DNA from: a virus
Taxonomy: Duplodnaviria > Caudoviricetes
Reading direction: 5' to 3' (one strand)
Length of the DNA: 64,000 bases
Virus record (IMG/VR): IMGVR_UViG_3300020718_000012
Coordinates: 3,710 to 67,709 of that record
Below, in pieces: positions 1 to 64,000 of this stretch. The notes below the pieces were generated by a model. That model ran no database searches and was not told where the DNA came from. It worked only from the letters and a program-made list of their open reading frames with translations. Each line of letters begins with the position of its first letter. Position 1 is the stretch's first letter. The position numbers were made by a program, and so were the translations under genes.

Positions 1-2
1 TA

Positions 3-404
3 GGATTCTCTGTAAAGCATAGTGGTGCGATTGCTGACATTGTAATGCCTAAATTGGATGACATTGTTAGCAAGTTTATGGATAACGAATTTTTTACCCT
101 TAAACGCAAATTTGAGGTACTTGCTGAACGACCAATTTACAACTTGGAAGATTACGTTAAAGTGACTGCAAAGTCATTAGGATTGTTCAAATATGAGATG
201 TCTGATAAAAATCCCGAGCCTAGTGCAAATGCAAGATTCATCTTTGATGTAGTTGAAAGAGAAACTGCACAATTGAACACTAGACCAAACCAATGGATAG
301 TATACAATGCATTCAATGAATTGATTCATGGCAAATTGAAAAAAACATTTGACCAACAACGCACATTAGATGAGAGATTATTTGATACTATCTACGCAGG
401 TTAA
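3..404 (+). CDS. DUF932-like protein, C-terminal part (5' truncated by window edge)
   Basis: Frame is open from nt 3 (GFSVKHSGAIADIV-MPKLDD); xKHS/T motif followed by helical region with NQWIVYNAFNE resembles phage DUF932 proteins; stop TAA 402-404. Confidence 0.55.
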   Translation, partial: GFSVKHSGAIADIVMPKLDDIVSKFMDNEFFTLKRKFEVLAERPIYNLEDYVKVTAKSLGLFKYEMSDKNPEPSANARFIFDVVERETAQLNTRPNQWIVYNAFNELIHGKLKKTFDQQRTLDERLFDTIYAG

Positions 405-450
405 CTGACGAGCATTCAATATGCGAAACCATCTTCGGATGGTCTTAACC
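399..450 (+). ncRNA. Type I hammerhead ribozyme 1
   Basis: GGTTAA-CTGACGA-GCAT(TCAAT)ATGC-GAAA-CCATC(TTCG)GATGG-TC^TTAACC: complete core, three stems, GUC cleavage triplet (cut after 444). Confidence 0.93.
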
Positions 451-462
451 AATAACAATTTT

Positions 463-750
463 ATGACAACAAATTATTCAATTGAATTTATGATTCAAAA
501 TGGCGAAAGATTCGCTAGAAAATGTGACCATTGTAATAAGCCCACAAATGAGGTTTATGTCATCAATGATGGTGAAGAGTATTATTGCTCCGATGATTGC
601 TTACATGAGCATTACACACCAAAACAATGGAAGAAAATGTACAATAATGATGAAGGATATTGGACAAGTTTTTATGACAATTTAGATGGCGACATTGCTG
701 AGTGTGATGTGGAATTTATTTTATTCGATGGACAATTAATTCAATTATAA
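463..750 (+). CDS. Small Zn-binding protein (CxxC...YCSxxC, TRASH/MYM-like)
   Basis: CDHC...YYCSDDC; start moved from 421 to ATG 463 because 421-450 lies inside the ribozyme. Confidence 0.7.
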   Translation: MTTNYSIEFMIQNGERFARKCDHCNKPTNEVYVINDGEEYYCSDDCLHEHYTPKQWKKMYNNDEGYWTSFYDNLDGDIAECDVEFILFDGQLIQL

Positions 751-769
751 ACTTATTAAACTAAACAAA

Positions 770-982
770 ATGAAAAAATTTAAAGTATCAAGATGTGAAG
801 ATTCAGATTATATTCTGGATAGTAAAAGAAGATATGGTGTGGAATATATTTCTATTGATGAAGATGGCAATCCAATCGACTTTGGTATGGATTATGATTA
901 TTTCAATTCTGAGTTAGAAGCAGAAACATTTGTAAAAAATTATAATTTAAAAATTAAATTTTATGAGCAAAGATTTATTTGA
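770..982 (+). CDS. Hypothetical early protein
   Basis: 70-aa ORF with A-rich leader. Confidence 0.6.
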   Translation: MKKFKVSRCEDSDYILDSKRRYGVEYISIDEDGNPIDFGMDYDYFNSELEAETFVKNYNLKIKFYEQRFI

Positions 983-1172
983 ATGCACCAACAAATTGCC
1001 TAGAAAAATAAAAGCCATTTTAAGGCGATTTAATGACCTAGAAATCGAAAGAGGTATACAATATTCAGATTTGATACAAATGGGCAAAGAAATGGCTATT
1101 TATGGCTATAGCTTTGATTTTTACTTGGATTGCATACCATACAATTTGCAAAAGATTAAAAAGGTTAACTGA
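963..1172 (+). CDS. Hypothetical early protein
   Basis: 69-aa ORF; stop TGA lies in the CTGATGA core of ribozyme 2. Confidence 0.65.
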   Translation: MSKDLFECTNKLPRKIKAILRRFNDLEIERGIQYSDLIQMGKEMAIYGYSFDFYLDCIPYNLQKIKKVN

Positions 1173-1216
1173 TGAGGATTGAATATCCGAAATGCGTAGC
1201 AATACGCATATTAACC
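1163..1216 (+). ncRNA. Type I hammerhead ribozyme 2
   Basis: GGTTAA-CTGATGA-GGAT(TGAAT)ATCC-GAAA-TGCGTA(GCAA)TACGCA-TA^TTAACC; AUA triplet (cut after 1210). Confidence 0.92.
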
Positions 1217-1229
1217 AAAACAATTAAAA

Positions 1230-1589
1230 ATGGAAAAGAAATTCGTTATTGACTACGATAACAAAGTTTTGACTTTGCATTATCAAGGACAAGTTTTTAT
1301 GTTTGATTTAACTATGGGTGATGTAGGTGATTTTTGGTATGGTTTTGTCTTAAAAGATGGAACTATTCTGGATGTCAACTACCATCAAGAAGATGCAGAT
1401 GATGTACCATTCTGCGAAATTTGGGGAACTGATGAATCTAAGCCATTGAATACCCAACAAATTGATGGATTGGATATCTGCGAGATTCTAGGTAATCCTA
1501 TAAACTATTTTGGTGAAGAGCCAATCCAATTATCTTGGATGAACGCATTTGAATTAGACAAACAATTTACAAACTTTAAAATTAGATAA
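1230..1589 (+). CDS. Hypothetical acidic early protein
   Basis: 119-aa ORF starting 13 nt after ribozyme 2. Confidence 0.75.
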   Translation: MEKKFVIDYDNKVLTLHYQGQVFMFDLTMGDVGDFWYGFVLKDGTILDVNYHQEDADDVPFCEIWGTDESKPLNTQQIDGLDICEILGNPINYFGEEPIQLSWMNAFELDKQFTNFKIR

Positions 1590-1590
1590 A

Positions 1591-1815
1591 ATGGAAATAT
1601 TAAACGCAACACCAAAAGGTACATTCTATATCAATGAATTAGCTTGTGACCTAGCTGACTTATTTATTCAACAAACCTATCAATATACCACTGAACCAAT
1701 TTGGGAAGATGATGGTGATGGTGGTAGCAGATACACCGAATTTATGCAAGAGCAGTTCGACATCGTGCATAACAAAATAGAATCATATCTATTAAGAAAC
1801 CAATTAAAAAAATAA
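1591..1815 (+). CDS. Hypothetical early protein
   Basis: 74-aa ORF tightly packed in the operon. Confidence 0.7.
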   Translation: MEILNATPKGTFYINELACDLADLFIQQTYQYTTEPIWEDDGDGGSRYTEFMQEQFDIVHNKIESYLLRNQLKK

Positions 1816-1817
1816 CA

Positions 1818-2006
1818 ATGACAAATTTAGAAATCAAATTCAGATTAGAACAAATCTTAGCCAAAATCCAAGACAATTGCGATAGTGGATGGAATGATGA
1901 TTTGCAAAGCACATTTAATTGTGTAATCCTTGAAGATGCACAAAACAACTACTATAATGGGTGGCTAAGTGAATTAGAAGCTCTACACGATGATATAATC
2001 GCATAG
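1818..2006 (+). CDS. Hypothetical early protein
   Basis: 62-aa ORF; stop TAG overlaps the first G of ribozyme 3. Confidence 0.7.
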   Translation: MTNLEIKFRLEQILAKIQDNCDSGWNDDLQSTFNCVILEDAQNNYYNGWLSELEALHDDIIA

Positions 2007-2061
2007 GTTAACTGATGATAGGTAAATCCTTGAAACGAGCTAGAAATGGCTCGTATTAACC
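2006..2061 (+). ncRNA. Type I hammerhead ribozyme 3 (variant stem II)
   Basis: GGTTAA-CTGATGA-TAGG(TAAAT)CCTT-GAAA-CGAGCTA(GAAA)TGGCTCG-TA^TTAACC; GUA triplet (cut after 2055); U-U instead of G-C at the base of stem II. Confidence 0.85.
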
Positions 2062-2074
2062 AAAAAACCACATA

Positions 2075-2401
2075 ATGGAAAAGACTTTATTTGAAATCGA
2101 AACTGCTGATGGATTTGACCAATTTGAAGGCATCTCATTTGGGGATAGATGGAATGGATGGGAATGTCCCCAATTTGATTTGGCTAATTGTAAGAAAATC
2201 CTAGAAGGCATTGGAACGGAAGAGCTAGCAAAAGAATGCTCTTTCTCTTTCTATGAATATGATGACTTTTATGATGTCATTATTGAAAAAGTTTATTGGG
2301 ATGGTAAACTAGAGGCAATTGATACATCCAAACCAATCGTTATTGATGGCATCAAATATTACGCAATTGGTTGCTATAATTGGACTTGGTCTAAAGCATA
2401 A
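2075..2401 (+). CDS. Hypothetical early protein (WNGW motif)
   Basis: 108-aa ORF downstream of ribozyme 3. Confidence 0.75.
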   Translation: MEKTLFEIETADGFDQFEGISFGDRWNGWECPQFDLANCKKILEGIGTEELAKECSFSFYEYDDFYDVIIEKVYWDGKLEAIDTSKPIVIDGIKYYAIGCYNWTWSKA

Positions 2402-2463
2402 AACATATAATAAATCTAACTTTTAATACCTTATTTAACTTTAAATAGTTAGGTTAACGAGGG

Positions 2464-2493
2464 GTGCGTATTCGTTATCACGCACATTTTTTT
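2464..2493 (+). terminator. Intrinsic terminator closing the ribozyme-punctuated operon
   Basis: GTGCGT..ACGCAC stem followed by ATTTTTTT. Confidence 0.65.
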
Positions 2494-2629
2494 GCCAATT
2501 TTTATGCTTCACCTAAACATGGGGCGACTAACCCAGAAATGGATCTTTGGGAATCTTCACCACATTTTTAAATTATCTAATTTGCTAAATCAAAATCAAA
2601 TAAATTTTACAATTATTAAATTATCTAGA

Positions 2630-2797
2630 ATGAAAAACATTAAAAAACTACAAAATCAAATTAAAGCATTAAACTTTAAATTATTGCAAGGAAATGTAAA
2701 AAATGTATACGCAGTAAAGGGGAAAATCAAGGAGTTAAAGGGGAAATTGCAACAAGAAATTGATAGATATAATTGGGAAGCATTTGAATCTCTTTAA
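2630..2797 (+). CDS. Small basic coiled-coil protein
   Basis: ATG 2630 (MKNIKKLQ...) preferred over the TTG-extended 2492 call, which would overlap the terminator tail. Confidence 0.55.
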   Translation: MKNIKKLQNQIKALNFKLLQGNVKNVYAVKGKIKELKGKLQQEIDRYNWEAFESL

Positions 2798-2798
2798 T

Positions 2799-2846
2799 TA
2801 ATTAAATTAAATTATTTTGCTGTAATTAAATTAACTTATATATTTG
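2799..2846 (+). promoter_or_regulatory. Bacteroidota-type promoter with two TAATTAAATTAA boxes
   Basis: TTTG 2816-2819, 19-nt spacer, TATATTTG 2839-2846; boxes at 2799-2810 and 2823-2834. Confidence 0.7.
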
Positions 2847-2870
2847 TAATCAAATCAAAACTAAATCTAT

Positions 2871-3008
2871 ATGAAAAAATTAAAAGATTCGTTATTACTG
2901 AGCCTACAATTGCTCAAATTTTGCATCATTAGTGTTCCATTAGCTTGTACTTTATATTTTAGTGTGAACATATTCTATGAACTTAAAAGAATTATTTATG
3001 GGAAATAA
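2871..3008 (+). CDS. Small membrane peptide (not in ORF track)
   Basis: 45-aa MKKLKDSLLLSLQLLKFCIISVPLACTLYF... directly after the promoter. Confidence 0.5.
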   Translation: MKKLKDSLLLSLQLLKFCIISVPLACTLYFSVNIFYELKRIIYGK

Positions 3009-3240
3009 TACAGACACTAAAGAATTGTTGAGAACTACCTTTTTCAAAATGTTTAAAAAAGATGTATTGTCTAATTTAGATATGGATGACTTTGTGGTAA
3101 TGTGGCAAGCATTAGCTGATAAATGGGGTATTTACTTAACTGATAAGCAATGGGATGATTTTGCCGAAGAAATCAATTCCGTAGCTTCTAATAGACAATT
3201 TTATTTTAACGAAATATTTGATAAACACTTTAAAAATTAA
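2977..3240 (+). CDS. Hypothetical protein
   Basis: 87-aa ORF; true start may be ATG 2998. Confidence 0.65.
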   Translation: MNLKELFMGNNTDTKELLRTTFFKMFKKDVLSNLDMDDFVVMWQALADKWGIYLTDKQWDDFAEEINSVASNRQFYFNEIFDKHFKN

Positions 3241-3243
3241 ACA

Positions 3244-3447
3244 ATGGATAACCAAACAAAAATCAATTTTACATGGATTAAAGATTCCAATGAACACATC
3301 AGACTAGACTTAAATTGTACTATTCCTTTAACCAAAGGTGATAGAATGATATATGACTACGAAGATAAACAATACCACTTGGAAGTAGACTTTAGGGTAT
3401 ATGTAAAAGAAACAAATAATTTAGTAATTGTATTTAAAGAAAAATAA
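3244..3447 (+). CDS. Hypothetical protein
   Basis: 67-aa ORF in a packed operon. Confidence 0.6.
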   Translation: MDNQTKINFTWIKDSNEHIRLDLNCTIPLTKGDRMIYDYEDKQYHLEVDFRVYVKETNNLVIVFKEK

Positions 3448-3455
3448 TAATATTT

Positions 3456-3665
3456 ATGGCAATCTATCAAATAATAAAAGAAACATCATTTACAGGGGCA
3501 ATCCTTTATTCCATTGAAAAAGATGGTAAATACATCATGAATTCTGCTAGTGCAGACCTTACTAAAGTAGAAGATTATCTGCATAGAATAATGGCAAACA
3601 ATGAACAAGAAGTAATAAAAGAAACAATAAAAACAATAGAAGTAAATGAAAACGAAACAAATTAG
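3456..3665 (+). CDS. Hypothetical protein
   Basis: 69-aa ORF in a packed operon. Confidence 0.6.
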   Translation: MAIYQIIKETSFTGAILYSIEKDGKYIMNSASADLTKVEDYLHRIMANNEQEVIKETIKTIEVNENETN

Positions 3666-3849
3666 TGTATCAGAATATGCATCTAAAATTGATCCATCGT
3701 TATTTAGAGCAAACAGGAAAAATCCTGATGCTACAATAACACAACAAGCAATTAAATATAGAATAAAACATAACCTACAATTACCTGAAGTGATAAAATA
3801 CAATAGGGTAGGTAAAGTTCATGTATTAACCGTAAACTCAAATTTTTAA
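3646..3849 (+). CDS. Putative small winged-helix/HTH DNA-binding protein
   Basis: ISVSEYA...TQQAIKYRIK...RVGKVHVL pattern resembles excisionase-like wHTH. Confidence 0.45.
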   Translation: MKTKQISVSEYASKIDPSLFRANRKNPDATITQQAIKYRIKHNLQLPEVIKYNRVGKVHVLTVNSNF

Positions 3850-3853
3850 TATT

Positions 3854-4006
3854 ATGTTAGATTATTTAAAATTCGTATGGGATAGTGCCATACATCCTAC
3901 ATCATTTGTAGATTTTCTACCTGCATTTCAATTAATTATTTTTATCCTGTTTTGTGTATTTGCTATTAAAGCAGTTATCGAAATATGGAAATTCAAAAAC
4001 CAATAA
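3854..4006 (+). CDS. Small membrane protein (not in ORF track)
   Basis: 50 aa with a hydrophobic segment LIIFILFCVFAIKAVI. Confidence 0.5.
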   Translation: MLDYLKFVWDSAIHPTSFVDFLPAFQLIIFILFCVFAIKAVIEIWKFKNQ

Positions 4007-4009
4007 ATT

Positions 4010-4267
4010 ATGACAAAAGAAGATATTTTAGGTACACCAGTACAAAAAGAAAATTTCACCACATTTGGCGATTTAACTGCCTACGAAAGACAAATGATTA
4101 TGGCAGAGCTATATCATAACGCATGGTATGACCAAGAAAGATTTGATGAAATGTATGATTTGTATAATAAATGGACAAACAATCCATTAACTAATAGAAA
4201 ATTTATTTTACCTAATACCGAAAAAGATGAAGAACAATTACGAGATTTCCCAGAATTACATCCTTAA
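4010..4267 (+). CDS. Hypothetical protein
   Basis: 85-aa ORF. Confidence 0.6.
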   Translation: MTKEDILGTPVQKENFTTFGDLTAYERQMIMAELYHNAWYDQERFDEMYDLYNKWTNNPLTNRKFILPNTEKDEEQLRDFPELHP

Positions 4268-4403
4268 TCTTGAAAATGAAACATTAAGAGAAAGAATTGC
4301 ACAATTAATTGCTGACTATAAAGAATTAAAAAAGAAGTATGAAGAAAGGGAAAGGGAACTGCAAGGGGATAATTCAATTATTCAAGAACGAAATGCTGAT
4401 TAG
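4227..4403 (+). CDS. Small coiled-coil protein (not in ORF track)
   Basis: 58 aa MKNNYEISQNYILNLENETLRERIAQL... Confidence 0.45.
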   Translation: MKNNYEISQNYILNLENETLRERIAQLIADYKELKKKYEERERELQGDNSIIQERNAD

Positions 4404-4518
4404 AGAATATAAATTTAATGATGGGGATGATAGAAAAAGAATGTTAAAAATATGGACATCTGAACTAAAACCCAATGGATTGGATTGTTATTATTTAATT
4501 ATTAAACCTGAATTATGA
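4393..4518 (+). CDS. Small hypothetical protein (not in ORF track)
   Basis: 41 aa MLIREYKFNDGDDRKRMLKIW..., ATGA overlap with the next ORF. Confidence 0.4.
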   Translation: MLIREYKFNDGDDRKRMLKIWTSELKPNGLDCYYLIIKPEL

Positions 4519-4682
4519 AAAAGAAATGCATAAAATGTAAAAAATTAAAAGATTTAGATGACTTTTATAGGTCAAAAACCACTAATGATGGTAGAGTATT
4601 TTCATGTAAAGAATGTGATATTATCTACAGCAGAAAATTAAGGGAAAAAAAGAAAAAAGACTTAGAATTTGCTATTTATTAA
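4515..4682 (+). CDS. Stand-alone CxxC...CxxC zinc-binding module (like the N-terminus of Endo VII-type homing endonucleases)
   Basis: MKKKCIKCKKLKDLDDFYRSKTTNDGRVFSCKEC. Confidence 0.55.
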   Translation: MKKKCIKCKKLKDLDDFYRSKTTNDGRVFSCKECDIIYSRKLREKKKKDLEFAIY

Positions 4683-4699
4683 TTTTAAATAAACTAAAA

Positions 4700-4930
4700 A
4701 TGAAAATTACAATTACTACCTATGGTGTTGAACATTCTATCAACACAAACCCATCAGTTGATTACATGAGTAAAGAAGATATTGATGGTACAACTATTCA
4801 TGAAGTAGCCAAAGCTTTAAAATCATTATTACTTAGTCTTACATTTACTGAAGAACAAATTAATGAAACTTTTTTAAAAGTGGAAGAGGATTTTGAAGAT
4901 GATATTGATCTTTGGGGGATAGAAGATTAA
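4700..4930 (+). CDS. Hypothetical protein
   Basis: 76-aa ORF ending convergently with the minus-strand block. Confidence 0.6.
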   Translation: MKITITTYGVEHSINTNPSVDYMSKEDIDGTTIHEVAKALKSLLLSLTFTEEQINETFLKVEEDFEDDIDLWGIED

Positions 4931-5097
4931 TTTAAAGATATAATATCAATATCACCATCTGGAAGCATATCTATTTCTTTAACAAGGATAATATCTAAAT
5001 CCTTAAATTTGAATAGTATTTCAGACATAGATTCGGCATAGACTAACTTAGTTAGTTTTATGCCGTTTTTTATGAAATATATTCTATACGCTTTCAT
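4927..5097 (-). CDS. Small hypothetical protein (not in ORF track)
   Basis: 56 aa MKAYRIYFIKNGIKLTKLVYAE...; ATGA overlap with 5094 ORF; stop shares TTAA with the convergent gene. Confidence 0.5.
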   Translation of the reverse strand: MKAYRIYFIKNGIKLTKLVYAESMSEILFKFKDLDIILVKEIDMLPDGDIDIISLN

Positions 5098-5366
5098 TTT
5101 GATCCATCTTGTAGAGGTTCATGATCCGACTGATCAATTCTTATATAATTTTCTTTCCATAATATTTTAGTTAAAGTTATGGATTTTTCAATTATTTCTT
5201 CCTCGCTATCTTCTGGTTGCAAAATGTGTAAAACTTCATGTATTAATACCTCAAGATGTTTTTTAGATTTTAATCTACTATCTAACTCAATAACACCATC
5301 GGATGAAGCAATGCCATAGGCTTGTTCTTTTCCTAATTTGCGATATATGATTTTGATGTGTGCCAT
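5094..5366 (-). CDS. Small zincin-like metallopeptidase (HExxH)
   Basis: AYGIA...IELD...VLIHEVLH. Confidence 0.6.
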   Translation of the reverse strand: MAHIKIIYRKLGKEQAYGIASSDGVIELDSRLKSKKHLEVLIHEVLHILQPEDSEEEIIEKSITLTKILWKENYIRIDQSDHEPLQDGSK

Positions 5367-5370
5367 TGGG

Positions 5371-6078
5371 TTAATTATTAGAATATTTAAATATCATCCC
5401 ATTATGATAGCTTCTTTCACCTACTAAAACCCTTCTAATATCATTTATATGCTTAATACCAAATTCATTAACAATATCTCTTGCGCAATCAAATGTCCCA
5501 ATAAGATTCATTTCTAAATCATAGCAATCAATTTTGCCTTTATATCTTGGATGACCTACTCCAGTTCTTTTTTGGGCAGCAATAGGCTGTTTTAACCCTT
5601 TCACCCAACTACTCCCACCTCTATTAGCATTACCTATTTTCTTTTTAGTTTCCTCTGATAATGGGGGTTTTTTTATGCCTAATTGAACTTTACTAATATA
5701 TTCTTTTGTTTCTTTTGTATGTTTTTTACCATAAAATGGATTATTAACACCTTTAGTCGCAATTGATATCTTTTGCCTAGTAAGCAAACTTGGGTTTTCG
5801 TTACACTCACCACCACCCGAAAGATTTGCTAATATGCCATCATTGTTAGCAATTCTACCATATAATGCAATAAATTCAATTTCTTTTACCTTTGACTCCT
5901 CAATAGAAATATTATCAAATAAAATTTCTATATCATAGGTAGTCCTACTAACTATGCCTTTCCAAATATTATTTCTTGCGTTTTTTTGCTTGGAACGTTT
6001 ATAATTACTATCACTACCTATACCTATGTAAAACGGTTCATTTTTATCATGCCTAATATGACGATATACATATGCCAT
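5371..6078 (-). CDS. GIY-YIG-type homing endonuclease with NUMOD3/NUMOD1 repeats
   Basis: AYVYRH...FYIGIG...R...E N-terminus; HTKETKEYIS and LSEETKKKIG repeats; IDCYDLEMNLIGTF C-terminus. Confidence 0.8.
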   Translation of the reverse strand: MAYVYRHIRHDKNEPFYIGIGSDSNYKRSKQKNARNNIWKGIVSRTTYDIEILFDNISIEESKVKEIEFIALYGRIANNDGILANLSGGGECNENPSLLTRQKISIATKGVNNPFYGKKHTKETKEYISKVQLGIKKPPLSEETKKKIGNANRGGSSWVKGLKQPIAAQKRTGVGHPRYKGKIDCYDLEMNLIGTFDCARDIVNEFGIKHINDIRRVLVGERSYHNGMIFKYSNN

Positions 6079-6081
6079 AAT

Positions 6082-7083
6082 TTAAACTATTTTTCCTTTA
6101 AAAATTCGCTTATTATGAAATTCAAAATCTTCCCCATTTTCATCTAAATCAACTTCCGCAAAACCATGATTCCATTTATTCAAAGGCATGTACTGAGGGT
6201 GGAGTTCCGAAAGACAGCCGAGTGACCAAGTAGTTACCATTTTACCGGTCAAAGTTGGTTCTGTATGTTCGCTACTTTGATGATTATGTCCTTGGAAACA
6301 ACTAACTTTTGACTTTAAAAATAATCCTCTTGCAGGATTTACAGGTGCAGATATTCCACCCACATACTCATGACCATGAATGCCCCACAAATTATTTAAC
6401 TTCATTGGTCTTTTATCTCCTATGATTTCTATTCCTCTTGCTCTTGCTTTAATGATATTTTCAAATTCAAACTCCTCAACACCTACTAATTCACCAGCTT
6501 TTTCATATAAGAAATGCTCATATCTTTCTTCGTGATTACCTATTTTGAAATAGATTTTACACTTTAATTCTTTTTCAAATACATCAAATAGAGCTTTGAA
6601 TGTATCTAATTCAAGCTTAAAGTTACGCTTCTTTGGATCTTTTATAAATCGACTTAATCTATGGCAGTCAATCGTATCTCCATTTAATAGCAAAGCATCA
6701 GGCTTACTTTTCTTAGCATATTGTATAGCTGCTGTTATTGCATCTATGCTATGATATGGCACATGGATATCAGATAATATTAAAACTTTTTTATGCCCTT
6801 TAAATACAAATGGTTCAAATGCAGTTTCATCAGAAGATGGAAGATTATATGGATTTCTTGGCCTATCTTCTGCTTTGTAAAATTCACTTTTTTCTACATA
6901 TTTTTTTTGTGTAAATCCTGCTTTTCCTTCTATGTATCTTAATGAATGTCTAGCTGTTTCTACATCTTTAAAAGCTAGATTGTTTTCATTATACATTATC
7001 CTAGCTAATTTTAAAGTAGGCATATCAGGATATTCTGAACGATACTTTCTAGCTATGTTTGCATTACCATTTTTTGAACGCAT
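6082..7083 (-). CDS. Calcineurin-like metallophosphoesterase with N-terminal helical domain
   Basis: SDIH, GDTID, GNHE, HGHE, GHNH motifs. Confidence 0.85.
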   Translation of the reverse strand: MRSKNGNANIARKYRSEYPDMPTLKLARIMYNENNLAFKDVETARHSLRYIEGKAGFTQKKYVEKSEFYKAEDRPRNPYNLPSSDETAFEPFVFKGHKKVLILSDIHVPYHSIDAITAAIQYAKKSKPDALLLNGDTIDCHRLSRFIKDPKKRNFKLELDTFKALFDVFEKELKCKIYFKIGNHEERYEHFLYEKAGELVGVEEFEFENIIKARARGIEIIGDKRPMKLNNLWGIHGHEYVGGISAPVNPARGLFLKSKVSCFQGHNHQSSEHTEPTLTGKMVTTWSLGCLSELHPQYMPLNKWNHGFAEVDLDENGEDFEFHNKRIFKGKIV

Positions 7084-7100
7084 ATAGTTTATTTTGGTTA

Positions 7101-7616
7101 TTACGCTGAATAATCAATCGCATTAACCCTATTCATCCAACCTTTAATAAACTTCACTTGTGATGGGTTATTTTCTACAATACGATTATATTTATCGATT
7201 CTTTTTTGTTTTAATTTAGAATATAAATCTGCCCCATCATGACTATTCACTCCAGCTAATGTTTTACTACCAAAAATTCCATCAGCTTCCAATCCTAATA
7301 CTTGTTGGATATATTTTGTAATTGTGCCTACTCCTTGATTAATTGCACCATCTACTATGTATTCTGCTAATGATTGATTTTTGATTTCATCAGCTTTAAA
7401 TTTGTCCCAATACATTTTTTTATACATTGCTTTAGCATCATCTTTTGTTAATGCTTTTACATCTTCACATGTTGCATTTGGCTTATTAAAAAATGTTTTT
7501 ACATCATCTAATATTAAACCAAAATGTGTACATCCACCTGTATCGGTTGGATCATTTTCATAAACTGTTCCCTCAAATTTCAAAATATTTGGGAAGTACG
7601 GATCAAAATTTGCCAT
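7101..7616 (-). CDS. Endolysin, glycoside hydrolase family 108 with peptidoglycan-binding C-terminus
   Basis: FEG...NDPTDTGGCTHFG; DGIFGSKT; FIKGWMNR. Confidence 0.9.
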   Translation of the reverse strand: MANFDPYFPNILKFEGTVYENDPTDTGGCTHFGLILDDVKTFFNKPNATCEDVKALTKDDAKAMYKKMYWDKFKADEIKNQSLAEYIVDGAINQGVGTITKYIQQVLGLEADGIFGSKTLAGVNSHDGADLYSKLKQKRIDKYNRIVENNPSQVKFIKGWMNRVNAIDYSA

Positions 7617-7906
7617 TATTCTTCTGATTTTGTTGGTGTTGGTTCTGGAGTTGTTGTGCCTTTAATTTTGCCCATCATATCTCCAATTTCTTTTACTGAA
7701 GCTAATCCTAATGAAGTACAAATAACTACTACATCAGCCCAAACAAGAGCTTCTGAAGGAGCAATATGAGTATCACTATGAGAATTAGAATATAAAGTTA
7801 CAAATAAGGTAAATGCTCCTGCAATACCTACTAATCTTTTACTTGAAGTTTTTTCACTGCTTGAGTCAAAAAATCCTGCTATCCAATTAATAAAATTCTT
7901 TATCAT
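7616..7906 (-). CDS. Putative holin/membrane protein
   Basis: Two hydrophobic segments, SSKRL motif, adjacent to endolysin. Confidence 0.55.
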   Translation of the reverse strand: MIKNFINWIAGFFDSSSEKTSSKRLVGIAGAFTLFVTLYSNSHSDTHIAPSEALVWADVVVICTSLGLASVKEIGDMMGKIKGTTTPEPTPTKSEE

Positions 7907-7907
7907 T

Positions 7908-8324
7908 TTATTTTATTTTATGTTGTAAATATGATATTGTTTCAAATTGTAAAAATATTATTCCTACTAAAATGTATTTTCCTATTTGTTCAAGTTTTTG
8001 AGTAGATTTAAAATCAGCTTCCCTTTTATAGTAAGTTTGTTTATTAATTTCGTAACGCCATTTATAATTGTAGAATGTATCTTTGATATCATTAATGCTA
8101 TTAAAGAGGGAATCATATTTAATATTTTTATCTGTTAAATAATTTTTTAAAGTTTTTATTGTGTCATTATAAGAATTATATAAATTATTAATTTCTTGAC
8201 CTTGTTTAGTTGTTATAATAATAACAGAATCATTTTTAATTTTCTTTGTGATTGGATATTGGCAATATGATGTATGTACTACCAGTATCAATATCAATAG
8301 AATCAAGCTTTGCTTTAACTTCAT
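7908..8324 (-). CDS. Secreted/membrane coiled-coil protein (spanin-like candidate)
   Basis: N-terminal signal sequence, coiled coil, C-terminal hydrophobic segment; overlaps the lipoprotein ORF. Confidence 0.45.
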   Translation of the reverse strand: MKLKQSLILLILILVVHTSYCQYPITKKIKNDSVIIITTKQGQEINNLYNSYNDTIKTLKNYLTDKNIKYDSLFNSINDIKDTFYNYKWRYEINKQTYYKREADFKSTQKLEQIGKYILVGIIFLQFETISYLQHKIK

Positions 8325-8541
8325 TTAATTCTGTTTTTAATTTCACTATTTTACTAACGGTTTCCGTTACTATTTGTTTTTGAGCCTCATCAGCTTTTGC
8401 CTGAGCAACTACACTTTGTTTAGCAGATTCTTCAGTTCTTTTAATTAATGCTTGAAATTCTGCATCATCTTTTAAATCATTGCTAGGCTTCTGAGCAGTT
8501 ACTGAACATCCAAATAAAAATATCATTAAAAAATATCTCAT
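8236..8541 (-). CDS. Lipoprotein (spanin-like candidate)
   Basis: Lipobox MRYFLMIFLFG-C followed by a coiled coil. Confidence 0.55.
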   Translation of the reverse strand: MRYFLMIFLFGCSVTAQKPSNDLKDDAEFQALIKRTEESAKQSVVAQAKADEAQKQIVTETVSKIVKLKTELNEVKAKLDSIDIDTGSTYIILPISNHKEN

Positions 8542-8837
8542 TATTTTATTCCTTTTATTGCTCCTAATTCTTTTAATGTAGATAATTTAGTTGTTGAAAC
8601 AGCACTTAATGAATCTGATTTTCTCAAAGCATCACTTACAATATCAACTCTATGCTCTAATTTTTCCACTCTAATATCTTGTGCTTTAGCTTGAGATTGA
8701 AATGTATTTCTAATGTCTACATACAAATATGATATACCAATTAATACCACAAATAATGTGCCTGCAATAGGGGACTTTGCAAAATCTTTGAAGCTTATTG
8801 GTAATGGGTTTGCTGAAACATTTAATTTCTCTTTCAT
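8541..8837 (-). CDS. Single-TM coiled-coil protein
   Basis: Start moved to ATG 8837 (MKEKL); TM GTLFVVLIGISYLY. Confidence 0.55.
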   Translation of the reverse strand: MKEKLNVSANPLPISFKDFAKSPIAGTLFVVLIGISYLYVDIRNTFQSQAKAQDIRVEKLEHRVDIVSDALRKSDSLSAVSTTKLSTLKELGAIKGIK

Positions 8838-8838
8838 A

Positions 8839-9387
8839 TTAAAATATTTTCTTATAAATACCAAATGTGATTTGATTAGTTGTATAGCTTAAATTATAAG
8901 CTTCATTTTGCTTCTTGTAGTTTATTCCAACACCTACTCCTAATTTCTTATCAAATTGTCTTAAATCGCCAATTAAACCTAAATAAAGTTCATTTTTAGG
9001 CTTATGATATATATCGTTGGTAATTGTAATTGTTTTTTCTACAAAATGAGATTGATAACCTCTTCCAATAATTTTATTTTGGAAAATCGTATCTTGAATA
9101 TATACGCTATTATCCGTATTTATATGTAAAGTATCTGAATATGCTTTTACTTCATTGTAATCTTTAACTATAAAAGCTGTGTCATGTATTGGTAATGTGT
9201 CAGTTAGATAAACTTTATCTATAACTTTATAGGCTATATCTTTGCCTTTTTTATAAATCGTAGTGTCGTGGGGAATTTTTATGGTGTCAATCTTGGTGAT
9301 GACTTTATCTCCTACATATCTGGGATCTCCAAACATGAAGAAGAATAATACTATTAACAATGCTAAAATTAAAATATTCTTAGCCAT
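8839..9387 (-). CDS. Membrane-anchored protein with DT-rich beta repeats (Bacteroidota phage lysis-associated)
   Basis: N-terminal TM; DTIK/DTTIY/DTLP/DTAF repeats; beta-strand-rich C-terminus ending in F. Confidence 0.55.
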   Translation of the reverse strand: MAKNILILALLIVLFFFMFGDPRYVGDKVITKIDTIKIPHDTTIYKKGKDIAYKVIDKVYLTDTLPIHDTAFIVKDYNEVKAYSDTLHINTDNSVYIQDTIFQNKIIGRGYQSHFVEKTITITNDIYHKPKNELYLGLIGDLRQFDKKLGVGVGINYKKQNEAYNLSYTTNQITFGIYKKIF

Positions 9388-9565
9388 TGTCTTTATCTTT
9401 TATATCTTTAGTTTTTAGATGATAATATCTAATTGCAAATATTCCTGATACTATCGCAACCAAACCAGCAATCAAGCTGACAATAGGTTGAATCGAACTT
9501 ATTGTTACAACTGCACTAACTAAACTAATTAATGTAGATACATCAGCTTGACCATTATGTTGCAT
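9380..9565 (-). CDS. Putative holin
   Basis: 61 aa from ATG 9565, two TM segments and basic C-terminus; the longer 9751 call overlaps the upstream gene. Confidence 0.55.
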   Translation of the reverse strand: MQHNGQADVSTLISLVSAVVTISSIQPIVSLIAGLVAIVSGIFAIRYYHLKTKDIKDKDNG

Positions 9566-9582
9566 TATGTATATATTTTCCT

Positions 9583-9590
9583 CAAATATA
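9583..9590 (-). promoter_or_regulatory. -7 box upstream of lysis cassette
   Basis: TATATTTG on minus strand, 18 nt before ATG 9565. Confidence 0.55.
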
Positions 9591-9611
9591 AGTATAATTA
9601 CATTATTTTCA

Positions 9612-9836
9612 TTACATTGGCCATAATTTTTCTGGACATGCTTCTGCACCCACTGGACTGAATACTTTAGCACTAGTTGTACACCCACATTTACCACAAT
9701 AATCTCTAATTGGTGATTGCACCCATGATTCACATCCCATACATACTTCAAGTCTTTTTTCAGCTATTTCCTTTTGCTCTTGGGTAGGATTGATAGCAGT
9801 TATGTAAGATATTAAAATTTCTTTTACTTTGTTCAT
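9612..9836 (-). CDS. Small Cys-rich zinc-binding protein
   Basis: RLEVCMGC...CGKCGC...CPEKLW. Confidence 0.7.
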   Translation of the reverse strand: MNKVKEILISYITAINPTQEQKEIAEKRLEVCMGCESWVQSPIRDYCGKCGCTTSAKVFSPVGAEACPEKLWPM

Positions 9837-9837
9837 A

Positions 9838-10215
9838 TTAGTGTTGTTTATAGGATTTTTCTTCTACCAATTCAGAACCATATTTTTGGTTAATTTGTTT
9901 TTTAATAATGGCTCTGACATCATTTAATTGGTAAACTTCTCTAGCTAATTCCACAAAATTATCTCCAAAATGGCTTTTATGCTCACAATCCCTAAGATCA
10001 TCCTCTACTTTCCATAACTTTTTATTGATGTCATAAAGTTCTTGAGTAAATGGATCTGTTAATGTTTCTGGGTATTTTTTTGCTAATGCTGTTTTAATGA
10101 TTTTCCACTCTTTTTCAATGTTTGCAAGCTTTTCACTATCATGGATGAATAGCTTTTTGATGGTTAGGATAGTATACTTATCTACCACTTCACCTATACT
10201 TACTTCTATTTTCAT
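9838..10215 (-). CDS. DUF6165-like protein
   Basis: EVSIGEVVDKYTIL...INKKLWKVEDDLR...AREVYQLNDVRAIIKKQIN...SELVEEKSY. Confidence 0.75.
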   Translation of the reverse strand: MKIEVSIGEVVDKYTILTIKKLFIHDSEKLANIEKEWKIIKTALAKKYPETLTDPFTQELYDINKKLWKVEDDLRDCEHKSHFGDNFVELAREVYQLNDVRAIIKKQINQKYGSELVEEKSYKQH

Positions 10216-10219
10216 GATA

Positions 10220-10277
10220 TAAAGGTAATAATTTTATTAATATTATTTAATTTAATTAAATTAATTATATAGCTTTG
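10220..10277. promoter_or_regulatory. Divergent promoter region with perfect 18-bp palindrome
   Basis: TTAATTTAATTAAATTAA 10247-10264; TAGCTTTG 10270-10277 (+); near-consensus TACCTTTA (-) at 10220-10227. Confidence 0.65.
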
Positions 10278-10290
10278 CTAAAAAGATAAT

Positions 10291-11646
10291 ATGCCAACAA
10301 GCTATCCATTTTATAAAGATTCAGTTAGAAATTGGGTTTTACAGAATATACCATTAGATGCTAAAATACTAGATATTGGTGCTGGATGTGGCACTTATTC
10401 TGATTTATTGCGTGGATATGGATATAAAATGGATGCAATAGAAATATGGCAACCATATATAGAAAAATATAATTTAGAAAACAAATATGATAAAGTCTAC
10501 AATTGGAATGTAGTAAACATGCCTGCAAGTGCCTATGATTATTATGATTTTTTTATAATGGGTGATATCTTAGAACACTTGTCAATTGATGAAGGCCAAT
10601 GCCTATTAAGTTATTTAAGATTAAAAGGTAAAAAGTTTTTAATTGCAGTACCCTATTCAATGTTTCAAGATGAATATGAGGGAAATAAGTATGAAATCCA
10701 TTTACAGCCAGACTTAACACCAGATATAATGGAGCAAAGATACCCTGAACTTGAGCTTCTATATGGCAATGAGTTTTATGGTTATTATATAAACAAAAAT
10801 GTTAAAGATGAAAAAGCTTATGTCCTTTATGCTGATGACTCCTATTTGGATCTTGTGGTTTGCTGTTGTAATTCCATTAGAAATCATAGCTCTTATCCTA
10901 TTTACGTTTATATGCTTAATTCGGACAATAAAATAAACGTAGAAAATACATTTACCATTAGATGGGAATGTGATGTAAAACATTTACAGAAAAGAAAAGA
11001 TTACATAGATAGAGAAGATAATCAGATTTATAAACTTTTAATAGAAAGGCCTAAGATAGTAAAGCATGCACTAGAAAATTATGCTAATCAAGTAGCTTAT
11101 ATAGATACAGATAGTATAGCTACTAAGTATATAAATTTAATCTTTGATTATTTTGATGCTGAATCTAGCTATCCTTATTTCACTGAAGGTATATATGAAT
11201 ATCTTATAGTTAATGGTAGAGGTGGAGCTGAAAGTAGAGAAGATTTAAGTGGTACATTGGAAGCACCGGCATGTGAATTGTTTGGTTCAAATCAAATGGA
11301 AAGACACAACACCGGATATAGGCAAACAGGATATTTTGTAGCAGGGCAAAAATGTATTGATTTTTTAGAACTTTGGTATTATAGATGCAATCATCCGGTT
11401 ATACTAAAGGATAACGCTAAATACGCTAGCTTTAACGAAGAAACAATTTTACAAACAATGCTATATGATTACAAAGTATATAATGGATTACCATTAGTTT
11501 ATGTTAATGGATTAAGAAAAGGACTTGAATTTAAAGGATATTCATATATGGTTTCAGATTGGTTTAAAGTTCCTGCAAATGAAAAAGAATTGTTATTCTA
11601 TCATGGAGAAAAAAATATAGATAAGATAAATGAATTTATAAAATAA
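10291..11646 (+). CDS. Class I SAM methyltransferase fused to GT-A-like glycosyltransferase
   Basis: ILDIGAGCGTY and GDILEHL in N-terminus; YIDTDSI (DxD) and NEETILQ...FYHGEK in C-terminus. Confidence 0.75.
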   Translation: MPTSYPFYKDSVRNWVLQNIPLDAKILDIGAGCGTYSDLLRGYGYKMDAIEIWQPYIEKYNLENKYDKVYNWNVVNMPASAYDYYDFFIMGDILEHLSIDEGQCLLSYLRLKGKKFLIAVPYSMFQDEYEGNKYEIHLQPDLTPDIMEQRYPELELLYGNEFYGYYINKNVKDEKAYVLYADDSYLDLVVCCCNSIRNHSSYPIYVYMLNSDNKINVENTFTIRWECDVKHLQKRKDYIDREDNQIYKLLIERPKIVKHALENYANQVAYIDTDSIATKYINLIFDYFDAESSYPYFTEGIYEYLIVNGRGGAESREDLSGTLEAPACELFGSNQMERHNTGYRQTGYFVAGQKCIDFLELWYYRCNHPVILKDNAKYASFNEETILQTMLYDYKVYNGLPLVYVNGLRKGLEFKGYSYMVSDWFKVPANEKELLFYHGEKNIDKINEFIK

Positions 11647-11661
11647 CTAAATAAATAACTT

Positions 11662-11826
11662 ATGAAAAAAACATTAAATCAATTTATTGAAGAATTAGAA
11701 TTATTAAAAGAAGAATATATAAAAAGAGGGTATCATGATTATAATAATACAGATAGACAATTTTATGGTCAATTTGTAGAATTATGTCAAATATTAATAG
11801 AATTAAAAGAAAATGTAAAAAAATAG
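11662..11826 (+). CDS. Small hypothetical protein (not in ORF track)
   Basis: 54 aa MKKTLNQFIEELELLKEEY... Confidence 0.45.
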   Translation: MKKTLNQFIEELELLKEEYIKRGYHDYNNTDRQFYGQFVELCQILIELKENVKK

Positions 11827-11883
11827 TTTTGCGACATTTTTATGCGACAAAAATTTATTATCACGACAAAAAAAACAAAAAAA

Positions 11884-12183
11884 ATGACAACATTAAAATG
11901 GGTAAAAAAACAATTAGAAGAAAACTCATTAGAACCTTTATGTTTAAAAATGGATTGGAAAGACATAGATAAATTATTTTCCGAAGCTATGAAAATGGAA
12001 AAAGAAGATTTGTGTAATATGTTTATTGAGGGTTGCTTAAAAAATATGCCTATAAATACACCTTTTAGAGAAAATGAGTTTGAAGATAATGCAGAAATAC
12101 ATTATAATAAAATATTTAATACCAAAATCAAAATAAATCATTATTTACAAAATTATGAAAACAATAGTAACACCGAACATTAA
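11884..12183 (+). CDS. Small phage protein, EKE...AF/Y...YY family
   Basis: MTTLKWVKKQL...AMKMEKEDL...AEIHYNKIF; start at 11884 preferred. Confidence 0.6.
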   Translation: MTTLKWVKKQLEENSLEPLCLKMDWKDIDKLFSEAMKMEKEDLCNMFIEGCLKNMPINTPFRENEFEDNAEIHYNKIFNTKIKINHYLQNYENNSNTEH

Positions 12184-12355
12184 GTTAATTGAAACAGATT
12201 CTAATTTTTTAGAAAAAACTTCTAATAAAATTTTAATAAATGGCGAAGAATGGTATCAACCATTATGGTATAAAAAAATATCTGATGGTATTTTTATTCA
12301 ATATCAATTTGAAGAACTTCCAGATTTTATTAAAAAAGAAATAGAAGCACTATAA
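12155..12355 (+). CDS. Hypothetical protein
   Basis: 66-aa ORF. Confidence 0.55.
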   Translation: MKTIVTPNIKLIETDSNFLEKTSNKILINGEEWYQPLWYKKISDGIFIQYQFEELPDFIKKEIEAL

Positions 12356-12392
12356 TGGCAATCGTATATATACATAGAAGAAAAGATAAAAA

Positions 12393-14447
12393 ATGAAAGT
12401 ATTACTGCTTGAATTACACCTTAGCACAGGAGGAGCACCTCAATTTGCATTAAAAAGAATAGAAAGCTTACAGGCTTATACTAATATAGAAGTGTATTGC
12501 ATAGAACTTAATTTTCATGGAGCTGCTTATGTAGTACAAAGAAATAAAATATTAGATTTACTTGGTGATAGGTTTTATGAAGCTGGTGAGAATAAAATGC
12601 GAGTAATGGACATTATCAATGAAATAAAGCCTGATATAGTGCATATTGAAGATGTAGCAGAAAGATTACCTAAAGAACTTGCAAATGCTTTATATTCAAA
12701 TAATAGGTCTTATAGGATTATAGAAACACCACATGATGTAATGTTTAATCCAAATTCTGATAAAATATATCATCCTGATTTATACTTATTTTGCACTCCA
12801 TATCATATTGATACATATTCTGAAATGGAATCTATGTTTGAAGTAATAGAATATCCAATTGAAAAAAAATTTAATAGTGATTTCAATCCTTCTAGATGGG
12901 CTTCAAGATATAAATTAGGATTTGAAAATAACAAAAAACATGTATTAAATGTTGGTTTATGGACAAAAGGTAAAAATCAGGGTGAAATGCTAGAAATAGC
13001 TCGCAAATATCCTGATATACAATTTCACTCAGTTGGCAATCAAGCAATGAATTTTGCTGAGTATTGGGAACCATTAATGAAAGATGTACCTGCAAATGTT
13101 AAAATATGGGGTGAAAGGGCAGACATAGATACTTTTATGAATGCTGCTGATATTTTTATGTTTAATTCAATAAATGAATGTGCTCCACTAGTTTTAAAAG
13201 AAGCCATATCATACAAGCTTCCAATAGTTAGCCGCTTATTGCCGTCATATCCGACAGAATATGCTGATTATTTATACCCAATAGATGCAGACTTAAATAC
13301 TATTGATAAACCTAAGAGTGAATATGTTTTTAATAATGACTCATCCGTATTTGCTTTGCGACATGAAACTTGTTACGATAAGATATTAAAGTTTCCTATT
13401 AGAAAACAATCTGTAAAAATAACACAACATTTTGTTGATGGTGCATTTTTGGAAATTAAAGGTATTTCAAATAGTAATTTTAAAGTTCAATTTTTAGATG
13501 AAAAAGGCAAGATTGTTTATGAAAATATAATAAAGTCAAACCATTGGGTAAAATTAAATAAACAATACTATATCAAATACACAGCTAAGGTTTGGCAAGA
13601 TGGTCATATGATCTATAAAAACACCTTAGATTTTACAAATAAGACAGTATTTATAGTTATAGATAGTAAATCTCTGGGTGATACAATTGCATGGACAGGA
13701 TATGCCTTAAAATTTCAAGAAGCACATAACTGCCATGTGGTACTATCTACATTTTGGAATCATATATTAGATTATCCTGAATTAGAACTTGTTAAGCCTG
13801 GCACTACTATTAATTGTTATGCTTTATATAGAATAGGTTGGAAGTGGGATGAAAATAAAGAACCAGTTTTATGTAATACTATTCCTTTACAACAAGCAGC
13901 TACTAATATACTTGGTTTGGAATACATGGAAGTTAAGCCTAAGCTTAAAGACACATATGAAATACTTGGCAATAAAACTCCTAATTATGTTGCTATTGCT
14001 ACTAATTCTACTATGGAATGCAAGTTCTGGACTAGAGAAGGATGGCAGGAAGTAATAAACTATCTGGATGGTAAAGGATATAATGTAGTAAATGTTTCTA
14101 AAGAAGATAATCCATTTGATAATTGTTATAAAATAACAAATACTGACATTAGAAATACAATGGATGTTATTGCAGGAGCAAAACTATTTATTGGACTTAG
14201 TTCAGGGTTATCTTGGTTAGCATGGGCATTAAATCAAAAGGTGGTAATGATTTCTAACTTTACTGAATCTGACCATGAATTTGATTGTTATAGAGTAACT
14301 AACCCTGATGTATGTAATGGATGTTGGAATGATCCAAATATTAAATTAGATCCACATTGGAACTGGTGCCCACGAAATAAAGACTTTGAATGTCAAAGGA
14401 CAATACCAGCTAGTATGGTTATAGATAAAATAAAACAAATATTATGA
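12393..14447 (+). CDS. GT4-like glycosyltransferase fused to Aah/TibC-like protein O-glycosyltransferase
   Basis: N-terminal HLSTGGAPQ, KGKNQ, FNSINECAPLVLKEA (GT-B); C-terminal IDSKSLGDTIAW, FIGLSSGLSWLAWAL, and CNGC-x14-C-x7-C metal-binding cysteines. Confidence 0.8.
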   Translation: MKVLLLELHLSTGGAPQFALKRIESLQAYTNIEVYCIELNFHGAAYVVQRNKILDLLGDRFYEAGENKMRVMDIINEIKPDIVHIEDVAERLPKELANALYSNNRSYRIIETPHDVMFNPNSDKIYHPDLYLFCTPYHIDTYSEMESMFEVIEYPIEKKFNSDFNPSRWASRYKLGFENNKKHVLNVGLWTKGKNQGEMLEIARKYPDIQFHSVGNQAMNFAEYWEPLMKDVPANVKIWGERADIDTFMNAADIFMFNSINECAPLVLKEAISYKLPIVSRLLPSYPTEYADYLYPIDADLNTIDKPKSEYVFNNDSSVFALRHETCYDKILKFPIRKQSVKITQHFVDGAFLEIKGISNSNFKVQFLDEKGKIVYENIIKSNHWVKLNKQYYIKYTAKVWQDGHMIYKNTLDFTNKTVFIVIDSKSLGDTIAWTGYALKFQEAHNCHVVLSTFWNHILDYPELELVKPGTTINCYALYRIGWKWDENKEPVLCNTIPLQQAATNILGLEYMEVKPKLKDTYEILGNKTPNYVAIATNSTMECKFWTREGWQEVINYLDGKGYNVVNVSKEDNPFDNCYKITNTDIRNTMDVIAGAKLFIGLSSGLSWLAWALNQKVVMISNFTESDHEFDCYRVTNPDVCNGCWNDPNIKLDPHWNWCPRNKDFECQRTIPASMVIDKIKQIL

Positions 14448-14731
14448 AAACAGCAATGCAAGAACTAATGGAATTAAATGATTTTCTTAAAATAATGGGA
14501 GTAACTATTGAATGGGAAAAATATCTTGAAAAAGAAAAAGAACAGATATGTAATGCTTATGTCGATGGATTAGAAGGACCATATTTGGGAGCAGAACAAT
14601 ACTACAACCAAAACTATAATTTAAAAACAAGTCAAGTATTAATATCTACTAGCGATAATACAACAGAATGGATAACCGAAGTGAAAGATGGGATTACAAT
14701 ATATCAAAGTAAACCAAAGAATAACATATAA
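14444..14731 (+). CDS. Small phage protein, EKE...AY...YY family
   Basis: MKTAMQEL...EKEKEQICNAY...AEQYYNQNY. Confidence 0.65.
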   Translation: MKTAMQELMELNDFLKIMGVTIEWEKYLEKEKEQICNAYVDGLEGPYLGAEQYYNQNYNLKTSQVLISTSDNTTEWITEVKDGITIYQSKPKNNI

Positions 14732-14733
14732 AT

Positions 14734-14766
14734 AAAAGAAGCAGGTTTTTAGGCCTGCTTTCTTTT
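14734..14766. terminator. Bidirectional intrinsic terminator
   Basis: AAAAGAAGCAGG..CCTGCTTTCTTTT between convergent genes. Confidence 0.75.
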
Positions 14767-14780
14767 TATAGGGGGAAGAA

Positions 14781-15119
14781 TTATTTACTTAAATCAGTAT
14801 GAATATCTACTATTGTTTGAGATACTACACCCCATTTAACTTGGTTAAAAAGCTCTTTTAACTTGGTAAAATCAGCATCTTCTAATTCTAATGTAGCTTT
14901 CTTTTCTAAGTCAGCATCAGTAAAGTTTTCTGGTTTAATGTCAAAAAGCTCTTTATGCTCATCTACTTTGTTAAGTAAACGAAGTCTTTTTACCATTTCA
15001 TCTACATTAAATCCTTCTTGTGGATTATTGATAGCTGTTTTTAATAAATCATAAGTGGTAAAGAATGTATCTCTACCATTGATGTTTTCTTTTGAAACTT
15101 TTAATTCAATTGATTTCAT
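14781..15119 (-). CDS. Putative tail-fibre assembly chaperone
   Basis: Small acidic helical protein (LELEDADFTKLKELF) at the end of the fibre cluster. Confidence 0.45.
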   Translation of the reverse strand: MKSIELKVSKENINGRDTFFTTYDLLKTAINNPQEGFNVDEMVKRLRLLNKVDEHKELFDIKPENFTDADLEKKATLELEDADFTKLKELFNQVKWGVVSQTIVDIHTDLSK

Positions 15120-15136
15120 AAAATATATATTTTAAT

Positions 15137-15162
15137 CAAAATTAGTTTAATTAATTTAATTA
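15137..15162 (-). promoter_or_regulatory. -7 box with TAATTAAATTAA box
   Basis: Minus-strand TAATTAAATTAA (15151-15162) then TAATTTTG (15137-15144). Confidence 0.6.
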
Positions 15163-15172
15163 AAAAAATATT

Positions 15173-15538
15173 TTAGATACCACTCGTACCTGAAGTTCCA
15201 CTAGTGCCAGATGTTCCTGATGTACCTGAACTACCGCTTGTACCTGATGTACTAGGAACTGGTGTCACATAATCACCTGTAATAGTTAATTTTAATGTGG
15301 ATGCTATCCAATCCCAAGCATAATTATTAGTTTCATAAGCTAAGTAATCTGCACCTGTCATTGTTAAATTTCCTTGTGCTACCATTGCTCCAACTGTTAA
15401 ATCATCATTTTCTTCTAATAGAGCATAATAAAAGGTTGCTTGAGTAGCTAAGTTATCACTAATAACATAAGCATTTAAGATTTTAGCTTGGACTGCTGAA
15501 CCATTTGCCCAAGAAGTTACTGGTTGAATTGTTTTCAT
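15173..15538 (-). CDS. Tail-fibre-associated protein with C-terminal (GTS)n tail
   Basis: Globular ~95 aa then PSTSGTSGSSGTSGTSGTSGTSGTSGI. Confidence 0.7.
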   Translation of the reverse strand: MKTIQPVTSWANGSAVQAKILNAYVISDNLATQATFYYALLEENDDLTVGAMVAQGNLTMTGADYLAYETNNYAWDWIASTLKLTITGDYVTPVPSTSGTSGSSGTSGTSGTSGTSGTSGI

Positions 15539-15565
15539 TTTTTGTTATTTTATTTTTTAATATTA

Positions 15566-16414
15566 TTAAGTACAAGCTAAATCATAAGATGTACTATTAC
15601 CATATAAATATACCGTTTGATTAGCAAATATAGCTGGTGGACTCACTCTTCCTGGACATCCTGATGGTAAAGATGCATATGCCCCTACACCCACAGAAGC
15701 TGCTGTAGTACCATCATTTATATCTATATTATCTCCTATGGCAAGTATTAAAGTGGTTCCTGATGTTACACTTATATTTCCAAAAGATTGATCAGATGTA
15801 CTTACAGCTGGTGAAGATATCTTAGTATAGCTTGAACCACCATTAGTTGAATACCATACATATCTTCCTGATCTTGCAGTACTTTGTTTTGCATGTATAG
15901 TTACTGTATATGTAGGTGGAGAACAAGAACCTATAGATGATACAGTCATATATGATGTAGTTTGAACTGAATTATATACCCAATATCCTTGAAGATAATA
16001 ATACCCAACTGGAAAAACAACTGTAGGATATAAATAAGTAGAGTATAAGACTGTTCCAGTTGTTAAAACACCATTCCAAGCAACACCTGCTGTTCCATAT
16101 GTTCCTAATGCACAAGCTAAAGCTGAAGTAGAATATGGATTTAATGTCCCATATGGACTACTTGTAAAACTATAACCATATAATAAATCACTTGAATTAG
16201 TTAAGTTTCTTTTTACCACTAATTGATTACTTGCTTTACTTGCATATGAGCTATTTCCTGTATTAAAATTTACATATGTATTTGCTTGAGAAGCTGTAAT
16301 TTCTTTATTTGTTGCAGGGATAGAAGTCTTAGCAGTAAATACACCAGTATTAACTGCATCTTGTAAATTATTACATGAAACTGTTTGATTTGCCAATAAT
16401 CCTGCCCAACTCAT
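15566..16414 (-). CDS. Putative tail fibre/receptor-binding protein
   Basis: Ser/Thr/Gly-rich beta-type sequence; MSWAGLLANQTVSCNNLQDAV N-terminus; next to the long fibre. Confidence 0.6.
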   Translation of the reverse strand: MSWAGLLANQTVSCNNLQDAVNTGVFTAKTSIPATNKEITASQANTYVNFNTGNSSYASKASNQLVVKRNLTNSSDLLYGYSFTSSPYGTLNPYSTSALACALGTYGTAGVAWNGVLTTGTVLYSTYLYPTVVFPVGYYYLQGYWVYNSVQTTSYMTVSSIGSCSPPTYTVTIHAKQSTARSGRYVWYSTNGGSSYTKISSPAVSTSDQSFGNISVTSGTTLILAIGDNIDINDGTTAASVGVGAYASLPSGCPGRVSPPAIFANQTVYLYGNSTSYDLACT

Positions 16415-19400
16415 TAGTTAATTAATTTAGCTTTTAATTCATTAATTTCTTTTTCTAATCTAGCTATTTTAGCTGTATGTACTTCTCTGTATGATAAACT
16501 TAACATACCATCTGCATTTATTGAAATTGCATTATCTAAAATTCCTTCTACATCTTGTGCAAAATAACCTAATTCTCTTTTTCCATTTTTGATGTATAAT
16601 TTGGCAACTATATTTTCAATATTTTTAGCTTGGAAATTATCTTCTATAATTATTTTTATTCTTTTATCTGAAGATTCAAAATAAGATGCTGCTGTTACAG
16701 CTCCTGTAGATGAAGCAATTTCCAATAAATTTGCATTACTTGTTCCATCATATACTAAAAATCCAGGACTAGGTTGAGAAAAACTAGAGTTTGTTGAAAA
16801 TAATGCTATAGCATGTCCACCTGAGCCTGCATTATTCAATACTATTGCATTATCCCATACACCACTACCATTTACTTGAATTGCTGCACTATTAAGATTA
16901 CCTGAATATCCAGAATTAACTTGTAATCCTCCAGTTGCTGTCATTGAACCATTTACTTGAAATCTAGCTCCATTATCTGTTGTAGTTCCTATTAATACAT
17001 TACCTCCGCTTGGGTTTATAGATAATGGCAAAGATGTACCTACACCGTCACTTGATTGAATCCAACCTGCATAAGAACCTGAAGCCAATCCACCTATTGT
17101 TATGTTTGCATAACCACCACTTTGATAAAATCTTCCATAAGCATTACCTCCTGTTAAATTTGGAGAAGCCGCAGTTCCTAATACATCTAATTTATTACTT
17201 GGACTTGTTGTTCCTATACCTATATTGCCTGGTGCAGTAATAGTCATTCTTTCACGTCTTGCAGCAGCATTATAAGTATAGAAACTTAATGCACCCGCTA
17301 CTCCTGGTGTAGCATCATAAGATGCTCCAATTCCTGGTGCTTGATTATAGTAAGTTGCATTATCAAAATTTGAGTCACCAATATATAATTGTGCTCCATT
17401 TGTGCCTGTTCCACTTCCAACATACATTCCAATATTTCCATTAGCTTGTAAAACACTTCTTGGACTTGTTGTTCCTATACCTACATTACCTGTACTTAAT
17501 ATTGTAAATAAAGGTGTTCCACTATATATATGTTGGAAAGCTTTACTATTATCTGTATAAGTATACAATGCACCTGCTAATGCTCCGTTTGCAGTTGATG
17601 AACTAGTATTTTTAATTAAATAACCATTAGAAGTACCTGCATCAGTTAAATTTATATATGAATATAAACCAGCTGTTGAACTTATTGTATTATGATTATT
17701 TGTGCCTTGAGAAAATGTATTTCCATATACTTGGAAATTATCACCACTATCCACTGATGTATTTCCTACTATTACATTTCCTCCACTGGTAACTTTTAAA
17801 TTTGCACTAGAAGAACCACCTGCTTTTAAATGAATTGCTCCTGTATCATTATATATTACTATATTACCTACAGTTGCATTATAAAAATAACCATCATTTG
17901 CCGACAACCAAGCTGGAGGAGTAAAACTAGCTGCTACTTTCCCCATATTGAAATAACCATTACTTGAAACTAAGTCTATATATGATTGAGAATTAGCTCC
18001 ATCTGTTGTATTTACAATTTGAAATTGATTAGCAACAGTTGCTGAGTTATTAGTAATTACTGTTGAATATACTGAAGATGTAGTAGATGTTGATATTTTA
18101 CTATTACCAATTGCTGAACCACTTGTCCAAATTGGTATATATCCTGTTGTACCTGTACCTGTAACTGGATTAGTTAATGTAGAAACGCTACCATCAGCCA
18201 TTAAATATTGAGAAGATGTTCCACCTGATTTAATTAAACTATTAGCTGTAAATGCACCTGTACCACTTAATGTGGCAACAGAAGTATTTCCACCATACCA
18301 ATTATATCCAGATGTTGAAGCATCAACAGTAAAAAACATTGTGGCACTATTAATACCTATAGTATAACCTACTAATGTAGAAGAAACATTATCATATAAT
18401 ACCAATTTAACCCCTGCACTATATGAATTAAGTGTTGGAGCTGCTACTCCACCAGGAGAAATCCATTTAATTAAATTAGATGTTGAATTAGTTAAATAAA
18501 TAGAAGTACCTCCTGATGCAATTTGTAATTTACCACCATTATCTGTTGTACCACCAATTATAACATTAGAACCTGATAAAGTAGATAAAGCTAATGGAAT
18601 CGCAACTGATGGAGAAATTGATGCATACTTTGTTGTTGCTCCAATTTGATTTATTTTAAATTGCAAATCTGCATCTGTACCATTTGATAAATTAAGCAAC
18701 TGTGATATACCACTCCCACTTGTAGTGTCCCATGCTTCTATTTTAAAACTAGGACTTGTAACATTAATACCCAATCTACCAGATGCATCTAATATTGCTT
18801 TTTGCGTAGTTCCACCTGTAGCAAATCTAATAACACCTGATGCATTATTTGCTACTATAGCTAACCCTGCAGTTGTTTGATTATAAAAACCTCCCTGATT
18901 TGCTATTATTACACCAAGTCCTGAATAATTTAATCCTGTATGGTAAATCTGTGTTTGATATGTTCCATTGCTTGCAAAGAATTGTGCTGCTGCTGCTGCT
19001 CCTGCATTATCATTTGTAACTTTAATAGCAATATCTCCATTAAAAGATTTATATGCTTCAACCAATTGAGATGGAGATGTTGTATTTATTCCAACATTTG
19101 TTCCATTATCATATATTAAACTATTACCTATTGTAGTACCAGTTCCAGTAAACTTAGCTACATAGTTTGCTGTTCCACTAAATTGAGCATTGGTTCCACT
19201 AGTACCTGATGTACCACTAGTACCAGACGTACCTGTGGTTCCACTTGTACCATTAACACCAGATGTACCAGAACTTCCTGATACACCACTACTACCAGAA
19301 CTACCACTTGTACCTGTCGTTCCTGAAGAGCCTGAGCTTCCTGATGAACCGCTTGTTCCTGTGGTTCCACTAGTTCCTGAGCTACCACTTGTTCCACTTG

Positions 19401-21933
19401 AACCAGATGTACCTGTTGTACCTGATGTTCCTCCTGTACCATTGGTTCCACTTGTTCCAGAAGTTCCTGTCGTACCTGAAGTACCACTAAATCCTGAAGT
19501 ACCAGAAGAACCACTTGTACCAGTTGTGCCACTAGTACCATTAGAACCATTTATACCACTTGAACCACTTGTACCACTAGTACCACTTACTCCACTAGAA
19601 CCTGAAGTTCCATTTATACCAGATGTACCAGATGAACCACTTGTACCATTTATTCCTGAAGTACCTGATGATCCTGAAGTTCCATTAACTCCACTTGTAC
19701 CACTTGTTCCTGTGGTTCCACTTGAACCAGATGTGCCACTAGTACCACCTGTTCCATTAGTACCAGATGTACCACTAGAGCCTGAAGTTCCTGTGGTTCC
19801 AGAAGTTCCTGTAGTACCACTAGTACCACTTAAACCAGATGTACCACTAGATCCGCTTGTTCCTGTAGTTCCACTTGAACCTGAACTACCTGTTGTTCCA
19901 CTTGTACCACTTGTTCCACCAGTTCCATTTGTACCTGATGTGCCACTAGTTCCTGAAGAACCACTAGTTCCTGTTGTGCCTGATGTACCTGAAGTTCCAC
20001 TTACTCCACTAGAACCACTTACACCACTTGTTCCGCTTGTACCTGTAGAACCTGAAGTTCCACTTGTTCCACCAACACCAGAAGTACCAGAAGTACCACT
20101 CGTTCCTGAAGGAGCATTTAAAGAAGTTGTTATATATGAATAATTAGCTGTTCCTTCTGTATAGAATGTAAATGTGCTACTGCCTGCACCGCTGTTATCT
20201 GCTAATAAAACAGCATATAATCTGTCTGTTGCATTTAATGCCACCGATGGTATAAAACCATCAAAATAATAAGAAACTACACCTACACTAGTTGATAAAA
20301 CTGTTGTACCTGATGTAGCAATTAATGTTGAAACACCACCTGCACTATATTTATATAATTTAGAATATATTAAAACACGACCACTTAAACCAACAGTAAC
20401 ATTACCAATATTTAATGACCAAGACCAAATACCAGCAGGTAATTGTGTTATGTTTGGAACATTACTATCTGTAGCAAATGTGTCCCATATATACCCACTT
20501 ATCCCACCACCAACTGTTACTGCTAAAGTTTGTTCAGCAGCCCCTGAAGTTAAGGTTGACATTTCCTTATAAGTAGGAGAACCAAAGTTTGTATTGGTTA
20601 ATACAGATTGATTTAAATAATATATTTGCCCTGCGCTGATGCCGCTAACCCCTGAAGATCCAGATGTTCCTGCTGTCCCACTTGTACCAGACGTTCCAGT
20701 CGTACCTGAACTTCCACTTGAGCCTGAGCTGCCGCTTGTTCCAGTTGAACCAGATGTGCCTGAACTTCCACTAGTCCCAGATGAACCTGAAGTGCCACTT
20801 GTACCTCCTGTACCATTCGTACCAGATGTACCAGAGCTTCCAGAACTTCCAGTAGTTCCACTTGTACCTGTTGTGCCAGAAGTTCCAGAACTACCACTTG
20901 TACCAGAACTACCACTAGTTCCTGTTGTTCCTGATGAACCTGAAGTTCCAGTTGAACCACTAGTACCTGAAGTCCCTCCTGTACCATTAGTACCTGAAGT
21001 TCCACTTGTTGCACTAGTTCCTGAAGTTCCACTTGTTCCTCCAGAACCATTTGTTCCAGAAGTTCCAGATGTGCCTCCTGATCCATTAGTCCCTGAAGTA
21101 CCAGAAGTTCCTGAAGTTCCACCTGAACCATTTGTACCACTAGTTCCACTTGTTCCATTAGAACCATTTATTCCACTAGTACCAGAGCTACCACTTGTTC
21201 CAGTAGTTCCTGATGTACCTGTTGTTCCACTTGTCCCACTTGAACCTGAAGTACCGCTTGAACCTGAAGTACCTGTAGTACCAGAGGTTCCACCTGTACC
21301 ATCAGTTCCCGATGTTCCACTTGTTCCTGTTGTACCGCTTGTGCCACTGCTTCCGCTAGTTCCGCTAGAACCGCTAGTTCCAGTAGTACCGCTTGTACCA
21401 CTTGTTGCAGAAGTACCTGAAGTTCCAGATGTACCACCTGTACCATCTGTACCACTTGTTGCAGAAGTTCCACTTGTTCCTGATGTTGCAGATGAACCAG
21501 AGCTTCCTGAAGTTCCAGAAGTACCTGTCGTTCCGCTAGTACCTGTAGTACCAGAAGTTCCTGAAGTGCTACTTGAACCAGAGCTACCTGATGTACCTGC
21601 TGAACCACTTGTTCCACTGCTTCCTGTTGATCCACTCGTACCAGACGTTCCAGTTGTTCCTGAAGTACCTGATGTGCTAGAGCTACCACTACTACCAGAA
21701 GTACCAGCAGAACCTGAAGTTCCACTAGTTCCAGTAGTACCTGAAGTTCCACCACTACCATCAGTACCACTTGTTCCTGTTGTTCCACTAGTGCCGCTAG
21801 TACCAGAAGTACCAGAACTACCTGATGTTCCTATAGTTCCTGAAGTATCAGCTGCGACAATACCATCTACTGCAACAAGAATACCATTCTCGTTTCTAAT
21901 CTTTAAATCACCTGAAATTAAATTCTGTATCAA
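16414..21933 (-). CDS. Long tail fibre with Gly-X-Y (GTS/GSS/GTT) repeats, GNVGIGTTSP repeats and C-terminal peptidase S74 intramolecular chaperone
   Basis: Two Gly-X-Y blocks; several GNVGIGTTSP-type repeats; SSDKRIK...GYFAQDV...LEKEINELKAK; TTG start. Confidence 0.85.
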   Translation of the reverse strand: MIQNLISGDLKIRNENGILVAVDGIVAADTSGTIGTSGSSGTSGTSGTSGTTGTSGTDGSGGTSGTTGTSGTSGSAGTSGSSGSSSTSGTSGTTGTSGTSGSTGSSGTSGSAGTSGSSGSSSTSGTSGTTGTSGTTGTSGTSGSSGSSATSGTSGTSATSGTDGTGGTSGTSGTSATSGTSGTTGTSGSSGTSGSSGTSGTTGTSGTSGTDGTGGTSGTTGTSGSSGTSGSSGTSGTTGTSGTTGTSGSSGTSGINGSNGTSGTSGTNGSGGTSGTSGTSGTNGSGGTSGTSGTNGSGGTSGTSGTSATSGTSGTNGTGGTSGTSGSTGTSGSSGTTGTSGSSGTSGSSGTSGTTGTSGTTGSSGSSGTSGTNGTGGTSGTSGSSGTSGSSGTSGSTGTSGSSGSSGSSGTTGTSGTSGTAGTSGSSGVSGISAGQIYYLNQSVLTNTNFGSPTYKEMSTLTSGAAEQTLAVTVGGGISGYIWDTFATDSNVPNITQLPAGIWSWSLNIGNVTVGLSGRVLIYSKLYKYSAGGVSTLIATSGTTVLSTSVGVVSYYFDGFIPSVALNATDRLYAVLLADNSGAGSSTFTFYTEGTANYSYITTSLNAPSGTSGTSGTSGVGGTSGTSGSTGTSGTSGVSGSSGVSGTSGTSGTTGTSGSSGTSGTSGTNGTGGTSGTSGTTGSSGSSGTTGTSGSSGTSGLSGTSGTTGTSGTTGTSGSSGTSGTNGTGGTSGTSGSSGTTGTSGTSGVNGTSGSSGTSGINGTSGSSGTSGINGTSGSSGVSGTSGTSGSSGINGSNGTSGTTGTSGSSGTSGFSGTSGTTGTSGTSGTNGTGGTSGTTGTSGSSGTSGSSGTSGTTGTSGSSGSSGSSGTTGTSGSSGSSGVSGSSGTSGVNGTSGTTGTSGTSGTSGTSGTNAQFSGTANYVAKFTGTGTTIGNSLIYDNGTNVGINTTSPSQLVEAYKSFNGDIAIKVTNDNAGAAAAAQFFASNGTYQTQIYHTGLNYSGLGVIIANQGGFYNQTTAGLAIVANNASGVIRFATGGTTQKAILDASGRLGINVTSPSFKIEAWDTTSGSGISQLLNLSNGTDADLQFKINQIGATTKYASISPSVAIPLALSTLSGSNVIIGGTTDNGGKLQIASGGTSIYLTNSTSNLIKWISPGGVAAPTLNSYSAGVKLVLYDNVSSTLVGYTIGINSATMFFTVDASTSGYNWYGGNTSVATLSGTGAFTANSLIKSGGTSSQYLMADGSVSTLTNPVTGTGTTGYIPIWTSGSAIGNSKISTSTTSSVYSTVITNNSATVANQFQIVNTTDGANSQSYIDLVSSNGYFNMGKVAASFTPPAWLSANDGYFYNATVGNIVIYNDTGAIHLKAGGSSSANLKVTSGGNVIVGNTSVDSGDNFQVYGNTFSQGTNNHNTISSTAGLYSYINLTDAGTSNGYLIKNTSSSTANGALAGALYTYTDNSKAFQHIYSGTPLFTILSTGNVGIGTTSPRSVLQANGNIGMYVGSGTGTNGAQLYIGDSNFDNATYYNQAPGIGASYDATPGVAGALSFYTYNAAARRERMTITAPGNIGIGTTSPSNKLDVLGTAASPNLTGGNAYGRFYQSGGYANITIGGLASGSYAGWIQSSDGVGTSLPLSINPSGGNVLIGTTTDNGARFQVNGSMTATGGLQVNSGYSGNLNSAAIQVNGSGVWDNAIVLNNAGSGGHAIALFSTNSSFSQPSPGFLVYDGTSNANLLEIASSTGAVTAASYFESSDKRIKIIIEDNFQAKNIENIVAKLYIKNGKRELGYFAQDVEGILDNAISINADGMLSLSYREVHTAKIARLEKEINELKAKLIN
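19192..20109 (-). repeat. Gly-X-Y coding repeat block 2 (~306 aa)
   Basis: 9-nt period degenerate repeat encoding GTS/GSS/GTT/GTN triplets. Confidence 0.95.
20641..21846 (-). repeat. Gly-X-Y coding repeat block 1 (~402 aa)
   Basis: Same triplet repeat; includes a duplicated GSAGTSGSSGSSSTS segment. Confidence 0.95.
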
Positions 21934-21935
21934 TT

Positions 21936-22466
21936 TTAAACGTATTTAAAAGTTGTAGATTTTGGAGAATAATTTATTCTATAATATAATCTTTTTCTTG
22001 ATATCCCAAGCGCATCAGCTGCCTCTTGTGCTCCAATATAGTATATTCCAGTTGCTTCGTCTAAAATTATTTTATCATGAGCTTTTTTACCATTTGCAGC
22101 ACCACATTTTTTGCCATTTAAACTAAAGGCTTTTCTCATTTTATCAGACACAACTCTTAATCCACTATCAGAACAATGTTTTTGATTTTCCGATGCTGTC
22201 ATCCATTCTAAATTGCAAACTAAATTATTTAATTTATTGCCATCCATATGATTAACTTGAGGTTTATTTTCAGGATTAGATATATAAGCTTCTGCTACTA
22301 ATCTATGAACTGAAAAATATTTATAATCACCTTCTCCATCAAATAATTGGATTTGATTATAACCAGCATTTGTTACTTTTAACTTAAGAAACTTCATGGT
22401 ATAAAGGCTAAAAACCTTTCCATCAAGTGTAATTAAATAATTTTCAAATCCTTTTATCTGTTTCAT
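21936..22466 (-). CDS. NUMOD4-HNH homing endonuclease
   Basis: IKGFENYLITLDGKVFS; VHRLVAEAY...VNHMDGNKLNN...NLEW...EN. Confidence 0.88.
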   Translation of the reverse strand: MKQIKGFENYLITLDGKVFSLYTMKFLKLKVTNAGYNQIQLFDGEGDYKYFSVHRLVAEAYISNPENKPQVNHMDGNKLNNLVCNLEWMTASENQKHCSDSGLRVVSDKMRKAFSLNGKKCGAANGKKAHDKIILDEATGIYYIGAQEAADALGISRKRLYYRINYSPKSTTFKYV

Positions 22467-22471
22467 ATAAT

Positions 22472-23002
22472 TTATTGTTGTACAACCACACGCACAAACT
22501 CATTATCATAAAATGCCACATCACTTGCAACAGTTAAACTACCATTGGTTGAGTTCCAAAGAACTTGATTACCTGTTGGAGTTCCTGATGTTAATATGGT
22601 ACCAATGTTATTACCTTGTCTAAAGGCATTGATTAATCTTTTTCCTATTGCTGCAGGGAAGTAAACTATAGTTGCTCCCACTGTTGCATTAGTCGCATAT
22701 TCTTTTACGCTAAAATCTCCACCACCGCCAGGAATAACACCACCACCACCTTGACCAGTACCTAAAATTTGTTCTGCAAGTTGAAGCTGTGCTCCACATA
22801 ATGCATAAACATAATTAGTTAATCCTGGTATTCCACTTAAATTTTGTGCTACTCCATATTGTAAAGCTTTTCTTCCTAAGTAAAGTTGTTGTGCTTTTCT
22901 TGGATCAATTGTACCATTGGTAAATTGCTGTTGCTTTGGTATTGCTGCGTTCCAAAGGTATTGTGAAATCTCTGCTAGAGATATAACGTTATTTGGATCC
23001 AT
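22472..23002 (-). CDS. Putative tail structural protein
   Basis: Within the tail cluster; Gly-rich linker and beta-rich C-terminus. Confidence 0.55.
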   Translation of the reverse strand: MDPNNVISLAEISQYLWNAAIPKQQQFTNGTIDPRKAQQLYLGRKALQYGVAQNLSGIPGLTNYVYALCGAQLQLAEQILGTGQGGGGVIPGGGGDFSVKEYATNATVGATIVYFPAAIGKRLINAFRQGNNIGTILTSGTPTGNQVLWNSTNGSLTVASDVAFYDNEFVRVVVQQ

Positions 23003-23003
23003 A

Positions 23004-23522
23004 TTAGAAGAAGTATTGTGAATTAGTTGAAATATATGTTGCTCTGTTCAATGCAGCCTGGGCATTAAAGATGTCGCTAGCAAATGTTATAGCTTGTTGT
23101 GCCGAATCAATTTGAAGCTGTAGATTAGACATATTTTGGAACCAGTTAGTGCTTGCTGCTAAATTAGCATTACCAACTAAGTTCTGATTCAATCCGTAAA
23201 AGAATGTTTCATTATATGCTATAAATGCAAATGATTGTGTAAGTGATGTTACCACTGCATTAGATACATTCAACCATTGAACTGTAATACTCAATGCTGT
23301 ATCTTGTGATAATACATCTAACACAATAGATGAATCAGCTATGTTCCAAACTATATAATTAGTATTTGTACCAGCTGGCACCAAAAATGTACCATTAGCT
23401 TGTAAAAGATAAATTCTACGAGAAGTGATTGTTACATCAGATCCAGTAGAAGTATCTGTTAGTGTAATATTTTGAGGTGTACCACTAAATTGGCTTGCCG
23501 TAAAATTTGGGGTAAGAGGCAT
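23004..23522 (-). CDS. Putative tail structural protein (Ig/PKD-like N-terminus)
   Basis: PNFTASQ...ITLTDTSTG pattern. Confidence 0.55.
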   Translation of the reverse strand: MPLTPNFTASQFSGTPQNITLTDTSTGSDVTITSRRIYLLQANGTFLVPAGTNTNYIVWNIADSSIVLDVLSQDTALSITVQWLNVSNAVVTSLTQSFAFIAYNETFFYGLNQNLVGNANLAASTNWFQNMSNLQLQIDSAQQAITFASDIFNAQAALNRATYISTNSQYFF

Positions 23523-23538
23523 ATTACTAAATTTTACC

Positions 23539-23546
23539 CAAATATA
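23539..23546 (-). promoter_or_regulatory. -7 box upstream of tail-fibre operon
   Basis: TATATTTG on minus strand. Confidence 0.6.
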
Positions 23547-23563
23547 AGAAATTTATAGGTATA

Positions 23564-23728
23564 TTAATCCATTTTCTTTTTCTTCATGGAGCTTAATTTT
23601 CCTACTTTTTTAGGCAATTTCATTCCCTTGCTAGCTTTGTTCCATTCCGAAACATCAACTCCTTGTTTTTCAAGTTCTGCTTTGTGAATATTGAAGTAAG
23701 CTTCTTGAGCACGACTTTTGTATGGCAT
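23564..23728 (-). CDS. Small basic phage protein (not in ORF track)
   Basis: 54 aa MPYKSRAQEAYFNIHKAELEKQG...KLPKKV; fills the gap after the giant gene. Confidence 0.7.
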   Translation of the reverse strand: MPYKSRAQEAYFNIHKAELEKQGVDVSEWNKASKGMKLPKKVGKLSSMKKKKMD

Positions 23729-23739
23729 TTTATTAAATT

Positions 23740-26700
23740 TTATTGGTTTTCTTCATCTTCATTTGTACCACCTATACCTCTTTCTTGTCTATCTTGTCTT
23801 TGAGCTTCTTTACCTTCATTTGATTCATCTTTTTCTTTTTTACCAAATAAAGATTCTTTTGCTTGTTCAGCTGCATAAGTTTTTAATCTATTAATTTCTT
23901 TATTAAATTCTTCTTTATGTTCTTTTTGATATTTAGCATATGGTACCCTTTCACCAAATTCAACAGTTATACCATTTTTCTTAACTTCATCTACATATTT
24001 ATCAAAAAGCTTATTTCTTAATACTTTATATTGATTATATTCCTCATCAGTTATAAGTTTGCCACCTTTTTTATAATTTATAATATTATCAGATGGTCCT
24101 TCATTTTCTGCTTTATCAAATATATTTTTTAATTTAAGTCCTGTTAAAAAAGATGTTGTACCACTTAGTAATCCTTTCATTATATCATTCCATTGGGCAT
24201 CTGAAACTCCACTATCTTGAGCTGATTTTTTGGTTTCTTTAATACCTTCTGCAATTGGTAATGGTGCAAAATGATTAGCAATATACTCCCCCCAACCTAA
24301 TTTTCTTTTACCTGGAGCTGGGACATCACTAGAATAAGGAACTACATTACCGCTATAATCTCTTCTAAAAGCAAGATCTATAGCTAATGAAGCAATTGGT
24401 GAAAGCTTACCTCTTATATATTTACCAACAGCACCAGTTAAAGCTTCAGTTCTATTTTGATTTTTAGGTAAATATCTTTCATTTTCAAAACTAATTTTAG
24501 CAATTGTAGCTAATAAACCTATTGTTGTTAATAATCCACCACTTAAATCAACTGTTACATCATGACTACCAAATTTAGGAAGCAACCAGTCAGGTCTAGT
24601 TGGATGAGTCCAGTTAACTTCTTTATCAGGATTTACCATATGTTGTATAGCTGAATTAGCACCTAATAATAATAAATAAGTACCTAATTGTCTACCAGCC
24701 CTGCCAGCCCATGCTTTTGAATAAGCTTTTTGACTAGGAGTTGCATCTTTAATAAATCCTTGCATAGATGGTATTAGAGTTGCTAATCCTTTATTAACTT
24801 TAGATAAACCAGATTTACTTATATAAGTTGCTGCTTTAAAAGGAGCTAATATTTTTTCCCATCTAGAACCTTCCATACTAGATGAAAATGTTGCTCCCTT
24901 GACAAGTGAACCAATATCCCCACTCATATCTATATTGGTACCACCAGTCCAGTTATTAATTAATCCTGCAATTCTTTCTAATGCTTTTTCATCTTTTTTT
25001 TCAGATTCACTTAATTTATTATATTCATAATTAAATATTTCCTGTCTTAATACTTTTACAGCATTAAATCCTCTTTCGCCAGCTTTACCAAATTTTCCTA
25101 AATATTTTTGGAATGCTTGCTCCGAATCAAAATTAATATTATCTGGATCATTTTGTAATCCAGCTTTTTTAGCTTTTTCAAATAATGGATCATTTCTTAA
25201 AGCATCCATATGACTTTCATAGTATGTTGGATTTTTTTCATATGAAAATCTATAAGAATTTTCTACTGCTTTTAATGTTTTTATGAAATGTCTTGGATCT
25301 AATATATTTGTTATTGCATGTGTTCCTATAAATACATGTGAGTGACCAAATGTTTGTGCTGCTTTTGGTACACCTACAATTGTTTTAACTGCTTTGTCAA
25401 ATTTACTTTCATTTCTGTTATCTATATATCTTTGTAATGCTTGTCTGTTTTTGTTTAATTCAGATCTTTTTGTATACATTTCACCTGAAGCAGCTTTTGT
25501 TTTAGGAGTAATGATAGCATTAGATACTTGATCATTTTTTAAACCTAAATCTTCTGCTGTTTTTGCAATAGACTCAGGGAAACTAAATCCTTTATTATAA
25601 TATGTATTCTTTGCATAATTCCATATTGTTTTAGATTCTTCTGGAGTAAATTTATTATCTTTTTTATCTACAAATTGTTTTTGTAATTTACCTAATTCTT
25701 CTTCATCTTTTTGCTTTTGCTCTACTTCAGTTAATGGTTTTTCCATTTTAGATTTAACCAAACCAAGCTTTTCTTTTTCATCTTGGATTTGATCCATTAA
25801 CTCTTTTTCTCTTTCAGATAATTCTCTTTTAGGTCCTTGCTGTTTTACTTTACCTTGCTTTAAATCTTCTAATTCTTTTTCAAGACGCTTAATGTTTTTA
25901 GCTTCAGGAGTTTCTTTTATAGCAGATTCGTAATGTGCTGTTAAATCTTTTTCTAATTTATCTTTATCTCTATCTGATAAATTTTTATACCAATCATTAT
26001 CTTTAATAGCATCAATAATTGCAACAACTCCATCAGCAATTTCTCCTGTTTTTTCAATTGCTTTAGCTCCAGCTTCTACTACATCATTCCAAGCAATACC
26101 CTGTTTTTGTATAGGTATTTCATTTCCATTTTCATCTTTAAAAGTAAATGGAGTTGTTTTTATTTTTCTAAATCTATCAGCAACTTTTTTAGCTTTTTCA
26201 GTATAAGTTTGACTTTTTTGAACTTCTTTTTTAGTTACCTTAGGATTATGTTCATTTTCTAATTGTTCTATAAATTTAGCTTCAGCATCTGTAGCTTCCT
26301 GTTGAAGCTTTTGATCTTTAGTAGTAAATTTTTCTACTTGTTGTTTTTCTGCTTCTGTTGCATCTTTACCTTTTGCTTTCTCTAATCTTCTAACTTGTGC
26401 TGTAAATGAACCTGTATCCAAGTCTGTACCACCTTGTAATGATGTAAAAGCATGTGCAGCTAATGTATTTAATTTACCTGTTCTATCAAGATATTTATTT
26501 AGTTCAGCAAGTTTATCTTTATAAATGACACTATTTCTACCTTCAGGTTCAGATTTAGCAATTTTTTCAAGTTGTTTTTGTAATTCAGCTGCATGCGCCT
26601 CCCCAATAGATATTCTATCATGAAGTTCAAAATCAGCTCTATTATCAATATCTTCAGGAGTTGCTCCTCCTTTTAATAATATTTGTCCTCTTCTTTTATA

Positions 26701-29700
26701 TTCTTCAGGTTTCAAAGTATGTCCAGGTTCTGGTTCTTTTAATCCTAATCTTTGCGCTAATCCAGCTACAGCTTTTCTAGAAGATCCAGTTATTTTTGGT
26801 TGTTCTTCTTTACCAGAAATTAATTCATCTATTTTATTAGCATCTAAACCAATCTTATCAGATACTTTATCTAATCCAGCTTTAATATCTTCATCAGATA
26901 CTCCTTTCTTTCTTTGGATATCAATAAATTCTTTTATTTTATTTTCTTGATCTTCTTTTGAAAATTGAGGTACTCCTTTTTCAACATCTGGTTTTATATT
27001 AGGTTCATTTACTTCTCCTTTAGGATACATACTTTGTGATACTAACTGAGATGATTTTAATGTAAATGGTTTTGGTTCACCTGTTTTTGTATCAATATAT
27101 GGTTCACCTTTTGCATTTTCAGTCATTACCTTTGGTGTCCACAATTTATCAATTAAATAAGCACCATCTAATATAAATGGATTTTCTCCATGAAATTTAG
27201 CATTAAATTGAGGATGTATAATTCCTTTATCTTGTATAGATAAGTGATCTACATTAGCATCTGAAGTAAAACCATTTGTAATAAAACCCCACTTACCTTC
27301 ATTCATGTAAGCTTCAACAATACCTTTTTCTCCAATATTGTAAAATAATTTTTCTTGGTTAAGACCTTGATTATCAAAAAGTGCTTTACTTATAAATTTA
27401 TTTGGTTCTACAGAAACATAACCAGGTTCATTTTTAGTTGCAGCTCTTTTACTTTTTTCAACTATACCAGCTAATAAATTATCTACTAATGAATTTCTAG
27501 CTTTAAAATTATTCCCAATATCACTTAATAAATCTTTAATCATGTTATCTAATACTTCAGGTGAACTAAAGTCAGCCTTACCATATTTTTTAACAAATTC
27601 ATCATAATGTTTACCAAATGCATCTTTTACAGCAACAATATCTTTACCAAAAAATTCATTTCTAAATTCAGATGATTTTAAAATTTTCTTAGGTAACATA
27701 GTTATTGCATCAAGAGTATTTTCAAGTGCATAAGCATTACCAAGCATACTTTCTGGTTTTTGGGTAGTAACAAGAATTAAACCTTTTCCACCCTCATTCA
27801 TTGCATTAATTGCTCCTCTTACTTGTTTTGGCTTACTTAATGCAGTAGATGCGAATCCAATATTATTATCAACATTTTCTTTTAATGCAGAATAATTAGG
27901 GCCACCATACATAAATATTTCCTTACCAGATGGTAATTTTAATTTACCAACACGAGTAGGATCTGTATTAATTGCAATTGCTTTATTACCAAATTCAGAT
28001 AATACATCTTTTAATGATCTTACAGGTAATTTTGATAATTCTTTTTCTTCAAATTTATCCCTACTAAATTTTATAGGGTTTACATTCCCGACTTTTGAAT
28101 CTTCAATATTTTTATCATTAATCTTTCCAGCTGCTAAAATATCTCCCTGAGCTTCACTTTTGGTAATTTCTTTAAAATCACCATTATATATCTCTTCACC
28201 TTTATTAAATTTCTCAGAAACTAATTTTGCTAAATCTTTAAGATCAGTAATGTTATTAATATCTTTACCTAAATCAAATCCTAATTTATTAATAGCATTT
28301 ATAACAAAATCTCTTACTTTTTCAAAATTTGTTTTATCTATTTTTATTGTACCATCTGCTACTTTTGCAATAAAATCAGTAATTGCTTCTTTTTTCTTAG
28401 TTGTTTCATCAAAATCCTCATAAATTTTATTCGCATTTTCTATAACTTCTTTCCCACCAGTTACTTTTTCTAATTGCTTATGTAAATCATTTATAATATC
28501 AGGTCTGTTTTTAGCCATATAGTCTAAAACAGGATGAAATCCTTCATGAAGCATTGTATCTGTAGTAACTTTATCCATATTTAAATGGATAGTACCATTA
28601 GAATCTAAATAAAATCCTTTAGTTGATGAATCTTGTTTTGATCCACCTGCATCTAAAACTGCTTTTTCATAACTTGCAGGACTAGTATGCACATTAACTT
28701 CTAATGGATTACCTGTAGTTTTCTTAACTAATTTTGATATAGAGTTTACTACATTCTTAACATCTGTTAATACTTTCTTTTGTGTATCATTTAATCCTTC
28801 ATCAGATATTGTATCTATGTTTTCAGCAGTATATTTCTTTGCTGGTGGTATCTCTCCTTCTATAGTTGGAGTAATACCTAAATGTGATAATAAATCATCT
28901 GCTACTGTATCAGCAACTGTTTTTTTGGTTTTACCTTCTTCTGTAGGGGTTAAAATTAATGGTGTTAATTTAACTTCTACAGGTGCCTCTTTTGTTGGTA
29001 CATTTTCTTTTGTTACAACAGGTTGAGCTACTTCAGTTTCCCCTGCAATTTCTGGTTTAGCATTTTTACCTAATGTTATTTGATATGCTAAATCTTCAGC
29101 TACATTACCTTTAAATGTTCTTTTTTGACCTGTTGGAGTTTCTAAACTTACAGATACTACATTACCTTCTTTATCTCTATTAATAGCTTGTGTTGGATCA
29201 GAATAGTTATTTACATATTCTTTTCCTCTTACAACTGGGTTGCCATTTTCGTTAATTTCTACTGATGAATTTTCAGCTTTAATACCTAATTTAGATGCTG
29301 GTATATTGCTCATTTCATCAACATTACCTATCTCGTATATTTTATTTGACTCATCTGGTTTGAATACAATAGTTTGTCCATCTTGATAAAACTGACCAAT
29401 TTCTTGATTATATGTACCTCTTTTATCAAGCATTTCACCTACAGTAATATCTTTTTGAATTTCATGACCTTGTGGATTATTTATTGGATTACCAAGATCA
29501 TCAGTTTCATGTGAAAATACATCTCCAGTCGATAATATTTTTGTTGCTTTATCTCTTAATTTTTGTATTTCAGCATCCATATAAGGATGATAACCTTTAT
29601 CAAGTTTACTTTTAGAAAATTCTAATTCATTTATTTTTTCTTGTAAACCTTTTAATGAAGCTTTAACATCATCAGGTAAATTTTGTGGTATTTGTAATTC

Positions 29701-31410
29701 TGTCTTGTTGTAATTATCAAGACTAGTCATTATCTTTTGAGTAGAACCTTGTGGAATAACTCCATTTTGTTCAGCAGCATCATACACTGCTTGAACATCA
29801 GCTTGTGGTAATTGAGAAACGACTTCTTTAGCTTGTGCAACAACTGGCTTTGGTACCCTTACAGCACCTGATACAATACCTAATGCTTGTGTAAGAGCTG
29901 CACCATGTTTACTTTCAAATGCTCTTCTAACACTTTCAATACCAGCAGCAGGTAAAACAGATATACCTGCCATATTTTTAAACTGATCCCAGCTATTATT
30001 TAATATATCTTCATCGCTTATTCTTAAACCAGCAGCTTTTGCACCAATATCTTGTAATAATGAACCAGCAGCAGCAAAACCTCCTTGTGCAGCCCCTTCA
30101 CCTGCAAGATGCTTTAAAGAACTAATAAATGGTTGAACATTTACATTAGTAGCAGCAGATTTTAAATTTTTAAATGCACCACCCATAGCAACTGCACCAA
30201 AACCACCACTTATAGCACCAGCTGTGCCTGCCATTTGAGCTTTATCAAAAGCTTCATCTTGTGATACACCTTGTTTAATTAAATCTTTATAAACTCTTTT
30301 TTCATTATCTACACTATTAGCTGTTGACATATCATTAAAAAATGACATAACATTTGCAGCTTGTTTAAGATTTGGAAGTATTTGAGCTGGAGCACCCATT
30401 AATTCAGCAGCGGCTCCTGAAGCAACTGGAGCACCCAGTAAAGTTGCACCTGTTACTGCACCAGCTCCATAAGCTGAAGCTTTTAAAAGTGGATATCCTA
30501 ATTGTGCAATATTTCTACCAGTCCAACCTGCTATAGATTTATCTTCTGCTTGTGGCAAATAATTTCCACCACCATGATCCTCTAAATATAACTCAGTGTT
30601 TAATTGTCCAATTTTATCTGGTTTAGATAATTTAGCATATGCTTCATCCTCTGTTTCTTTTTGATACATTTTATGATATGTATCCTTTATATTATCCCAA
30701 ACTGTATTTAATTGACCTGCTAAATCATAGTAACCAGTATTATTTGATGCTAAAATAGTATTTTTACCAGTTTTAGCATCTACCCCTACTTCATATTCTT
30801 TATTATATAAACCTTTTTCTAATTTTGCTCTTTCATTACTTTCACTCCATCCAGGATTATCCTTTTCAATTCCTTTCTTAATTGCAATAGTATTATTTAT
30901 TGCATCTTCTTTTGCCTCTTGCTCTTCTTGTAATATTTGTTTTGGACTCTTTAATTTTTTTGCTAAGAGATTAATTTTAACAGGCTCATGACTACCTACA
31001 ACAATTGGTTCTCCAATTATATTTGTAGTTGGCTGTATAGGCTTATTTATATCTCTTAATAATGCTGGATTGGTTGGAGCAAATACTTTTTTAGGTTGAA
31101 CACCAACTGCTTCAGCTAATTCAGGATTAGTAGGTACATACTTTTCTATACCAGGCTCATTAAAACGAGTAGTAACAGGTCTATTTTTTTCGGCTGCTAA
31201 ATCTTTTTTAATTTGATTAATCTTATCAGCCCAACCTTTATTATCTACTGATGGTGATGGACCAGCCGAAGATGACAAATCTGTACCATCTTTTTTTTTT
31301 AATATACCAAGTGGATCAGAATTATTTTTGCTTCCGCTAGATGTACTTAATATACCTAATGGATCTTTACCACTATTTACATCTTCATTATCTAAAATTT
31401 CTTCTGCCAT
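23740..31410 (-). CDS. Giant internal virion/ejection (polyvalent-type) protein with HExxH zincin-like domain
   Basis: 2556 aa; DPLGIL N-terminal repeats; hydrophobic Ala/Gly-rich region; TMLHEGFHPVL; follows smaller ejection-type genes. Confidence 0.65.
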   Translation of the reverse strand: MAEEILDNEDVNSGKDPLGILSTSSGSKNNSDPLGILKKKDGTDLSSSAGPSPSVDNKGWADKINQIKKDLAAEKNRPVTTRFNEPGIEKYVPTNPELAEAVGVQPKKVFAPTNPALLRDINKPIQPTTNIIGEPIVVGSHEPVKINLLAKKLKSPKQILQEEQEAKEDAINNTIAIKKGIEKDNPGWSESNERAKLEKGLYNKEYEVGVDAKTGKNTILASNNTGYYDLAGQLNTVWDNIKDTYHKMYQKETEDEAYAKLSKPDKIGQLNTELYLEDHGGGNYLPQAEDKSIAGWTGRNIAQLGYPLLKASAYGAGAVTGATLLGAPVASGAAAELMGAPAQILPNLKQAANVMSFFNDMSTANSVDNEKRVYKDLIKQGVSQDEAFDKAQMAGTAGAISGGFGAVAMGGAFKNLKSAATNVNVQPFISSLKHLAGEGAAQGGFAAAGSLLQDIGAKAAGLRISDEDILNNSWDQFKNMAGISVLPAAGIESVRRAFESKHGAALTQALGIVSGAVRVPKPVVAQAKEVVSQLPQADVQAVYDAAEQNGVIPQGSTQKIMTSLDNYNKTELQIPQNLPDDVKASLKGLQEKINELEFSKSKLDKGYHPYMDAEIQKLRDKATKILSTGDVFSHETDDLGNPINNPQGHEIQKDITVGEMLDKRGTYNQEIGQFYQDGQTIVFKPDESNKIYEIGNVDEMSNIPASKLGIKAENSSVEINENGNPVVRGKEYVNNYSDPTQAINRDKEGNVVSVSLETPTGQKRTFKGNVAEDLAYQITLGKNAKPEIAGETEVAQPVVTKENVPTKEAPVEVKLTPLILTPTEEGKTKKTVADTVADDLLSHLGITPTIEGEIPPAKKYTAENIDTISDEGLNDTQKKVLTDVKNVVNSISKLVKKTTGNPLEVNVHTSPASYEKAVLDAGGSKQDSSTKGFYLDSNGTIHLNMDKVTTDTMLHEGFHPVLDYMAKNRPDIINDLHKQLEKVTGGKEVIENANKIYEDFDETTKKKEAITDFIAKVADGTIKIDKTNFEKVRDFVINAINKLGFDLGKDINNITDLKDLAKLVSEKFNKGEEIYNGDFKEITKSEAQGDILAAGKINDKNIEDSKVGNVNPIKFSRDKFEEKELSKLPVRSLKDVLSEFGNKAIAINTDPTRVGKLKLPSGKEIFMYGGPNYSALKENVDNNIGFASTALSKPKQVRGAINAMNEGGKGLILVTTQKPESMLGNAYALENTLDAITMLPKKILKSSEFRNEFFGKDIVAVKDAFGKHYDEFVKKYGKADFSSPEVLDNMIKDLLSDIGNNFKARNSLVDNLLAGIVEKSKRAATKNEPGYVSVEPNKFISKALFDNQGLNQEKLFYNIGEKGIVEAYMNEGKWGFITNGFTSDANVDHLSIQDKGIIHPQFNAKFHGENPFILDGAYLIDKLWTPKVMTENAKGEPYIDTKTGEPKPFTLKSSQLVSQSMYPKGEVNEPNIKPDVEKGVPQFSKEDQENKIKEFIDIQRKKGVSDEDIKAGLDKVSDKIGLDANKIDELISGKEEQPKITGSSRKAVAGLAQRLGLKEPEPGHTLKPEEYKRRGQILLKGGATPEDIDNRADFELHDRISIGEAHAAELQKQLEKIAKSEPEGRNSVIYKDKLAELNKYLDRTGKLNTLAAHAFTSLQGGTDLDTGSFTAQVRRLEKAKGKDATEAEKQQVEKFTTKDQKLQQEATDAEAKFIEQLENEHNPKVTKKEVQKSQTYTEKAKKVADRFRKIKTTPFTFKDENGNEIPIQKQGIAWNDVVEAGAKAIEKTGEIADGVVAIIDAIKDNDWYKNLSDRDKDKLEKDLTAHYESAIKETPEAKNIKRLEKELEDLKQGKVKQQGPKRELSEREKELMDQIQDEKEKLGLVKSKMEKPLTEVEQKQKDEEELGKLQKQFVDKKDNKFTPEESKTIWNYAKNTYYNKGFSFPESIAKTAEDLGLKNDQVSNAIITPKTKAASGEMYTKRSELNKNRQALQRYIDNRNESKFDKAVKTIVGVPKAAQTFGHSHVFIGTHAITNILDPRHFIKTLKAVENSYRFSYEKNPTYYESHMDALRNDPLFEKAKKAGLQNDPDNINFDSEQAFQKYLGKFGKAGERGFNAVKVLRQEIFNYEYNKLSESEKKDEKALERIAGLINNWTGGTNIDMSGDIGSLVKGATFSSSMEGSRWEKILAPFKAATYISKSGLSKVNKGLATLIPSMQGFIKDATPSQKAYSKAWAGRAGRQLGTYLLLLGANSAIQHMVNPDKEVNWTHPTRPDWLLPKFGSHDVTVDLSGGLLTTIGLLATIAKISFENERYLPKNQNRTEALTGAVGKYIRGKLSPIASLAIDLAFRRDYSGNVVPYSSDVPAPGKRKLGWGEYIANHFAPLPIAEGIKETKKSAQDSGVSDAQWNDIMKGLLSGTTSFLTGLKLKNIFDKAENEGPSDNIINYKKGGKLITDEEYNQYKVLRNKLFDKYVDEVKKNGITVEFGERVPYAKYQKEHKEEFNKEINRLKTYAAEQAKESLFGKKEKDESNEGKEAQRQDRQERGIGGTNEDEENQ

Positions 31411-31416
31411 TTGTTA

Positions 31417-32868
31417 TTATTTAATGTTCCCTAATTTAATTGCTTTTTCAATATCTTTATCTGAATACCCTAATTTATTTAACTCTTTATGAGTATATGA
31501 TTTACCATTAAATGAATATGATTTATCTGTAATATTATCTTCTATTTTAGTACCTTTTCCTTCAAATTTTCTTTGTTTATCAGCAGCAAAATCCCTAGTT
31601 ATTTCTGCTGAATTCATTCCAACAGGTGAAACCTTACTAATATAGCCATCTTTTGAAGAAATACTATATTTTTTATTCATAGTTAATGGTGTTCTACTAT
31701 CTTTATTCATTACATCAAAGAATTTTCTGCCTAGATTTTTACCTTCAGTATTATAATTATTTATACTAGCTGGCTCATTATTTTCATTTGTAACAAAACC
31801 ATTTATTATTTTATAAGTATGACCATCTGCTGCTTGACCTAAATATATTGGTTGACCACCTCCTCCAAAAAGATCAAATATATGTGGTGTTGTTGGAATA
31901 TCATTATTATTTAAATCATAATCCTTGTTTATTTTATGTATGGTTGTAGCTGTATTAATTGATCTTCTAGTTTTAGATGCTTCGGATTCTTCAGGTGTAA
32001 ATGGATTACTTTGAGTCAATGGAGCTTCACTAATAGTATGAGCTAAATGAATTCCCTCTGGTGTTAATGGCATTATTTGTTTTTGTCCGTTTGGTAATAA
32101 TGGCATTCTATCACTATAAATTTTACCTAATCTTTGAATTTCATTTTTATCATTTAATAATTGTTGTGCTAACATTTGATGTCCAATATTATTTTGTAAT
32201 GTAGTAGCAGAAATAGATTGTAATTGATTAATATCTGGATATTTAGTTATTGCAAATCTTGGCTTATCATTAATACCTGTTACTGGCAACTTAATAAGAT
32301 CTTCTTTTTGTGTACCTTCAACAGAAGGTATTTTCCTTAATTCATTTACATACTCTGTTTGATTATATGGTTTATAGAATTGTACATTATTTAAATTAGG
32401 TTGTACATATCCATTACCATAAGGCTTCATTGCATCATTAAATATATCCAAATAATTATCAGTTACATGTTTGCCTTCTGCAATTTGTTTATCATGAAAT
32501 TCTTTTAAAGCTTTTCTTTCACCTGCTGCTTGTTTTGCACCAGCTAAATAATCTTTTAAATTTCTAAATCCAGCATCTAATGTGCTTTGAGCATCATAAC
32601 CATATTTAGATGGATTATTAATTTGCTCTTTATTTTTAATTCCAAAACCTTTTACTTCATTTAATTTATCTGCAAAAATCTTTTGCTCTTCAGGAGTTAA
32701 TCCTTGTGCATTTAAAGATTTTTCATAATCTTTATAATATTTATCAATAGCTTCAGCTTTAGCTTGTTGATGCTGAATTTCTTGAATAGCCATTTGAGTT
32801 GGCTTAGATGATATATCTAAAACTGTTCCACCTCCATAAGGGTTAAATCCTAATAATCCTGTAGCCAT
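31417..32868 (-). CDS. Putative internal virion/ejection protein
   Basis: 483 aa, helical, between pilot-like protein and giant protein. Confidence 0.55.
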   Translation of the reverse strand: MATGLLGFNPYGGGTVLDISSKPTQMAIQEIQHQQAKAEAIDKYYKDYEKSLNAQGLTPEEQKIFADKLNEVKGFGIKNKEQINNPSKYGYDAQSTLDAGFRNLKDYLAGAKQAAGERKALKEFHDKQIAEGKHVTDNYLDIFNDAMKPYGNGYVQPNLNNVQFYKPYNQTEYVNELRKIPSVEGTQKEDLIKLPVTGINDKPRFAITKYPDINQLQSISATTLQNNIGHQMLAQQLLNDKNEIQRLGKIYSDRMPLLPNGQKQIMPLTPEGIHLAHTISEAPLTQSNPFTPEESEASKTRRSINTATTIHKINKDYDLNNNDIPTTPHIFDLFGGGGQPIYLGQAADGHTYKIINGFVTNENNEPASINNYNTEGKNLGRKFFDVMNKDSRTPLTMNKKYSISSKDGYISKVSPVGMNSAEITRDFAADKQRKFEGKGTKIEDNITDKSYSFNGKSYTHKELNKLGYSDKDIEKAIKLGNIK

Positions 32869-32878
32869 TTTTTATTTT

Positions 32879-33598
32879 TTATGAATTTACTAAATCAATA
32901 TTTTCATATAATGGATTAGTTCCAATTGGATTATTATTTATGTCCCATGAATTTTTAGATATTGGATTACTAATTGGAGGTGTTTTTTTACCACCATTAT
33001 ATCCATTTGCTGAAGCCATATATGCAGAAGCTAAATTACTTAATCCACCAGCTGCTGTTTGCCATCCTGCTTGTTGTCTAGCATTTGCTGCTTGTGCAGC
33101 ATATTGAGATAATCCAAATTTTCTCATATATGGATCTAATACATTATTTTGAAAAACTCTATTTGCATCATTTTGTTGCATTTGAGCTGCTTGACCATAT
33201 TGTCCAAAATTAGCTCTTTGTTGACCCTCAGATTGTACACCTAAATTTGTTAATGCAGTATCTTGACCTAATGCAATTCTACCTGCTCCTGCTATTGCAG
33301 ATCCTCTTCCCTGTAAATTATTTAAAGCTGTAGCTGTACTTCTTTGAATATTATTTTTACCTGCGTAATAAAATGGTGAATTATAAGCTCCTTGATTATA
33401 TCTATTTCTAGCTTCTTGATAATAATCATTAATAGATTTACTTTGTGTTGTAAGTGGGCTTTGATTTGCTAAATCATTCATTCTTTTTTCAGCATCTTTT
33501 CTACCACTGAAAATGCCTTGCGCAAGCCCACCTAAAACTTGTGTACCACCAGCTATTGCAGCTACTGTACCTGCTGTTCCTAATCCTGCAAAACTCAT
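32879..33598 (-). CDS. Putative ejection/pilot protein
   Basis: Gly/Ala/Gln-rich, hydrophobic N-terminus, QQAGWQTAAGGLSNLA typical of podovirus ejection proteins. Confidence 0.65.
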   Translation of the reverse strand: MSFAGLGTAGTVAAIAGGTQVLGGLAQGIFSGRKDAEKRMNDLANQSPLTTQSKSINDYYQEARNRYNQGAYNSPFYYAGKNNIQRSTATALNNLQGRGSAIAGAGRIALGQDTALTNLGVQSEGQQRANFGQYGQAAQMQQNDANRVFQNNVLDPYMRKFGLSQYAAQAANARQQAGWQTAAGGLSNLASAYMASANGYNGGKKTPPISNPISKNSWDINNNPIGTNPLYENIDLVNS

Positions 33599-34095
33599 AA
33601 TTGTAAGTTTTTAATATTATTATTCAAAAGTTCTTTATAATCTTTATTAATATTAGTTCCTGTAATATAATTTATATGTGGTTCTAATATTTTATCTTCA
33701 ATTTTTTCTACTATTTCTTCTATTTCTTCCTTACTTAAATAATTATATTCAGATTTCATCCCTTCAATTCTATGAAATGTTGTCCAAATACAATCTTCAA
33801 TTATATATAAAACTCTTCTAGTTCCTGGTTTTGTGATTCCCGTATATGGAGCCTCTATATTTTCCCATTCTGTTGCATCTATTGATACAGCTGCTTTTCC
33901 TAATGAAACAACAAAAGGATGTTCAGTTTTATGTATCTTACTTGTCCATAATGAACCTGCAGGCATATAAATTTCTCTAATATACATTCCATCGGTAAAA
34001 CGATGTATTAATGGAGCATCTATCAAAGAATCTGATTCTTGAATAATAAGAGCTTCTAATTCATCAATAATATTATCATTTTCTCTTAAAATCAC
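33595..34095 (-). CDS. Cupin-fold protein preceding ejection genes
   Basis: HRFTDGMYIREI.MPAG...KIHKTEH...APY...KPGTRR...WTTFH. Confidence 0.65.
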   Translation of the reverse strand: MILRENDNIIDELEALIIQESDSLIDAPLIHRFTDGMYIREIYMPAGSLWTSKIHKTEHPFVVSLGKAAVSIDATEWENIEAPYTGITKPGTRRVLYIIEDCIWTTFHRIEGMKSEYNYLSKEEIEEIVEKIEDKILEPHINYITGTNINKDYKELLNNNIKNLQL

Positions 34096-34643
34096 TATCT
34101 TATATTCAAAGGTGAATCAATATATTTAATTCCTACATTGTTCAAATATACGAAAGAATTTGCATTAGTTTTCTCAAATTTTGCTACTATATATCCTCCT
34201 TTTAATGAACTTCCTTCAATCAAACCACCTTGGCTATTTTTGTCTTTTAAGAATGAAGCATTATATGTAGATTCCAAAGTAACAAAATCTACTTCCTTAA
34301 GCTCACTTTCTTGCCTAACGGTATCATAGCTATTCATTTGAGTGTAAATTAAAGGACATTCCCATACTGTATTGGATGTTTCAACTATTGAAACCCAAGT
34401 CTTTTTATTAATTACAGCTTGATTGAATACAGTAGTTATTGAAGCACCATATTGGACTCCAAAAAAGTTGCAAAATGTGCTATTATTTGAATGAATCCAC
34501 ATTTGTCCATTTTTAAATGAAAATAGATTAGTTTCTAAATTTCCATAAAATTCTGGGAAATATGAGTAAAATGACTCAAAAGCATTTCCAACTTCATCAA
34601 ATGAAATAGTATATGGATCTTGATGATATATAGGTGCTGACAT
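34095..34643 (-). CDS. Tail nozzle/stabilization protein, C-terminal part
   Basis: TISFDE..N.FESFYSY.PE...LFSFKNGQMWIH...NFFGVQY. Confidence 0.65.
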   Translation of the reverse strand: MSAPIYHQDPYTISFDEVGNAFESFYSYFPEFYGNLETNLFSFKNGQMWIHSNNSTFCNFFGVQYGASITTVFNQAVINKKTWVSIVETSNTVWECPLIYTQMNSYDTVRQESELKEVDFVTLESTYNASFLKDKNSQGGLIEGSSLKGGYIVAKFEKTNANSFVYLNNVGIKYIDSPLNIR

Positions 34644-34645
34644 GA

Positions 34646-34861
34646 TTAGTTAGTTATGGGTATAGCTAAAGAATTAGTACAAGTTCCAGTTGATGTAACT
34701 GTAATTATTGTAGCTGAATTATCTACTGAAACAACATAACCAGCTAATAATTCGCTTAATGTTGCAGTTGTAGGTGTAACCAAACCAACATTTGTTGAAA
34801 GATCAAATGTGGGGCCCAAATTAGCACCTAAACCAGTATTTAAAGTTAATGTTACATTCAT
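34646..34861 (-). CDS. Small beta-rich structural protein
   Basis: LGPTFDLS...SELLAGY; similar to 34881 ORF. Confidence 0.6.
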   Translation of the reverse strand: MNVTLTLNTGLGANLGPTFDLSTNVGLVTPTTATLSELLAGYVVSVDNSATIITVTSTGTCTNSLAIPITN

Positions 34862-34880
34862 TTTATAAATTTTTAATTAA

Positions 34881-35312
34881 TTAAGCACATTGACATGTTG
34901 AATTAGTTAAAGTACCAAGATATTCCATAGTAGGATATAATGCTAACATAGCACTTAAACTTCCAGTATTTACTTTAGAATAACATTTAGCTCCTGCATC
35001 TTGTGCATTAGCAGCGTAAGCTGTTGTTGCTTCTATATAATAATAAGCACTATTTAAACATTGTTGATATACTGAAACATTAGGATTATTTACATTCATA
35101 TCAACATAATTTGTACAATTTAAACTATTAGATTTTACTCTAACAATTGAAGTTGTACTTGGTACTACTGTTGATACATACCCTGCTAATAAACTTGTTT
35201 TACTAACCCCTACCTCAAATGGTGTAACAAATGAATCAACATTTGAATACAAATTAAATGGCCCTGTATCTGAACCTGCTGCCGCTAATGTTATTGTTGC
35301 TGAAAATGACAT
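34881..35312 (-). CDS. Beta-rich structural protein with Cys-rich C-terminus
   Basis: DTGPFNLYS...TSLLAGY...RVKS...C. Confidence 0.65.
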   Translation of the reverse strand: MSFSATITLAAAGSDTGPFNLYSNVDSFVTPFEVGVSKTSLLAGYVSTVVPSTTSIVRVKSNSLNCTNYVDMNVNNPNVSVYQQCLNSAYYYIEATTAYAANAQDAGAKCYSKVNTGSLSAMLALYPTMEYLGTLTNSTCQCA

Positions 35313-35322
35313 ATTTATTTTT

Positions 35323-38300
35323 TTAAGATATTACTATTACTGAACCTGGAGTTAATGAACAATTACCTGTTAAAACTGAACCTGCAACTAATGTACAATC
35401 TGGACCTGCTGATCTTATAGCTGTTCCGCCATTAAATGAACATAAAGCAGGAACTATAACTGCACTACCTCCATTAAAAGTACAATTAGGTGCATATCTA
35501 TTAATTTCTTCCATTGCTATTATATACTTATTCGTATATGCATCAAATACACCATATATACAAGGATTTCCAGTATAAACCTGACCATCAGGAGCAACTC
35601 CATTATTTAAATCTTGTCTATATTGAGTTAAAGTTGGAACAAAAAATGCATTTGTATGATAAATAATACTTAATGGAGTTATTCCATCCTGAGATAATCT
35701 ACATACTACACCTCTATAATTATCTACAAAATAATCTGCAAAGTTATTCCAAGCTAAACTTGTAGATGCATCACCGATTCCATAATCCCCCGCATAATAT
35801 TGAATTTTATTAATTAACTTATCAGTATTTGCTTGTAATGGATTATTTGCGCTATCCTTAATAATCTGAGTCAAGATAGGTACATTACCAACTTTAAACT
35901 TTTGGTAAACTTTTAAATATCTTTCCCTTACATGCAAACGCATTACATCACCAAAACTTCTATCATATTCATCTAAATTTTCAGGATAAAATCTATTTAT
36001 ATTATTAATACTTGTATTGGCTTGATATTCCTGTCCAAATCTAATAACAACTGGATAATAAACCTGTGCTGCATTTTCATCAATTACAGATGGTCTACCA
36101 TTACTATTTTTTACTAAATTATAGGTATCATTAAAACTTGATTCAATAATATTTATTGTATCATTTTTTAATACACTAAAATTTAAAACAAAAGAATTTA
36201 ATGTAAATGAATTAGTTGATCCAGCATTATCAGTATAAACAGCTATCCAAACTTTTGTACTTATAGGTACATCAAATGAAGCATCTAAGTTAAATGAAGT
36301 TTGAACTTGAGATTGTACAATATGTGATGCAGTAAGAGGCACATATTTTGGTGAATTACTACTATCAATTAATATAGCTTGTAAATAAAATGTTGTATTG
36401 TCGGATGGCTCAGATTGATAAACACTAAAATCCCCTTTTAATCTTATTGTTTGAGCTTTAGTTGTAAGTAAATTTTCAAAAAAGAAATTAGGACTACTAA
36501 AAATTGTAGGTAAAGTACTTGTAAAAGGTTGACTTTGCAAAATATAACTTGTTGTATTTACTGGTGTATTTGGCACAGTAATTAACATTAATGAGTTAAT
36601 ATCTTGACTTTGAGGTCCAGCTGATAAATTATAATTATCATTAAATGGAACTTTTCTTTCTCTAAAAAATAAATCACCGTTAGTTGCAGATATAATTGCT
36701 GGAACTCCTATTGGATTATATGGTGATTGACTTTGTTCTAAACCTATATGATAAGCTAAATTTGTACCAGGATTTCCAATTCCAAAACATTTTCCAAACT
36801 CATAAAAAAATCTTTGAGTTGATGATGCATTTGATGTAAAATTATAAAGAAATATTTCATAATGTAAATAATCTCCAGATCCATCAAAATTTATATCATA
36901 ACCTATATCATTAGTTGGATATGCAATTTTTACAAAATTTCCAACTTTAGTTGTATTATCTGATAATGTTATTGAACCAACAGTCCCTAAAATCTCATAA
37001 TCATATACGCCTACAAATGTATGTTGAGCATTTGCGGCATCATATCTTTTAATAAATCTAATTCTATCACCAGCGGTAAATGAATAAGAAACAACACCCT
37101 GTGTTGATGATATAGACAAATTATAATCTTCAATATTAGCAACATCTATATATGCAAATCTTTGTGTAGTAGTATCAAACGAACTACTAGAATAAGCTCC
37201 TAAACTAATCCAAAATAATCTTTTATTAAATGTTGTATTATTAGATCTTACTAATTGATAATAAACTGCCTCTAATGGAGGTCTATTTTGAATTTCTAAA
37301 TATGTATAGGGATAGTTATATTCAACATTTGTAATTCCATTATAAACTGTTGATGTAGGAGTAGTAAATGAAGAAATTCCTCCTATTTGAGTACCAATAG
37401 TTCTTCCAACACTATCAAAATATTGAACACCATATTGATACCCTGCCTCCCATGAATTAGCAAGAACAGTATTTACTGGTTCACTTGAATTGTATAAATA
37501 CTTTACACCACTTGAATATAATGTAAATCCATTACTATAACTCATAGTTAGAACATTAGTTCCAATAGAAACAAATGACCAACCTTTAGCAATTAGAGCT
37601 GTTTTTATAGCATTAAGCAAATCAGATACTTCTACAGAATCTGCATCTAACTCATACGTTACACCTATATTTTCATAAGCAGAATCTATAGCATTTATTA
37701 CATAAATACCTCTAGGATTATTTAAAGTTGTTACATTTCCAGAAGTATTTGTTCCTGTTCCATAAACATATACTTGTAATATATTGCCGCTAGTTCCACT
37801 ATCTGATCCATTACAAGTTGCAAAAAATCCTAATCCACATTTGTCAAAAAAATATCCATCGGTTTCTCTACCAGAAGATGCATATAATTCCATTTGGGTT
37901 TTATTATATCCTTCAGTAATACCAGCATATAATAAAGTATTACCATTTGCTAATTCTGCTGCATTTGCTTTTTGAGGAACCCAATCTTGCAATTGAGAAG
38001 TTTCAATAACATCTAATGGCGTATATATACTATTATTGTAAAATTTATATGTGAAAATTGAATTATCTGTTAAAGAATTATTCAATTTATTAAATGAACC
38101 TATTAAATACCAATCACTTGTAACACCATTAGTTGTTTCTCTAAATGCTATTTCAATTGCTTTTACATTTTGTTGGCCTGTACTTACTGATACAGATATT
38201 CTACAGTTATTATATATTACTGGATCTGTTAGCAATAATGTATCTTGTTGTGGCAATGGAACAATACTATTTGAACTCCAAACAGATTTTTCATTATTTA

Positions 38301-38916
38301 CATAAACATATCTGTAAGAAAATTGAAATAATACATTTCTTAAATTATTTTGGGTAGCTGTAATATCATTTTCATATGTAACTTTTGGAGGCATAATTGG
38401 AGGTGCTTTTGCAACTAACAAATATTCATACTTCCAATGTGTACCGTAATTTGATATTATATTTATGTTTTTTGGTGGATTTAATCCATCATTAAAAAAT
38501 AATAAATCACCTTCCGTATCTCTATAAAATATATTTACAGACAAAACTTTATAAGAAGGATTAAAGTTTAAAATATCAATTCCATCACTATCACTTATAC
38601 TTTCTAAAACTTTAACTACTATATTATGTGTTAAATCGTAATATAATATGCTATTATAACCATTGCTATTCCAAAGAAAATAATAAGCTCTATTTCTTAT
38701 TTTATCAGCATAAAAACCTATAATTTTATTTGTACCAGATGGCAATGTGTAAGGTATTAATGTATTACCTAGCATATTTGATACAACCCTATCTTGCCCA
38801 ACTCCTTGAGCATCTTTAGTTATATTTAATGCATCTATATAGTCGTTATTATCTATTCGATATTCAGCGACATCAAGATTCAATTTACCATTAAAAGGAT
38901 TGTTAATTACTGGCAT
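35323..38916 (-). CDS. Tail nozzle/stabilization protein, main part
   Basis: N-terminal F.GKLNLD...YIDALNI...VSNMLGN; FSYRYVY; YFVD.YRGVV.RLS.DGITPLS; GVFDAY. Confidence 0.7.
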   Translation of the reverse strand: MPVINNPFNGKLNLDVAEYRIDNNDYIDALNITKDAQGVGQDRVVSNMLGNTLIPYTLPSGTNKIIGFYADKIRNRAYYFLWNSNGYNSILYYDLTHNIVVKVLESISDSDGIDILNFNPSYKVLSVNIFYRDTEGDLLFFNDGLNPPKNINIISNYGTHWKYEYLLVAKAPPIMPPKVTYENDITATQNNLRNVLFQFSYRYVYVNNEKSVWSSNSIVPLPQQDTLLLTDPVIYNNCRISVSVSTGQQNVKAIEIAFRETTNGVTSDWYLIGSFNKLNNSLTDNSIFTYKFYNNSIYTPLDVIETSQLQDWVPQKANAAELANGNTLLYAGITEGYNKTQMELYASSGRETDGYFFDKCGLGFFATCNGSDSGTSGNILQVYVYGTGTNTSGNVTTLNNPRGIYVINAIDSAYENIGVTYELDADSVEVSDLLNAIKTALIAKGWSFVSIGTNVLTMSYSNGFTLYSSGVKYLYNSSEPVNTVLANSWEAGYQYGVQYFDSVGRTIGTQIGGISSFTTPTSTVYNGITNVEYNYPYTYLEIQNRPPLEAVYYQLVRSNNTTFNKRLFWISLGAYSSSSFDTTTQRFAYIDVANIEDYNLSISSTQGVVSYSFTAGDRIRFIKRYDAANAQHTFVGVYDYEILGTVGSITLSDNTTKVGNFVKIAYPTNDIGYDINFDGSGDYLHYEIFLYNFTSNASSTQRFFYEFGKCFGIGNPGTNLAYHIGLEQSQSPYNPIGVPAIISATNGDLFFRERKVPFNDNYNLSAGPQSQDINSLMLITVPNTPVNTTSYILQSQPFTSTLPTIFSSPNFFFENLLTTKAQTIRLKGDFSVYQSEPSDNTTFYLQAILIDSSNSPKYVPLTASHIVQSQVQTSFNLDASFDVPISTKVWIAVYTDNAGSTNSFTLNSFVLNFSVLKNDTINIIESSFNDTYNLVKNSNGRPSVIDENAAQVYYPVVIRFGQEYQANTSINNINRFYPENLDEYDRSFGDVMRLHVRERYLKVYQKFKVGNVPILTQIIKDSANNPLQANTDKLINKIQYYAGDYGIGDASTSLAWNNFADYFVDNYRGVVCRLSQDGITPLSIIYHTNAFFVPTLTQYRQDLNNGVAPDGQVYTGNPCIYGVFDAYTNKYIIAMEEINRYAPNCTFNGGSAVIVPALCSFNGGTAIRSAGPDCTLVAGSVLTGNCSLTPGSVIVIS

Positions 38917-38919
38917 ATC

Positions 38920-39696
38920 TTATCCCTTAACTGTCATTCTTTGATTAATTAAATTCCATTCGTAAGCTTGGTCTAAATACATAGGTTTAAACTGTGCATT
39001 TGCCAATCTTCTTTGGTTGAAAAACTCCTGCTTTCTATCTCTTTTATCGCCTAAATTTCCCTTTCTATTACTTGGCATAGTTGCTATATCTCTCCATGCA
39101 ATCCAGGCTAATAGTGCCTCTCTAAATTGCAATGGAATCATATATTTTTCTTCTGGGTTAGGACTAGATAAGTATTCAATCATTAAATAATCATAGTAAA
39201 ACTCTTGATTAAGTAAGATTACTCCATTTGCATCATCTATATTAAATGAACCTACAAATGGAGATCCACTAGGATAACCATAAATATTTGTAAAACCATA
39301 ACCATCCCAATAGTTATAAAATATTGGAGCATTGTATATTTGATTCCAGTTAACCAATGTATCATCATCAGTTAAAGCTTGTCTATTTGGCAATTGATCC
39401 CCAAAGAATGTCATTTTTCTATCAAACTGCAATGGAATGATTTGACCAACTGCATTTAATACACCTATTTTAGTATAACTAACATAGTCATTAGGCAATT
39501 GAACTGTATAGTTCGTTAAATCTACAGGCAATTTTACTGACTTAATTTTATAAAAAAAGTCAAGTCCTAATCTTTCCATTCCTCTATAAGCTATGTTATA
39601 AAGCTTGGCATATTTATGAACGCTTTGCTCAGATTCATCAAGATAATCATTGATTATTGAGTCAATTGTTATAAACTGTCTTTCTTGTGATGCCAT
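38920..39696 (-). CDS. Tail ring/adaptor protein
   Basis: LPNDYVSYTK, YLS...P...EALLAWI; position after capsid genes. Confidence 0.6.
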   Translation of the reverse strand: MASQERQFITIDSIINDYLDESEQSVHKYAKLYNIAYRGMERLGLDFFYKIKSVKLPVDLTNYTVQLPNDYVSYTKIGVLNAVGQIIPLQFDRKMTFFGDQLPNRQALTDDDTLVNWNQIYNAPIFYNYWDGYGFTNIYGYPSGSPFVGSFNIDDANGVILLNQEFYYDYLMIEYLSSPNPEEKYMIPLQFREALLAWIAWRDIATMPSNRKGNLGDKRDRKQEFFNQRRLANAQFKPMYLDQAYEWNLINQRMTVKG

Positions 39697-39698
39697 TT

Positions 39699-39971
39699 TT
39701 AATTATTTGAAACGTAAGATAAAATATCTATTTGACGTATTAAATAATGAGGTTCTCCGTTAATAATAACTTCTTCACCTGCATTTTTTACATGAATTAC
39801 CATATCGCCTTTTTTTGCTTCCATTTTCACTTTAGCTGTTCCTCTACCAACTTCAACTACTATTGCTCTATTATTCCTTGACATAGCTGTAGTAGGTATA
39901 AAAAGACCACCTTCTGTAACATTATCTGGTTCGCATGGTTTAACTAAAATTAAATCTCTAATTGGTTTCAT
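39699..39971 (-). CDS. groES: Co-chaperonin GroES
   Basis: MKPIRDLILVKP...TEGGLFIP...VVEVGRG...GDMVI...EVIINGEPHYLIRQIDIL. Confidence 0.9.
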   Translation of the reverse strand: MKPIRDLILVKPCEPDNVTEGGLFIPTTAMSRNNRAIVVEVGRGTAKVKMEAKKGDMVIHVKNAGEEVIINGEPHYLIRQIDILSYVSNN

Positions 39972-39978
39972 ATATTTA

Positions 39979-40611
39979 TTAATTTACATTATCTACGCCA
40001 TCATTTGATTGATCTATTGGTCTTGCTCTTTCAAAAGCTAATTGACCTTTAATATATTCTACAATTACTGGAACATAATCATCAGGAACAATTAATGTTG
40101 ATTCTAAATTTGTTGAATCACCACCGCTAACCATTCTCAATGTTGCTTTATATTCTGTCAAAGGTATTGTGCTTTTAGCATAAATTTTATCAGCCTCTAT
40201 CCAATAAAGAATTTTATTTTGGATTGGTCTTAAATTTTCAATATATCCAACTTGATTCATGCTAAGTGGAATTGCTGTTTGTGATGTTTTTTTATCACCA
40301 ACAATTTGCAATGTTGCTACACCTTCATTTCTACCTAATGCAAATGGAATTTGTGGCAATGCTACTGAATAGGTAACATTATCAACTGTTTCAGCTGCTA
40401 TATCTAAATTAGTATATGTTGTATAAAATGAGTTGTTTATATAAGCAATACCATCTAATTGAACACTATCAGTATAGTTCTTTTTTACAGCTATACCAAT
40501 AGCATCATTTAACCACTGATTAACTTGATTAAATGTGATACTTGCATCATCATTAGGCTGACCATTATAGATTTGCCTTAAGATTCTTTCTATGAATATT
40601 TTTCTAGTCAT
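39979..40611 (-). CDS. Tail ring/adaptor protein
   Basis: IERILRQI...QVNQWLNDA...VPDDYVPVIVEY. Confidence 0.6.
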   Translation of the reverse strand: MTRKIFIERILRQIYNGQPNDDASITFNQVNQWLNDAIGIAVKKNYTDSVQLDGIAYINNSFYTTYTNLDIAAETVDNVTYSVALPQIPFALGRNEGVATLQIVGDKKTSQTAIPLSMNQVGYIENLRPIQNKILYWIEADKIYAKSTIPLTEYKATLRMVSGGDSTNLESTLIVPDDYVPVIVEYIKGQLAFERARPIDQSNDGVDNVN

Positions 40612-40612
40612 T

Positions 40613-41326
40613 TTATTGTCCTTGAGTTGTTACCATATTAGCATATTGTGCAACTTGACCATCTTGCAAATTCACACCTACCAATTTCAATATTCTTGCT
40701 ACAATTTCCAATTTATCAATATCATACCATAATGGCTGCACACTTCCTGTTGGTTGAGTACTTGGATCATATGGATTTGGATTATATACTGGCCTTCCAT
40801 TACTATCTAAATTATATCCCCATATCATTGTTGGGGCATTCATTACATAACTTAAAATTGCTGTTCCTAATGTTTTAGGATAAAATTGTAATCCTCCATC
40901 AGTATAAGTTGAATTTACATTAGCCAATAAATAAACTGGATTTGTTGCTATTGGATCAATTTCACTTTTTAAATATGAATATAAACTATCTTGTTGAATA
41001 AATCTAATTCTATCAAATGTTGAAGTTAAAACAGCATCACCTTGTAAATAATCATCTGGGTATAATGCAATACCATCTGCATTTATTGTTAATGTTACAT
41101 CTTTAAGAAATGGAGCCATTCTTTGTCTAGTATCACTATTTTGACTATAGTTTACTCTTGCCTGAGGCCTTCCTATTTGATATTGCTGAAACTCTCCTAA
41201 CAAATAATCTTGATAGCTTGTTTGAGCCTGATTAGCCAATAGATTAAATTGAGAAGGTGTCAAATATCCATTCTGTGCCTTATTGATGGCATACTGGCAT
41301 ATTTGATACATATCATTAATGTTCAT
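40613..41326 (-). CDS. Tail ring/adaptor protein
   Basis: NKAQNGYLTPSQFNLLANQAQ; YPDDY; first gene after capsid operon. Confidence 0.65.
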   Translation of the reverse strand: MNINDMYQICQYAINKAQNGYLTPSQFNLLANQAQTSYQDYLLGEFQQYQIGRPQARVNYSQNSDTRQRMAPFLKDVTLTINADGIALYPDDYLQGDAVLTSTFDRIRFIQQDSLYSYLKSEIDPIATNPVYLLANVNSTYTDGGLQFYPKTLGTAILSYVMNAPTMIWGYNLDSNGRPVYNPNPYDPSTQPTGSVQPLWYDIDKLEIVARILKLVGVNLQDGQVAQYANMVTTQGQ

Positions 41327-41342
41327 GTACTTAAATTATATC

Positions 41343-41350
41343 CAAATATA
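41343..41350 (-). promoter_or_regulatory. -7 box upstream of ring genes
   Basis: TATATTTG on minus strand. Confidence 0.6.
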
Positions 41351-41352
41351 CG

Positions 41353-41385
41353 AAAAAGCCCTGTAATTTTTAGGCTACAGGGCTT
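41353..41385 (-). terminator. Intrinsic terminator of capsid operon
   Basis: AAGCCCTGTA..TACAGGGCTT 10-bp stem with U-tract on minus strand. Confidence 0.8.
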
Positions 41386-41405
41386 ATTTTATTTGTAAAT
41401 CAATT

Positions 41406-42350
41406 TTAGGATATTTGCAACTTTTTTAATTGCTCCAAGAATTTTTTACTTTCATCATTAGGAAGCATTGCATATTCTACTAAATAGTCTTTAGGATGCT
41501 CGGTACCTGGTATTCTACAAATGAACCCACCATCACCTGCCCAATATGCTGAACCTTTTTTAGAATGAACATCAATCTTATTTTCTAAAATTGCTTTTCT
41601 AACTATGTACGCTACCTCTACCTCTTTACTTCCAGCACTTGCCATGAACTTATTAGGTTGAGCTTCAGCATATAATTCATAGTCATTTCTTAAAGCTTCA
41701 TCAGATTTAGGGAAACCTAATTCATCTATAAAATTGATTCCTAAATAATTAGCATGTTTTTTAAGATCTTCCATAGATGCTAATGTTGCAAATTTAATTG
41801 CTTCAACCTTAGCAATACGCTTCTTAAGCTCAATTTCGGCTTGTCTGCGAGGATTCCATTCAAAAAATGTTAATTTTCTAGTACCTTTTTTATGAGGATT
41901 ATCAATATTAGCATTACATTTTTCTAAAAATTCAATTGCTGAAGTGTCCCAATCTGGAACTCTTAATACTCTCGCATCAAAAATTAAACTCCTTCTGTTC
42001 TTTTCAACAAATGTTTTATCTAAATGTTTTTGCTCATCAATAGAAAGGCTTGGGAAACCATTTAGGAGTCTAATTCTCTCCATTCTTTTAGTTTCTGGAT
42101 TCCAAATATCATCCACACCTTCCATGTGGTATTTACCTTTTTTTGTAGTATCTGTTAACTTGTAAACTTTGTAAGTAACTCCGTTTTGTACCGCACCATT
42201 CTGTGCGTATTGAGATTCTTCTTGTTGTCTATTTTGTATAATGCTTTCATTCTCATATGAAAAAACATCTGATAGACCTGCTGCCTTTAACTTTGCCATA
42301 AATGGTTTTTTAATGTTAAAAATAGGTGGAGGTAAAAATACCCCCACCAT
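41406..42350 (-). CDS. Conserved capsid-operon protein
   Basis: 314-aa ORF directly after MCP; start may be MAKLK. Confidence 0.55.
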   Translation of the reverse strand: MVGVFLPPPIFNIKKPFMAKLKAAGLSDVFSYENESIIQNRQQEESQYAQNGAVQNGVTYKVYKLTDTTKKGKYHMEGVDDIWNPETKRMERIRLLNGFPSLSIDEQKHLDKTFVEKNRRSLIFDARVLRVPDWDTSAIEFLEKCNANIDNPHKKGTRKLTFFEWNPRRQAEIELKKRIAKVEAIKFATLASMEDLKKHANYLGINFIDELGFPKSDEALRNDYELYAEAQPNKFMASAGSKEVEVAYIVRKAILENKIDVHSKKGSAYWAGDGGFICRIPGTEHPKDYLVEYAMLPNDESKKFLEQLKKLQIS

Positions 42351-42371
42351 TTTAGATTATGTATGAGCTAA

Positions 42372-43796
42372 TTAGTTAGCTTGTACAATGATGAATTGGT
42401 TTGCTGCACAAACACGAGTTGAACGGTAAGTAATCATTGCGATTTGATTAGTCATTGTTCCGTCAGTTGGGTTTGGAGATCCACCACCATATTGCCATAC
42501 TCTAATACCATTACCAACAGTTCCGCCTTGAGGTGGTTCTTGGTACATGATAGTGATATTTTTGTATGATTGTGCTGTTCTAGCATCTTTAGACTCACCC
42601 ATTGGGTAAATCAAACCAAAATTACGGAAGTAATCATTTTGAGGAGTTAAACCTGTTGTTACTTCAGTGTTGAATTGGCTATACTTCTTAACGCTTAATA
42701 AATAACCGTCAATGTAGATTTCTTGGAATCCGTAAGAAACTGAAGCCTCTTTAGACTTTTCACCAGTTCCATATACGAAAGCACCAGCAGGGTAAGCTGC
42801 GAAGATACCATCAGAGAAATCTTGCTTTTGGAATACGTCAGATAACCATGCAGATTGTTTAGCGCAACCGTTAACATCCATGATACGAGTGATCTCGTGT
42901 AATTTTTGGATATCTAAGTTACCTGGAGTATAACCTACAGTTTCGCCATCAGCTACTACTTTAGGGATAATACCTTGAGCACCTTGAGAGTTAGTCATAC
43001 CTGCACTGTTGTTAGTTTGCAAGTTACCACGCATTAATTTAGCTTCTACATTGTTTTTGAAACGAACAAGAGTCTTATACATACCCTTATAAGTAAACGC
43101 AGTTACACCATTAGCAGCCATATCCGCAGATACTGGATACTCATAATATGTTTCAGCCATTTGAGCTAAGTCAGTATTGCTCCAACCATCACGAATTTGA
43201 GTGATGTTGTTGTTATACTTCTGATCCAAATGGATTAATGGGTTGATTTGAGTAGAAGCTTCACCAGCATCTGTATCACCACCAAATAATAAAACTTCAC
43301 CAGCTAATAAATTTGTGCTACCAGCAGATTGGAATCCTTGAGCAGATTGCAATGGAGCAACAACAAATGTAAATGCATATGGAGTAGTAGTATCAATTGA
43401 TAAGATTTTACCTTCAATGTTAGAAGAAGCTACACGCAAAGTTTCACCAACTCTTAATGGAGATTCTGTACCACTGTTGTAGTAAGCCTCAGTACCTAAT
43501 GTCAAAGTAACATTAGCACCAGCTGGAGCTGAAACTTGGTTTTGGTTAACAACAGATACCATTAATTTACCTCTGTTCTCAAACCAGAAGAAATTTTGGT
43601 TTTTTACTTCTTCCATTCCAGCATGAGCAGCTAACCACCATGTGAAATCTTCATTGCCATACTTCTCAGTATATTGCTTATAATATTGAGGAGTTAATAA
43701 TTGTAAGTCAACCATAAGTTGACGGTTTTGCGACTGGAGTGATATTGCACCTGGTTGCAAAATATTTGAGGTAGGTATACCTGGACCGCTTGCCAT
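42372..43796 (-). CDS. Major capsid protein
   Basis: 474 aa after scaffold; FFWFENRGKL, GDTDAGEAS, YNNNITQIRD, EAKLMRG, GAQGII. Confidence 0.8.
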   Translation of the reverse strand: MASGPGIPTSNILQPGAISLQSQNRQLMVDLQLLTPQYYKQYTEKYGNEDFTWWLAAHAGMEEVKNQNFFWFENRGKLMVSVVNQNQVSAPAGANVTLTLGTEAYYNSGTESPLRVGETLRVASSNIEGKILSIDTTTPYAFTFVVAPLQSAQGFQSAGSTNLLAGEVLLFGGDTDAGEASTQINPLIHLDQKYNNNITQIRDGWSNTDLAQMAETYYEYPVSADMAANGVTAFTYKGMYKTLVRFKNNVEAKLMRGNLQTNNSAGMTNSQGAQGIIPKVVADGETVGYTPGNLDIQKLHEITRIMDVNGCAKQSAWLSDVFQKQDFSDGIFAAYPAGAFVYGTGEKSKEASVSYGFQEIYIDGYLLSVKKYSQFNTEVTTGLTPQNDYFRNFGLIYPMGESKDARTAQSYKNITIMYQEPPQGGTVGNGIRVWQYGGGSPNPTDGTMTNQIAMITYRSTRVCAANQFIIVQAN

Positions 43797-43842
43797 TTTT
43801 TTATAATTTTATTTTAAATGCTTTGCCAAAGCAATAAACAAG

Positions 43843-45003
43843 TTATGACCATACTGCTTTTTGTAACTCTTCAAATGCTGAACTGCTACTTTGAGTAGGT
43901 GCCGCTTGTGGCGATTGTTTATTTAAAGTTACATTTCCTGAATTTTTAATATAAGCTAATTTGGCTTGTGCATATGCTTCATTTGCAGTTTTTCTTAATA
44001 TCTTATCAAGATTTTCTAGCACATAAAGGTCTTGCATTGTTTGTTTTACATTAGGCCTTCCATCTTCGTAAAACCAACGATTGCCAAATTTATCCTCAAC
44101 ATCAAAGTCAGAAAGTTGTGTTTTTAGAGCTATTCTTTCTTCATCGGAAACATTGAATGAGATTGGTATTTCGACTTCCTCGTCTTTTACCACTAAATCA
44201 AATCCTTTAAAAGTATTATAATCTGACTCTAAAGTTCTTTCATAGGTAGCTCTAGCTTTCTGCATAGACTCAAATTCCTCTTGAGATGCTGCTTCTTGCT
44301 GTTCTAACCCATAAATATCTGGTAACTTTAATTCACTTTTTAATTTTTCTAATTCTGGTCTAATCACTTTAGCAGAAATCATCATCTTTTTTTCAGCATA
44401 ATCAACTTGCGATTGCCATGTTTTCAACTTTACAGCATAATCTTCATCTGTTTCATCATATGCTTGTTCTGGTTTTAAAGGTACGAAATATTGGTCATAA
44501 AATAAAAGATCAACTTCATCTTGAGTTAAATCTTTATATTTATTTTTAATATCTGCCTTTATAATATCAACAGCTAAATCTGGAGTAATTTCACTTGTAG
44601 TTAATTTCTCCAATCTTTTTTGTTGATTTAGAATTTCATAAACATCATCAGTTTTCCCTTCTTTGATAGCATCAAATAAAGTTTTGCTAACATTGTCTTT
44701 AAAATCAAATCCTAATTCAGCAGGCCTTTCTTTTAATTTTTTAAATTCTTGCTCTGCTTCTTCAACACTTTCAAAACCAAATCTTTCTTTAATAAATTGA
44801 TTTGGATCAAATGTTGTAGTTTCTTGTACATTTTGTGACTGTGTTTCTACAGGTGTATTTTGTACATTTTCTGATTGTACCTGAGTATTTTCTACATTTT
44901 GAGTAGGGGCTTCTTCTACTTTTGGTACTTGAATCTCATCCGAAAACGGATTGAAGCCTTCCGCAAAACCTGTAATTGGTTCTGCTGCGTTATTATCTGG
45001 CAT
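43843..45003 (-). CDS. Capsid scaffolding protein
   Basis: Acidic, low-complexity N-terminus, coiled coil, immediately before MCP. Confidence 0.65.
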   Translation of the reverse strand: MPDNNAAEPITGFAEGFNPFSDEIQVPKVEEAPTQNVENTQVQSENVQNTPVETQSQNVQETTTFDPNQFIKERFGFESVEEAEQEFKKLKERPAELGFDFKDNVSKTLFDAIKEGKTDDVYEILNQQKRLEKLTTSEITPDLAVDIIKADIKNKYKDLTQDEVDLLFYDQYFVPLKPEQAYDETDEDYAVKLKTWQSQVDYAEKKMMISAKVIRPELEKLKSELKLPDIYGLEQQEAASQEEFESMQKARATYERTLESDYNTFKGFDLVVKDEEVEIPISFNVSDEERIALKTQLSDFDVEDKFGNRWFYEDGRPNVKQTMQDLYVLENLDKILRKTANEAYAQAKLAYIKNSGNVTLNKQSPQAAPTQSSSSAFEELQKAVWS

Positions 45004-45026
45004 AAATGCTAATTTGGTTTCTATTT

Positions 45027-45656
45027 TTAGTCAATAACTATAACACCTGTTGGACTTATAGTTATGATATATTTTACAGATGGATTAGTAAGTAATTCTA
45101 TTGCATACCAATTTGTTCCATCACCATATATAGGTTGAGTTAATCCACTTGTTGTAAATAATTTATTACTTGTACTTAAAGTTGCTGTAGAAGCATAAAC
45201 TATTTCAGTTCCTTGAGCAATTCCCACATTATTTGCTTCCGCAACTGTTGGGTATGTATTTTTAGACAATACATAAGCATAAGACAAAGGACTATTTGTT
45301 GTAGCACCTTGTAATAATAAATATTGACCTATAATGGTAAACTCTACATTAGAACTAGTTGATGCAGATGTTACATCTCCTTTAGTTGCTAAATCAACAC
45401 CTTTTACAACATCCCAATTTAGTGGAACTTCAGGAGCTGGTAATAATTGACCGTTGATAGCTCCGTTATCATTTGTTGTAAAAAATGAAATTGCTTCAGA
45501 TGGACTTACAAATTGAACTACTGCAGTGTCCCATCCTGATAAATCTTGATAATAATAACCAAGTGAATTAAATGAATCTGTTGCATCAACAGTTTTGCTG
45601 ATTTTTGAGCTAAACTTTTGAAGTCTTATTAAAAGCTTACTTACTGATGTTGCCAT
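45027..45656 (-). CDS. Putative head structural/decoration protein
   Basis: Beta-rich 209 aa between portal and scaffold. Confidence 0.45.
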   Translation of the reverse strand: MATSVSKLLIRLQKFSSKISKTVDATDSFNSLGYYYQDLSGWDTAVVQFVSPSEAISFFTTNDNGAINGQLLPAPEVPLNWDVVKGVDLATKGDVTSASTSSNVEFTIIGQYLLLQGATTNSPLSYAYVLSKNTYPTVAEANNVGIAQGTEIVYASTATLSTSNKLFTTSGLTQPIYGDGTNWYAIELLTNPSVKYIITISPTGVIVID

Positions 45657-45668
45657 TTTTTTTTTATT

Positions 45669-48086
45669 TTATTGTTGTTCTTGTTGAGGTTGTTGTTGTT
45701 CTTCTTCTTGTGGTTGTTCTTGCGGCTGTTCTTGTGGTTGCCCTTGTTGTTGCTGTTGCATTTGTTGTTGCTGTGCAGCTTGCATTTGTTGCTGTTGCAT
45801 TTGCTGAATAACTATTTGTTCTTGTTGATTATCTACCATTAAAGGCATTCCAATATTTTGCAATAATTGTTGAGCTAAAGGTTGCAATTGTGCTGGCAAA
45901 GGAATATTAGCTTTAGCTAAATCTAAAATACCTTGCAACATAATTTCTCTTTGTTTAGCTTGAGTCTGTTTATCTATTAATGCAGCATCACCTTGAGCTT
46001 TAGCTTGTAAACTAGCTTGTTGGATTTGTGCATTTTGTTGACTATTATTTTGTGCATTTTCTTGCTCTGTTTTAATAAATTTCTTTTGAGCTTGCCTAAA
46101 ATATAATTCACCTAATTGTACATTTTCTTTAGCAATTCTCATTACTTTAAATGGATCAACATATAAAACTAAATTCGGATTTGACATCAATGCTTGATTC
46201 ATCATATTTTGCAAATTAGCAACTTCCATTTCAGTTGGTAACATTTTCAATTTAGTAGTAAAATTTCTACCTTTTACTTGATCTTCTTTTAAAATTTCTC
46301 TATATCTTTTAGCACCATAACTTACACTTGTATTTAATAAACAAGCAACTTTTTTAGCTGTATCTTCCATTACATACATATAAGCATCATACATATATTC
46401 AGTAGCATCATTAGCTAAAATTCTTGATGTTTCAACATTTGATGCAGCAACTCTTGGTTGAGATGCTTGTTGCATAAGGTTTGGATCTACACCTAATTCT
46501 TGTGTTAAAACTTGATAATGGAAATTATACAATTGAATTAAAGCATTTAATTGAGGTGCGAAACCAGTATTAGCTAATTCAGTAATTGGGACTGGTATTC
46601 TATTACCCTCAGCATCTCTACCACGATAATATAATTTACCTGTTTGTTCCCAAATTTTTTGAACATCTAATGGTTTTACTGAATCTCCAAGACCTAAATC
46701 TAATTCTTGTAATGCATCTACATCAATTGAGGCACCAGCAGGTACCATCTTAGCTACCATTTGTTGAATCTTCAACCTAGCTAAAATCATTTGCTCAATT
46801 GGCTCTTCAATCTTTTCAGGTACAGCTACATTTCGTTGATCGTAGTTTTGGTACATATAAAAACTATATGAAAACTCTGCATTACCAATTTCTTTAGGAT
46901 CTTGCGGTCTTATCATATTTTTCTTTATACCCCATTCTAACATTGTTTTTGTAACTGGGTTATAAACACCTTTATATATATTCCATTTCTTCTCTTCTAA
47001 ATATTCTTGATTCTCATCTAATTTTTCTGGCTTACCTTTTCTAATAATAGTACTACCATTTTTTTTGGTTTTCGTAACAGTATATCCATCAGAATCTAAA
47101 GTCCTTATTTCAAAATTCATTAAATCAATATTCCATTCATCATATGGTCGCAAATAGGCAATATTCCAATCCTGCATCCATTTTATTTTATCTGTTAATT
47201 GATATTCTTTTGAAAATTGAGCTAATTGAAAAATTTGTTCTTCTGTTAAAATACCACCATTTTGTTTACCATATCTTGCACGAACTTCACTAATCTTCAT
47301 TGAAGATATATGACCTCTATAAGCAGTATCTCTAAAATCTGGATAATCTGAATAAGAATAAATTGCATTTTCAGGTCTAATCCATTCAACATGAACTTCT
47401 CCCTCATCATCCATCCAAGTATATGTACAAACTAAACCAACTTCGGCAGAATCATGAAGTATTCTTTCTTTTAAAACATCAGTCCATCCATTCGCTTCAA
47501 AAACATTATTAACACCTAAACTATATAATATTTCTTCAGGTAATTTATTAAATTCACTTCTCCATAAATCTAAATCATCTTTATCTTCTGCAACAAATTG
47601 ATTTTTTGAAACAACTGGAACACCTGACTCTTGCTGTAATTGCGCTAAAATTTCTTTATTTTCATAAATAAATTCTGCTTCATCTATGATTTCTTGTTTT
47701 TTAGTAAGTGACGTTGGATCAACTGCCGTAACTTCAATTTTTTCATTTCTTGACATCCAAGAACTTACTAATCTACCAACTATAGTATTACCAATAATAA
47801 TTGATTTCCAATTAATATTTACATAGTTAGCTTTGCCATTCATTTCAAGGCGATCTAAAAATACACTCATGTCAATTTTACCATTGGCAATTTGTCTATT
47901 CTTTCTAAAACGATTATTCCTTATCCAGAAATATGTTTGATTACCATAAATTGTGGCATAAATATTTTGGGCAACTTTTCTACCGTATTCTAAATCAGAT
48001 TTAGATTTAACATCAGTAGTTAGCTGAAACGATTTTAATGCTTGACCTGAATCATAAGCATTTATGTCTAATGGATTTGAAGCCAA
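45669..48086 (-). CDS. Portal protein
   Basis: 805 aa after TerL; QLTHLKLQQ-like MILARLKIQQMVAK, IDVDAL, QTGKLYYRG; Gln-rich tail. Confidence 0.82.
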   Translation of the reverse strand: MASNPLDINAYDSGQALKSFQLTTDVKSKSDLEYGRKVAQNIYATIYGNQTYFWIRNNRFRKNRQIANGKIDMSVFLDRLEMNGKANYVNINWKSIIIGNTIVGRLVSSWMSRNEKIEVTAVDPTSLTKKQEIIDEAEFIYENKEILAQLQQESGVPVVSKNQFVAEDKDDLDLWRSEFNKLPEEILYSLGVNNVFEANGWTDVLKERILHDSAEVGLVCTYTWMDDEGEVHVEWIRPENAIYSYSDYPDFRDTAYRGHISSMKISEVRARYGKQNGGILTEEQIFQLAQFSKEYQLTDKIKWMQDWNIAYLRPYDEWNIDLMNFEIRTLDSDGYTVTKTKKNGSTIIRKGKPEKLDENQEYLEEKKWNIYKGVYNPVTKTMLEWGIKKNMIRPQDPKEIGNAEFSYSFYMYQNYDQRNVAVPEKIEEPIEQMILARLKIQQMVAKMVPAGASIDVDALQELDLGLGDSVKPLDVQKIWEQTGKLYYRGRDAEGNRIPVPITELANTGFAPQLNALIQLYNFHYQVLTQELGVDPNLMQQASQPRVAASNVETSRILANDATEYMYDAYMYVMEDTAKKVACLLNTSVSYGAKRYREILKEDQVKGRNFTTKLKMLPTEMEVANLQNMMNQALMSNPNLVLYVDPFKVMRIAKENVQLGELYFRQAQKKFIKTEQENAQNNSQQNAQIQQASLQAKAQGDAALIDKQTQAKQREIMLQGILDLAKANIPLPAQLQPLAQQLLQNIGMPLMVDNQQEQIVIQQMQQQQMQAAQQQQMQQQQQGQPQEQPQEQPQEEEQQQPQQEQQ

Positions 48087-48105
48087 TTTACCTGTATTTT
48101 GTTGT

Positions 48106-48113
48106 CAAATATA
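48106..48113 (-). promoter_or_regulatory. -7 box upstream of portal
   Basis: TATATTTG on minus strand. Confidence 0.55.
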
Positions 48114-48143
48114 CCAAAAATTCAACAATTAGTTAAAAAAAAT

Positions 48144-50189
48144 TTATGATAAGCTTGGCTTATAACTTTTTACTAATGGTTCTCTTTTAATTTTTACTGG
48201 AATTGGTTCCATTAAACAAACTAATAACATTAAAAATGATACAGTTTGGTCATATTCTGTTCTATTATTTGGATCAAATTTTTTAGCATCTTCTAATAAA
48301 TTCTCAAAATCTATAGAATCGATATGATTTTCAAAATACATAATACCCACATCTGTTTGTTTCATAAGGCTAAAAGGTGTAGTTGGGAAACCTTTATATC
48401 TTTCAGCATCTTTTTTAACTGGATCAATAGATATTTTAGGATATGTACCTAAATAAGCAATTCTTCCTCTATCTCTAAAGTATGATAAATAATCATCAGA
48501 GTTATGCTCATACCAAGCCTTATAGCCATAAAATTCAGCTGCAAGCATCACTTGTTCGTGTAAAGTTTCTTTAATTTGAGGTCTACCATATAAATGACCT
48601 ATGGCTTTACCTGTATTTTTAGGATCAAGTAAATTATATCTTCTACCTATCCATGCAGATGCTTTTGAACCATATTTACCCCCCTGACTATTACTATATC
48701 CGTCAATTGCTATTGCACCATCTTCAATTCTATCAGGTTTTTTCAATTTAACATCATAAGTACATTTATTTTCTTCGCCTTTTGGCGGAAACTGCGTTAT
48801 TTTCCAGTGGAAATCTTCTTCTTTTTCCGTTGCTTCCCTCCATCTTACAACTTGGTCAATATCTCTATAAAATATGACTTTTCTTTTCAAAACAGGATTT
48901 TCCTTTAAATATGCCTCCCTCTCTCCAATATTCAATACATTGAATATACACCCATCTGCATCTGTGCTAAAAGCCTCATCAATAGTTAAAGGTTCTTTTC
49001 TTATACGAGCAGATAATGCTCTTGGGTTATTTTTAACTGTTTCTCTATCTGCTAAAATTTGATCTAAAGTCTTTTCTTCATCAGGGAATCCGAAATCATC
49101 AAAGTTTCTAGTACGCTTTGCTGACATAAAGAACCTATAAAGACCACTTGATGTAGTTCCATTTTCTTGTCTTTTTTCTTGGTTAGACTCTTCCCAAAGT
49201 AATTTAAATGCATCTTGAACCCCATCTTTTTCAGTAGTAAGTTTTTCTACAGTTGTTGTATATAAAGCTTTACCAATGATTTGACCTTCATCATCAAGCA
49301 AACAATAACGTACAACCTCGTGTCGATCATATACGTTTACTTCGGTAGTTTTACCACACTCATCTGCAATATATCTATGAAGTTTCTGTCCATCATATGC
49401 AACTGAATCAGCAGATTGAAAGTCAATTACTGAACCTAATTCATCTTTATCAATATTTTCCTCAGCCTTTTTACCTCTTACGTTTGTCTTTTGAAAACGC
49501 ATTTCTGACTTAGGATTAACCCCCAAAGACATATCATATTCAGGTCTAAAGAATTTTGGCAATCTTCTAAATGGATTTACCACAGTTTTAGCAAAGAATT
49601 TCTTAGCATCAGCACCAGTTTTAGACTGAATACCTCCATTTGTCATCTTGGTTCTTGTAGTATATTCAGTAACAAATAAACCAGCTACAAATGATTTACC
49701 AAATCTTCGTTTAGTTACTTCAAGCATACCCATACATAATGGATCTTGTATACAATAATCCATGAAATAAAACTTTTCAAGGTCAGGAATCCTGAATTTA
49801 GGATAACCAATATCAATTGACCACCATTGTAGATATAAATAATGCATTCCAGTTAGGTAAGTAGGCTTACCATTATTCATATACCAAAACCCATTCAGCC
49901 TTCTATCCCACTCTTGTTTTTTAAATTCCTCTAATCTTTCATCATAAAATTCACCATCATCTTCTTTCTTTTTCTTATCAAATTCATCCCATTTTTTCAT
50001 TGTATCTTGATACCAATCTGGTAACATTATTCTTTTCCAATATTGTTCAGATTGTATATCAGACCTTTTATAAACCCCTCTAAATTCAACTTGCTTTGTA
50101 ATTATATTATAAACATATCCTTCTGGTGGCAAATTACATTGCAATCCTTGAATTTCTATTACACTACCACCTTCTATTTTGTTATACAT
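48144..50189 (-). CDS. terL: Terminase large subunit
   Basis: NGKPTYLTGMHYLYL; KRRFGKS Walker A; YIADECGK Walker B; nuclease AIDGY...DQTVS. Confidence 0.9.
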   Translation of the reverse strand: MYNKIEGGSVIEIQGLQCNLPPEGYVYNIITKQVEFRGVYKRSDIQSEQYWKRIMLPDWYQDTMKKWDEFDKKKKEDDGEFYDERLEEFKKQEWDRRLNGFWYMNNGKPTYLTGMHYLYLQWWSIDIGYPKFRIPDLEKFYFMDYCIQDPLCMGMLEVTKRRFGKSFVAGLFVTEYTTRTKMTNGGIQSKTGADAKKFFAKTVVNPFRRLPKFFRPEYDMSLGVNPKSEMRFQKTNVRGKKAEENIDKDELGSVIDFQSADSVAYDGQKLHRYIADECGKTTEVNVYDRHEVVRYCLLDDEGQIIGKALYTTTVEKLTTEKDGVQDAFKLLWEESNQEKRQENGTTSSGLYRFFMSAKRTRNFDDFGFPDEEKTLDQILADRETVKNNPRALSARIRKEPLTIDEAFSTDADGCIFNVLNIGEREAYLKENPVLKRKVIFYRDIDQVVRWREATEKEEDFHWKITQFPPKGEENKCTYDVKLKKPDRIEDGAIAIDGYSNSQGGKYGSKASAWIGRRYNLLDPKNTGKAIGHLYGRPQIKETLHEQVMLAAEFYGYKAWYEHNSDDYLSYFRDRGRIAYLGTYPKISIDPVKKDAERYKGFPTTPFSLMKQTDVGIMYFENHIDSIDFENLLEDAKKFDPNNRTEYDQTVSFLMLLVCLMEPIPVKIKREPLVKSYKPSLS

Positions 50190-50191
50190 AA

Positions 50192-50578
50192 TTAATATCT
50201 TTTTCCAGCTAATTCACCTACAGCATCAGCCATGTTTTCTGGTGAAAATGGCTTTTTATTTACCTGAACTACTTCTTTCTTTTCAGTAGTATCTTGTCCA
50301 ATACCTGCAATAACTGCAAGGGATTTAATCGCACTTGATACACTTTCGGCATCTGTCCATATTTTTTGTAATCTTTCAAAAGTTTTATCTTTTGGATCTT
50401 CAATCATGGTAGTTGTCAATTTATTATCATTTAACAAATCAGCCATTTCATTAGCTTTTCTTTGTAAACTATAGTATAATTTACTAACTCCATTTTGCTC
50501 ATAATAGTTTATTTTACCATTTAAATAAGCAATCTGCTTTTCTAAATCCTTTATTTTATTCTCTAATTCTATAGACAT
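50192..50578 (-). CDS. Putative terminase small subunit
   Basis: 128-aa coiled-coil protein immediately upstream of TerL. Confidence 0.45.
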   Translation of the reverse strand: MSIELENKIKDLEKQIAYLNGKINYYEQNGVSKLYYSLQRKANEMADLLNDNKLTTTMIEDPKDKTFERLQKIWTDAESVSSAIKSLAVIAGIGQDTTEKKEVVQVNKKPFSPENMADAVGELAGKRY

Positions 50579-51264
50579 ATTAAACTAGGATTTAATAATT
50601 TATCTAATGTTTGTGCATCTGATGAGTTATACCCTATAAGCAAATCTCCATTATCAACCATCACCGTTAATTCATTCTCAACAGCTATAACCTCATTTCT
50701 ATCATTACCTTCTGGATAATATCTCAATCTAATAATTTTACCTTCTTGGCCATTTCTATCTTGATAAATAATCTCATAATCACTTGATATTACAGTAGTT
50801 ACAACTTTACCACTCAATTCACCGCTAGTAATATAAAGCTTATTTTTTACCAATTCAGGCTTAATTCCTTCTATAAATCCTGTATATGGTTTAAAAATTC
50901 TTAAGCCAGTAATGAAATTATTTAAAGGGTTCCACGTGGAACTATCTTTAGCTCTCCATAAAAAACATTCTTCAATTGGTATTGAAAAATATTGAATATC
51001 AGATGATGCTTCAGTAGTTGGCCTTAAATAATTAAAAATTTTATAAGTATCGTGTGTAGCATTATGATGTATTAAAATCTCTGCACCATCTGGTATTTCT
51101 TTTGCATTAATAACTTCTGCATTTACAGGTTTTACATAACGCATATTAAAGTTATCATAAATCCTTTCTAATCGTATTTTTGTTCCATCTGCAAAAGTGT
51201 GAGAATTTTTACTTTCTAAATCTACTTTTACGATTACTCTTCCTGTTGGAGCTATTAGTTTCAT
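50569..51264 (-). CDS. GroES-like protein (probably tandem domains)
   Basis: MKLIAPTGRVIVKV...GTKI...AEVI...GAEILIHHN; second similar half. Confidence 0.5.
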   Translation of the reverse strand: MKLIAPTGRVIVKVDLESKNSHTFADGTKIRLERIYDNFNMRYVKPVNAEVINAKEIPDGAEILIHHNATHDTYKIFNYLRPTTEASSDIQYFSIPIEECFLWRAKDSSTWNPLNNFITGLRIFKPYTGFIEGIKPELVKNKLYITSGELSGKVVTTVISSDYEIIYQDRNGQEGKIIRLRYYPEGNDRNEVIAVENELTVMVDNGDLLIGYNSSDAQTLDKLLNPSLICL

Positions 51265-51325
51265 AATTTAATTAAATTAATCAAAGTTAGGGATTTTATT
51301 TACTCAATAAAAATTATTATATTTG
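51264..51325. promoter_or_regulatory. Divergent promoters with TAATTAAATTAA box
   Basis: TAACTTTG (-) 51282-51289; TATATTTG (+) 51318-51325; box 51269-51280. Confidence 0.6.
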
Positions 51326-51371
51326 TTATGCCTAATAAAATATATTTATAACAAATTAAAACAAAAACAAA

Positions 51372-51608
51372 ATGGCACAAGCAATCGAAGTTACAGTCTT
51401 ACAAGACAACCAATACACTACAGCAACAGGTGGTGTAATTTATGTTATCCCAGCAGCTGGATATGTGGCTTTCCCTTATTCAGCAACAGTTAATGGAACA
51501 GCAGCTAATACAAAAGTTGTTTTACCTCCAACTGGTTTGAACCAACCTAAGAGAACTTTAATAGTTACTTCTACAGTTGCTCAATTATTTGCAGCATCTA
51601 ATGCTTAA
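51372..51608 (+). CDS. Small beta-rich protein
   Basis: Isolated 78-aa plus-strand gene with its own promoter and terminator. Confidence 0.65.
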   Translation: MAQAIEVTVLQDNQYTTATGGVIYVIPAAGYVAFPYSATVNGTAANTKVVLPPTGLNQPKRTLIVTSTVAQLFAASNA

Positions 51609-51627
51609 TCTTGAAAAAGATTTAAAG

Positions 51628-51652
51628 AAGCCCCTATTTTGGGGCTTTTTTA
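51628..51652. terminator. Intrinsic terminator between convergent genes
   Basis: AAGCCCC-TATTTT-GGGGCTT-TTTT. Confidence 0.75.
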
Positions 51653-51774
51653 TTTTCTTTATGTACCACTTTTAGATTTTTATAGATACGATTTGCATCT
51701 TCTAATCCTTTACCAGCTGTTACAGCTAATGCTACTGATAATCTTCTTAGTTTTTTTGCGGCTTTATTATTCAT
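51634..51774 (-). CDS. Small basic protein
   Basis: 46 aa MNNKAAKKLRR...; ATG 51774 follows the 51776 stop. Confidence 0.5.
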   Translation of the reverse strand: MNNKAAKKLRRLSVALAVTAGKGLEDANRIYKNLKVVHKENKKAPK

Positions 51775-51775
51775 A

Positions 51776-51895
51776 CTATTTTCCTTGTCCCCTGTATTTT
51801 TTGGGTTTTTGTGAATGTTTATTGTAGCTTTTTTTAGCACTACCTCTTTTTCTACTACCAAATGTAACTTTTCTTGAATCAGTTGTTTTCGCCAT
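51776..51895 (-). CDS. Small basic protein, KKYRGQG family (not in ORF track)
   Basis: 39 aa MAKTTDSRKVTFGSRKRGSAKKSYNKHSQKPKKYRGQGK. Confidence 0.7.
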   Translation of the reverse strand: MAKTTDSRKVTFGSRKRGSAKKSYNKHSQKPKKYRGQGK

Positions 51896-52169
51896 TATTG
51901 CTTGTATTTAAGATTAATTGATACGAATATAAGCCATTTCCTAAATATTTTTTATTTACAATATGAGAACCAAAAGATTTTTTTCTAAAATGTCTTAATT
52001 GGGCGGAAATAGAAGCTGGTGGTTCATGTATCAAATTAGATATTTCAGGTAAGGTTCTGTATTTACCATCTTGCATTAAATTTAAGACTTTATAATGCTG
52101 CTTTTTTAACCTTTTACTATCTTGTTCATGTACATAATCAGATCCATCAAAAACTAATTCTTTTTGCAT
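51879..52169 (-). CDS. Winged-helix/HTH protein
   Basis: VLNLMQDGKYRTLPEIS...PASISAQLRHFRK. Confidence 0.65.
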   Translation of the reverse strand: MQKELVFDGSDYVHEQDSKRLKKQHYKVLNLMQDGKYRTLPEISNLIHEPPASISAQLRHFRKKSFGSHIVNKKYLGNGLYSYQLILNTSNNGENN

Positions 52170-52170
52170 A

Positions 52171-52398
52171 TTATTGTTTTTTAAAATAGTTTGTATCTAA
52201 TCTTCCTCCATCCATTGAGTTTGGATATACGAGAATGTCATCATCGTAAAAGTTCCGCACCATGCAATTGTCGTAAAGTACGACTTTCCAAACAGTGTTT
52301 GTATTGGTACCGTAGTCAATCCAGGCGATTGCTTTTCCATATCCAAGAGGGCATTCAACATCTATAGGGTTATTTAATTCGTGAATAAATGGGTTCAT
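52171..52398 (-). CDS. Hypothetical protein
   Basis: 75-aa ORF. Confidence 0.6.
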   Translation of the reverse strand: MNPFIHELNNPIDVECPLGYGKAIAWIDYGTNTNTVWKVVLYDNCMVRNFYDDDILVYPNSMDGGRLDTNYFKKQ

Positions 52399-52945
52399 TT
52401 TCTATTTTTTTATTTTTTATTACTTTTATATATATTTTTTCAATATGGCTAATAAAATCAAAGTAAGACATAGTATTTTTAGCAACATTACATTTTTTAC
52501 AACATGGTATTAAATTACTTTTAATGTAACCAATATTACTATCAATCCTATCAACTCCATTATATCTAATACTATCATGATTATTAAATCTATAGTTTGA
52601 ATGTTTTTCACCGCAATAATAACATTCTTGCATTATTAGATTAAACAATTCATCTTTAGAAATAAAAAAATCATGACCTCTTCTTTTAGCATTTCCTTTA
52701 TAATCTTTAAATATTAAATTTATTAGAGATTGTTTATTTGGCAAAACCTCTCCTGTAAAAGATTTAACTGGCCTTAAACAACCACATGATTTATATTTAC
52801 CAGCAGTAAATCTATTGTATCTTAATAAAAATTCATTACCACAATGACATTTTAATCTAACAGATTTTACTTTTTGTTTTATTCCTTTATTATTAACAAA
52901 ATAAAAATCTAAACCAATAAATTCAAATCCTTCTTTTACTATCAT
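52370..52945 (-). CDS. HNH-type (His-Cys) homing endonuclease
   Basis: CHCG...KSCGC; CYYCG...NGVDRIDSNIGY...NLIPCCKKCN. Confidence 0.8.
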   Translation of the reverse strand: MIVKEGFEFIGLDFYFVNNKGIKQKVKSVRLKCHCGNEFLLRYNRFTAGKYKSCGCLRPVKSFTGEVLPNKQSLINLIFKDYKGNAKRRGHDFFISKDELFNLIMQECYYCGEKHSNYRFNNHDSIRYNGVDRIDSNIGYIKSNLIPCCKKCNVAKNTMSYFDFISHIEKIYIKVIKNKKIENEPIYSRIK

Positions 52946-53295
52946 TAGAATGGAGTTTCTTCTGTTAAATTATTAAAATTGTTGCTTGATAATAATTGAA
53001 GAGATGTTACTCTACAATGTAATTGTGGCAAAGATTGATTTGTTTTACTCATATAAGTTTTTGCTTCAGGCTTACCTTCTGTATAAACCATTGTACCTTT
53101 TTTAAGATAATTAGCTACATTAAGTTTTTCAGTCCAATAAGCACAAGATACCCATGTAGTTTTATCTACATCTTCACCTTGTTGGTTTTTAAATTTTTCA
53201 GTATAAGCAACTGAAAAGTTAATTACATTTTTGCCATTTACATTGTTGACTTTAGCATCTTGCCCAAGTCTACCAATTACAGAAAGTCTGATCAT
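52945..53295 (-). CDS. ssb: Single-stranded DNA-binding protein
   Basis: IGRLGQDA...NFSVA...TTWVSC...YLKKG..V..EG; C-terminal PF. Confidence 0.9.
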   Translation of the reverse strand: MIRLSVIGRLGQDAKVNNVNGKNVINFSVAYTEKFKNQQGEDVDKTTWVSCAYWTEKLNVANYLKKGTMVYTEGKPEAKTYMSKTNQSLPQLHCRVTSLQLLSSNNFNNLTEETPF

Positions 53296-53317
53296 TGTTT
53301 TTTGTTTTTATGTTTTA

Positions 53318-55183
53318 TTAAAATATTACTTCTTCACCATTTTCATCTTTGTATGGAAGCCAAGATTGGTTAGCTTCTTTTCTTTTCCAAAACTCTAAAC
53401 CTTTGTTATTCAATAATTCTTGGATAAAATCCTTTCCTTCAATAAAAAATCTTCTTCTTTCCCATATATATTCCACTGATATAAATCCTTTTCTACCAAC
53501 ACTTTTTTTCTTAATTTTTTTTGTATGAAATTCAGCTAAAGGATTACTTACATCAGTCTGTGCAAATGGTCTATGATAAACTGTTATGTTATCCATTTTA
53601 TTATTCCACATTGCACCATCATTAATATCAAATACATCAGGGCATTTGTAGTTACCTGACCTATCTCTTTCCATCAATTTTGGGTGAGCAATAATCCAAA
53701 AATAAACATCATTCTTTTTGGCAAATCTTGAAAAATCAGCTAATAGTGTTTCTAAATATTTATCCGTTCTACCACCAAATCCCTTATAATCATTTGTCAT
53801 TTGGTTAAATGGATCTATACAACAAAAGTCTACTTTTTCCTGCACAATTAATTCCAAGAACTTTTCTTTGATATACTGAGGTGTTGGAGATAACATTTCT
53901 GCACTTATGTAAAAAATATGCTTAGAAATATAATCATAAGCAGCTTCGTAAATATCATCAGATGGTCTATTTGGATTAAATGGTGTACATTCACATCCTA
54001 AAAGCATCTCGACAAAGTCATGAAAATACTCTTCAGCTGGTGTATCTTCAGGTGAAAATGTAGCAATTTTTTCTCCATACATGATAATTCTACTAAGCAA
54101 TTGTGATTTTTGCCAAGCTGTTTTACCATAGTTACCAATACCAGTAAGTAATGTAATTTCACCCCTTTTTGGCTTAAAAAGATAATCTAAATCCTTAATA
54201 CCAATACCCATAACCTTATCAAATCCATTTTGATTAATACCTAAAGCTTTATCCTTAACATCAATTCCATAAACAACATCTTCTACCCTATAATTTTCAC
54301 CTTTTTCATCTACAAATTCTTTCTTAACATCAATTTCATAGTTAGTTTCTTTGTTTACCAATTTTTCCTTCTGCATAATAGCCGAACCTGCAATAGCCCT
54401 ATTTGCCCTATATCCGCTTTTTACGGCACTTCTCATCTCCGACATAGTAAAGTCATTACTCACTAAATATTCGGCCGAAATAAGGCTTAAAGCGGCCTCC
54501 TCGTTGATTCCAAACCTACAACATGCTGAAGCCAACTTAAAAATGTAAGTATTTCTCTCTCCAGTTACAAAAGCATCGTTCTTATTTGTTAACCATTTTA
54601 GTATTCTTCTAAAGTTTTCAGAATCATCTAAATTTTCTGTTTCTGAAACTACTATTTTTTCAATTTTCTTAGCTTTCGTGAAAGTTGTGGCATTTTGATT
54701 GATGTAAATATCAGGATCAAAGCTTTCATAACACACTCTGCTTACATTTATTCCGCTTCTGTCAATTTCTGGAAATATCTCTTGAAGTGATTGGAAATGC
54801 TCTCTGTGTTTTTTACCATCAGCTATTTTAACTAAAGCTTTTAATCCATTCCCTGATGGGCTAACCCAGCAAGCATAAACAAAATCTTTAGAAATAATTT
54901 CAGTTTGCTTATCTCTCAAATCAGAAATATCATCAAAATCAAGCACAATGAATCCACTATGCTCAACAAGCTGCTCATCTTTTCTATCTGCACCAAATCT
55001 ACCACTAAAACAAATTGAAGGAAGATTAAGTTTAAGTTTATTAGCTTTTTCCTTATCCAAAGCCAATCTAATATCCAAAACTAATCCCTTGCTTGCCCCT
55101 AGTTTAATCCTTTCTAATGCTTTTTCTACGGTTATGAAATGTGGTTCCTTGCTAAATATGTTTTTGAAAATAGTAATTTGCAT
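53318..55183 (-). CDS. Primase-like (VirE/BT4734-type N-terminus, PriCT) plus DnaB-like helicase
   Basis: LPSICFSG, VSPSGNGLK, GERNTYIFKLA; GIGNYGKT Walker A; IDPFNQ Walker B; IIAHP. Confidence 0.8.
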   Translation of the reverse strand: MQITIFKNIFSKEPHFITVEKALERIKLGASKGLVLDIRLALDKEKANKLKLNLPSICFSGRFGADRKDEQLVEHSGFIVLDFDDISDLRDKQTEIISKDFVYACWVSPSGNGLKALVKIADGKKHREHFQSLQEIFPEIDRSGINVSRVCYESFDPDIYINQNATTFTKAKKIEKIVVSETENLDDSENFRRILKWLTNKNDAFVTGERNTYIFKLASACCRFGINEEAALSLISAEYLVSNDFTMSEMRSAVKSGYRANRAIAGSAIMQKEKLVNKETNYEIDVKKEFVDEKGENYRVEDVVYGIDVKDKALGINQNGFDKVMGIGIKDLDYLFKPKRGEITLLTGIGNYGKTAWQKSQLLSRIIMYGEKIATFSPEDTPAEEYFHDFVEMLLGCECTPFNPNRPSDDIYEAAYDYISKHIFYISAEMLSPTPQYIKEKFLELIVQEKVDFCCIDPFNQMTNDYKGFGGRTDKYLETLLADFSRFAKKNDVYFWIIAHPKLMERDRSGNYKCPDVFDINDGAMWNNKMDNITVYHRPFAQTDVSNPLAEFHTKKIKKKSVGRKGFISVEYIWERRRFFIEGKDFIQELLNNKGLEFWKRKEANQSWLPYKDENGEEVIF

Positions 55184-55187
55184 CGTT

Positions 55188-55940
55188 TTATTTTTTTAAT
55201 TCTTCCAGCCTTTTTGAATAATTTAAAAAATCCTGGTTACCATCAAGTGAACTTCTTTTTTGTTGGGAATTTACAACTACATTGGTTTTTACTGAGAAAA
55301 ATCCCTTCCACCCATTTGCCATAGATTGTTTTACAATTTCTTTAGCTACAATTAAATTTTTATCTGACAATTCCACTAAATTATCAAAAGCCGCTTGTTC
55401 ACTTTGAATAGTTTTATACTTGAATTTAAAATGCTGAGATTTATATTCCTTCCATTCATCCCACATTCTAATCGCATCTTCACCTTCCCATAAAAATTTA
55501 ATTTTCGCCTCTTTAACCTTATCCTTAACCATATCCTTATCCATAACCATAACCATATCCATATCCTTACGCCCTTCCGAGGGGCTTATAAGGGGCTTAT
55601 TTTTTTTTCTTAAATTATATTTATCAAGCAATATGATTACAGAATTATGAGATCTATTTTCTGGATTAAGTCCAGATGGGTACTGAAATTCTATAAAAGA
55701 TGGTATGAACCATTTATTTCCTTTATCAAAAATTATAATCTTATCTTCAAAACTTTCGATAGCATCTTTTAAATTAATTTTTTCACCTATTCTTATTTGA
55801 GCAACATCTAAATCTACCTGCCAAATACCAGCATGATCACAGTCATCACATATATAAAGCCAAAGGAGCTTGTAAGGCCCTTGTAAGCCCCTTATAAAGG
55901 GCTTCTTCCATTTTTCAGTATCAGTAAATCTCTTAGCCAT
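55188..55940 (-). CDS. Replication initiator protein
   Basis: MAKRFTDTEKW...KLLWLYICDDCDHAGIW; (D/V)(M/K) low-complexity linker; C-terminal domain with GWKGFF. Confidence 0.7.
   Translation of the reverse strand: MAKRFTDTEKWKKPFIRGLQGPYKLLWLYICDDCDHAGIWQVDLDVAQIRIGEKINLKDAIESFEDKIIIFDKGNKWFIPSFIEFQYPSGLNPENRSHNSVIILLDKYNLRKKNKPLISPSEGRKDMDMVMVMDKDMVKDKVKEAKIKFLWEGEDAIRMWDEWKEYKSQHFKFKYKTIQSEQAAFDNLVELSDKNLIVAKEIVKQSMANGWKGFFSVKTNVVVNSQQKRSSLDGNQDFLNYSKRLEELKK
55517..55600. repeat. Hexamer linker repeats plus 11-bp iteron-like repeats in initiator
   Basis: CCATAT/CCATAA/CCTTAT run, then AGGGGCTTAT twice (55580, 55591). Confidence 0.55.
55869..55904. repeat. Second 11-bp iteron-like cluster, opposite orientation
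   Basis: CTTGTAAGGCC CTTGTAAGCCC CTTATAAAGGG. Confidence 0.5.
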
Positions 55941-55950
55941 TTTATAATAA

Positions 55951-56148
55951 TTAATCGTTATTAAAATCAGTTCCTAATGCATTATTTATCTTTGCAAGAT
56001 TTACATCTGATAAATTCATAATTCTGTGAATTAATATTCCATATAAAGTTCCATATGGTATTTCTGATTTTCTTGAAAGCCATGCTAGTGGCCTTTCTTG
56101 TTGCTCTAACTCAAGCAAAATGAGGTCTTTTACATTCTTTTTTTCCAT
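55951..56148 (-). CDS. Cro/XRE-like HTH transcriptional regulator
   Basis: LAWLSRKSEIPYGTLYGI...LAKINNAL; first gene of the divergent replication operon. Confidence 0.75.
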   Translation of the reverse strand: MEKKNVKDLILLELEQQERPLAWLSRKSEIPYGTLYGILIHRIMNLSDVNLAKINNALGTDFNND

Positions 56149-56233
56149 AAAGTTTTTGATTAAGGCACAAAGTAAAGAAGTATTATTTAATTAAAAAAAT
56201 TTATTTTTTACCCAATTATTTTAAAAAAAATAT

Positions 56234-56263
56234 TTTGTGTTTTAATTAAATTAATTATCTTTG
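56234..56263 (+). promoter_or_regulatory. Promoter with TAATTAAATTAA box in spacer
   Basis: TTTG 56234-37, box 56243-54, TATCTTTG 56256-63. Confidence 0.7.
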
Positions 56264-56277
56264 TTAAAATTATTACT

Positions 56278-56577
56278 ATGAAAACAGCATTAACAGAATG
56301 GTTTGATGAATTAAAAGCTAATTATCCTTATATGGCTAATGAAATATTTGATAAAGGATTTAATAAATATCTTGAAAAAGAAAAAAAGCAGATAATAGAT
56401 GCTTGGGAAAAAGGATATAGCACTGGTTGCGTTGTTGGCTCAAATGATTATACTAATGAAGATGAAGAAAAAGATAACGGAAATTATTACTACAACCAAA
56501 CCTATAACCAAAAGCAACATATCATAGACATTATGAAAGAAGATGAGGATGATGGATTATATAACCAAAACAAATAA
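56278..56577 (+). CDS. Small phage protein, EKE...AW...YY family
   Basis: MKTALTEW...EKEKKQIIDAW...YYNQTY. Confidence 0.7.
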   Translation: MKTALTEWFDELKANYPYMANEIFDKGFNKYLEKEKKQIIDAWEKGYSTGCVVGSNDYTNEDEEKDNGNYYYNQTYNQKQHIIDIMKEDEDDGLYNQNK

Positions 56578-56594
56578 AACTATATATTTGCATT

Positions 56595-57077
56595 ATGGTT
56601 AATTATAGACAAATATGGATTAAAAAATATGGGAAAAAACCCATTGATAATAATGGTAGAAGTTATGAAATTCACCATATCGATGGCAATAGGAAAAATA
56701 ATTTAATTGAAAATTTAGTATGTATTAGTATTGATGAACATTATCAAATTCATTTAAAAAAAGGTCAAATACATGCTGCTAATTTAATTGCAAATAGAAT
56801 GAATAAACCTTTATTAATTGGCCACCATTGCACAGATGATGTAAAAAATAAAATAAGTAATTCAAAAAAGGGAAAACCAAAATCTGAAATACATAAGCAA
56901 AAAATGAGTGAGGCTAAGAAAGGAAAAATATTTAACATTGAACACAAAAAAAATTTAAAAAAGACAAAGAAATTATTGACTTGTCCTATTTGTGGTAAAA
57001 CGGGGGGTTCAAATGCTATTAAAAGATTTCATTTTGATAACTGTGGAAAACCATATATTTTTAAACGTAACAAATAA
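56595..57077 (+). CDS. HNH endonuclease with NUMOD3 repeats
   Basis: EIHHIDGNRKNN...NL....EH..IH; HTDDVKNKIS-like and SEIHKQKMS repeats; CPICG. Confidence 0.85.
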   Translation: MVNYRQIWIKKYGKKPIDNNGRSYEIHHIDGNRKNNLIENLVCISIDEHYQIHLKKGQIHAANLIANRMNKPLLIGHHCTDDVKNKISNSKKGKPKSEIHKQKMSEAKKGKIFNIEHKKNLKKTKKLLTCPICGKTGGSNAIKRFHFDNCGKPYIFKRNK

Positions 57078-57080
57078 CCT

Positions 57081-57272
57081 ATGAAAAAAATATTAAAAAA
57101 AATTATTCAATTATTATGTAATCATAAATATGTATGTACATATGTATATAATATTTCAGCTGATTGGAGATGTGTTAAATGTGGTAAACGCAAAAAAGGT
57201 ATTGCTCCAGTAGGTTTTAATAAAACGGAAATGGATTATAACAACCATTATTTTAAAAATATCTTTAAATAA
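57081..57272 (+). CDS. Small zinc-ribbon protein
   Basis: LCNHKY...CVKCGK. Confidence 0.5.
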   Translation: MKKILKKIIQLLCNHKYVCTYVYNISADWRCVKCGKRKKGIAPVGFNKTEMDYNNHYFKNIFK

Positions 57273-57352
57273 TAATCTATGAATATAATCATAATTATAT
57301 TAATTTGGGAGATAGTAAAAGAAATTATAAATAGAATAATTAAAAGTCAATT

Positions 57353-57484
57353 ATGATTGAAAATAGAGAATTAATATATGATATGGCTAAGAGATTAGAT
57401 ATGGTTATAGAAGTATGGAAAGAAGGAAAGTATATTGGTAAATTTAGATTTATAAATGGCAAATTGCATAAATTAAAAGAATAA
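57353..57484 (+). CDS. Small hypothetical protein (not in ORF track)
   Basis: 43 aa; TAATG overlap with next gene. Confidence 0.45.
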   Translation: MIENRELIYDMAKRLDMVIEVWKEGKYIGKFRFINGKLHKLKE

Positions 57485-57684
57485 TGGAAGCATATCAAAC
57501 AAAAGCAATTAAGTTATATGTTAATTTCTTTTTAAAAGATAGAGTAACTGATTTTGAAAATAGAATTATAATAGCAAAAGATGAAGCTATTGCTTATGTA
57601 CAAAAAGAAATTGAATTAAAAAGTAAAGATCCAGATGAATTGTTTTATTGGTGTAATGTAAAAAACGCACTTGAAAAAATATGA
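57484..57684 (+). CDS. Hypothetical protein
   Basis: 66 aa; ATGA overlap with next gene. Confidence 0.6.
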   Translation: MEAYQTKAIKLYVNFFLKDRVTDFENRIIIAKDEAIAYVQKEIELKSKDPDELFYWCNVKNALEKI

Positions 57685-58223
57685 GAAACTCAACTATAAT
57701 TGTAAAGAAAAAACGCTGTATTAATTGTGGTAATATTGATTATCACTTTTCTAAAAAAATGTGTAAGCAATGTGCTACTATAGCTTCTACTCAAAAACGT
57801 ATGGAAGAATTTGAAGATGATTCTGAAAGTTTTAATAATTTGGTTCAGGATTTAGACCATGTTTTTAGCCAATATATACGAAATAAACATGCAGATAAAA
57901 ATGGAATAGTTGAATGTTATACATGTGGTAATAAACACACTATAGCTGAAATACAATGTGGACACTTTATGGGTAGAACTAACTTAGGAACCAGGTGGAT
58001 GGAACAAAATTGCAGACCACAATGTATGGAATGCAACTATTTTAAAACTGGCAATATTGAAGAATTTGAATATAAGCTACATAAAGAAAATGGATCATTG
58101 GTTGAATATCTTAGAGAAACAGCAAGACAAACAGTTAGACCTACTAGAGATGAGCTAAAAAGCTTAGTTTTAGAATATAGAGCTAAGTTAAACTTGGTAA
58201 AAAAGAAATTTATTAATAAATAA
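57681..58223 (+). CDS. NinG/Rap-like recombination endonuclease
   Basis: LDHVFSQYIR...CYTCG...QCGHF...RWMEQNCRPQCMECN...GN. Confidence 0.8.
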   Translation: MRNSTIIVKKKRCINCGNIDYHFSKKMCKQCATIASTQKRMEEFEDDSESFNNLVQDLDHVFSQYIRNKHADKNGIVECYTCGNKHTIAEIQCGHFMGRTNLGTRWMEQNCRPQCMECNYFKTGNIEEFEYKLHKENGSLVEYLRETARQTVRPTRDELKSLVLEYRAKLNLVKKKFINK

Positions 58224-58271
58224 TTTGTATTTTTACGGAAGTTATCATAGTTTAGTAGATTTAGTAGTTTT

Positions 58272-58302
58272 ACCCCCTGCCTTAAAGAAGTAGGGGGTTT
58301 TT
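58272..58302 (+). terminator. Intrinsic terminator
   Basis: ACCCCCTGC..GTAGGGGGT followed by TTTT. Confidence 0.7.
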
Positions 58303-58337
58303 AATTATATCGATCACATTAAAATGATTTATCAATC

Positions 58338-58786
58338 AAAAAACGGCTTTTTTGAGCTATAAATTGGAAATATGTTTCTAAAAATGCATTTTTTGATGTG
58401 TATTTTTTGAAAAATTCATGCAAATTGGAATTATAATTCTAAAAAATTGCTGTGTTTAAATTATAATAACTTGTCATAAATGTCACAATTTTATATAAAT
58501 ATGTGACATATAAGGGATGTTCCCGACATCAATGTCGGAAACATAAAGTAAAGGTAAATCTTTACAAAAGTTGGTATAAAGTAAAGGCAATGCTTTACGA
58601 ATTGTCCCGTTTTTTATATAAAAAAGTAGACAAATTATGTGACAAATTAAGTAGTAATACTCCGATAATTAAGGAAATTATAAACTGTTCACCTATATAG
58701 TTTGTTCACTGCCGGTGAACGTTCACGTTTTCGTGAACAATATTATAAGTAAACATTGAGTAAAATTACTCAATACAATGAGTAAA
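58338..58786. repeat. Array of heterogeneous short palindromes
   Basis: About eleven inverted repeats of several families in ~450 bp (see findings). Confidence 0.75.
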
Positions 58787-58814
58787 TAAAAATACCATAA
58801 TTTAAATAAAAATT

Positions 58815-58865
58815 TAATTAAATTAATAATTTATTTTTTTAATTAAATTAATTAAATTAATTTTG
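58815..58865 (+). promoter_or_regulatory. Promoter with three TAATTAAATTAA boxes
   Basis: Boxes 58815-26, 58840-51, 58849-60; TAATTTTG 58858-65. Confidence 0.65.
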
Positions 58866-58883
58866 TTTAAAAATATATAAAAC

Positions 58884-59081
58884 ATGGCAAGAAGTATAAG
58901 TCCAGATTCAGTATCTAGTAAGGTTGCTGAACTAAAATTAGGAGAAAACATTAGATTAGATAATCCATATACATCTGTAATGGTTATGGTTTCTAACTTA
59001 AAAAAGAAAGTAGAACATCAGCATAAGCAATTTAAAATTAAGGTTATTGATGATGTAACTACAGTACAAAGAGTAAAATAA
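58884..59081 (+). CDS. Small basic putative DNA-binding protein
   Basis: 65 aa, first gene after the promoter. Confidence 0.55.
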   Translation: MARSISPDSVSSKVAELKLGENIRLDNPYTSVMVMVSNLKKKVEHQHKQFKIKVIDDVTTVQRVK

Positions 59082-59093
59082 AAACCCAAAACT

Positions 59094-59465
59094 ATGCATA
59101 TACAAACTATTAACTACACTAGAACTTTTAACTTAGGTAATTATTCTTCTGAAAAAATTGGTGTTGAATTTGCCCTTAATCAAGGCGATTCTGCTGGCAA
59201 AGCATTAGATGCTGCTAGAGAATTAGTTGAAGAATACCATAAAGAAAATGTAAAAAGATTGAGATCATTAGGTCATTTACATGATGATTCTGATGAAGAG
59301 CCAGTAGAAATTATTAAGACTCAGTCAAAACAATCATTAGCCGATAAAGCAATTCAATTTATTAAAGAATGTAAATCAGTTAAAGAATTGAAAGCTTGGG
59401 AACTAATGGCTAAAACAGATCCTTTAATATATTCTGCTTATTCTGCAAAACTAAACACCTTATAA
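59094..59465 (+). CDS. Hypothetical protein linked to exonuclease
   Basis: TFNLGNYSSEKI motif. Confidence 0.6.
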   Translation: MHIQTINYTRTFNLGNYSSEKIGVEFALNQGDSAGKALDAARELVEEYHKENVKRLRSLGHLHDDSDEEPVEIIKTQSKQSLADKAIQFIKECKSVKELKAWELMAKTDPLIYSAYSAKLNTL

Positions 59466-59467
59466 CT

Positions 59468-60187
59468 ATGAACTTTTCAAAAACTCTATTTAGATCATCA
59501 TCTATTGGGTACCTTTTAACTGAGCCTCAAACTAAGGCTGACAAAGAAGCTGGATTACTTTCTAAGACTGCACAAAAACATTTATTAGATGTTTATATAG
59601 CAGAAAAGTATGGCCGTAAAAAAGACATACAAACAAAACAAATGCGAAAAGGTGTTGAGGTGGAACAAGAGTCAATTAATCTTTTATCATTGTATTTAAA
59701 GAAGCCATTTTTTAAGAATGAAGAAAGATTTACAAATGATTACATTTCTGGACACCCAGACATTATTGATGAATGTATTATTGATATTAAGTCTAGTTAT
59801 GACTTATGGACATTTATGGGCAACTTGCCTGATAAATTAGATAATCTATATTATTGGCAAATGCAAAGCTATATGTGGCTTACAAATAAGAATAAAGCTA
59901 TTATTGCATATTGTTTGGTAAATACTCCTGATTCAATTATAGAACAAGAGAAATATTATTTGCTTAAAAATATGGATGTAATTTCAGAAGAAAGTCCTGA
60001 ATATGTGAAAGAAGCAATGAAGTTAGAATTAAATATGAAGTTTGATGATATTGATATTGAAGAAAGAATATTAATGTTTAACATAGATAGAAGTGAAGAT
60101 GATATTTTAAAGATTCAATATAAAGTTGAAAAGGCAAGAGAGTTTTTATCAGAGATTGAAGAAAAACATTTAAATTTTAATAAGTGA
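59468..60187 (+). CDS. YqaJ/lambda-exonuclease-like PD-(D/E)XK nuclease
   Basis: MRKGVEVE...SGHPDII...IDIKSS...YYWQMQSYM. Confidence 0.85.
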   Translation: MNFSKTLFRSSSIGYLLTEPQTKADKEAGLLSKTAQKHLLDVYIAEKYGRKKDIQTKQMRKGVEVEQESINLLSLYLKKPFFKNEERFTNDYISGHPDIIDECIIDIKSSYDLWTFMGNLPDKLDNLYYWQMQSYMWLTNKNKAIIAYCLVNTPDSIIEQEKYYLLKNMDVISEESPEYVKEAMKLELNMKFDDIDIEERILMFNIDRSEDDILKIQYKVEKAREFLSEIEEKHLNFNK

Positions 60188-60531
60188 GAGGAGCAAATAT
60201 AATTGGTGCCATTCAAAATTTGAGAATGGCAAAGGATCAATTTGAAGATTTTATTAGACAATATCCAGATTCAGCAGGATCAAAGTTATTTAAGCATTAT
60301 ATTAACAAAATTGACTGGATATTCTCTGATATAGTAACAATCCCATCTATAACTGATGAAGTAAGGGCTGGCATTCGCAAAGAAATTGTGAGTGATGTAT
60401 TTGCAGTACCTGCAATCTTAGAGAAAGTCGCCCTACTTTCACCAGAACAAAGAGAAATGATTGAAGATACAATAGATGCTATGTTAGCAGGAGAAGAAAT
60501 TAAAATAGTAGATATAAAATATATGCCATGA
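60184..60531 (+). CDS. Hypothetical protein
   Basis: GTG start overlapping the exonuclease stop. Confidence 0.65.
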   Translation: MRGANIIGAIQNLRMAKDQFEDFIRQYPDSAGSKLFKHYINKIDWIFSDIVTIPSITDEVRAGIRKEIVSDVFAVPAILEKVALLSPEQREMIEDTIDAMLAGEEIKIVDIKYMP

Positions 60532-60731
60532 CACCCATAGAGGAACTAATAGAAAAATTAAAAGTAAATCCAGTATTAAACGCAAATGTATTACATACGA
60601 TTGAGTCAATGGAATTATTAAAAAAAGAAGAGAAATTAATAGTAAATTCATTTAAAGATGGTTGGGCATGCGGAGCTGATTTCCATGCAGATCCGCAAGA
60701 TTATTTCAATAGAAAATATAAAACAAAATAA
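60528..60731 (+). CDS. Small phage protein, KEE...F...YF family
   Basis: MTPIEELIEKL...KKEEKLIVNSF...DYFNRKY. Confidence 0.6.
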   Translation: MTPIEELIEKLKVNPVLNANVLHTIESMELLKKEEKLIVNSFKDGWACGADFHADPQDYFNRKYKTK

Positions 60732-60732
60732 T

Positions 60733-60963
60733 ATGTCAAACGTATTTGAAGGAGCAGATTTTTGTATGCAATTTGATAATGATGAAATTCATGTAATTGC
60801 AGCAACAGAAAATTCAGACGGATTTATGGAAATAAAAATTACCCCAGTAATGGATGGTGGTGTAATGTTTCAAGATCCAACAACAGGTAAAAAAGTAAGA
60901 TTATTTTCTAGACCATTGTCAGATGCAGGTAGAAAATTATTAGAAGAACCAGAAAACGAATAA
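60733..60963 (+). CDS. Hypothetical protein
   Basis: Start moved to ATG 60733. Confidence 0.6.
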   Translation: MSNVFEGADFCMQFDNDEIHVIAATENSDGFMEIKITPVMDGGVMFQDPTTGKKVRLFSRPLSDAGRKLLEEPENE

Positions 60964-60965
60964 TT

Positions 60966-61277
60966 ATGGAAATAGATAAACAAAAAGTATTTGAAAAGTT
61001 AGAATTAAATGGTCTTTGTGCTTATTGTGGACAAAGAATAACATTAGAAAATATGCAAGTGGATTATATGATACCAAATGTAGATTCATTTGATAATCTT
61101 ATGCCTTGCTGTTATGAATGTAAATCTTATAAAGGGAATAAAGACATTGAAGAATTTAGAGAAGAATTAAAAAATATGCACAAACAAATAATGGCTTATA
61201 ATCAAGGGATTGCTATGAATTATGGCATAGTTAAAGTTTGGCCATATCATGGAAAATTTCTTTTTGAAAGATATTAA
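60966..61277 (+). CDS. HNH-fold protein with degenerate active site
   Basis: CAYCG...MQVDYMIP...NLMPCCYECKSYKG. Confidence 0.7.
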   Translation: MEIDKQKVFEKLELNGLCAYCGQRITLENMQVDYMIPNVDSFDNLMPCCYECKSYKGNKDIEEFREELKNMHKQIMAYNQGIAMNYGIVKVWPYHGKFLFERY

Positions 61278-61373
61278 AATATAACTATGATATATATAAT
61301 TATATTTGTTTTAATGGCAGTAGCAGCGTGGGTAGGTTATGATATAGGTAATACAGACATAGACGATAAGAAT

Positions 61374-61404
61374 AAAAAAACCCCCAAGTAGAAACTCAGG
61401 GGGT
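61374..61404 (-). terminator. Intrinsic terminator
   Basis: Minus strand CCCCCTGAG-TTTCTA-CTTGGGGG-TTTTTTT. Confidence 0.7.
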
Positions 61405-61447
61405 AAACGATTGCTTATTAACCATAAACCGTATGAAAAAAAACAAG

Positions 61448-62029
61448 TTAATTTCCTTTTAACGATAAAAAATCTTTAGTTGTTTTATCATTCCAAACTC
61501 CTTTATTATCTCTTAAAGCTTGAAATGCTCTAGTAACTTTACTATGAGTAATAATTTGTTCTGTTTTTGGTGCAGACACAGCATATTTGTAAGCTTTTAC
61601 CATTCTATCTTTAAATGAATTAAAGCTTTCTCCACCTTTAGGAGCATCAGTTGGTCTTGATACCCATTCTTTTTCTTTAAATGATCCTGCTTTTTTACCT
61701 TCATAATCTCCAATATTCCATGTACTAAGCAATTCATTAGTTGTGTGAGGAATACCAGCTTTTTTGGCAATAATAGTAGCAGTTTCAACAGCTCTTTTTA
61801 CTTTACTACTAACTATTTTCTTTTTACCAGCATCTTTAGCATGCTCTCCAATTTCTTCTGCATACTTTTTACCCCTTTCAGTTAGATTTGTTGGAGTTAC
61901 TCCATTTTCTAAACCTTTGGCAGTAGCATCATCTTCACCATGCTCATATATTTCTGTATCATCAATACGGATAGGTGCAACCTTAGGTGCATCTTCCTTT
62001 ACTCTCATCATTATACTTAACTTACTCAT
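61448..62029 (-). CDS. Histidine phosphatase (PGM) family protein
   Basis: EHGE...LTERG..YA..IG...SS..KRA.ETA...GESF...IITHS. Confidence 0.75.
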   Translation of the reverse strand: MSKLSIMMRVKEDAPKVAPIRIDDTEIYEHGEDDATAKGLENGVTPTNLTERGKKYAEEIGEHAKDAGKKKIVSSKVKRAVETATIIAKKAGIPHTTNELLSTWNIGDYEGKKAGSFKEKEWVSRPTDAPKGGESFNSFKDRMVKAYKYAVSAPKTEQIITHSKVTRAFQALRDNKGVWNDKTTKDFLSLKGN

Positions 62030-62310
62030 GACTTCTTATGTGTATTTGCAAATTTACGAGCAGATTCAACACTTCTAAATCCCCATGCTCTTAATGCTAA
62101 AGCTTTCCTTGTTGGTTCACCATTAGGTTTTTTCATTGGCCCTTTCATTCCAGCAAATCTTGCTGCAAAAGACACTCTTCTAGGGTTAGTTCCACCTTTT
62201 ACTGGAGCCTTTAAATGCCCACTATGAGCATGATTATATGAATCACGACCTTTTTGGTTTAGACCACCTTCTGGATTTTTGCCTTCTTTTCTTTCCCAAG
62301 CTTCAGACAT
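62026..62310 (-). CDS. Small basic conserved phage protein
   Basis: AWERKEGKNPEGGLNQKGR...RRVSFAARF...ALRAWG. Confidence 0.75.
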   Translation of the reverse strand: MSEAWERKEGKNPEGGLNQKGRDSYNHAHSGHLKAPVKGGTNPRRVSFAARFAGMKGPMKKPNGEPTRKALALRAWGFRSVESARKFANTHKKS

Positions 62311-62312
62311 AA

Positions 62313-62465
62313 CTATTTTTTTTCTTGTGCTTTAATTTTTTTTTCTTGTTTTAGCATTTCAGGAGTTGGTTTTTTACCACTTCCTTTATTTGCACGAATA
62401 TTATCCCATAAACCACGAGGTGAATATGAGCCATCTGCTCGTTTCATCATTTTTAACTTGTTCAT
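62313..62465 (-). CDS. Small basic protein, GLWDNIRA family (not in ORF track)
   Basis: 50 aa MNKLKMMKRADGSYSPRGLWDNIRANKGSGKKPT... Confidence 0.7.
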   Translation of the reverse strand: MNKLKMMKRADGSYSPRGLWDNIRANKGSGKKPTPEMLKQEKKIKAQEKK

Positions 62466-62743
62466 TATCCTTTCATTTCTTTGTACTTCTTATTTTTATC
62501 GTAAGCTTGTGGATGTTCTTTGTGCCATTTCTTAACGGCAGCAACACCTTCAGCTATTGTCATACTATGATCAACATCTGTTAAATCAATAGTTGTCCAT
62601 TTACCAAGATCAATATCAGGATGCGTTACCATGATATCTCCCTTTTTACCATTACCCATATTGTTTGGCTTTTCGTAAACAACATGTCTTTCACCACCAG
62701 CTTCGATGGTTTGTTTTTTCATTGACTTTAATGGCTTTTTCAT
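62465..62743 (-). CDS. Hypothetical protein
   Basis: 92-aa ORF. Confidence 0.65.
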   Translation of the reverse strand: MKKPLKSMKKQTIEAGGERHVVYEKPNNMGNGKKGDIMVTHPDIDLGKWTTIDLTDVDHSMTIAEGVAAVKKWHKEHPQAYDKNKKYKEMKG

Positions 62744-62755
62744 AAATTTTATTTT

Positions 62756-63511
62756 TTATTTGCCGTATCTAAATTTTAAAAAAGCTTTTAATCTTTCTTG
62801 TTTATCAGGTATAGTATCAACAGCATTTTTTACTGGAAATTCTCCGTATTTGTTAAAATAATTTTTTTGTGCTTCTGTATCATCCATAAGTCTTTGCTTT
62901 ACTTGCATAGCATTTAATAATTTTGCTCCTTTAGGAGATAATCCTTTAGATGCGCTATCTTGTTGTGCCATCATGGATGCATATGAAGGAACTTTATTCA
63001 TCATGTAATCTTCATAAGCTTTTTTATCTTTACCAAAATCAAAAGCATAATTAGCACTATTAACAAATCCTTTATTCGGATCAATTTTTGTTATACTAGA
63101 TTCAAGCAAAGGCTTATTTTCCATGTAATTGTTATAATCTTTTACTTTATCTAAACCTAATAAAAGATATTTAGTTCTTGCTCCAAGTAAATCATCAGCA
63201 AATGTACCAGCTTTTGTTTGCCCAAATTCTTTTTCCATATCAGCCAAGTGTTTTTGACCAAGTGGAGTTGATGCAAGTTGTTTAATTGCAGCTTCTTGAA
63301 ATTCTTTATTTGAACTTATAGGCAAACCATGAGTTTTTGCAGAAATAATTATTTCTTCAGGTGTTAATCCTGATTCAGCAAAACTATTACTTCTACCTGT
63401 AGGTGTTTTTTCTATTCCTCCTTGATATAAAGTTAAACCAGTTCCAGGAATTTTTTTTGGGCCTGGTCCATCATCTTCTATAGGTGCAGCTTGCATTACA
63501 GATAGTGCCAT
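62756..63511 (-). CDS. Hypothetical protein
   Basis: 251-aa ORF. Confidence 0.7.
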   Translation of the reverse strand: MALSVMQAAPIEDDGPGPKKIPGTGLTLYQGGIEKTPTGRSNSFAESGLTPEEIIISAKTHGLPISSNKEFQEAAIKQLASTPLGQKHLADMEKEFGQTKAGTFADDLLGARTKYLLLGLDKVKDYNNYMENKPLLESSITKIDPNKGFVNSANYAFDFGKDKKAYEDYMMNKVPSYASMMAQQDSASKGLSPKGAKLLNAMQVKQRLMDDTEAQKNYFNKYGEFPVKNAVDTIPDKQERLKAFLKFRYGK

Positions 63512-63538
63512 ATGTATAATTTTATGCTAATTTACGAA

Positions 63539-63832
63539 TTATTTTTTATTCTCAGCTTTCCAAATTGCTAAATCAATTCCACTCAATCCAGCTGGCGGCT
63601 CTAATTTATCATTTTTAAGCTCATTTTCGGCAGATTGCCTATTTAAGACCACTGATACCTTTTTATTTATATCTTCTATTTTTAAGGCTAATTCTATTGG
63701 AGAAATGGTATTCCCTTTAGGATGCTTCCTGTGCCAATATACTCGGCACTTGTCTGAGCAAAATTTTTTTTTAGATGATTGGCTTCCCATTTTTTGATTG
63801 CAATAAATGCAATTTGGTGTTCTGTTATTCAT
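63539..63832 (-). CDS. Zinc-finger putative DNA-binding protein
   Basis: CIYC...KKKFCSDKCRVYWHR. Confidence 0.7.
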   Translation of the reverse strand: MNNRTPNCIYCNQKMGSQSSKKKFCSDKCRVYWHRKHPKGNTISPIELALKIEDINKKVSVVLNRQSAENELKNDKLEPPAGLSGIDLAIWKAENKK

Positions 63833-63834
63833 GT

Positions 63835-63892
63835 GTTACGATTTGTTACGCTAAGTTACGATTTGTTACGATTAAATACAAAAATTGTTACG
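63835..63892. repeat. Helically phased GTTACG direct repeats
   Basis: GTTACG at 63835, 63845, 63855, 63865 and 63887. Confidence 0.8.
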
Positions 63893-64000
63893 ATTTTTTA
63901 TAATTCCCTTAATCCCCTACGAATCCCATCTATACCAAATTACCCCAAACTAATAGCCCCAACCCAAGCAAATCAGCAAGAGAATACCCCATCATCCAAT

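Follow-up and report, generated by a model that had tools for sequence, protein, structure and literature searches.

Hammerhead ribozymes punctuate a phage operon and probably process its transcript

The window, a stretch of 64,000 nt from the record of an uncultured virus whose portal, terminase and primase genes mark it as a phage, carries three elements (399-450, 1163-1216 and 2006-2061) that are, judged by their sequence, genuine type I hammerhead ribozymes, and it is likely that they belong to a series of cis-acting hammerheads that punctuate and process one phage operon transcript. The type I identity is concluded because covariation is seen in hundreds of relatives and ribozymes are kept at the same gene junctions in 19 related phage loci. 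The original prediction had counted three ribozymes in the operon; there are five, one more type I copy and one type III copy being located upstream of the window, and all of them lie on the + strand within 3.6 kb (genome 2144-5770), flanking phage genes. The host of the phage is probably a member of the Flavobacteriia. The features, in window coordinates unless the genome is named, are:

Genome 2144-2203 (L001:505-564), + strand: type III hammerhead upstream of the window, found by structure scan
Genome 3134-3186 (L001:1495-1547), + strand: type I hammerhead upstream of the window, found by structure scan
3-404, + strand: 3' part of a DUF932-family gene (full gene L001:1566-2474, 302 aa; Pfam PF06067, 5.6e-16; phrog_21518, 2e-106)
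399-450, + strand: type I hammerhead with canonical core (N7 = C), stem II of 4 bp with UCAAU loop, stem III of 6 bp with UUCG; predicted cleavage after C444
463-1172, + strand: first cassette, three small ORFs (463-750, 770-982, 963-1172), from the ORF list
1163-1216, + strand: type I hammerhead with canonical core, stem II of 4 bp with UGAAU loop, stem III of 7 bp with GCAA; predicted cleavage after A1210 (AUA)
1230-2006, + strand: second cassette, three small ORFs (1230-1589, 1591-1815, 1818-2006), from the ORF list
2006-2061, + strand: type I hammerhead variant with intact core, stem II of 3 bp with UAAAU loop, stem III of 8 bp with GAAA; predicted cleavage after A2055 (GUA)
2075-2401, + strand: third cassette, a single ORF of 108 aa, from the ORF list (phrog_9945, 8e-08)
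2451-2458, + strand: orphan ribozyme 5' arm (A + GGTTAA + C), not followed by a core, immediately before the terminator and kept in relatives
2464-2493, + strand: probable intrinsic terminator of the operon, with a 6-bp GC-rich stem, a 10-nt loop and seven T, read from the sequence

A gapped pattern search matched these three stretches in the window and nothing in 100 shuffles, and direct reading agrees, which confirms the type I hammerheads proposed at these positions. Each is built of a 6-bp stem I, CUGAYGA, a stem II with a 5-nt UNAAU loop, GAAA and a stem III, which is fully paired in all three and capped by UUCG (399-450), GCAA (1163-1216) or GAAA (2006-2061); one G.U pair is included in the stem III of 2006-2061. 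U16.1 and H17 are present throughout, as GUC, AUA and GUA in the same order, and the entire invariant core (C3 U4 G5 A6 N7 G8 A9, G12 A13 A14, A15.1-U16.1 and an H17 other than G), defined in the same way as by Perreault et al. (PMC3088659), was found in 3/3 elements. The structure scan showed three helices around the core, with an open stem I and loop-closed stems II and III. Positioned by this core, the predicted cleavage sites fall at 444/445, 1210/1211 and 2055/2056, exactly where they had been placed.

The hammerhead fold was obtained as the minimum-free-energy fold of 1163-1216 (z -4.1) and was also reproduced for 2006-2061; in the case of 399-450, stems II and III form and stem I is out-competed by a rival 5' pairing. 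By the same kind of folding, an upstream hairpin competes with stem III of the type III element (genome 2144-2203). The family model R1 gave 72.9 bits for 399-450, which is however a seed member, and, outside the seed, 57.7 bits (E 2.6e-13) for 1163-1216 and 52.1 bits (E 8.6e-12) for 2006-2061. It had been claimed that all three elements possess a complete core together with stem II; the core is indeed complete in each, but stem II of 2006-2061 has a U.U mispair at 10.1/11.1, adjacent to the core, and consists of only 3 Watson-Crick pairs, whereas the core-adjacent pairs (1.1-2.1, 10.1-11.1, 15.1-16.1) are without mispair in the other two. Perreault et al. (PMC3088659) rejected candidates with a core-adjacent mispair unless their activity was demonstrated. 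Since ~2% of family members and two orthologues share the U.U variant, it is probably tolerated; the orthologues of the third ribozyme (L250:4705-4760, L251:6931-6986) keep it, with compensated changes in stem III. The third element is thereby a rare variant that may cut more slowly. Stem I of these elements has just six pairs, mostly A-U/G-C. No specific pairing was found that would bring loop II into the tertiary contact with stem I on which fast cleavage at cellular Mg2+ depends; the UNNAU loop and the A flanking stem I are kept family-wide. A mutual-information signal that seemed to link loop II with stem I or its flanks arose from the pooling of two sets selected in different ways.

Relatives of these ribozymes were widely found in other phages. 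The search of IMG/VR with a pattern of primary sequence only gave at least 139 distinct elements on at least 120 contigs, and among the matches listed both hairpins are formed by 126/139 (0.4 expected with shuffled inserts) and U16.1 is followed by C or A in 138/139. Over two scans the family extends to at least 200 IMG/VR contigs, and it occurs in prophage-like DNA of several phyla too. In alignment A1, 99.5% of positions expected to pair are paired, 10/16 pairs are changed on both sides, and 0/500 shuffles scored as high. Alignment A2 was composed of loci fetched by protein homology and not by the RNA pattern; a loss of pairing in homologous loci had been named as a result that would count against the prediction, and pairing is kept in 98.9%, with double changes in 11/16 pairs and with G.U pairs included, which favours RNA pairing over DNA pairing. 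Throughout hundreds of copies C3-A9, G12-A14, A15.1-U16.1 and H17 (never G) are fixed and the stems change freely. Stem I sequences are very diverse and covary in an unbiased scan; an apparent stem I conservation among phages from many phyla came from the search pattern itself, as the arm in question is present in only 2/95 elements among the matches listed in that scan. The layout of the family is a 6-bp stem I flanked by A, a 4-bp stem II and a UNNAU loop. Among the matches listed, ~280 distinct elements have an upstream stop codon at -9 to +7 and an ATG-led ORF 12-25 nt downstream, and the flanking A is present in 92-99% of them. When 150 diverse genes located just downstream of family members were annotated with Pfam, only 13 gave matches, and these were mixed (including TreK, a T7-like RNA polymerase and DUF6876) and did not point to a shared function.

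The search with the Rfam type I model, proposed as a check of the ribozymes, did not bear out the expectation: neither RF00163 nor RF00008 matched the window or L001, at the gathering score or at E <= 10. In 13 related loci with dozens of type I copies the gathering score was reached by one type III copy only. Because the core and the covariation were both found as in true hammerheads, the missing RF00163 match is read as a limit of the model seed and not as evidence against the fold. Routine Rfam annotation thus misses an abundant phage type I family, the architecture of which is simple and searchable. In a nucleotide search of the first 6 kb against a phage collection no match was found, and a literature search with the arm-plus-core sequence returned unrelated primers only.

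The ribozymes are closely fitted to the genes around them. It had been proposed that each element sits between a stop codon and an ATG; the second half of the statement holds, as the next ATGs (463, 1230, 2075) are 13-14 nt past each ribozyme, but the stops overlap the ribozymes instead of preceding them. The DUF932 stop TAA (402-404) lies inside stem I of the first element, the stop TGA of ORF 963-1172 (1170-1172) is part of the core CUGA of the second, and the stop TAG of ORF 1818-2006 (2004-2006) overlaps the first G of stem I of the third. The proposed distribution of 3, 3 and 1 ORFs per fragment agrees with the ORF list. The DUF932 protein is the only recognisable product among the operon genes, the rest being ORFans, and the label of early, host-takeover genes is unproven. 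Upstream, a promoter-like -33/-7 pair was found at genome 1855/1876, and a weak terminator-like hairpin follows the first ORF (L001:812-831). Within 399-2061 no intrinsic terminator was detected on the + strand by a scan with a loop limit of 8, a limit at which the terminator at 2464-2493, with its 10-nt loop, is missed as well; this terminator block is 87-89% conserved in relatives. Two matches to the -7 box (TAnnTTTG) inside ORFs, at window 1109 and 1298, leave room for internal promoters. The 67.7-kb genome has five copies of the 8-mer A + GGTTAA + C, all on the + strand and none on the - strand; four of the five are in the ribozymes, and all four type I copies of the operon have identical stem I arms.

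From these observations we infer that self-processing of a polycistronic RNA is the best reading. One operon transcript of ~4.3 kb would start at the Bacteroidota-type promoter and be punctuated by four type I ribozymes and one type III ribozyme, each folding during transcription and cutting itself after H17. The predicted pieces are, from 5' to 3', a leader of ~260 nt, a piece of 1030 nt that holds five small ORFs, a DUF932 message of 973 nt and, in the window, pieces of 766 nt (445-1210), 845 nt (1211-2055) and ~440 nt (2056 to the terminator). The piece upstream of a cut would keep its stop codon, and its 3' end would consist of the compact ribozyme fold and a 2',3'-cyclic phosphate. On the piece downstream a 5'-OH would be followed by the six stem I arm bases and by an A-rich leader that is unstructured, the AUG being placed 19-20 nt after the cut. 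Every gene block would probably benefit by acquiring its own defined ends, so that its stability and translation may be set independently of its neighbours.

The survey of related contigs and of upstream sequence that the original prediction called for brought, besides the two additional upstream copies, 38 ribozyme matches in 19 related phage loci, 38/38 of them on the gene strand. In nearly all of the 19 loci the DUF932 gene is immediately preceded by a ribozyme, whose stems I, II and III have different sequences in distant relatives; in L246 and L247 the 15.1-16.1 pair of this ribozyme is swapped. In L250-L253 an orthologous ribozyme comes directly after the DUF932 gene. Gene content between the ribozymes is mosaic: only ORF 963-1172 of the first cassette has homologues in the related loci (463-750 and 770-982 have none), all three ORFs of the second cassette have homologues with 61-86% aa identity, and ORF 2075-2401 has no homologue in the 19 loci. 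Compared with L253, the third-ribozyme core, ORF 2075-2401 and the 3' UTR behind it form one indel, which is flanked by the two copies of a 9-nt direct repeat (2004-2012, 2450-2458) comprising the stop codon and the arm. The third ribozyme itself is conserved as an island of 62 nt (95% identity in L250, 88% in L251), and the genes to its left and right are non-homologous. Stem I arms are fully cross-compatible in 43% of neighbouring ribozymes within one phage versus 4.5% of random pairs, and stems II and III are enriched only ~2-fold. A DUF932 homologue (56% identity) is also encoded by the cultured Flavobacterium phage 6H, among tightly packed genes without ribozyme-sized gaps. Apparent matches to the leader RNA in L006, L017 and L075 were due to chance.

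Such mosaicism raises the question whether the ribozymes serve chiefly at the DNA level, as joints between cassettes. Their common 5' arm and core would offer short homologies for the gain, loss and swap of ribozyme-plus-gene units, with RNA cleavage perhaps secondary. The arm-containing repeat around the indel, the conserved island between non-homologous genes, the mosaic gene content and the excess of arm compatibility over that of stems II and III would all fit; however, there is one clear indel only, 9 bases are very short for homologous recombination, phage accessory regions commonly turn over small genes without special joints, and the strict conservation of catalytic nucleotides and the compensatory changes would be left unexplained. 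We consider this role, which is compatible with transcript processing, unlikely as the principal one. It was also considered that the elements are structured but catalytically inert, serving as 3'-end stabilisers or protein or RNase sites, or being decayed relics. Decay does occur in the family, as seen from the swapped pair in L246 and L247, and the U.U mispair of the third element points the same way, but selection for a non-catalytic role would not fix the nucleotides of the catalytic core in hundreds of copies, and this possibility is very remote.

The identical arms of all four type I copies allow yet another proposal, that an excised piece pairs its 5' arm with the arm in its own 3' ribozyme to give a closed-loop mRNA, or even a covalent circle (by reverse ligation or RtcB), as eukaryotic retrozymes do. 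The orphan arm just before the terminator would provide the last piece too with a partner for its 5' end, the excess of arm compatibility within a phage is in line with it, and as a precedent tandem type I hammerheads are reported to give circRNAs in animals (PMC7229834). Against it, a pairing of 6 bp is weak when 440-1000 nt lie between the arms, arms in other phages are not always alike within one phage, and a greater likeness within loci is seen for stems II and III as well, which suggests that part of the arm signal reflects common descent; moreover, Perreault et al. (PMC3088659) sought circular or spliced products of clustered bacterial hammerheads and found none. Closure of the pieces is quite improbable. 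A broader idea, that the arms are kept identical and the orphan arm retained so that excised messages may pair or ligate their own ends, the arms also serving as repeats for inserting or deleting ribozyme-plus-gene units, appears doubtful; if true, hammerheads would link the units of a natural gene-cassette system, in RNA as well as in DNA.

Processing of one transcript, the preferred reading, has parallels in engineered and natural systems. In RiboJ-type synthetic insulators a hammerhead just upstream of a coding region trims the preceding RNA and leaves a short uniform leader. The phage elements are similarly placed before coding regions with a short uniform leader, yet RiboJ is an engineered single part and they are natural, repeated and intercistronic, with the upstream stop overlapping the ribozyme. 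The same catalytic core and three-way junction define Rfam Hammerhead_1 (RF00163) and Hammerhead_3 (RF00008) of clan CL00010. Successive type I arms are identical as in the retrozymes and tandem type I repeats giving circular RNAs (de la Pena and colleagues; PMC7229834, PMC4918200), so that the two ends of one excised piece can together rebuild a whole ribozyme; unlike retrozymes, which are non-coding eukaryotic retroelements of 170-1000 nt, the predicted pieces here carry phage protein genes. According to a 2019 review (PMC6765202), more work is needed to define the role of bacterial and phage hammerheads. In this respect the operon is a compact test case, with five ribozymes, DUF932 on a predicted message of its own and one natural U.U variant, and its value is increased by close relatives that differ by whole ribozyme-plus-gene units.

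That hammerheads are known from phages, as the original prediction stated, is borne out by the closest counterpart, the clustered hammerheads flanking prophage genes that were described in 2011 (Perreault et al., PLoS Comput Biol; PMC3088659). Native transcripts of 2 kb were shown there to be cleaved by such clusters, in vitro as well as in E. coli, and processing into gene-length mRNAs was proposed. The family motif was not found in those supplements of that paper that were searched. Like those clusters, the present one mixes types (I and III), has one orientation and flanks single genes or short blocks of phage genes; the flanked genes vary, and the proposed role is the same, namely to divide a long transcript of the phage into mRNAs of gene or operon length. 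It differs from them in having five ribozymes in 3.6 kb with identical type I arms in an uncultured phage, and in its stereotyped layout with a built-in stop codon and an AUG 12-25 nt downstream. The ribozyme-punctuated operon is a clean new example of an arrangement known in phages since 2011.

To the three type I hammerhead ribozymes originally predicted in the window, all on the + strand and borne out base for base by direct reading of the sequence, a further type I copy and a type III hammerhead must be added, so that the operon contains five ribozymes rather than three. Both additions lie upstream of the window.

Genome 2144-2203 (L001:505-564, upstream of the window), + strand: type III hammerhead, 12 nt before the operon's first ATG, extra U after A9
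Genome 3134-3186 (L001:1495-1547, upstream of the window), + strand: fourth type I hammerhead, arms identical in all four type I copies
399-450, + strand: type I hammerhead, predicted cleavage 444/445
1163-1216, + strand: type I hammerhead, predicted cleavage 1210/1211
2006-2061, + strand: type I hammerhead, predicted cleavage 2055/2056
2451-2458, + strand: orphan 5′ arm, directly before the terminator and conserved in relatives

The predicted cleavage sites, tetraloops, UNAAU loop and ATG spacing are all correct; the stop codons, which had been placed before the elements, instead overlap the ribozymes. A gapped pattern of core, GAAA and 3′ arm matches only these three elements in 64 kb and nothing in 100 shuffles. 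The type I scanner, demanding just the core and three helices, returned from the genome the three window elements and the copy at 3134-3186, all on the + strand, and no others, while the type III scanner gave one extra hammerhead, just 5′ of the first ATG (2 matches in 200 shuffled genomes). Minimum-free-energy folding gives the hammerhead for 1163-1216 and 2006-2061; in the fold of 399-450, stem I is replaced by a competing 5′ pairing. In the type I copy at genome 3134-3186 an extra U separates A9 from stem II, as it does in 19 of 286 family members. Stem III of the type III hammerhead is competed by an upstream hairpin.

The DUF932 gene (L001:1566-2474) ends at the first window ribozyme, and a search with its protein retrieved 19 related viral loci (65-93% identity), in which R1, a type I family model, found 38 ribozymes, every one on the gene strand. 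Nearly all 19 loci have a ribozyme immediately before the DUF932 gene, and L250-L253 have one immediately after it. Stem I sequences differ, with compensation, in more distant relatives, and in this independently obtained set, in an alignment fitted to the model, pairing reaches 98.9%, with double changes at 11/16. The U.U mispair of 2006-2061 persists in its L250 and L251 orthologues, where stem III has changed, and the orthologues of the type III element (L251:1935-1986 and L128) show compensation in stems I and II. The original prediction was to fall if homologous loci had lost the pairing; they keep it with compensating changes, and this test therefore does not refute the hammerheads. The two closest relatives have a ribozyme upstream of DUF932 (L246:3905-3963, L247:2152-2210) in which the 15.1-16.1 pair is swapped to U-A. 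From established mutational data such a swap is expected to abolish cleavage, and these copies are therefore likely dead.

The wider family was approached by two viral scans. The first, whose pattern was the phage's own stem I arm and the core without required pairing, matched at least 120 viral contigs; among the matches listed there were 139 distinct elements, both hairpins forming in 126 of them (0.4 expected with shuffled inserts) and U16.1 being followed by C or A in 138. A 23-sequence gapless alignment, its rows chosen by a pairing scanner, reaches 99.5% pairing, and 10 of its 16 pairs show double changes. R1, made from it, gives 57.7 and 52.1 bits for the two window elements outside the seed and 66.1 bits for the upstream type I copy, its E-values being rough since calibration was shortened. 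Several alignments were chosen by, or fitted to, the very structure under test. The second scan fixed only the core and stem II architecture, and 95 of the 99 matches listed are type I hammerheads, whose 6-bp stem I covaries and is very diverse in sequence. The phage's own arm occurs in just 2 of these 95, so the impression from the first scan that the arm is conserved across phyla was rejected as ascertainment bias. Among bacteria, 25 assemblies carry the own-arm pattern too, some of them isolates of Haemophilus, Pasteurella, Shewanella, Sedimentibacter and Paraflavitalea. The Rfam hammerhead models, proposed as a check, detected neither the window elements nor their type I relatives: at gathering score they found none of dozens of type I copies in 13 loci (L061, L062, L067, L083, L151, L173, L201, L236, L250-L252, L254 and L051) and just one type III copy, L051:2477-2529. 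Rfam models overlook these ribozymes. The same run gave a DUF805b RNA at L083:250-282.

The architecture counts represent about 280 distinct elements. Stem I has a length of exactly 6 bp in 305/317; A precedes it in 94-97%, and the first and second bases after it are A in 92-99% and 82-85%, respectively. Most stem II helices have 4 bp and a UNNAU loop. The ORF on the 5′ side stops at -9 to +7 relative to the element start, and an ATG-led ORF (at least 30 codons) begins mostly 12-25 nt 3′ of the element, after a leader rich in A and poor in G. Downstream lie small genes (median 78 aa) of extreme diversity, only 13 of 150 having a Pfam match. Many ribozymes of the relatives are followed, close to the new 5′ end and ahead of the next ATG, by a small conserved hairpin whose 5-bp stem carries GGAG in one arm (L248:3949-3975, L250:2189-2215, L252:4606-4630 and others); the window copies lack it, and 2062-2074 resembles its 3′ half.

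Co-transcriptional self-cleavage of the operon RNA is the best-supported reading. It would yield five coding pieces besides a leader, the copy at genome 3134-3186 being predicted to set the DUF932 gene apart as a 973-nt piece. Hammerhead chemistry implies that every upstream piece would end in a folded ribozyme with a cyclic phosphate and every downstream piece would start with a 5′-OH and a short unstructured leader. This may protect both new ends and uncouple the gene blocks from each other. Since the stop codon lies inside the ribozyme, a ribosome terminating there would sit over the 5′ half of the fold, and translation and cleavage could therefore interact. Two window elements fully pass the criteria used by Perreault et al. 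(2011; PMC3088659), and 2006-2061 would have been put aside for testing because of its mispair at 10.1/11.1; this third ribozyme may cut more slowly. Between a promoter-like site and the type III ribozyme lies a non-coding leader of ~260 nt (L001:250-505, genome about 1890-2143), with blocks 100% identical in L251 and L128 and hairpin-sized insertions between them; it could be a small RNA released by the ribozyme, and has no Rfam match and a fold z-score of only -0.57. The operon's first small ORF is followed by a GC-rich hairpin (L001:812-831, genome 2451-2470) that resembles a terminator with a weak T tail and might either attenuate transcription or make the message of that ORF more stable.

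In an unbiased set, stem I is identical in 21-26% of same-locus ribozyme pairs vs 1.4-1.7% of pairs from different loci. Similarity within loci is raised for stems II and III as well, and common descent therefore explains part of the sharing. Among neighbours, the 3′ arm is fully complementary to the next ribozyme's 5′ arm in 43% vs 4.5% of random pairs (n=44), stems II and III being enriched only about 2-fold. The 8-mer of flanking A, 5′ arm and C3 has 5 copies on the + strand, the fifth being the orphan arm, and none on the - strand. A 9-nt direct repeat (2004-2012 / 2450-2458) bounds a 446-nt unit of third ribozyme, ORF 2075-2401 and its 3′ UTR, which is missing from L253; there the homologue of ORF 1818-2006 leads straight into the terminator module, and the unit is therefore an indel. 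Compared with L250 and L251, the third ribozyme also stands out as a 62-nt island (88-95% identity) amid non-homologous genes. Identical arms, neighbour complementarity, orphan arm, repeat-bounded indel and island alike fit, without proving, either arms that are sites of DNA-level cassette exchange or arms that serve RNA-level end pairing and circularisation.

The virus record (67.7 kb, complete by CheckV; window at bases 3710-67709) belongs to an uncultured tailed phage of ~30% G+C, with portal, large terminase and primase/helicase genes. The host is likely one of the Bacteroidota, because the closest cultured relatives of the DUF932 protein come from Flavobacterium psychrophilum phages (56% identity) and the operon is preceded by a -33 TTTG / -7 TAnnTTTG pair. 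Upstream of the window, a G/T-rich stretch of ~240 nt (G000:C1:1380-1620) with many GGGG and TTGG runs separates the operon promoter from a leftward gene block; it differs from the remainder of this genome.

Multiple hammerheads flanking genes or short gene blocks were described in prophages, where native ~2-kb transcripts with three ribozymes cut in vitro and one cut in E. coli, and processing to operon- or gene-length mRNAs was proposed, type I being as frequent in bacteria as types II and III (Perreault et al., 2011; PMC3088659). The purpose of bacterial and phage hammerheads was still called undefined in a 2019 review (PMC6765202). The operon's ribozyme array is a further case of the kind already published, not a new kind.

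Follow-up and report, generated by a model that had tools for sequence, protein, structure and literature searches.

All characterised members of the TibC/Aah family O-glycosylate Ser residues in repetitive proteins, and they do so in the cytoplasm (PMC4358343). Clostridioides difficile SgtA, encoded beside bclA3, O-glycosylates Thr residues of collagen repeats (PMC7157674), and the collagen-like peptide (Gly-Pro-Thr)10, a random coil without sugar, is triple-helical when its Thr is glycosylated (PMC11923368). We found no publication on a phage system that pairs an enzyme of the TibC/Aah type with a fibre of this kind. We suggest that an uncultured 68-kb phage (67.7 kb in the full record) carries such a system for protein O-glycosylation, with its own collagen-like tail fibre as the acceptor. 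In the absence of any glycan or activity data, we put the probability of this reading at roughly 0.7.

The central enzyme is a 684-aa GT4-TibC fusion encoded on the plus strand at 12393-14447 (Pfam, NCBIfam). Its GT4 domain, of the retaining GT-B type, occupies 12393..13406: Pfam Glycos_transf_1 spans residues 168-281 with 41.2 bits against a cut-off of 26.4, the E-x7-E motif lies at E262-x7-E270, and the sole PDB GT4 match of the fusion enzyme is WaaG/RfaG (E 1e-5). The TibC/Aah-like module (13407..14447) consists of a beta-barrel, a GT9-like catalytic domain and a predicted iron finger. TIGR04414 covers residues 339-683 (model positions 8-374 of 374) with 230.9 bits against a cut-off of 200 in the NCBIfam search, and scores 232.3 bits in a genome search, Pfam Glyco_transf_9 spans residues 521-629, and the TibC structure 4RAP is matched with an E of 7e-42. 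A preliminary description of this DNA had proposed a GT4-like domain followed by a TibC/Aah-like one, had picked out the motifs SLGDTIAW, GLSSGLSWLAW and CxxC-x14-C-x7-C, and had named a TIGR04414 search as a check. Both domains score over their cut-offs, the motifs can all be read in the translation of the C-terminal domain (residues 427-434, 601-611 and 641-667, respectively), and the HMM check was passed, with the TibC catalytic residues kept. The other features that it had placed in this region are likewise all present where it put them, as seen with Pfam, NCBIfam, translation and structure models.

In the alignment to 4RAP, D430, T540, K544 and W608 correspond to TibC D110 (the catalytic base), T226, K230 and W305, and C641, C644, C659 and C667 correspond to C339, C342, C358 and C370 of the four-Cys iron-finger motif. 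None of these residues varies when 10 distant homologues are aligned, and the Cys motif is kept in 94/96 viral and 42/42 classical sequences; iron binding itself is predicted from the four kept Cys. The position aligned with TibC Arg-286 holds a Thr, preceded two positions earlier by an Arg, and 3/4 sugar-binding residues are kept. Missing is the beta-hairpin thumb (Phe-265/Val-266 in TibC) that builds the TibC dodecamer: the 4RAP alignment is gapped there, and the spacing between K230 and G298 is 68 in 35/35 classical sequences versus 56-58 in 90 viral ones. With no aligned equivalent of Arg-286 and the thumb deleted, both the mechanism and the oligomeric state may differ from those of TibC. 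The module could, in principle, be a non-catalytic scaffold or chaperone for the fibre, with any sugar transfer left to the other domains, since the ring of TibC threads its repetitive substrate (PMC4358343) and the usual C-terminal chaperone domain is only weakly matched in the fibre. We consider this scarcely credible, as distant homologues all retain the catalytic Asp and the Thr, Lys and Trp that bind the donor, which would be unexpected for a pure scaffold, and the ring-building thumb is absent. The conserved residues point instead to a predicted Ser/Thr O-glycosyltransferase, which would prime the repeats.

A FastTree tree of 168 domains places the enzyme with respect to the known transferases. 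One branch with SH-like support of 100 splits 41 classical rows, including the E. coli enzymes, from the rest, and the 684-aa enzyme falls on the side opposite the classical clade. Ser/Thr-type Gly-X-Y genes were found within 10 kb at 0/20 informative classical loci versus 66/81 on the phage side, which also holds bacterial (GSS)n lipoprotein loci; about 19% (15/81) of the informative phage-side loci have no such gene within this distance. One E. coli plasmid enzyme gene lies directly upstream of autotransporter genes. Among the ORFs examined in the window (the entire 64,000-nucleotide stretch analysed here), no autotransporter gene was seen, and the neighbour is a collagen-like fibre. Judging from tree and alignment, the enzyme stands outside the autotransporter-linked clade and belongs to a sister clade without the dodecamer-forming thumb.

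The neighbouring 1839-aa tail fibre is encoded on the minus strand at 16414..21933 and is matched by Pfam Collagen (PF01391) with an E of 6e-78 (256.9 bits against a cut-off of 27.2). Its 228 Gly-X-Y triplets (684 residues) fall into seven blocks, the longest run being 102 triplets. The X position is occupied by Thr (69%) or Ser (25%), and the Y position by Ser (71%), Thr (13%) or Asn (7%); Ser and Thr make up ~89% of X and Y together, Pro does not occur, and the triplets contain 3 charged residues. Gly-Thr/Ser-Ser/Thr blocks at 20635-21840 and 19189-20106 flank a globular insert and are followed by a non-collagen shaft and then by a C-terminal tail-fibre module (16417-17016). The C-terminal 200 aa match tail-fibre PHROGs (E 3e-8) with no collagen contribution, and Peptidase_S74 is a weak match (E 0.066). 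It was correct to describe this protein as having some 700 residues that are about two-thirds Ser/Thr, and the sharper description is a proline-free collagen-like repeat.

By analogy with other collagens, and with no structural data, it is doubtful that the unmodified repeats would form a stable triple helix. Because the repeats lack Pro and are almost uncharged, dense glycosylation probably provides stability, hydration and shielding from proteases and antibodies, with the glycans probably standing in for the hydroxyproline or the salt bridges of other collagens. It is also possible, though we hold this only tentatively, that the acceptor is correctly identified and the repeats form a disordered, mucin-like bottle-brush spacer, which the sugar would stiffen and shield without any role in triple-helix folding. 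A stable unaided triple helix is not expected from 228 almost uncharged triplets without Pro, just as sugar-free (Gly-Pro-Thr)10 does not form one (PMC11923368); moreover, the partners in bacteria look like monomers, being lipoproteins with (GSS)n-polyAsp tails, and at some loci TP-mucin-like repeats take the place of Gly-X-Y. Such a spacer would not, however, account for Gly at strictly every third residue in runs of up to 102 triplets, nor for a protein that is a tail fibre of the trimeric type with a C-terminal fibre module, and a stabilising effect of glycosylated Thr on triple helices is established (PMC11923368).

The association between enzyme and repeats, which the preliminary description had proposed as a check, was examined in both directions. 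In a forward sample of viral loci that have the TibC-like gene and no less than 6 kb of sequence downstream of it (contigs of 50-321 kb), a Ser/Thr-type Gly-X-Y ORF lay within 10 kb of the enzyme in 48/60 cases; of the 12 exceptions examined, the majority have Ser/Thr-rich repeats of another kind alongside (TP-mucin-like, poly-ST, or 14-aa Gly/Ser/Asn). Viral records chosen in reverse, by a Ser/Thr-Gly-X-Y DNA pattern alone, contained the TibC-like family in 18/48 cases, rising to 8/9 of those at least 60% complete and 5/5 of those at least 90% complete. As a control, records chosen by a Pro-type collagen pattern gave 0/45 (0/21 at 60% completeness or more). The contrast between the two types has a Fisher p of 1.5e-6, a nominal value, as are all p-values here, since the counts are not phylogenetically independent. 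Eleven TibC-positive records were taken from the reverse sample (52-548 kb, TibC identity 30-44%); enzyme and Gly-X-Y gene are no more than 10 kb apart in 8/11, and several of these pairs are direct neighbours, co-directional and not convergent. From locus to locus, the C-terminal parts of the fibres resemble each other little or not at all.

The same pairing is seen in cellular genomes, where TibC-like genes adjoin genes for small lipoproteins or for secreted proteins that carry (GSS)n or (GTS/GTT)n tracts in MAGs of Arenicellales, Methylococcales, Burkholderiales, Bdellovibrionota and Bacteroidota; in MAGs labelled as archaeal, tracts of this kind likewise occur no more than 10 kb from TibC-like genes. 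The co-occurrence is therefore strongly positive both ways, Ser/Thr-specific and not confined to viruses, and the pairing spans unrelated phages and bacteria. It is this recurrence that makes the fibre the likely target of the enzyme. The genuine acceptors might still lie elsewhere among the proteins of the virion or the phage, such as the capsid, the tail tube or a 282-aa neighbour, and not in the Gly-X-Y repeats. This would resemble the mycobacteriophages, in which glycans sit on the C-termini of capsid and tail-tube subunits (Freeman et al. 2023, as cited in PMC12619734), and it draws on the 15/81 informative loci without a Ser/Thr-Gly-X-Y neighbour and on the other Ser/Thr-rich repeats found at most of the exceptions, which suggest that the clade may accept several kinds of repeat. 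We think this unlikely, given that the Gly-Ser/Thr-Ser/Thr tract is the one feature kept beside the enzyme in phages and bacteria alike and the remainder of the fibre is freely exchanged between loci.

The transferase cassette forms a separate transcription unit that ends in a bidirectional terminator-like hairpin (14738..14761, detected on either strand by a terminator scan) between the convergent transferase and fibre operons. Such an arrangement could mean that the transferases alter the envelope of the host during infection (its LPS core, its capsule or one of its surface proteins), for instance to block superinfection, and that the fibre is close by merely because accessory genes gather at the end of a structural module. 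GT9 and GT4 are classic LPS-core families, the fusion enzyme weakly matches LPS heptosyltransferases I/III, RfaQ and WaaG, and serotype-changing phage transferases are known (review text quoted in PMC12619734). The LPS heptosyltransferase match is, however, 60 orders of magnitude weaker than that to TibC/Aah (3e-7 vs 2e-68). An envelope role would also leave unexplained the Ser/Thr-specific two-way association, the adjacency in differing gene orders of unrelated phages and the way the enzyme is paired on bacterial chromosomes with (GSS)n lipoproteins, and we regard it as improbable.

Upstream of the fusion enzyme, at 10291..11646 on the plus strand, lies a 451-aa protein in which a predicted SAM-methyltransferase part (approximately residues 1-175) is joined to a predicted GT-A part (approximately residues 176-451, with a DxD at 272-274). 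This fusion, inferred earlier from the letters alone, is supported by AlphaFold and Foldseek, although Pfam gives Methyltransf_23 only 22.8 bits, under the cut-off of 27, and no family in Pfam, NCBIfam or PHROG matched the GT-A half. In the AlphaFold model (pLDDT 81) the N-terminus resembles class I SAM methyltransferases (CysG/BelI, SAM/SAH-bound; E ~2e-7) and the C-terminus GT6-type GT-A enzymes (GTA/GTB, BoGT6a; E ~1e-7, TM 0.5-0.56 on target). Neither D272 nor D274 of the IDTDS motif varies among 14 homologues. The GT-A part is present in 81/95 related viral loci and the methyltransferase part in 50/95, and a GT4 domain is joined to or adjoins the TibC module in 93/95. We predict that this protein extends the glycan and caps it with methyl groups.

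Divergent from the transferase operon is a 125-aa DUF6165 gene (9838..10215, minus strand), whose assignment, also suggested earlier, is secure by Pfam (PF19662, E 1.8e-12, over the cut-off). It occurs in 38/95 related viral loci and was not found in 21 cellular genomes carrying TibC-like genes; its model is a four-helix bundle (pLDDT 89) for which structure comparison found no PDB relative. DUF6165 is an accessory part of the cassette, with no function assigned. A 95-aa ORF (14444..14731, plus strand, from the ORF list) starts in overlap with the transferase stop codon, has no family match in Pfam, NCBIfam or PHROG searches and is not conserved, with a homologue in 1 related locus only. On the fibre side, a 121-aa protein (15173..15538, minus strand) has a C-terminal tail of ~8 Gly-Ser/Thr-Ser triplets in its translation and homologues in 26 related viral loci, and is a candidate second, small acceptor.

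As to the donor sugar, no heptose-synthesis genes had been recognised in the preliminary description. This holds for gmhA and rfaE domain II, the only two searched for, neither of which had a match in the whole 67.7-kb record. In 4 related loci, an HldD-like (E 3e-49) and a heptose-7-phosphate-kinase-like gene (E 2e-40) lie directly downstream of the TibC gene; these are just 4 of ~106 related loci, and every match is under the curated cut-off. All 90 viral copies have Ser at the stereoselectivity position (TibC P300 / Aah S294), in common with Aah, which uses L,D-heptose. The earlier caution that the donor may not be heptose stands to the extent that there is no enzyme assay and the sugar is only inferred, and GT9 includes non-heptose transferases. 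Owing to these neighbours in some relatives and the Aah-type Ser, heptose nevertheless seems likelier than was feared, on what remains indirect evidence.

Taken together, late in infection and in the host cytoplasm, the TibC-like module would place a first sugar, most likely L-glycero-D-manno-heptose from host ADP-heptose, on Ser/Thr hydroxyls of the (Gly-Thr/Ser-Ser/Thr)n repeats of the fibre and probably also of the 121-aa protein, whose tail has the same repeat. Extension of the glycan would then fall to the GT4 domain of the fusion and to the separate GT-A enzyme, and capping to the methyltransferase domain. What the data show directly is which domains are present, that the catalytic residues are kept and that enzyme and Ser/Thr-type repeats are specifically associated in genomes in both directions; which protein accepts the sugar, which sugar it is, in what order the steps run and what role they serve are inferred. 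The original proposal, in which the GTS repeats are glycosylated by the transferase together with its partner enzymes, is thus supported by co-occurrence in both directions, by the HMM match and by the kept residues, without biochemistry. For the clade as a whole, the inference rests on homology and gene neighbourhood, with no glycan, glycopeptide or enzyme activity observed for any member. A bolder and at present speculative extension is that the sister clade is a dedicated family heptosylating Ser/Thr of proline-free (Gly-Ser/Thr-Ser/Thr)n repeats, in which a sugar coat replaces hydroxyproline to give stable collagen-like triple helices. If true, this would amount to a new class of glyco-collagens in fibres of hundreds of phage lineages and in surface lipoproteins of diverse bacteria, made by a large and so far undescribed sister clade of the autotransporter heptosyltransferases.

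The predicted system is similar to SgtA-BclA3 of C. difficile and BclA of Bacillus anthracis, both exosporium systems, in that a glycosyltransferase gene lies directly beside a collagen-like gene and an O-linked sugar on Thr (and Ser) in Gly-X-Thr triplets would decorate a surface filament (PMC7157674). Unlike the phage enzyme, SgtA has no relationship to TibC and is an O-GlcNAc transferase of the GT-A type; the repeats there are Gly-Pro-Thr, whereas those of the phage have Ser/Thr at X and Y without proline, and the setting is Firmicutes spores as opposed to virions. Mycobacteriophages (Freeman et al. 2023, PMC10527164, as cited in PMC12619734) also encode transferases near structural genes and carry glycan-decorated virion proteins, with shielding proposed. 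Their acceptors are C-terminal extensions of capsid and tail-tube subunits, their enzyme families differ, and in these phages of actinobacterial hosts neither collagen-like repeats nor an enzyme of the bacterial autotransporter heptosyltransferase (BAHT) type is known to be involved. Riftia cuticle collagen and (Gly-Pro-Thr(Gal))10 peptides provide the precedent for a sugared Thr in Gly-X-Y replacing hydroxyproline as triple-helix stabiliser; these are, however, animal collagens that use galactose and retain proline at X, and no enzyme family of prokaryotes or viruses has been linked to the modification (PMC11923368). Closest are TibC-TibA and Aah-AIDA-I, the BAHT systems of E. coli (PDB 4RAP/4RB4; PMC4358343), to which the module is homologous over its full length, with beta-barrel, GT9-like GT-B core and four-Cys finger, and with which it shares the catalytic Asp as well as Thr, Lys and Trp as donor contacts. 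There too the enzyme gene adjoins that of a long, highly repetitive Ser-rich protein, and cytoplasmic action is presumed. The phage enzyme differs in that it falls in a separate clade (SH-like 100), lacks the thumb and carries a GT4 domain in fusion; in place of a beta-helical autotransporter passenger, the partner is a collagen-like Gly-X-Y fibre of the phage or, in bacteria, a lipoprotein. The extra transferase and methyltransferase domains imply an oligosaccharide, as against the single heptoses added by TibC and Aah.

The virus record is 67.7 kb long with a CheckV completeness of 100%, and nearly all of it lies inside the window, which has a G+C content of ~30% and in which no tRNA genes were found. 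A long structural operon on the minus strand runs from the terminase (48144-50189, -) through the portal (45669-48086, -) and very large virion proteins to the fibre gene (16414-21933, -), and its distal end is met convergently by a small plus-strand transferase operon. The two operons are separated by a terminator-like hairpin (14738-14761, both strands scored). A 2556-aa ORF of the structural operon (23740-31410, -) had no PHROG matches; a GH108 endolysin is encoded at 7101-7616. There are also two homing-endonuclease-like genes, one of the HNH/NUMOD4 type immediately upstream of the fibre gene (21936-22466, -) and one of the NUMOD3/NUMOD1 type close to the lysis region (5371-6078, -), which could aid the movement of fibre modules between phages.

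The fibre (1839 aa) had been described as Ser/Thr-saturated; this is accurate, and more exactly it carries a proline-free collagen-like repeat (Pfam Collagen, E 6e-78). Its 228 Gly-X-Y triplets have Thr (69%) or Ser (25%) at X and Ser (71%), Thr (13%) or Asn (7%) at Y, with no proline and only three charged residues. Long ORFs in other frames across this region (19190-20143 and 20639-21949 on the plus strand, 19158-19550 and 20613-21788 on the minus strand) are an expected by-product of triplet-repeat DNA and were rejected as separate genes. Independently of the repeats, the final 200 residues hit the C-termini of several tail-fibre PHROGs, and on this evidence alone the C-terminus is a putative tail-fibre module; a Peptidase_S74 chaperone at this end was discarded, its Pfam match being below threshold (E 0.066). 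Two genes downstream of the fibre, a 121-aa protein (15173-15538) ends in about eight Gly-Ser/Thr-Ser triplets and offers a small natural substrate for experiments.

The transferase operon encodes a 684-aa fusion enzyme (12393-14447, +), for which a GT4-like domain joined to a TibC/Aah-like transferase had been proposed; family matches bear out both. The GT4 domain (residues ~1-330) scores above the cut-off of Pfam Glycos_transf_1 and has an E-x7-E motif at residues 262-270. Residues 339-684 match TIGR04414, the NCBIfam equivalog model for autotransporter O-heptosyltransferases, from end to end with 230.9 bits against a curated cut-off of 200, and also match the sequence of the TibC crystal structure (E 7e-42). 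In TibC, the catalytic base is Asp-110, accompanied by Thr-226, Lys-230, Arg-286, Trp-305 and the iron-binding Cys-339/342/358/370 (PMC4358343). Counting positions in the TibC alignment against these structurally defined residues, Asp-110 corresponds to D430 (inside SLGDTIAW), Thr-226 and Lys-230 to T540 and K544, Trp-305 to W608 (inside GLSSGLSWLAW), and the four cysteines to C641/644/659/667, and none of these varies when the enzyme is aligned with nine distant single-domain homologues; for Arg-286 the alignment shows no equivalent in the fusion enzyme. That the TibC-like module serves merely as a scaffold is not a seriously open alternative. DNA glycosylation was considered and set aside: proteins are the substrates of this enzyme family, and a non-exhaustive scan of the window's proteins showed no genes for DNA hypermodification.

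For the 451-aa product of 10291-11646, methyltransferase matches by sequence are only weak, and its reading as a methyltransferase-glycosyltransferase fusion finds support in an AlphaFold model (pLDDT 81), the N-terminus of which resembles SAM-dependent methyltransferases and the C-terminus GT6-type GT-A transferases. Both aspartates of its DxD motif, D272 and D274, are invariant. The third member of the cassette (9838-10215) is a DUF6165 protein, as a family match confirms; its structure model is confident and shows a four-helix bundle, for which the PDB gave no informative match. A DUF6165 profile search returned phage relatives only, and the family is missing from 21 cellular genomes in which TibC-like genes occur; the TibC-like enzyme thus does not depend on it as a partner. 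Across 95 related viral loci, GT4 with the TibC module is present in 93, GT-A in 81, the methyltransferase in 50 and DUF6165 in 38, and from these counts we conclude that GT4-TibC and GT-A form the core of the cassette, while methylation and DUF6165 are optional.

Other candidate modifying genes occur at some of these loci. A gene with NoeE (Nod-factor sulfotransferase) as its best NCBIfam match (E ~1e-10, far below cut-off) lies ~1-5 kb from the TibC-like gene in 18 related viral loci (including L029, L033, L037, L041, L059, L064, L067 and L068), and an FkbM methyltransferase accompanies the cassette in a few. It may be that the glycans are sulfated or methylated in some phages. Microcystis phage Mel-JY01 (PP395634.1; locus L023, 4750-8430) encodes a 1226-aa protein, annotated only as 'methyltransferase FkbM', with a C-terminal TibC-like module (36% identity, E 6e-50), and has a 'cytidylyltransferase like protein' 3 kb downstream of this fusion gene. 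No collagen gene was found within 12 kb of the fusion; this locus is uninformative.

Co-occurrence of the transferase with repeat proteins, named in the preliminary description as a check, was positive in both directions. Among 21 close viral relatives, a convergent S/T-collagen gene is present at every locus with enough downstream DNA; these relatives share the cassette, but outside its collagen parts the fibre is not conserved. A search with a distant-homologue profile matched at least 588 viral stretches, and TibC-type enzymes form ~1,000 clusters at 50% identity. In the best 80 of these stretches (contigs of 50 to 321 kb), an S/T-type Gly-X-Y ORF, defined by ≥65% Ser/Thr at X and Y, lies within 10 kb of the enzyme in 48 of the 60 loci whose downstream sequence measures at least 6 kb. 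At most of the 12 exceptions examined, the enzyme adjoins Ser/Thr-rich repeats of another kind. The neighbouring structural proteins there carry mucin-like Thr-Pro tracts, which are long, poly-Ser/Thr, or Gly/Ser/Asn repeats of 14 residues (GGGxxNxASGxxSxV type), the last resembling adhesin head repeats (ORFs L057 1141-4080, L091 853-4095, L097 4777-6675; L037 14466-20954, L067 13794-17318, L097 17019-21065; L089 1028-2515).

In the reverse direction, viral records were picked by a degenerate DNA pattern that encodes seven Gly-Ser/Thr-Ser/Thr triplets, which gave an arbitrary sample among the matches listed, and were searched as whole records for TIGR04414. Within this sample 18 of 48 records were positive, including 5/5 of those ≥90% complete and 8/9 of those ≥60% complete, compared to 0/45 control records with a Gly-Pro-X pattern (0/21 at ≥60% complete). 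The nominal Fisher p of 1.5e-6 is a guide only, since the records are not phylogenetically independent. Eleven positive records were examined (52-548 kb, TibC-domain identity to the window 30-44%), and in eight of them no more than 10 kb separates the enzyme gene from an S/T-Gly-X-Y gene; several pairs are directly adjacent and co-directional, and therefore the pairing is not one inherited gene order. Two other targets can be conceived for these transferases, namely the host envelope and virion proteins other than the repeat proteins; we consider neither to be seriously open.

The association extends to cells. A scan of one prokaryote genome per species returned 80 loci; where identity to the phage domain reaches ~36% or more, a small protein with the same type of tract is often encoded nearby. 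The clearest cases come from two groups. In Arenicellales and other Gammaproteobacteria, small predicted lipoproteins are encoded next to TibC-like genes, each combining a signal peptide, a Cys lipobox, a globular part, a (GSS)n tract and a tail of poly-Asp; they include those at the bacterial MAG or chromosome loci L311 (11197-11847), L314 (11175-11795 and 12128-12604), L320 (11220-11840), L326 (11249-11875) and L315 (7796-8482), and we know of no description of them. Secreted (GTS/GTT)n proteins adjoin TibC-like genes in Methylococcales, and further tract neighbours occur in Polaromonas, Pseudobdellovibrionaceae, Bacteroidota and two MAGs labelled archaea. No such tract protein was seen near the lower-identity cellular loci (Burkholderia, Bradyrhizobium, Franconibacter, Selenomonadaceae and others). 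In a FastTree phylogeny of 168 domains, a branch with SH-like support of 100 sets 41 classical, autotransporter-linked rows apart from the remaining ones; the former include two E. coli plasmid enzymes, the gene for one of which is directly upstream of autotransporter genes. Among loci with adequate flank, an S/T-Gly-X-Y gene is present at 0/20 classical loci vs 66/81 on the window's side. From the tree split and the neighbour counts together, the phage enzyme, while passing the family HMM, is placed in a sister clade whose partner is of another kind.

No heptose-synthesis genes had been recognised in the window, and indeed gmhA and rfaE domain II, the two searched for, were not found in the whole record, nor in four other complete TibC-positive phages, bar weak nucleotidyltransferase matches in two. 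The sugar donor must therefore come from the host. Heptose as the sugar is inferred, and is favoured by three observations. At four related loci (L040, L067, L068 and L077), the TibC gene is directly followed by two genes whose best matches are to heptose-pathway families, both below curated cut-offs: ADP-glyceromanno-heptose 6-epimerase (E 3e-49; next best GalE, 1e-12) and heptose-7-phosphate kinase (E 2e-40; next best ribokinase, 1e-13). The stereoselectivity position (TibC P300, Aah S294) is Ser in 90/90 viral sequences, as in Aah, which uses L,D-heptose; this fits ADP-L,D-heptose, the epimerase product. The third observation, a weak hint about the host, is that GmhA-like genes occur in MAGs into which related phage-like contigs were binned. 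Apart from these three, the sole PDB relative of the GT4 domain below E 0.01 is WaaG, the transferase that attaches glucose to an LPS-core heptose; this is suggestive, no more.

Two contigs binned in Sediminibacterium and Chitinophaga MAGs look like phage DNA: L298 (8 kb) carries GT4-TibC, MT-GT, DUF6165 and homologues of the 121-aa protein and of a 112-aa protein, and L299 (2.3 kb) only the cassette parts GT4-TibC and GT-A. The binning, along with the GmhA-like genes of these MAGs, is a weak hint at a Chitinophagaceae host and was rejected as firm evidence.

We suggest that, inside the infected cell, the repeats are primed at Ser/Thr by the TibC-like module, which would probably use L,D-heptose supplied as ADP-heptose by the host, that the GT4 and GT-A domains lengthen the glycan, and that the methyltransferase caps it. 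The resulting sugar coat would probably stabilise, hydrate and shield a repeat without proline or salt bridges. What the analysis shows is the identity of the domains, the conservation of the catalytic residues and a specific association in both directions, and the remainder of this mechanism is inferred. Without sugar on its threonines, (Gly-Pro-Thr)10 stays a random coil, and collagens of viruses and bacteria contain anomalously many triplets with Thr (PMC11923368). Glycosylation has been suggested as the stabiliser of Thr/Ser-rich Gly-X-Y triplets, which the collagen-like proteins of viruses and bacteria have unusually often, with the responsible enzymes, and whether they act before folding, left open (PMC11923368). 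The one rival that remains seriously open is that the repeat is mucin-like instead of triple-helical.

Protein O-heptosylation by the TibC family, glycosylated collagen-like proteins and virion glycosylation are each already known; what is new is that they come together here, in a sister clade that is distinct and very widespread. A full-text literature search turned up no work that connects TibC/BAHT enzymes with phages or with collagen-like proteins, and DUF6165 was not treated in any paper found. Together, this locus and its numerous relatives, which abound in freshwater metagenomes, point to one specific enzyme family for glycosylating Thr/Ser-rich Gly-X-Y repeats. TibC-type protein O-glycosylation, so far a matter of a few pathogen adhesins, would thereby extend to a far wider set, with at least 588 matching viral stretches and several bacterial phyla. 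They further suggest that many environmental phages have glycan-coated fibres, which bears on adsorption, stability and recognition, and the enzymes could serve in making glycosylated collagen-like materials.

Compared to the classical TibC-type clade, the window's clade is distinguished by a shorter spacing in the region of the thumb, the beta-hairpin that builds the dodecameric ring of TibC (PMC4358343): this spacing is 68 residues in 35/35 classical sequences and 56-58 in 90 viral ones, while the four-Cys motif is retained nearly everywhere in both. In function, the closest analogue is SgtA of C. difficile, which is unrelated in sequence to the TibC-like enzyme. Its gene lies beside bclA3, and it O-glycosylates Thr (and Ser) in Gly-Pro-Thr repeats (PMC7157674).
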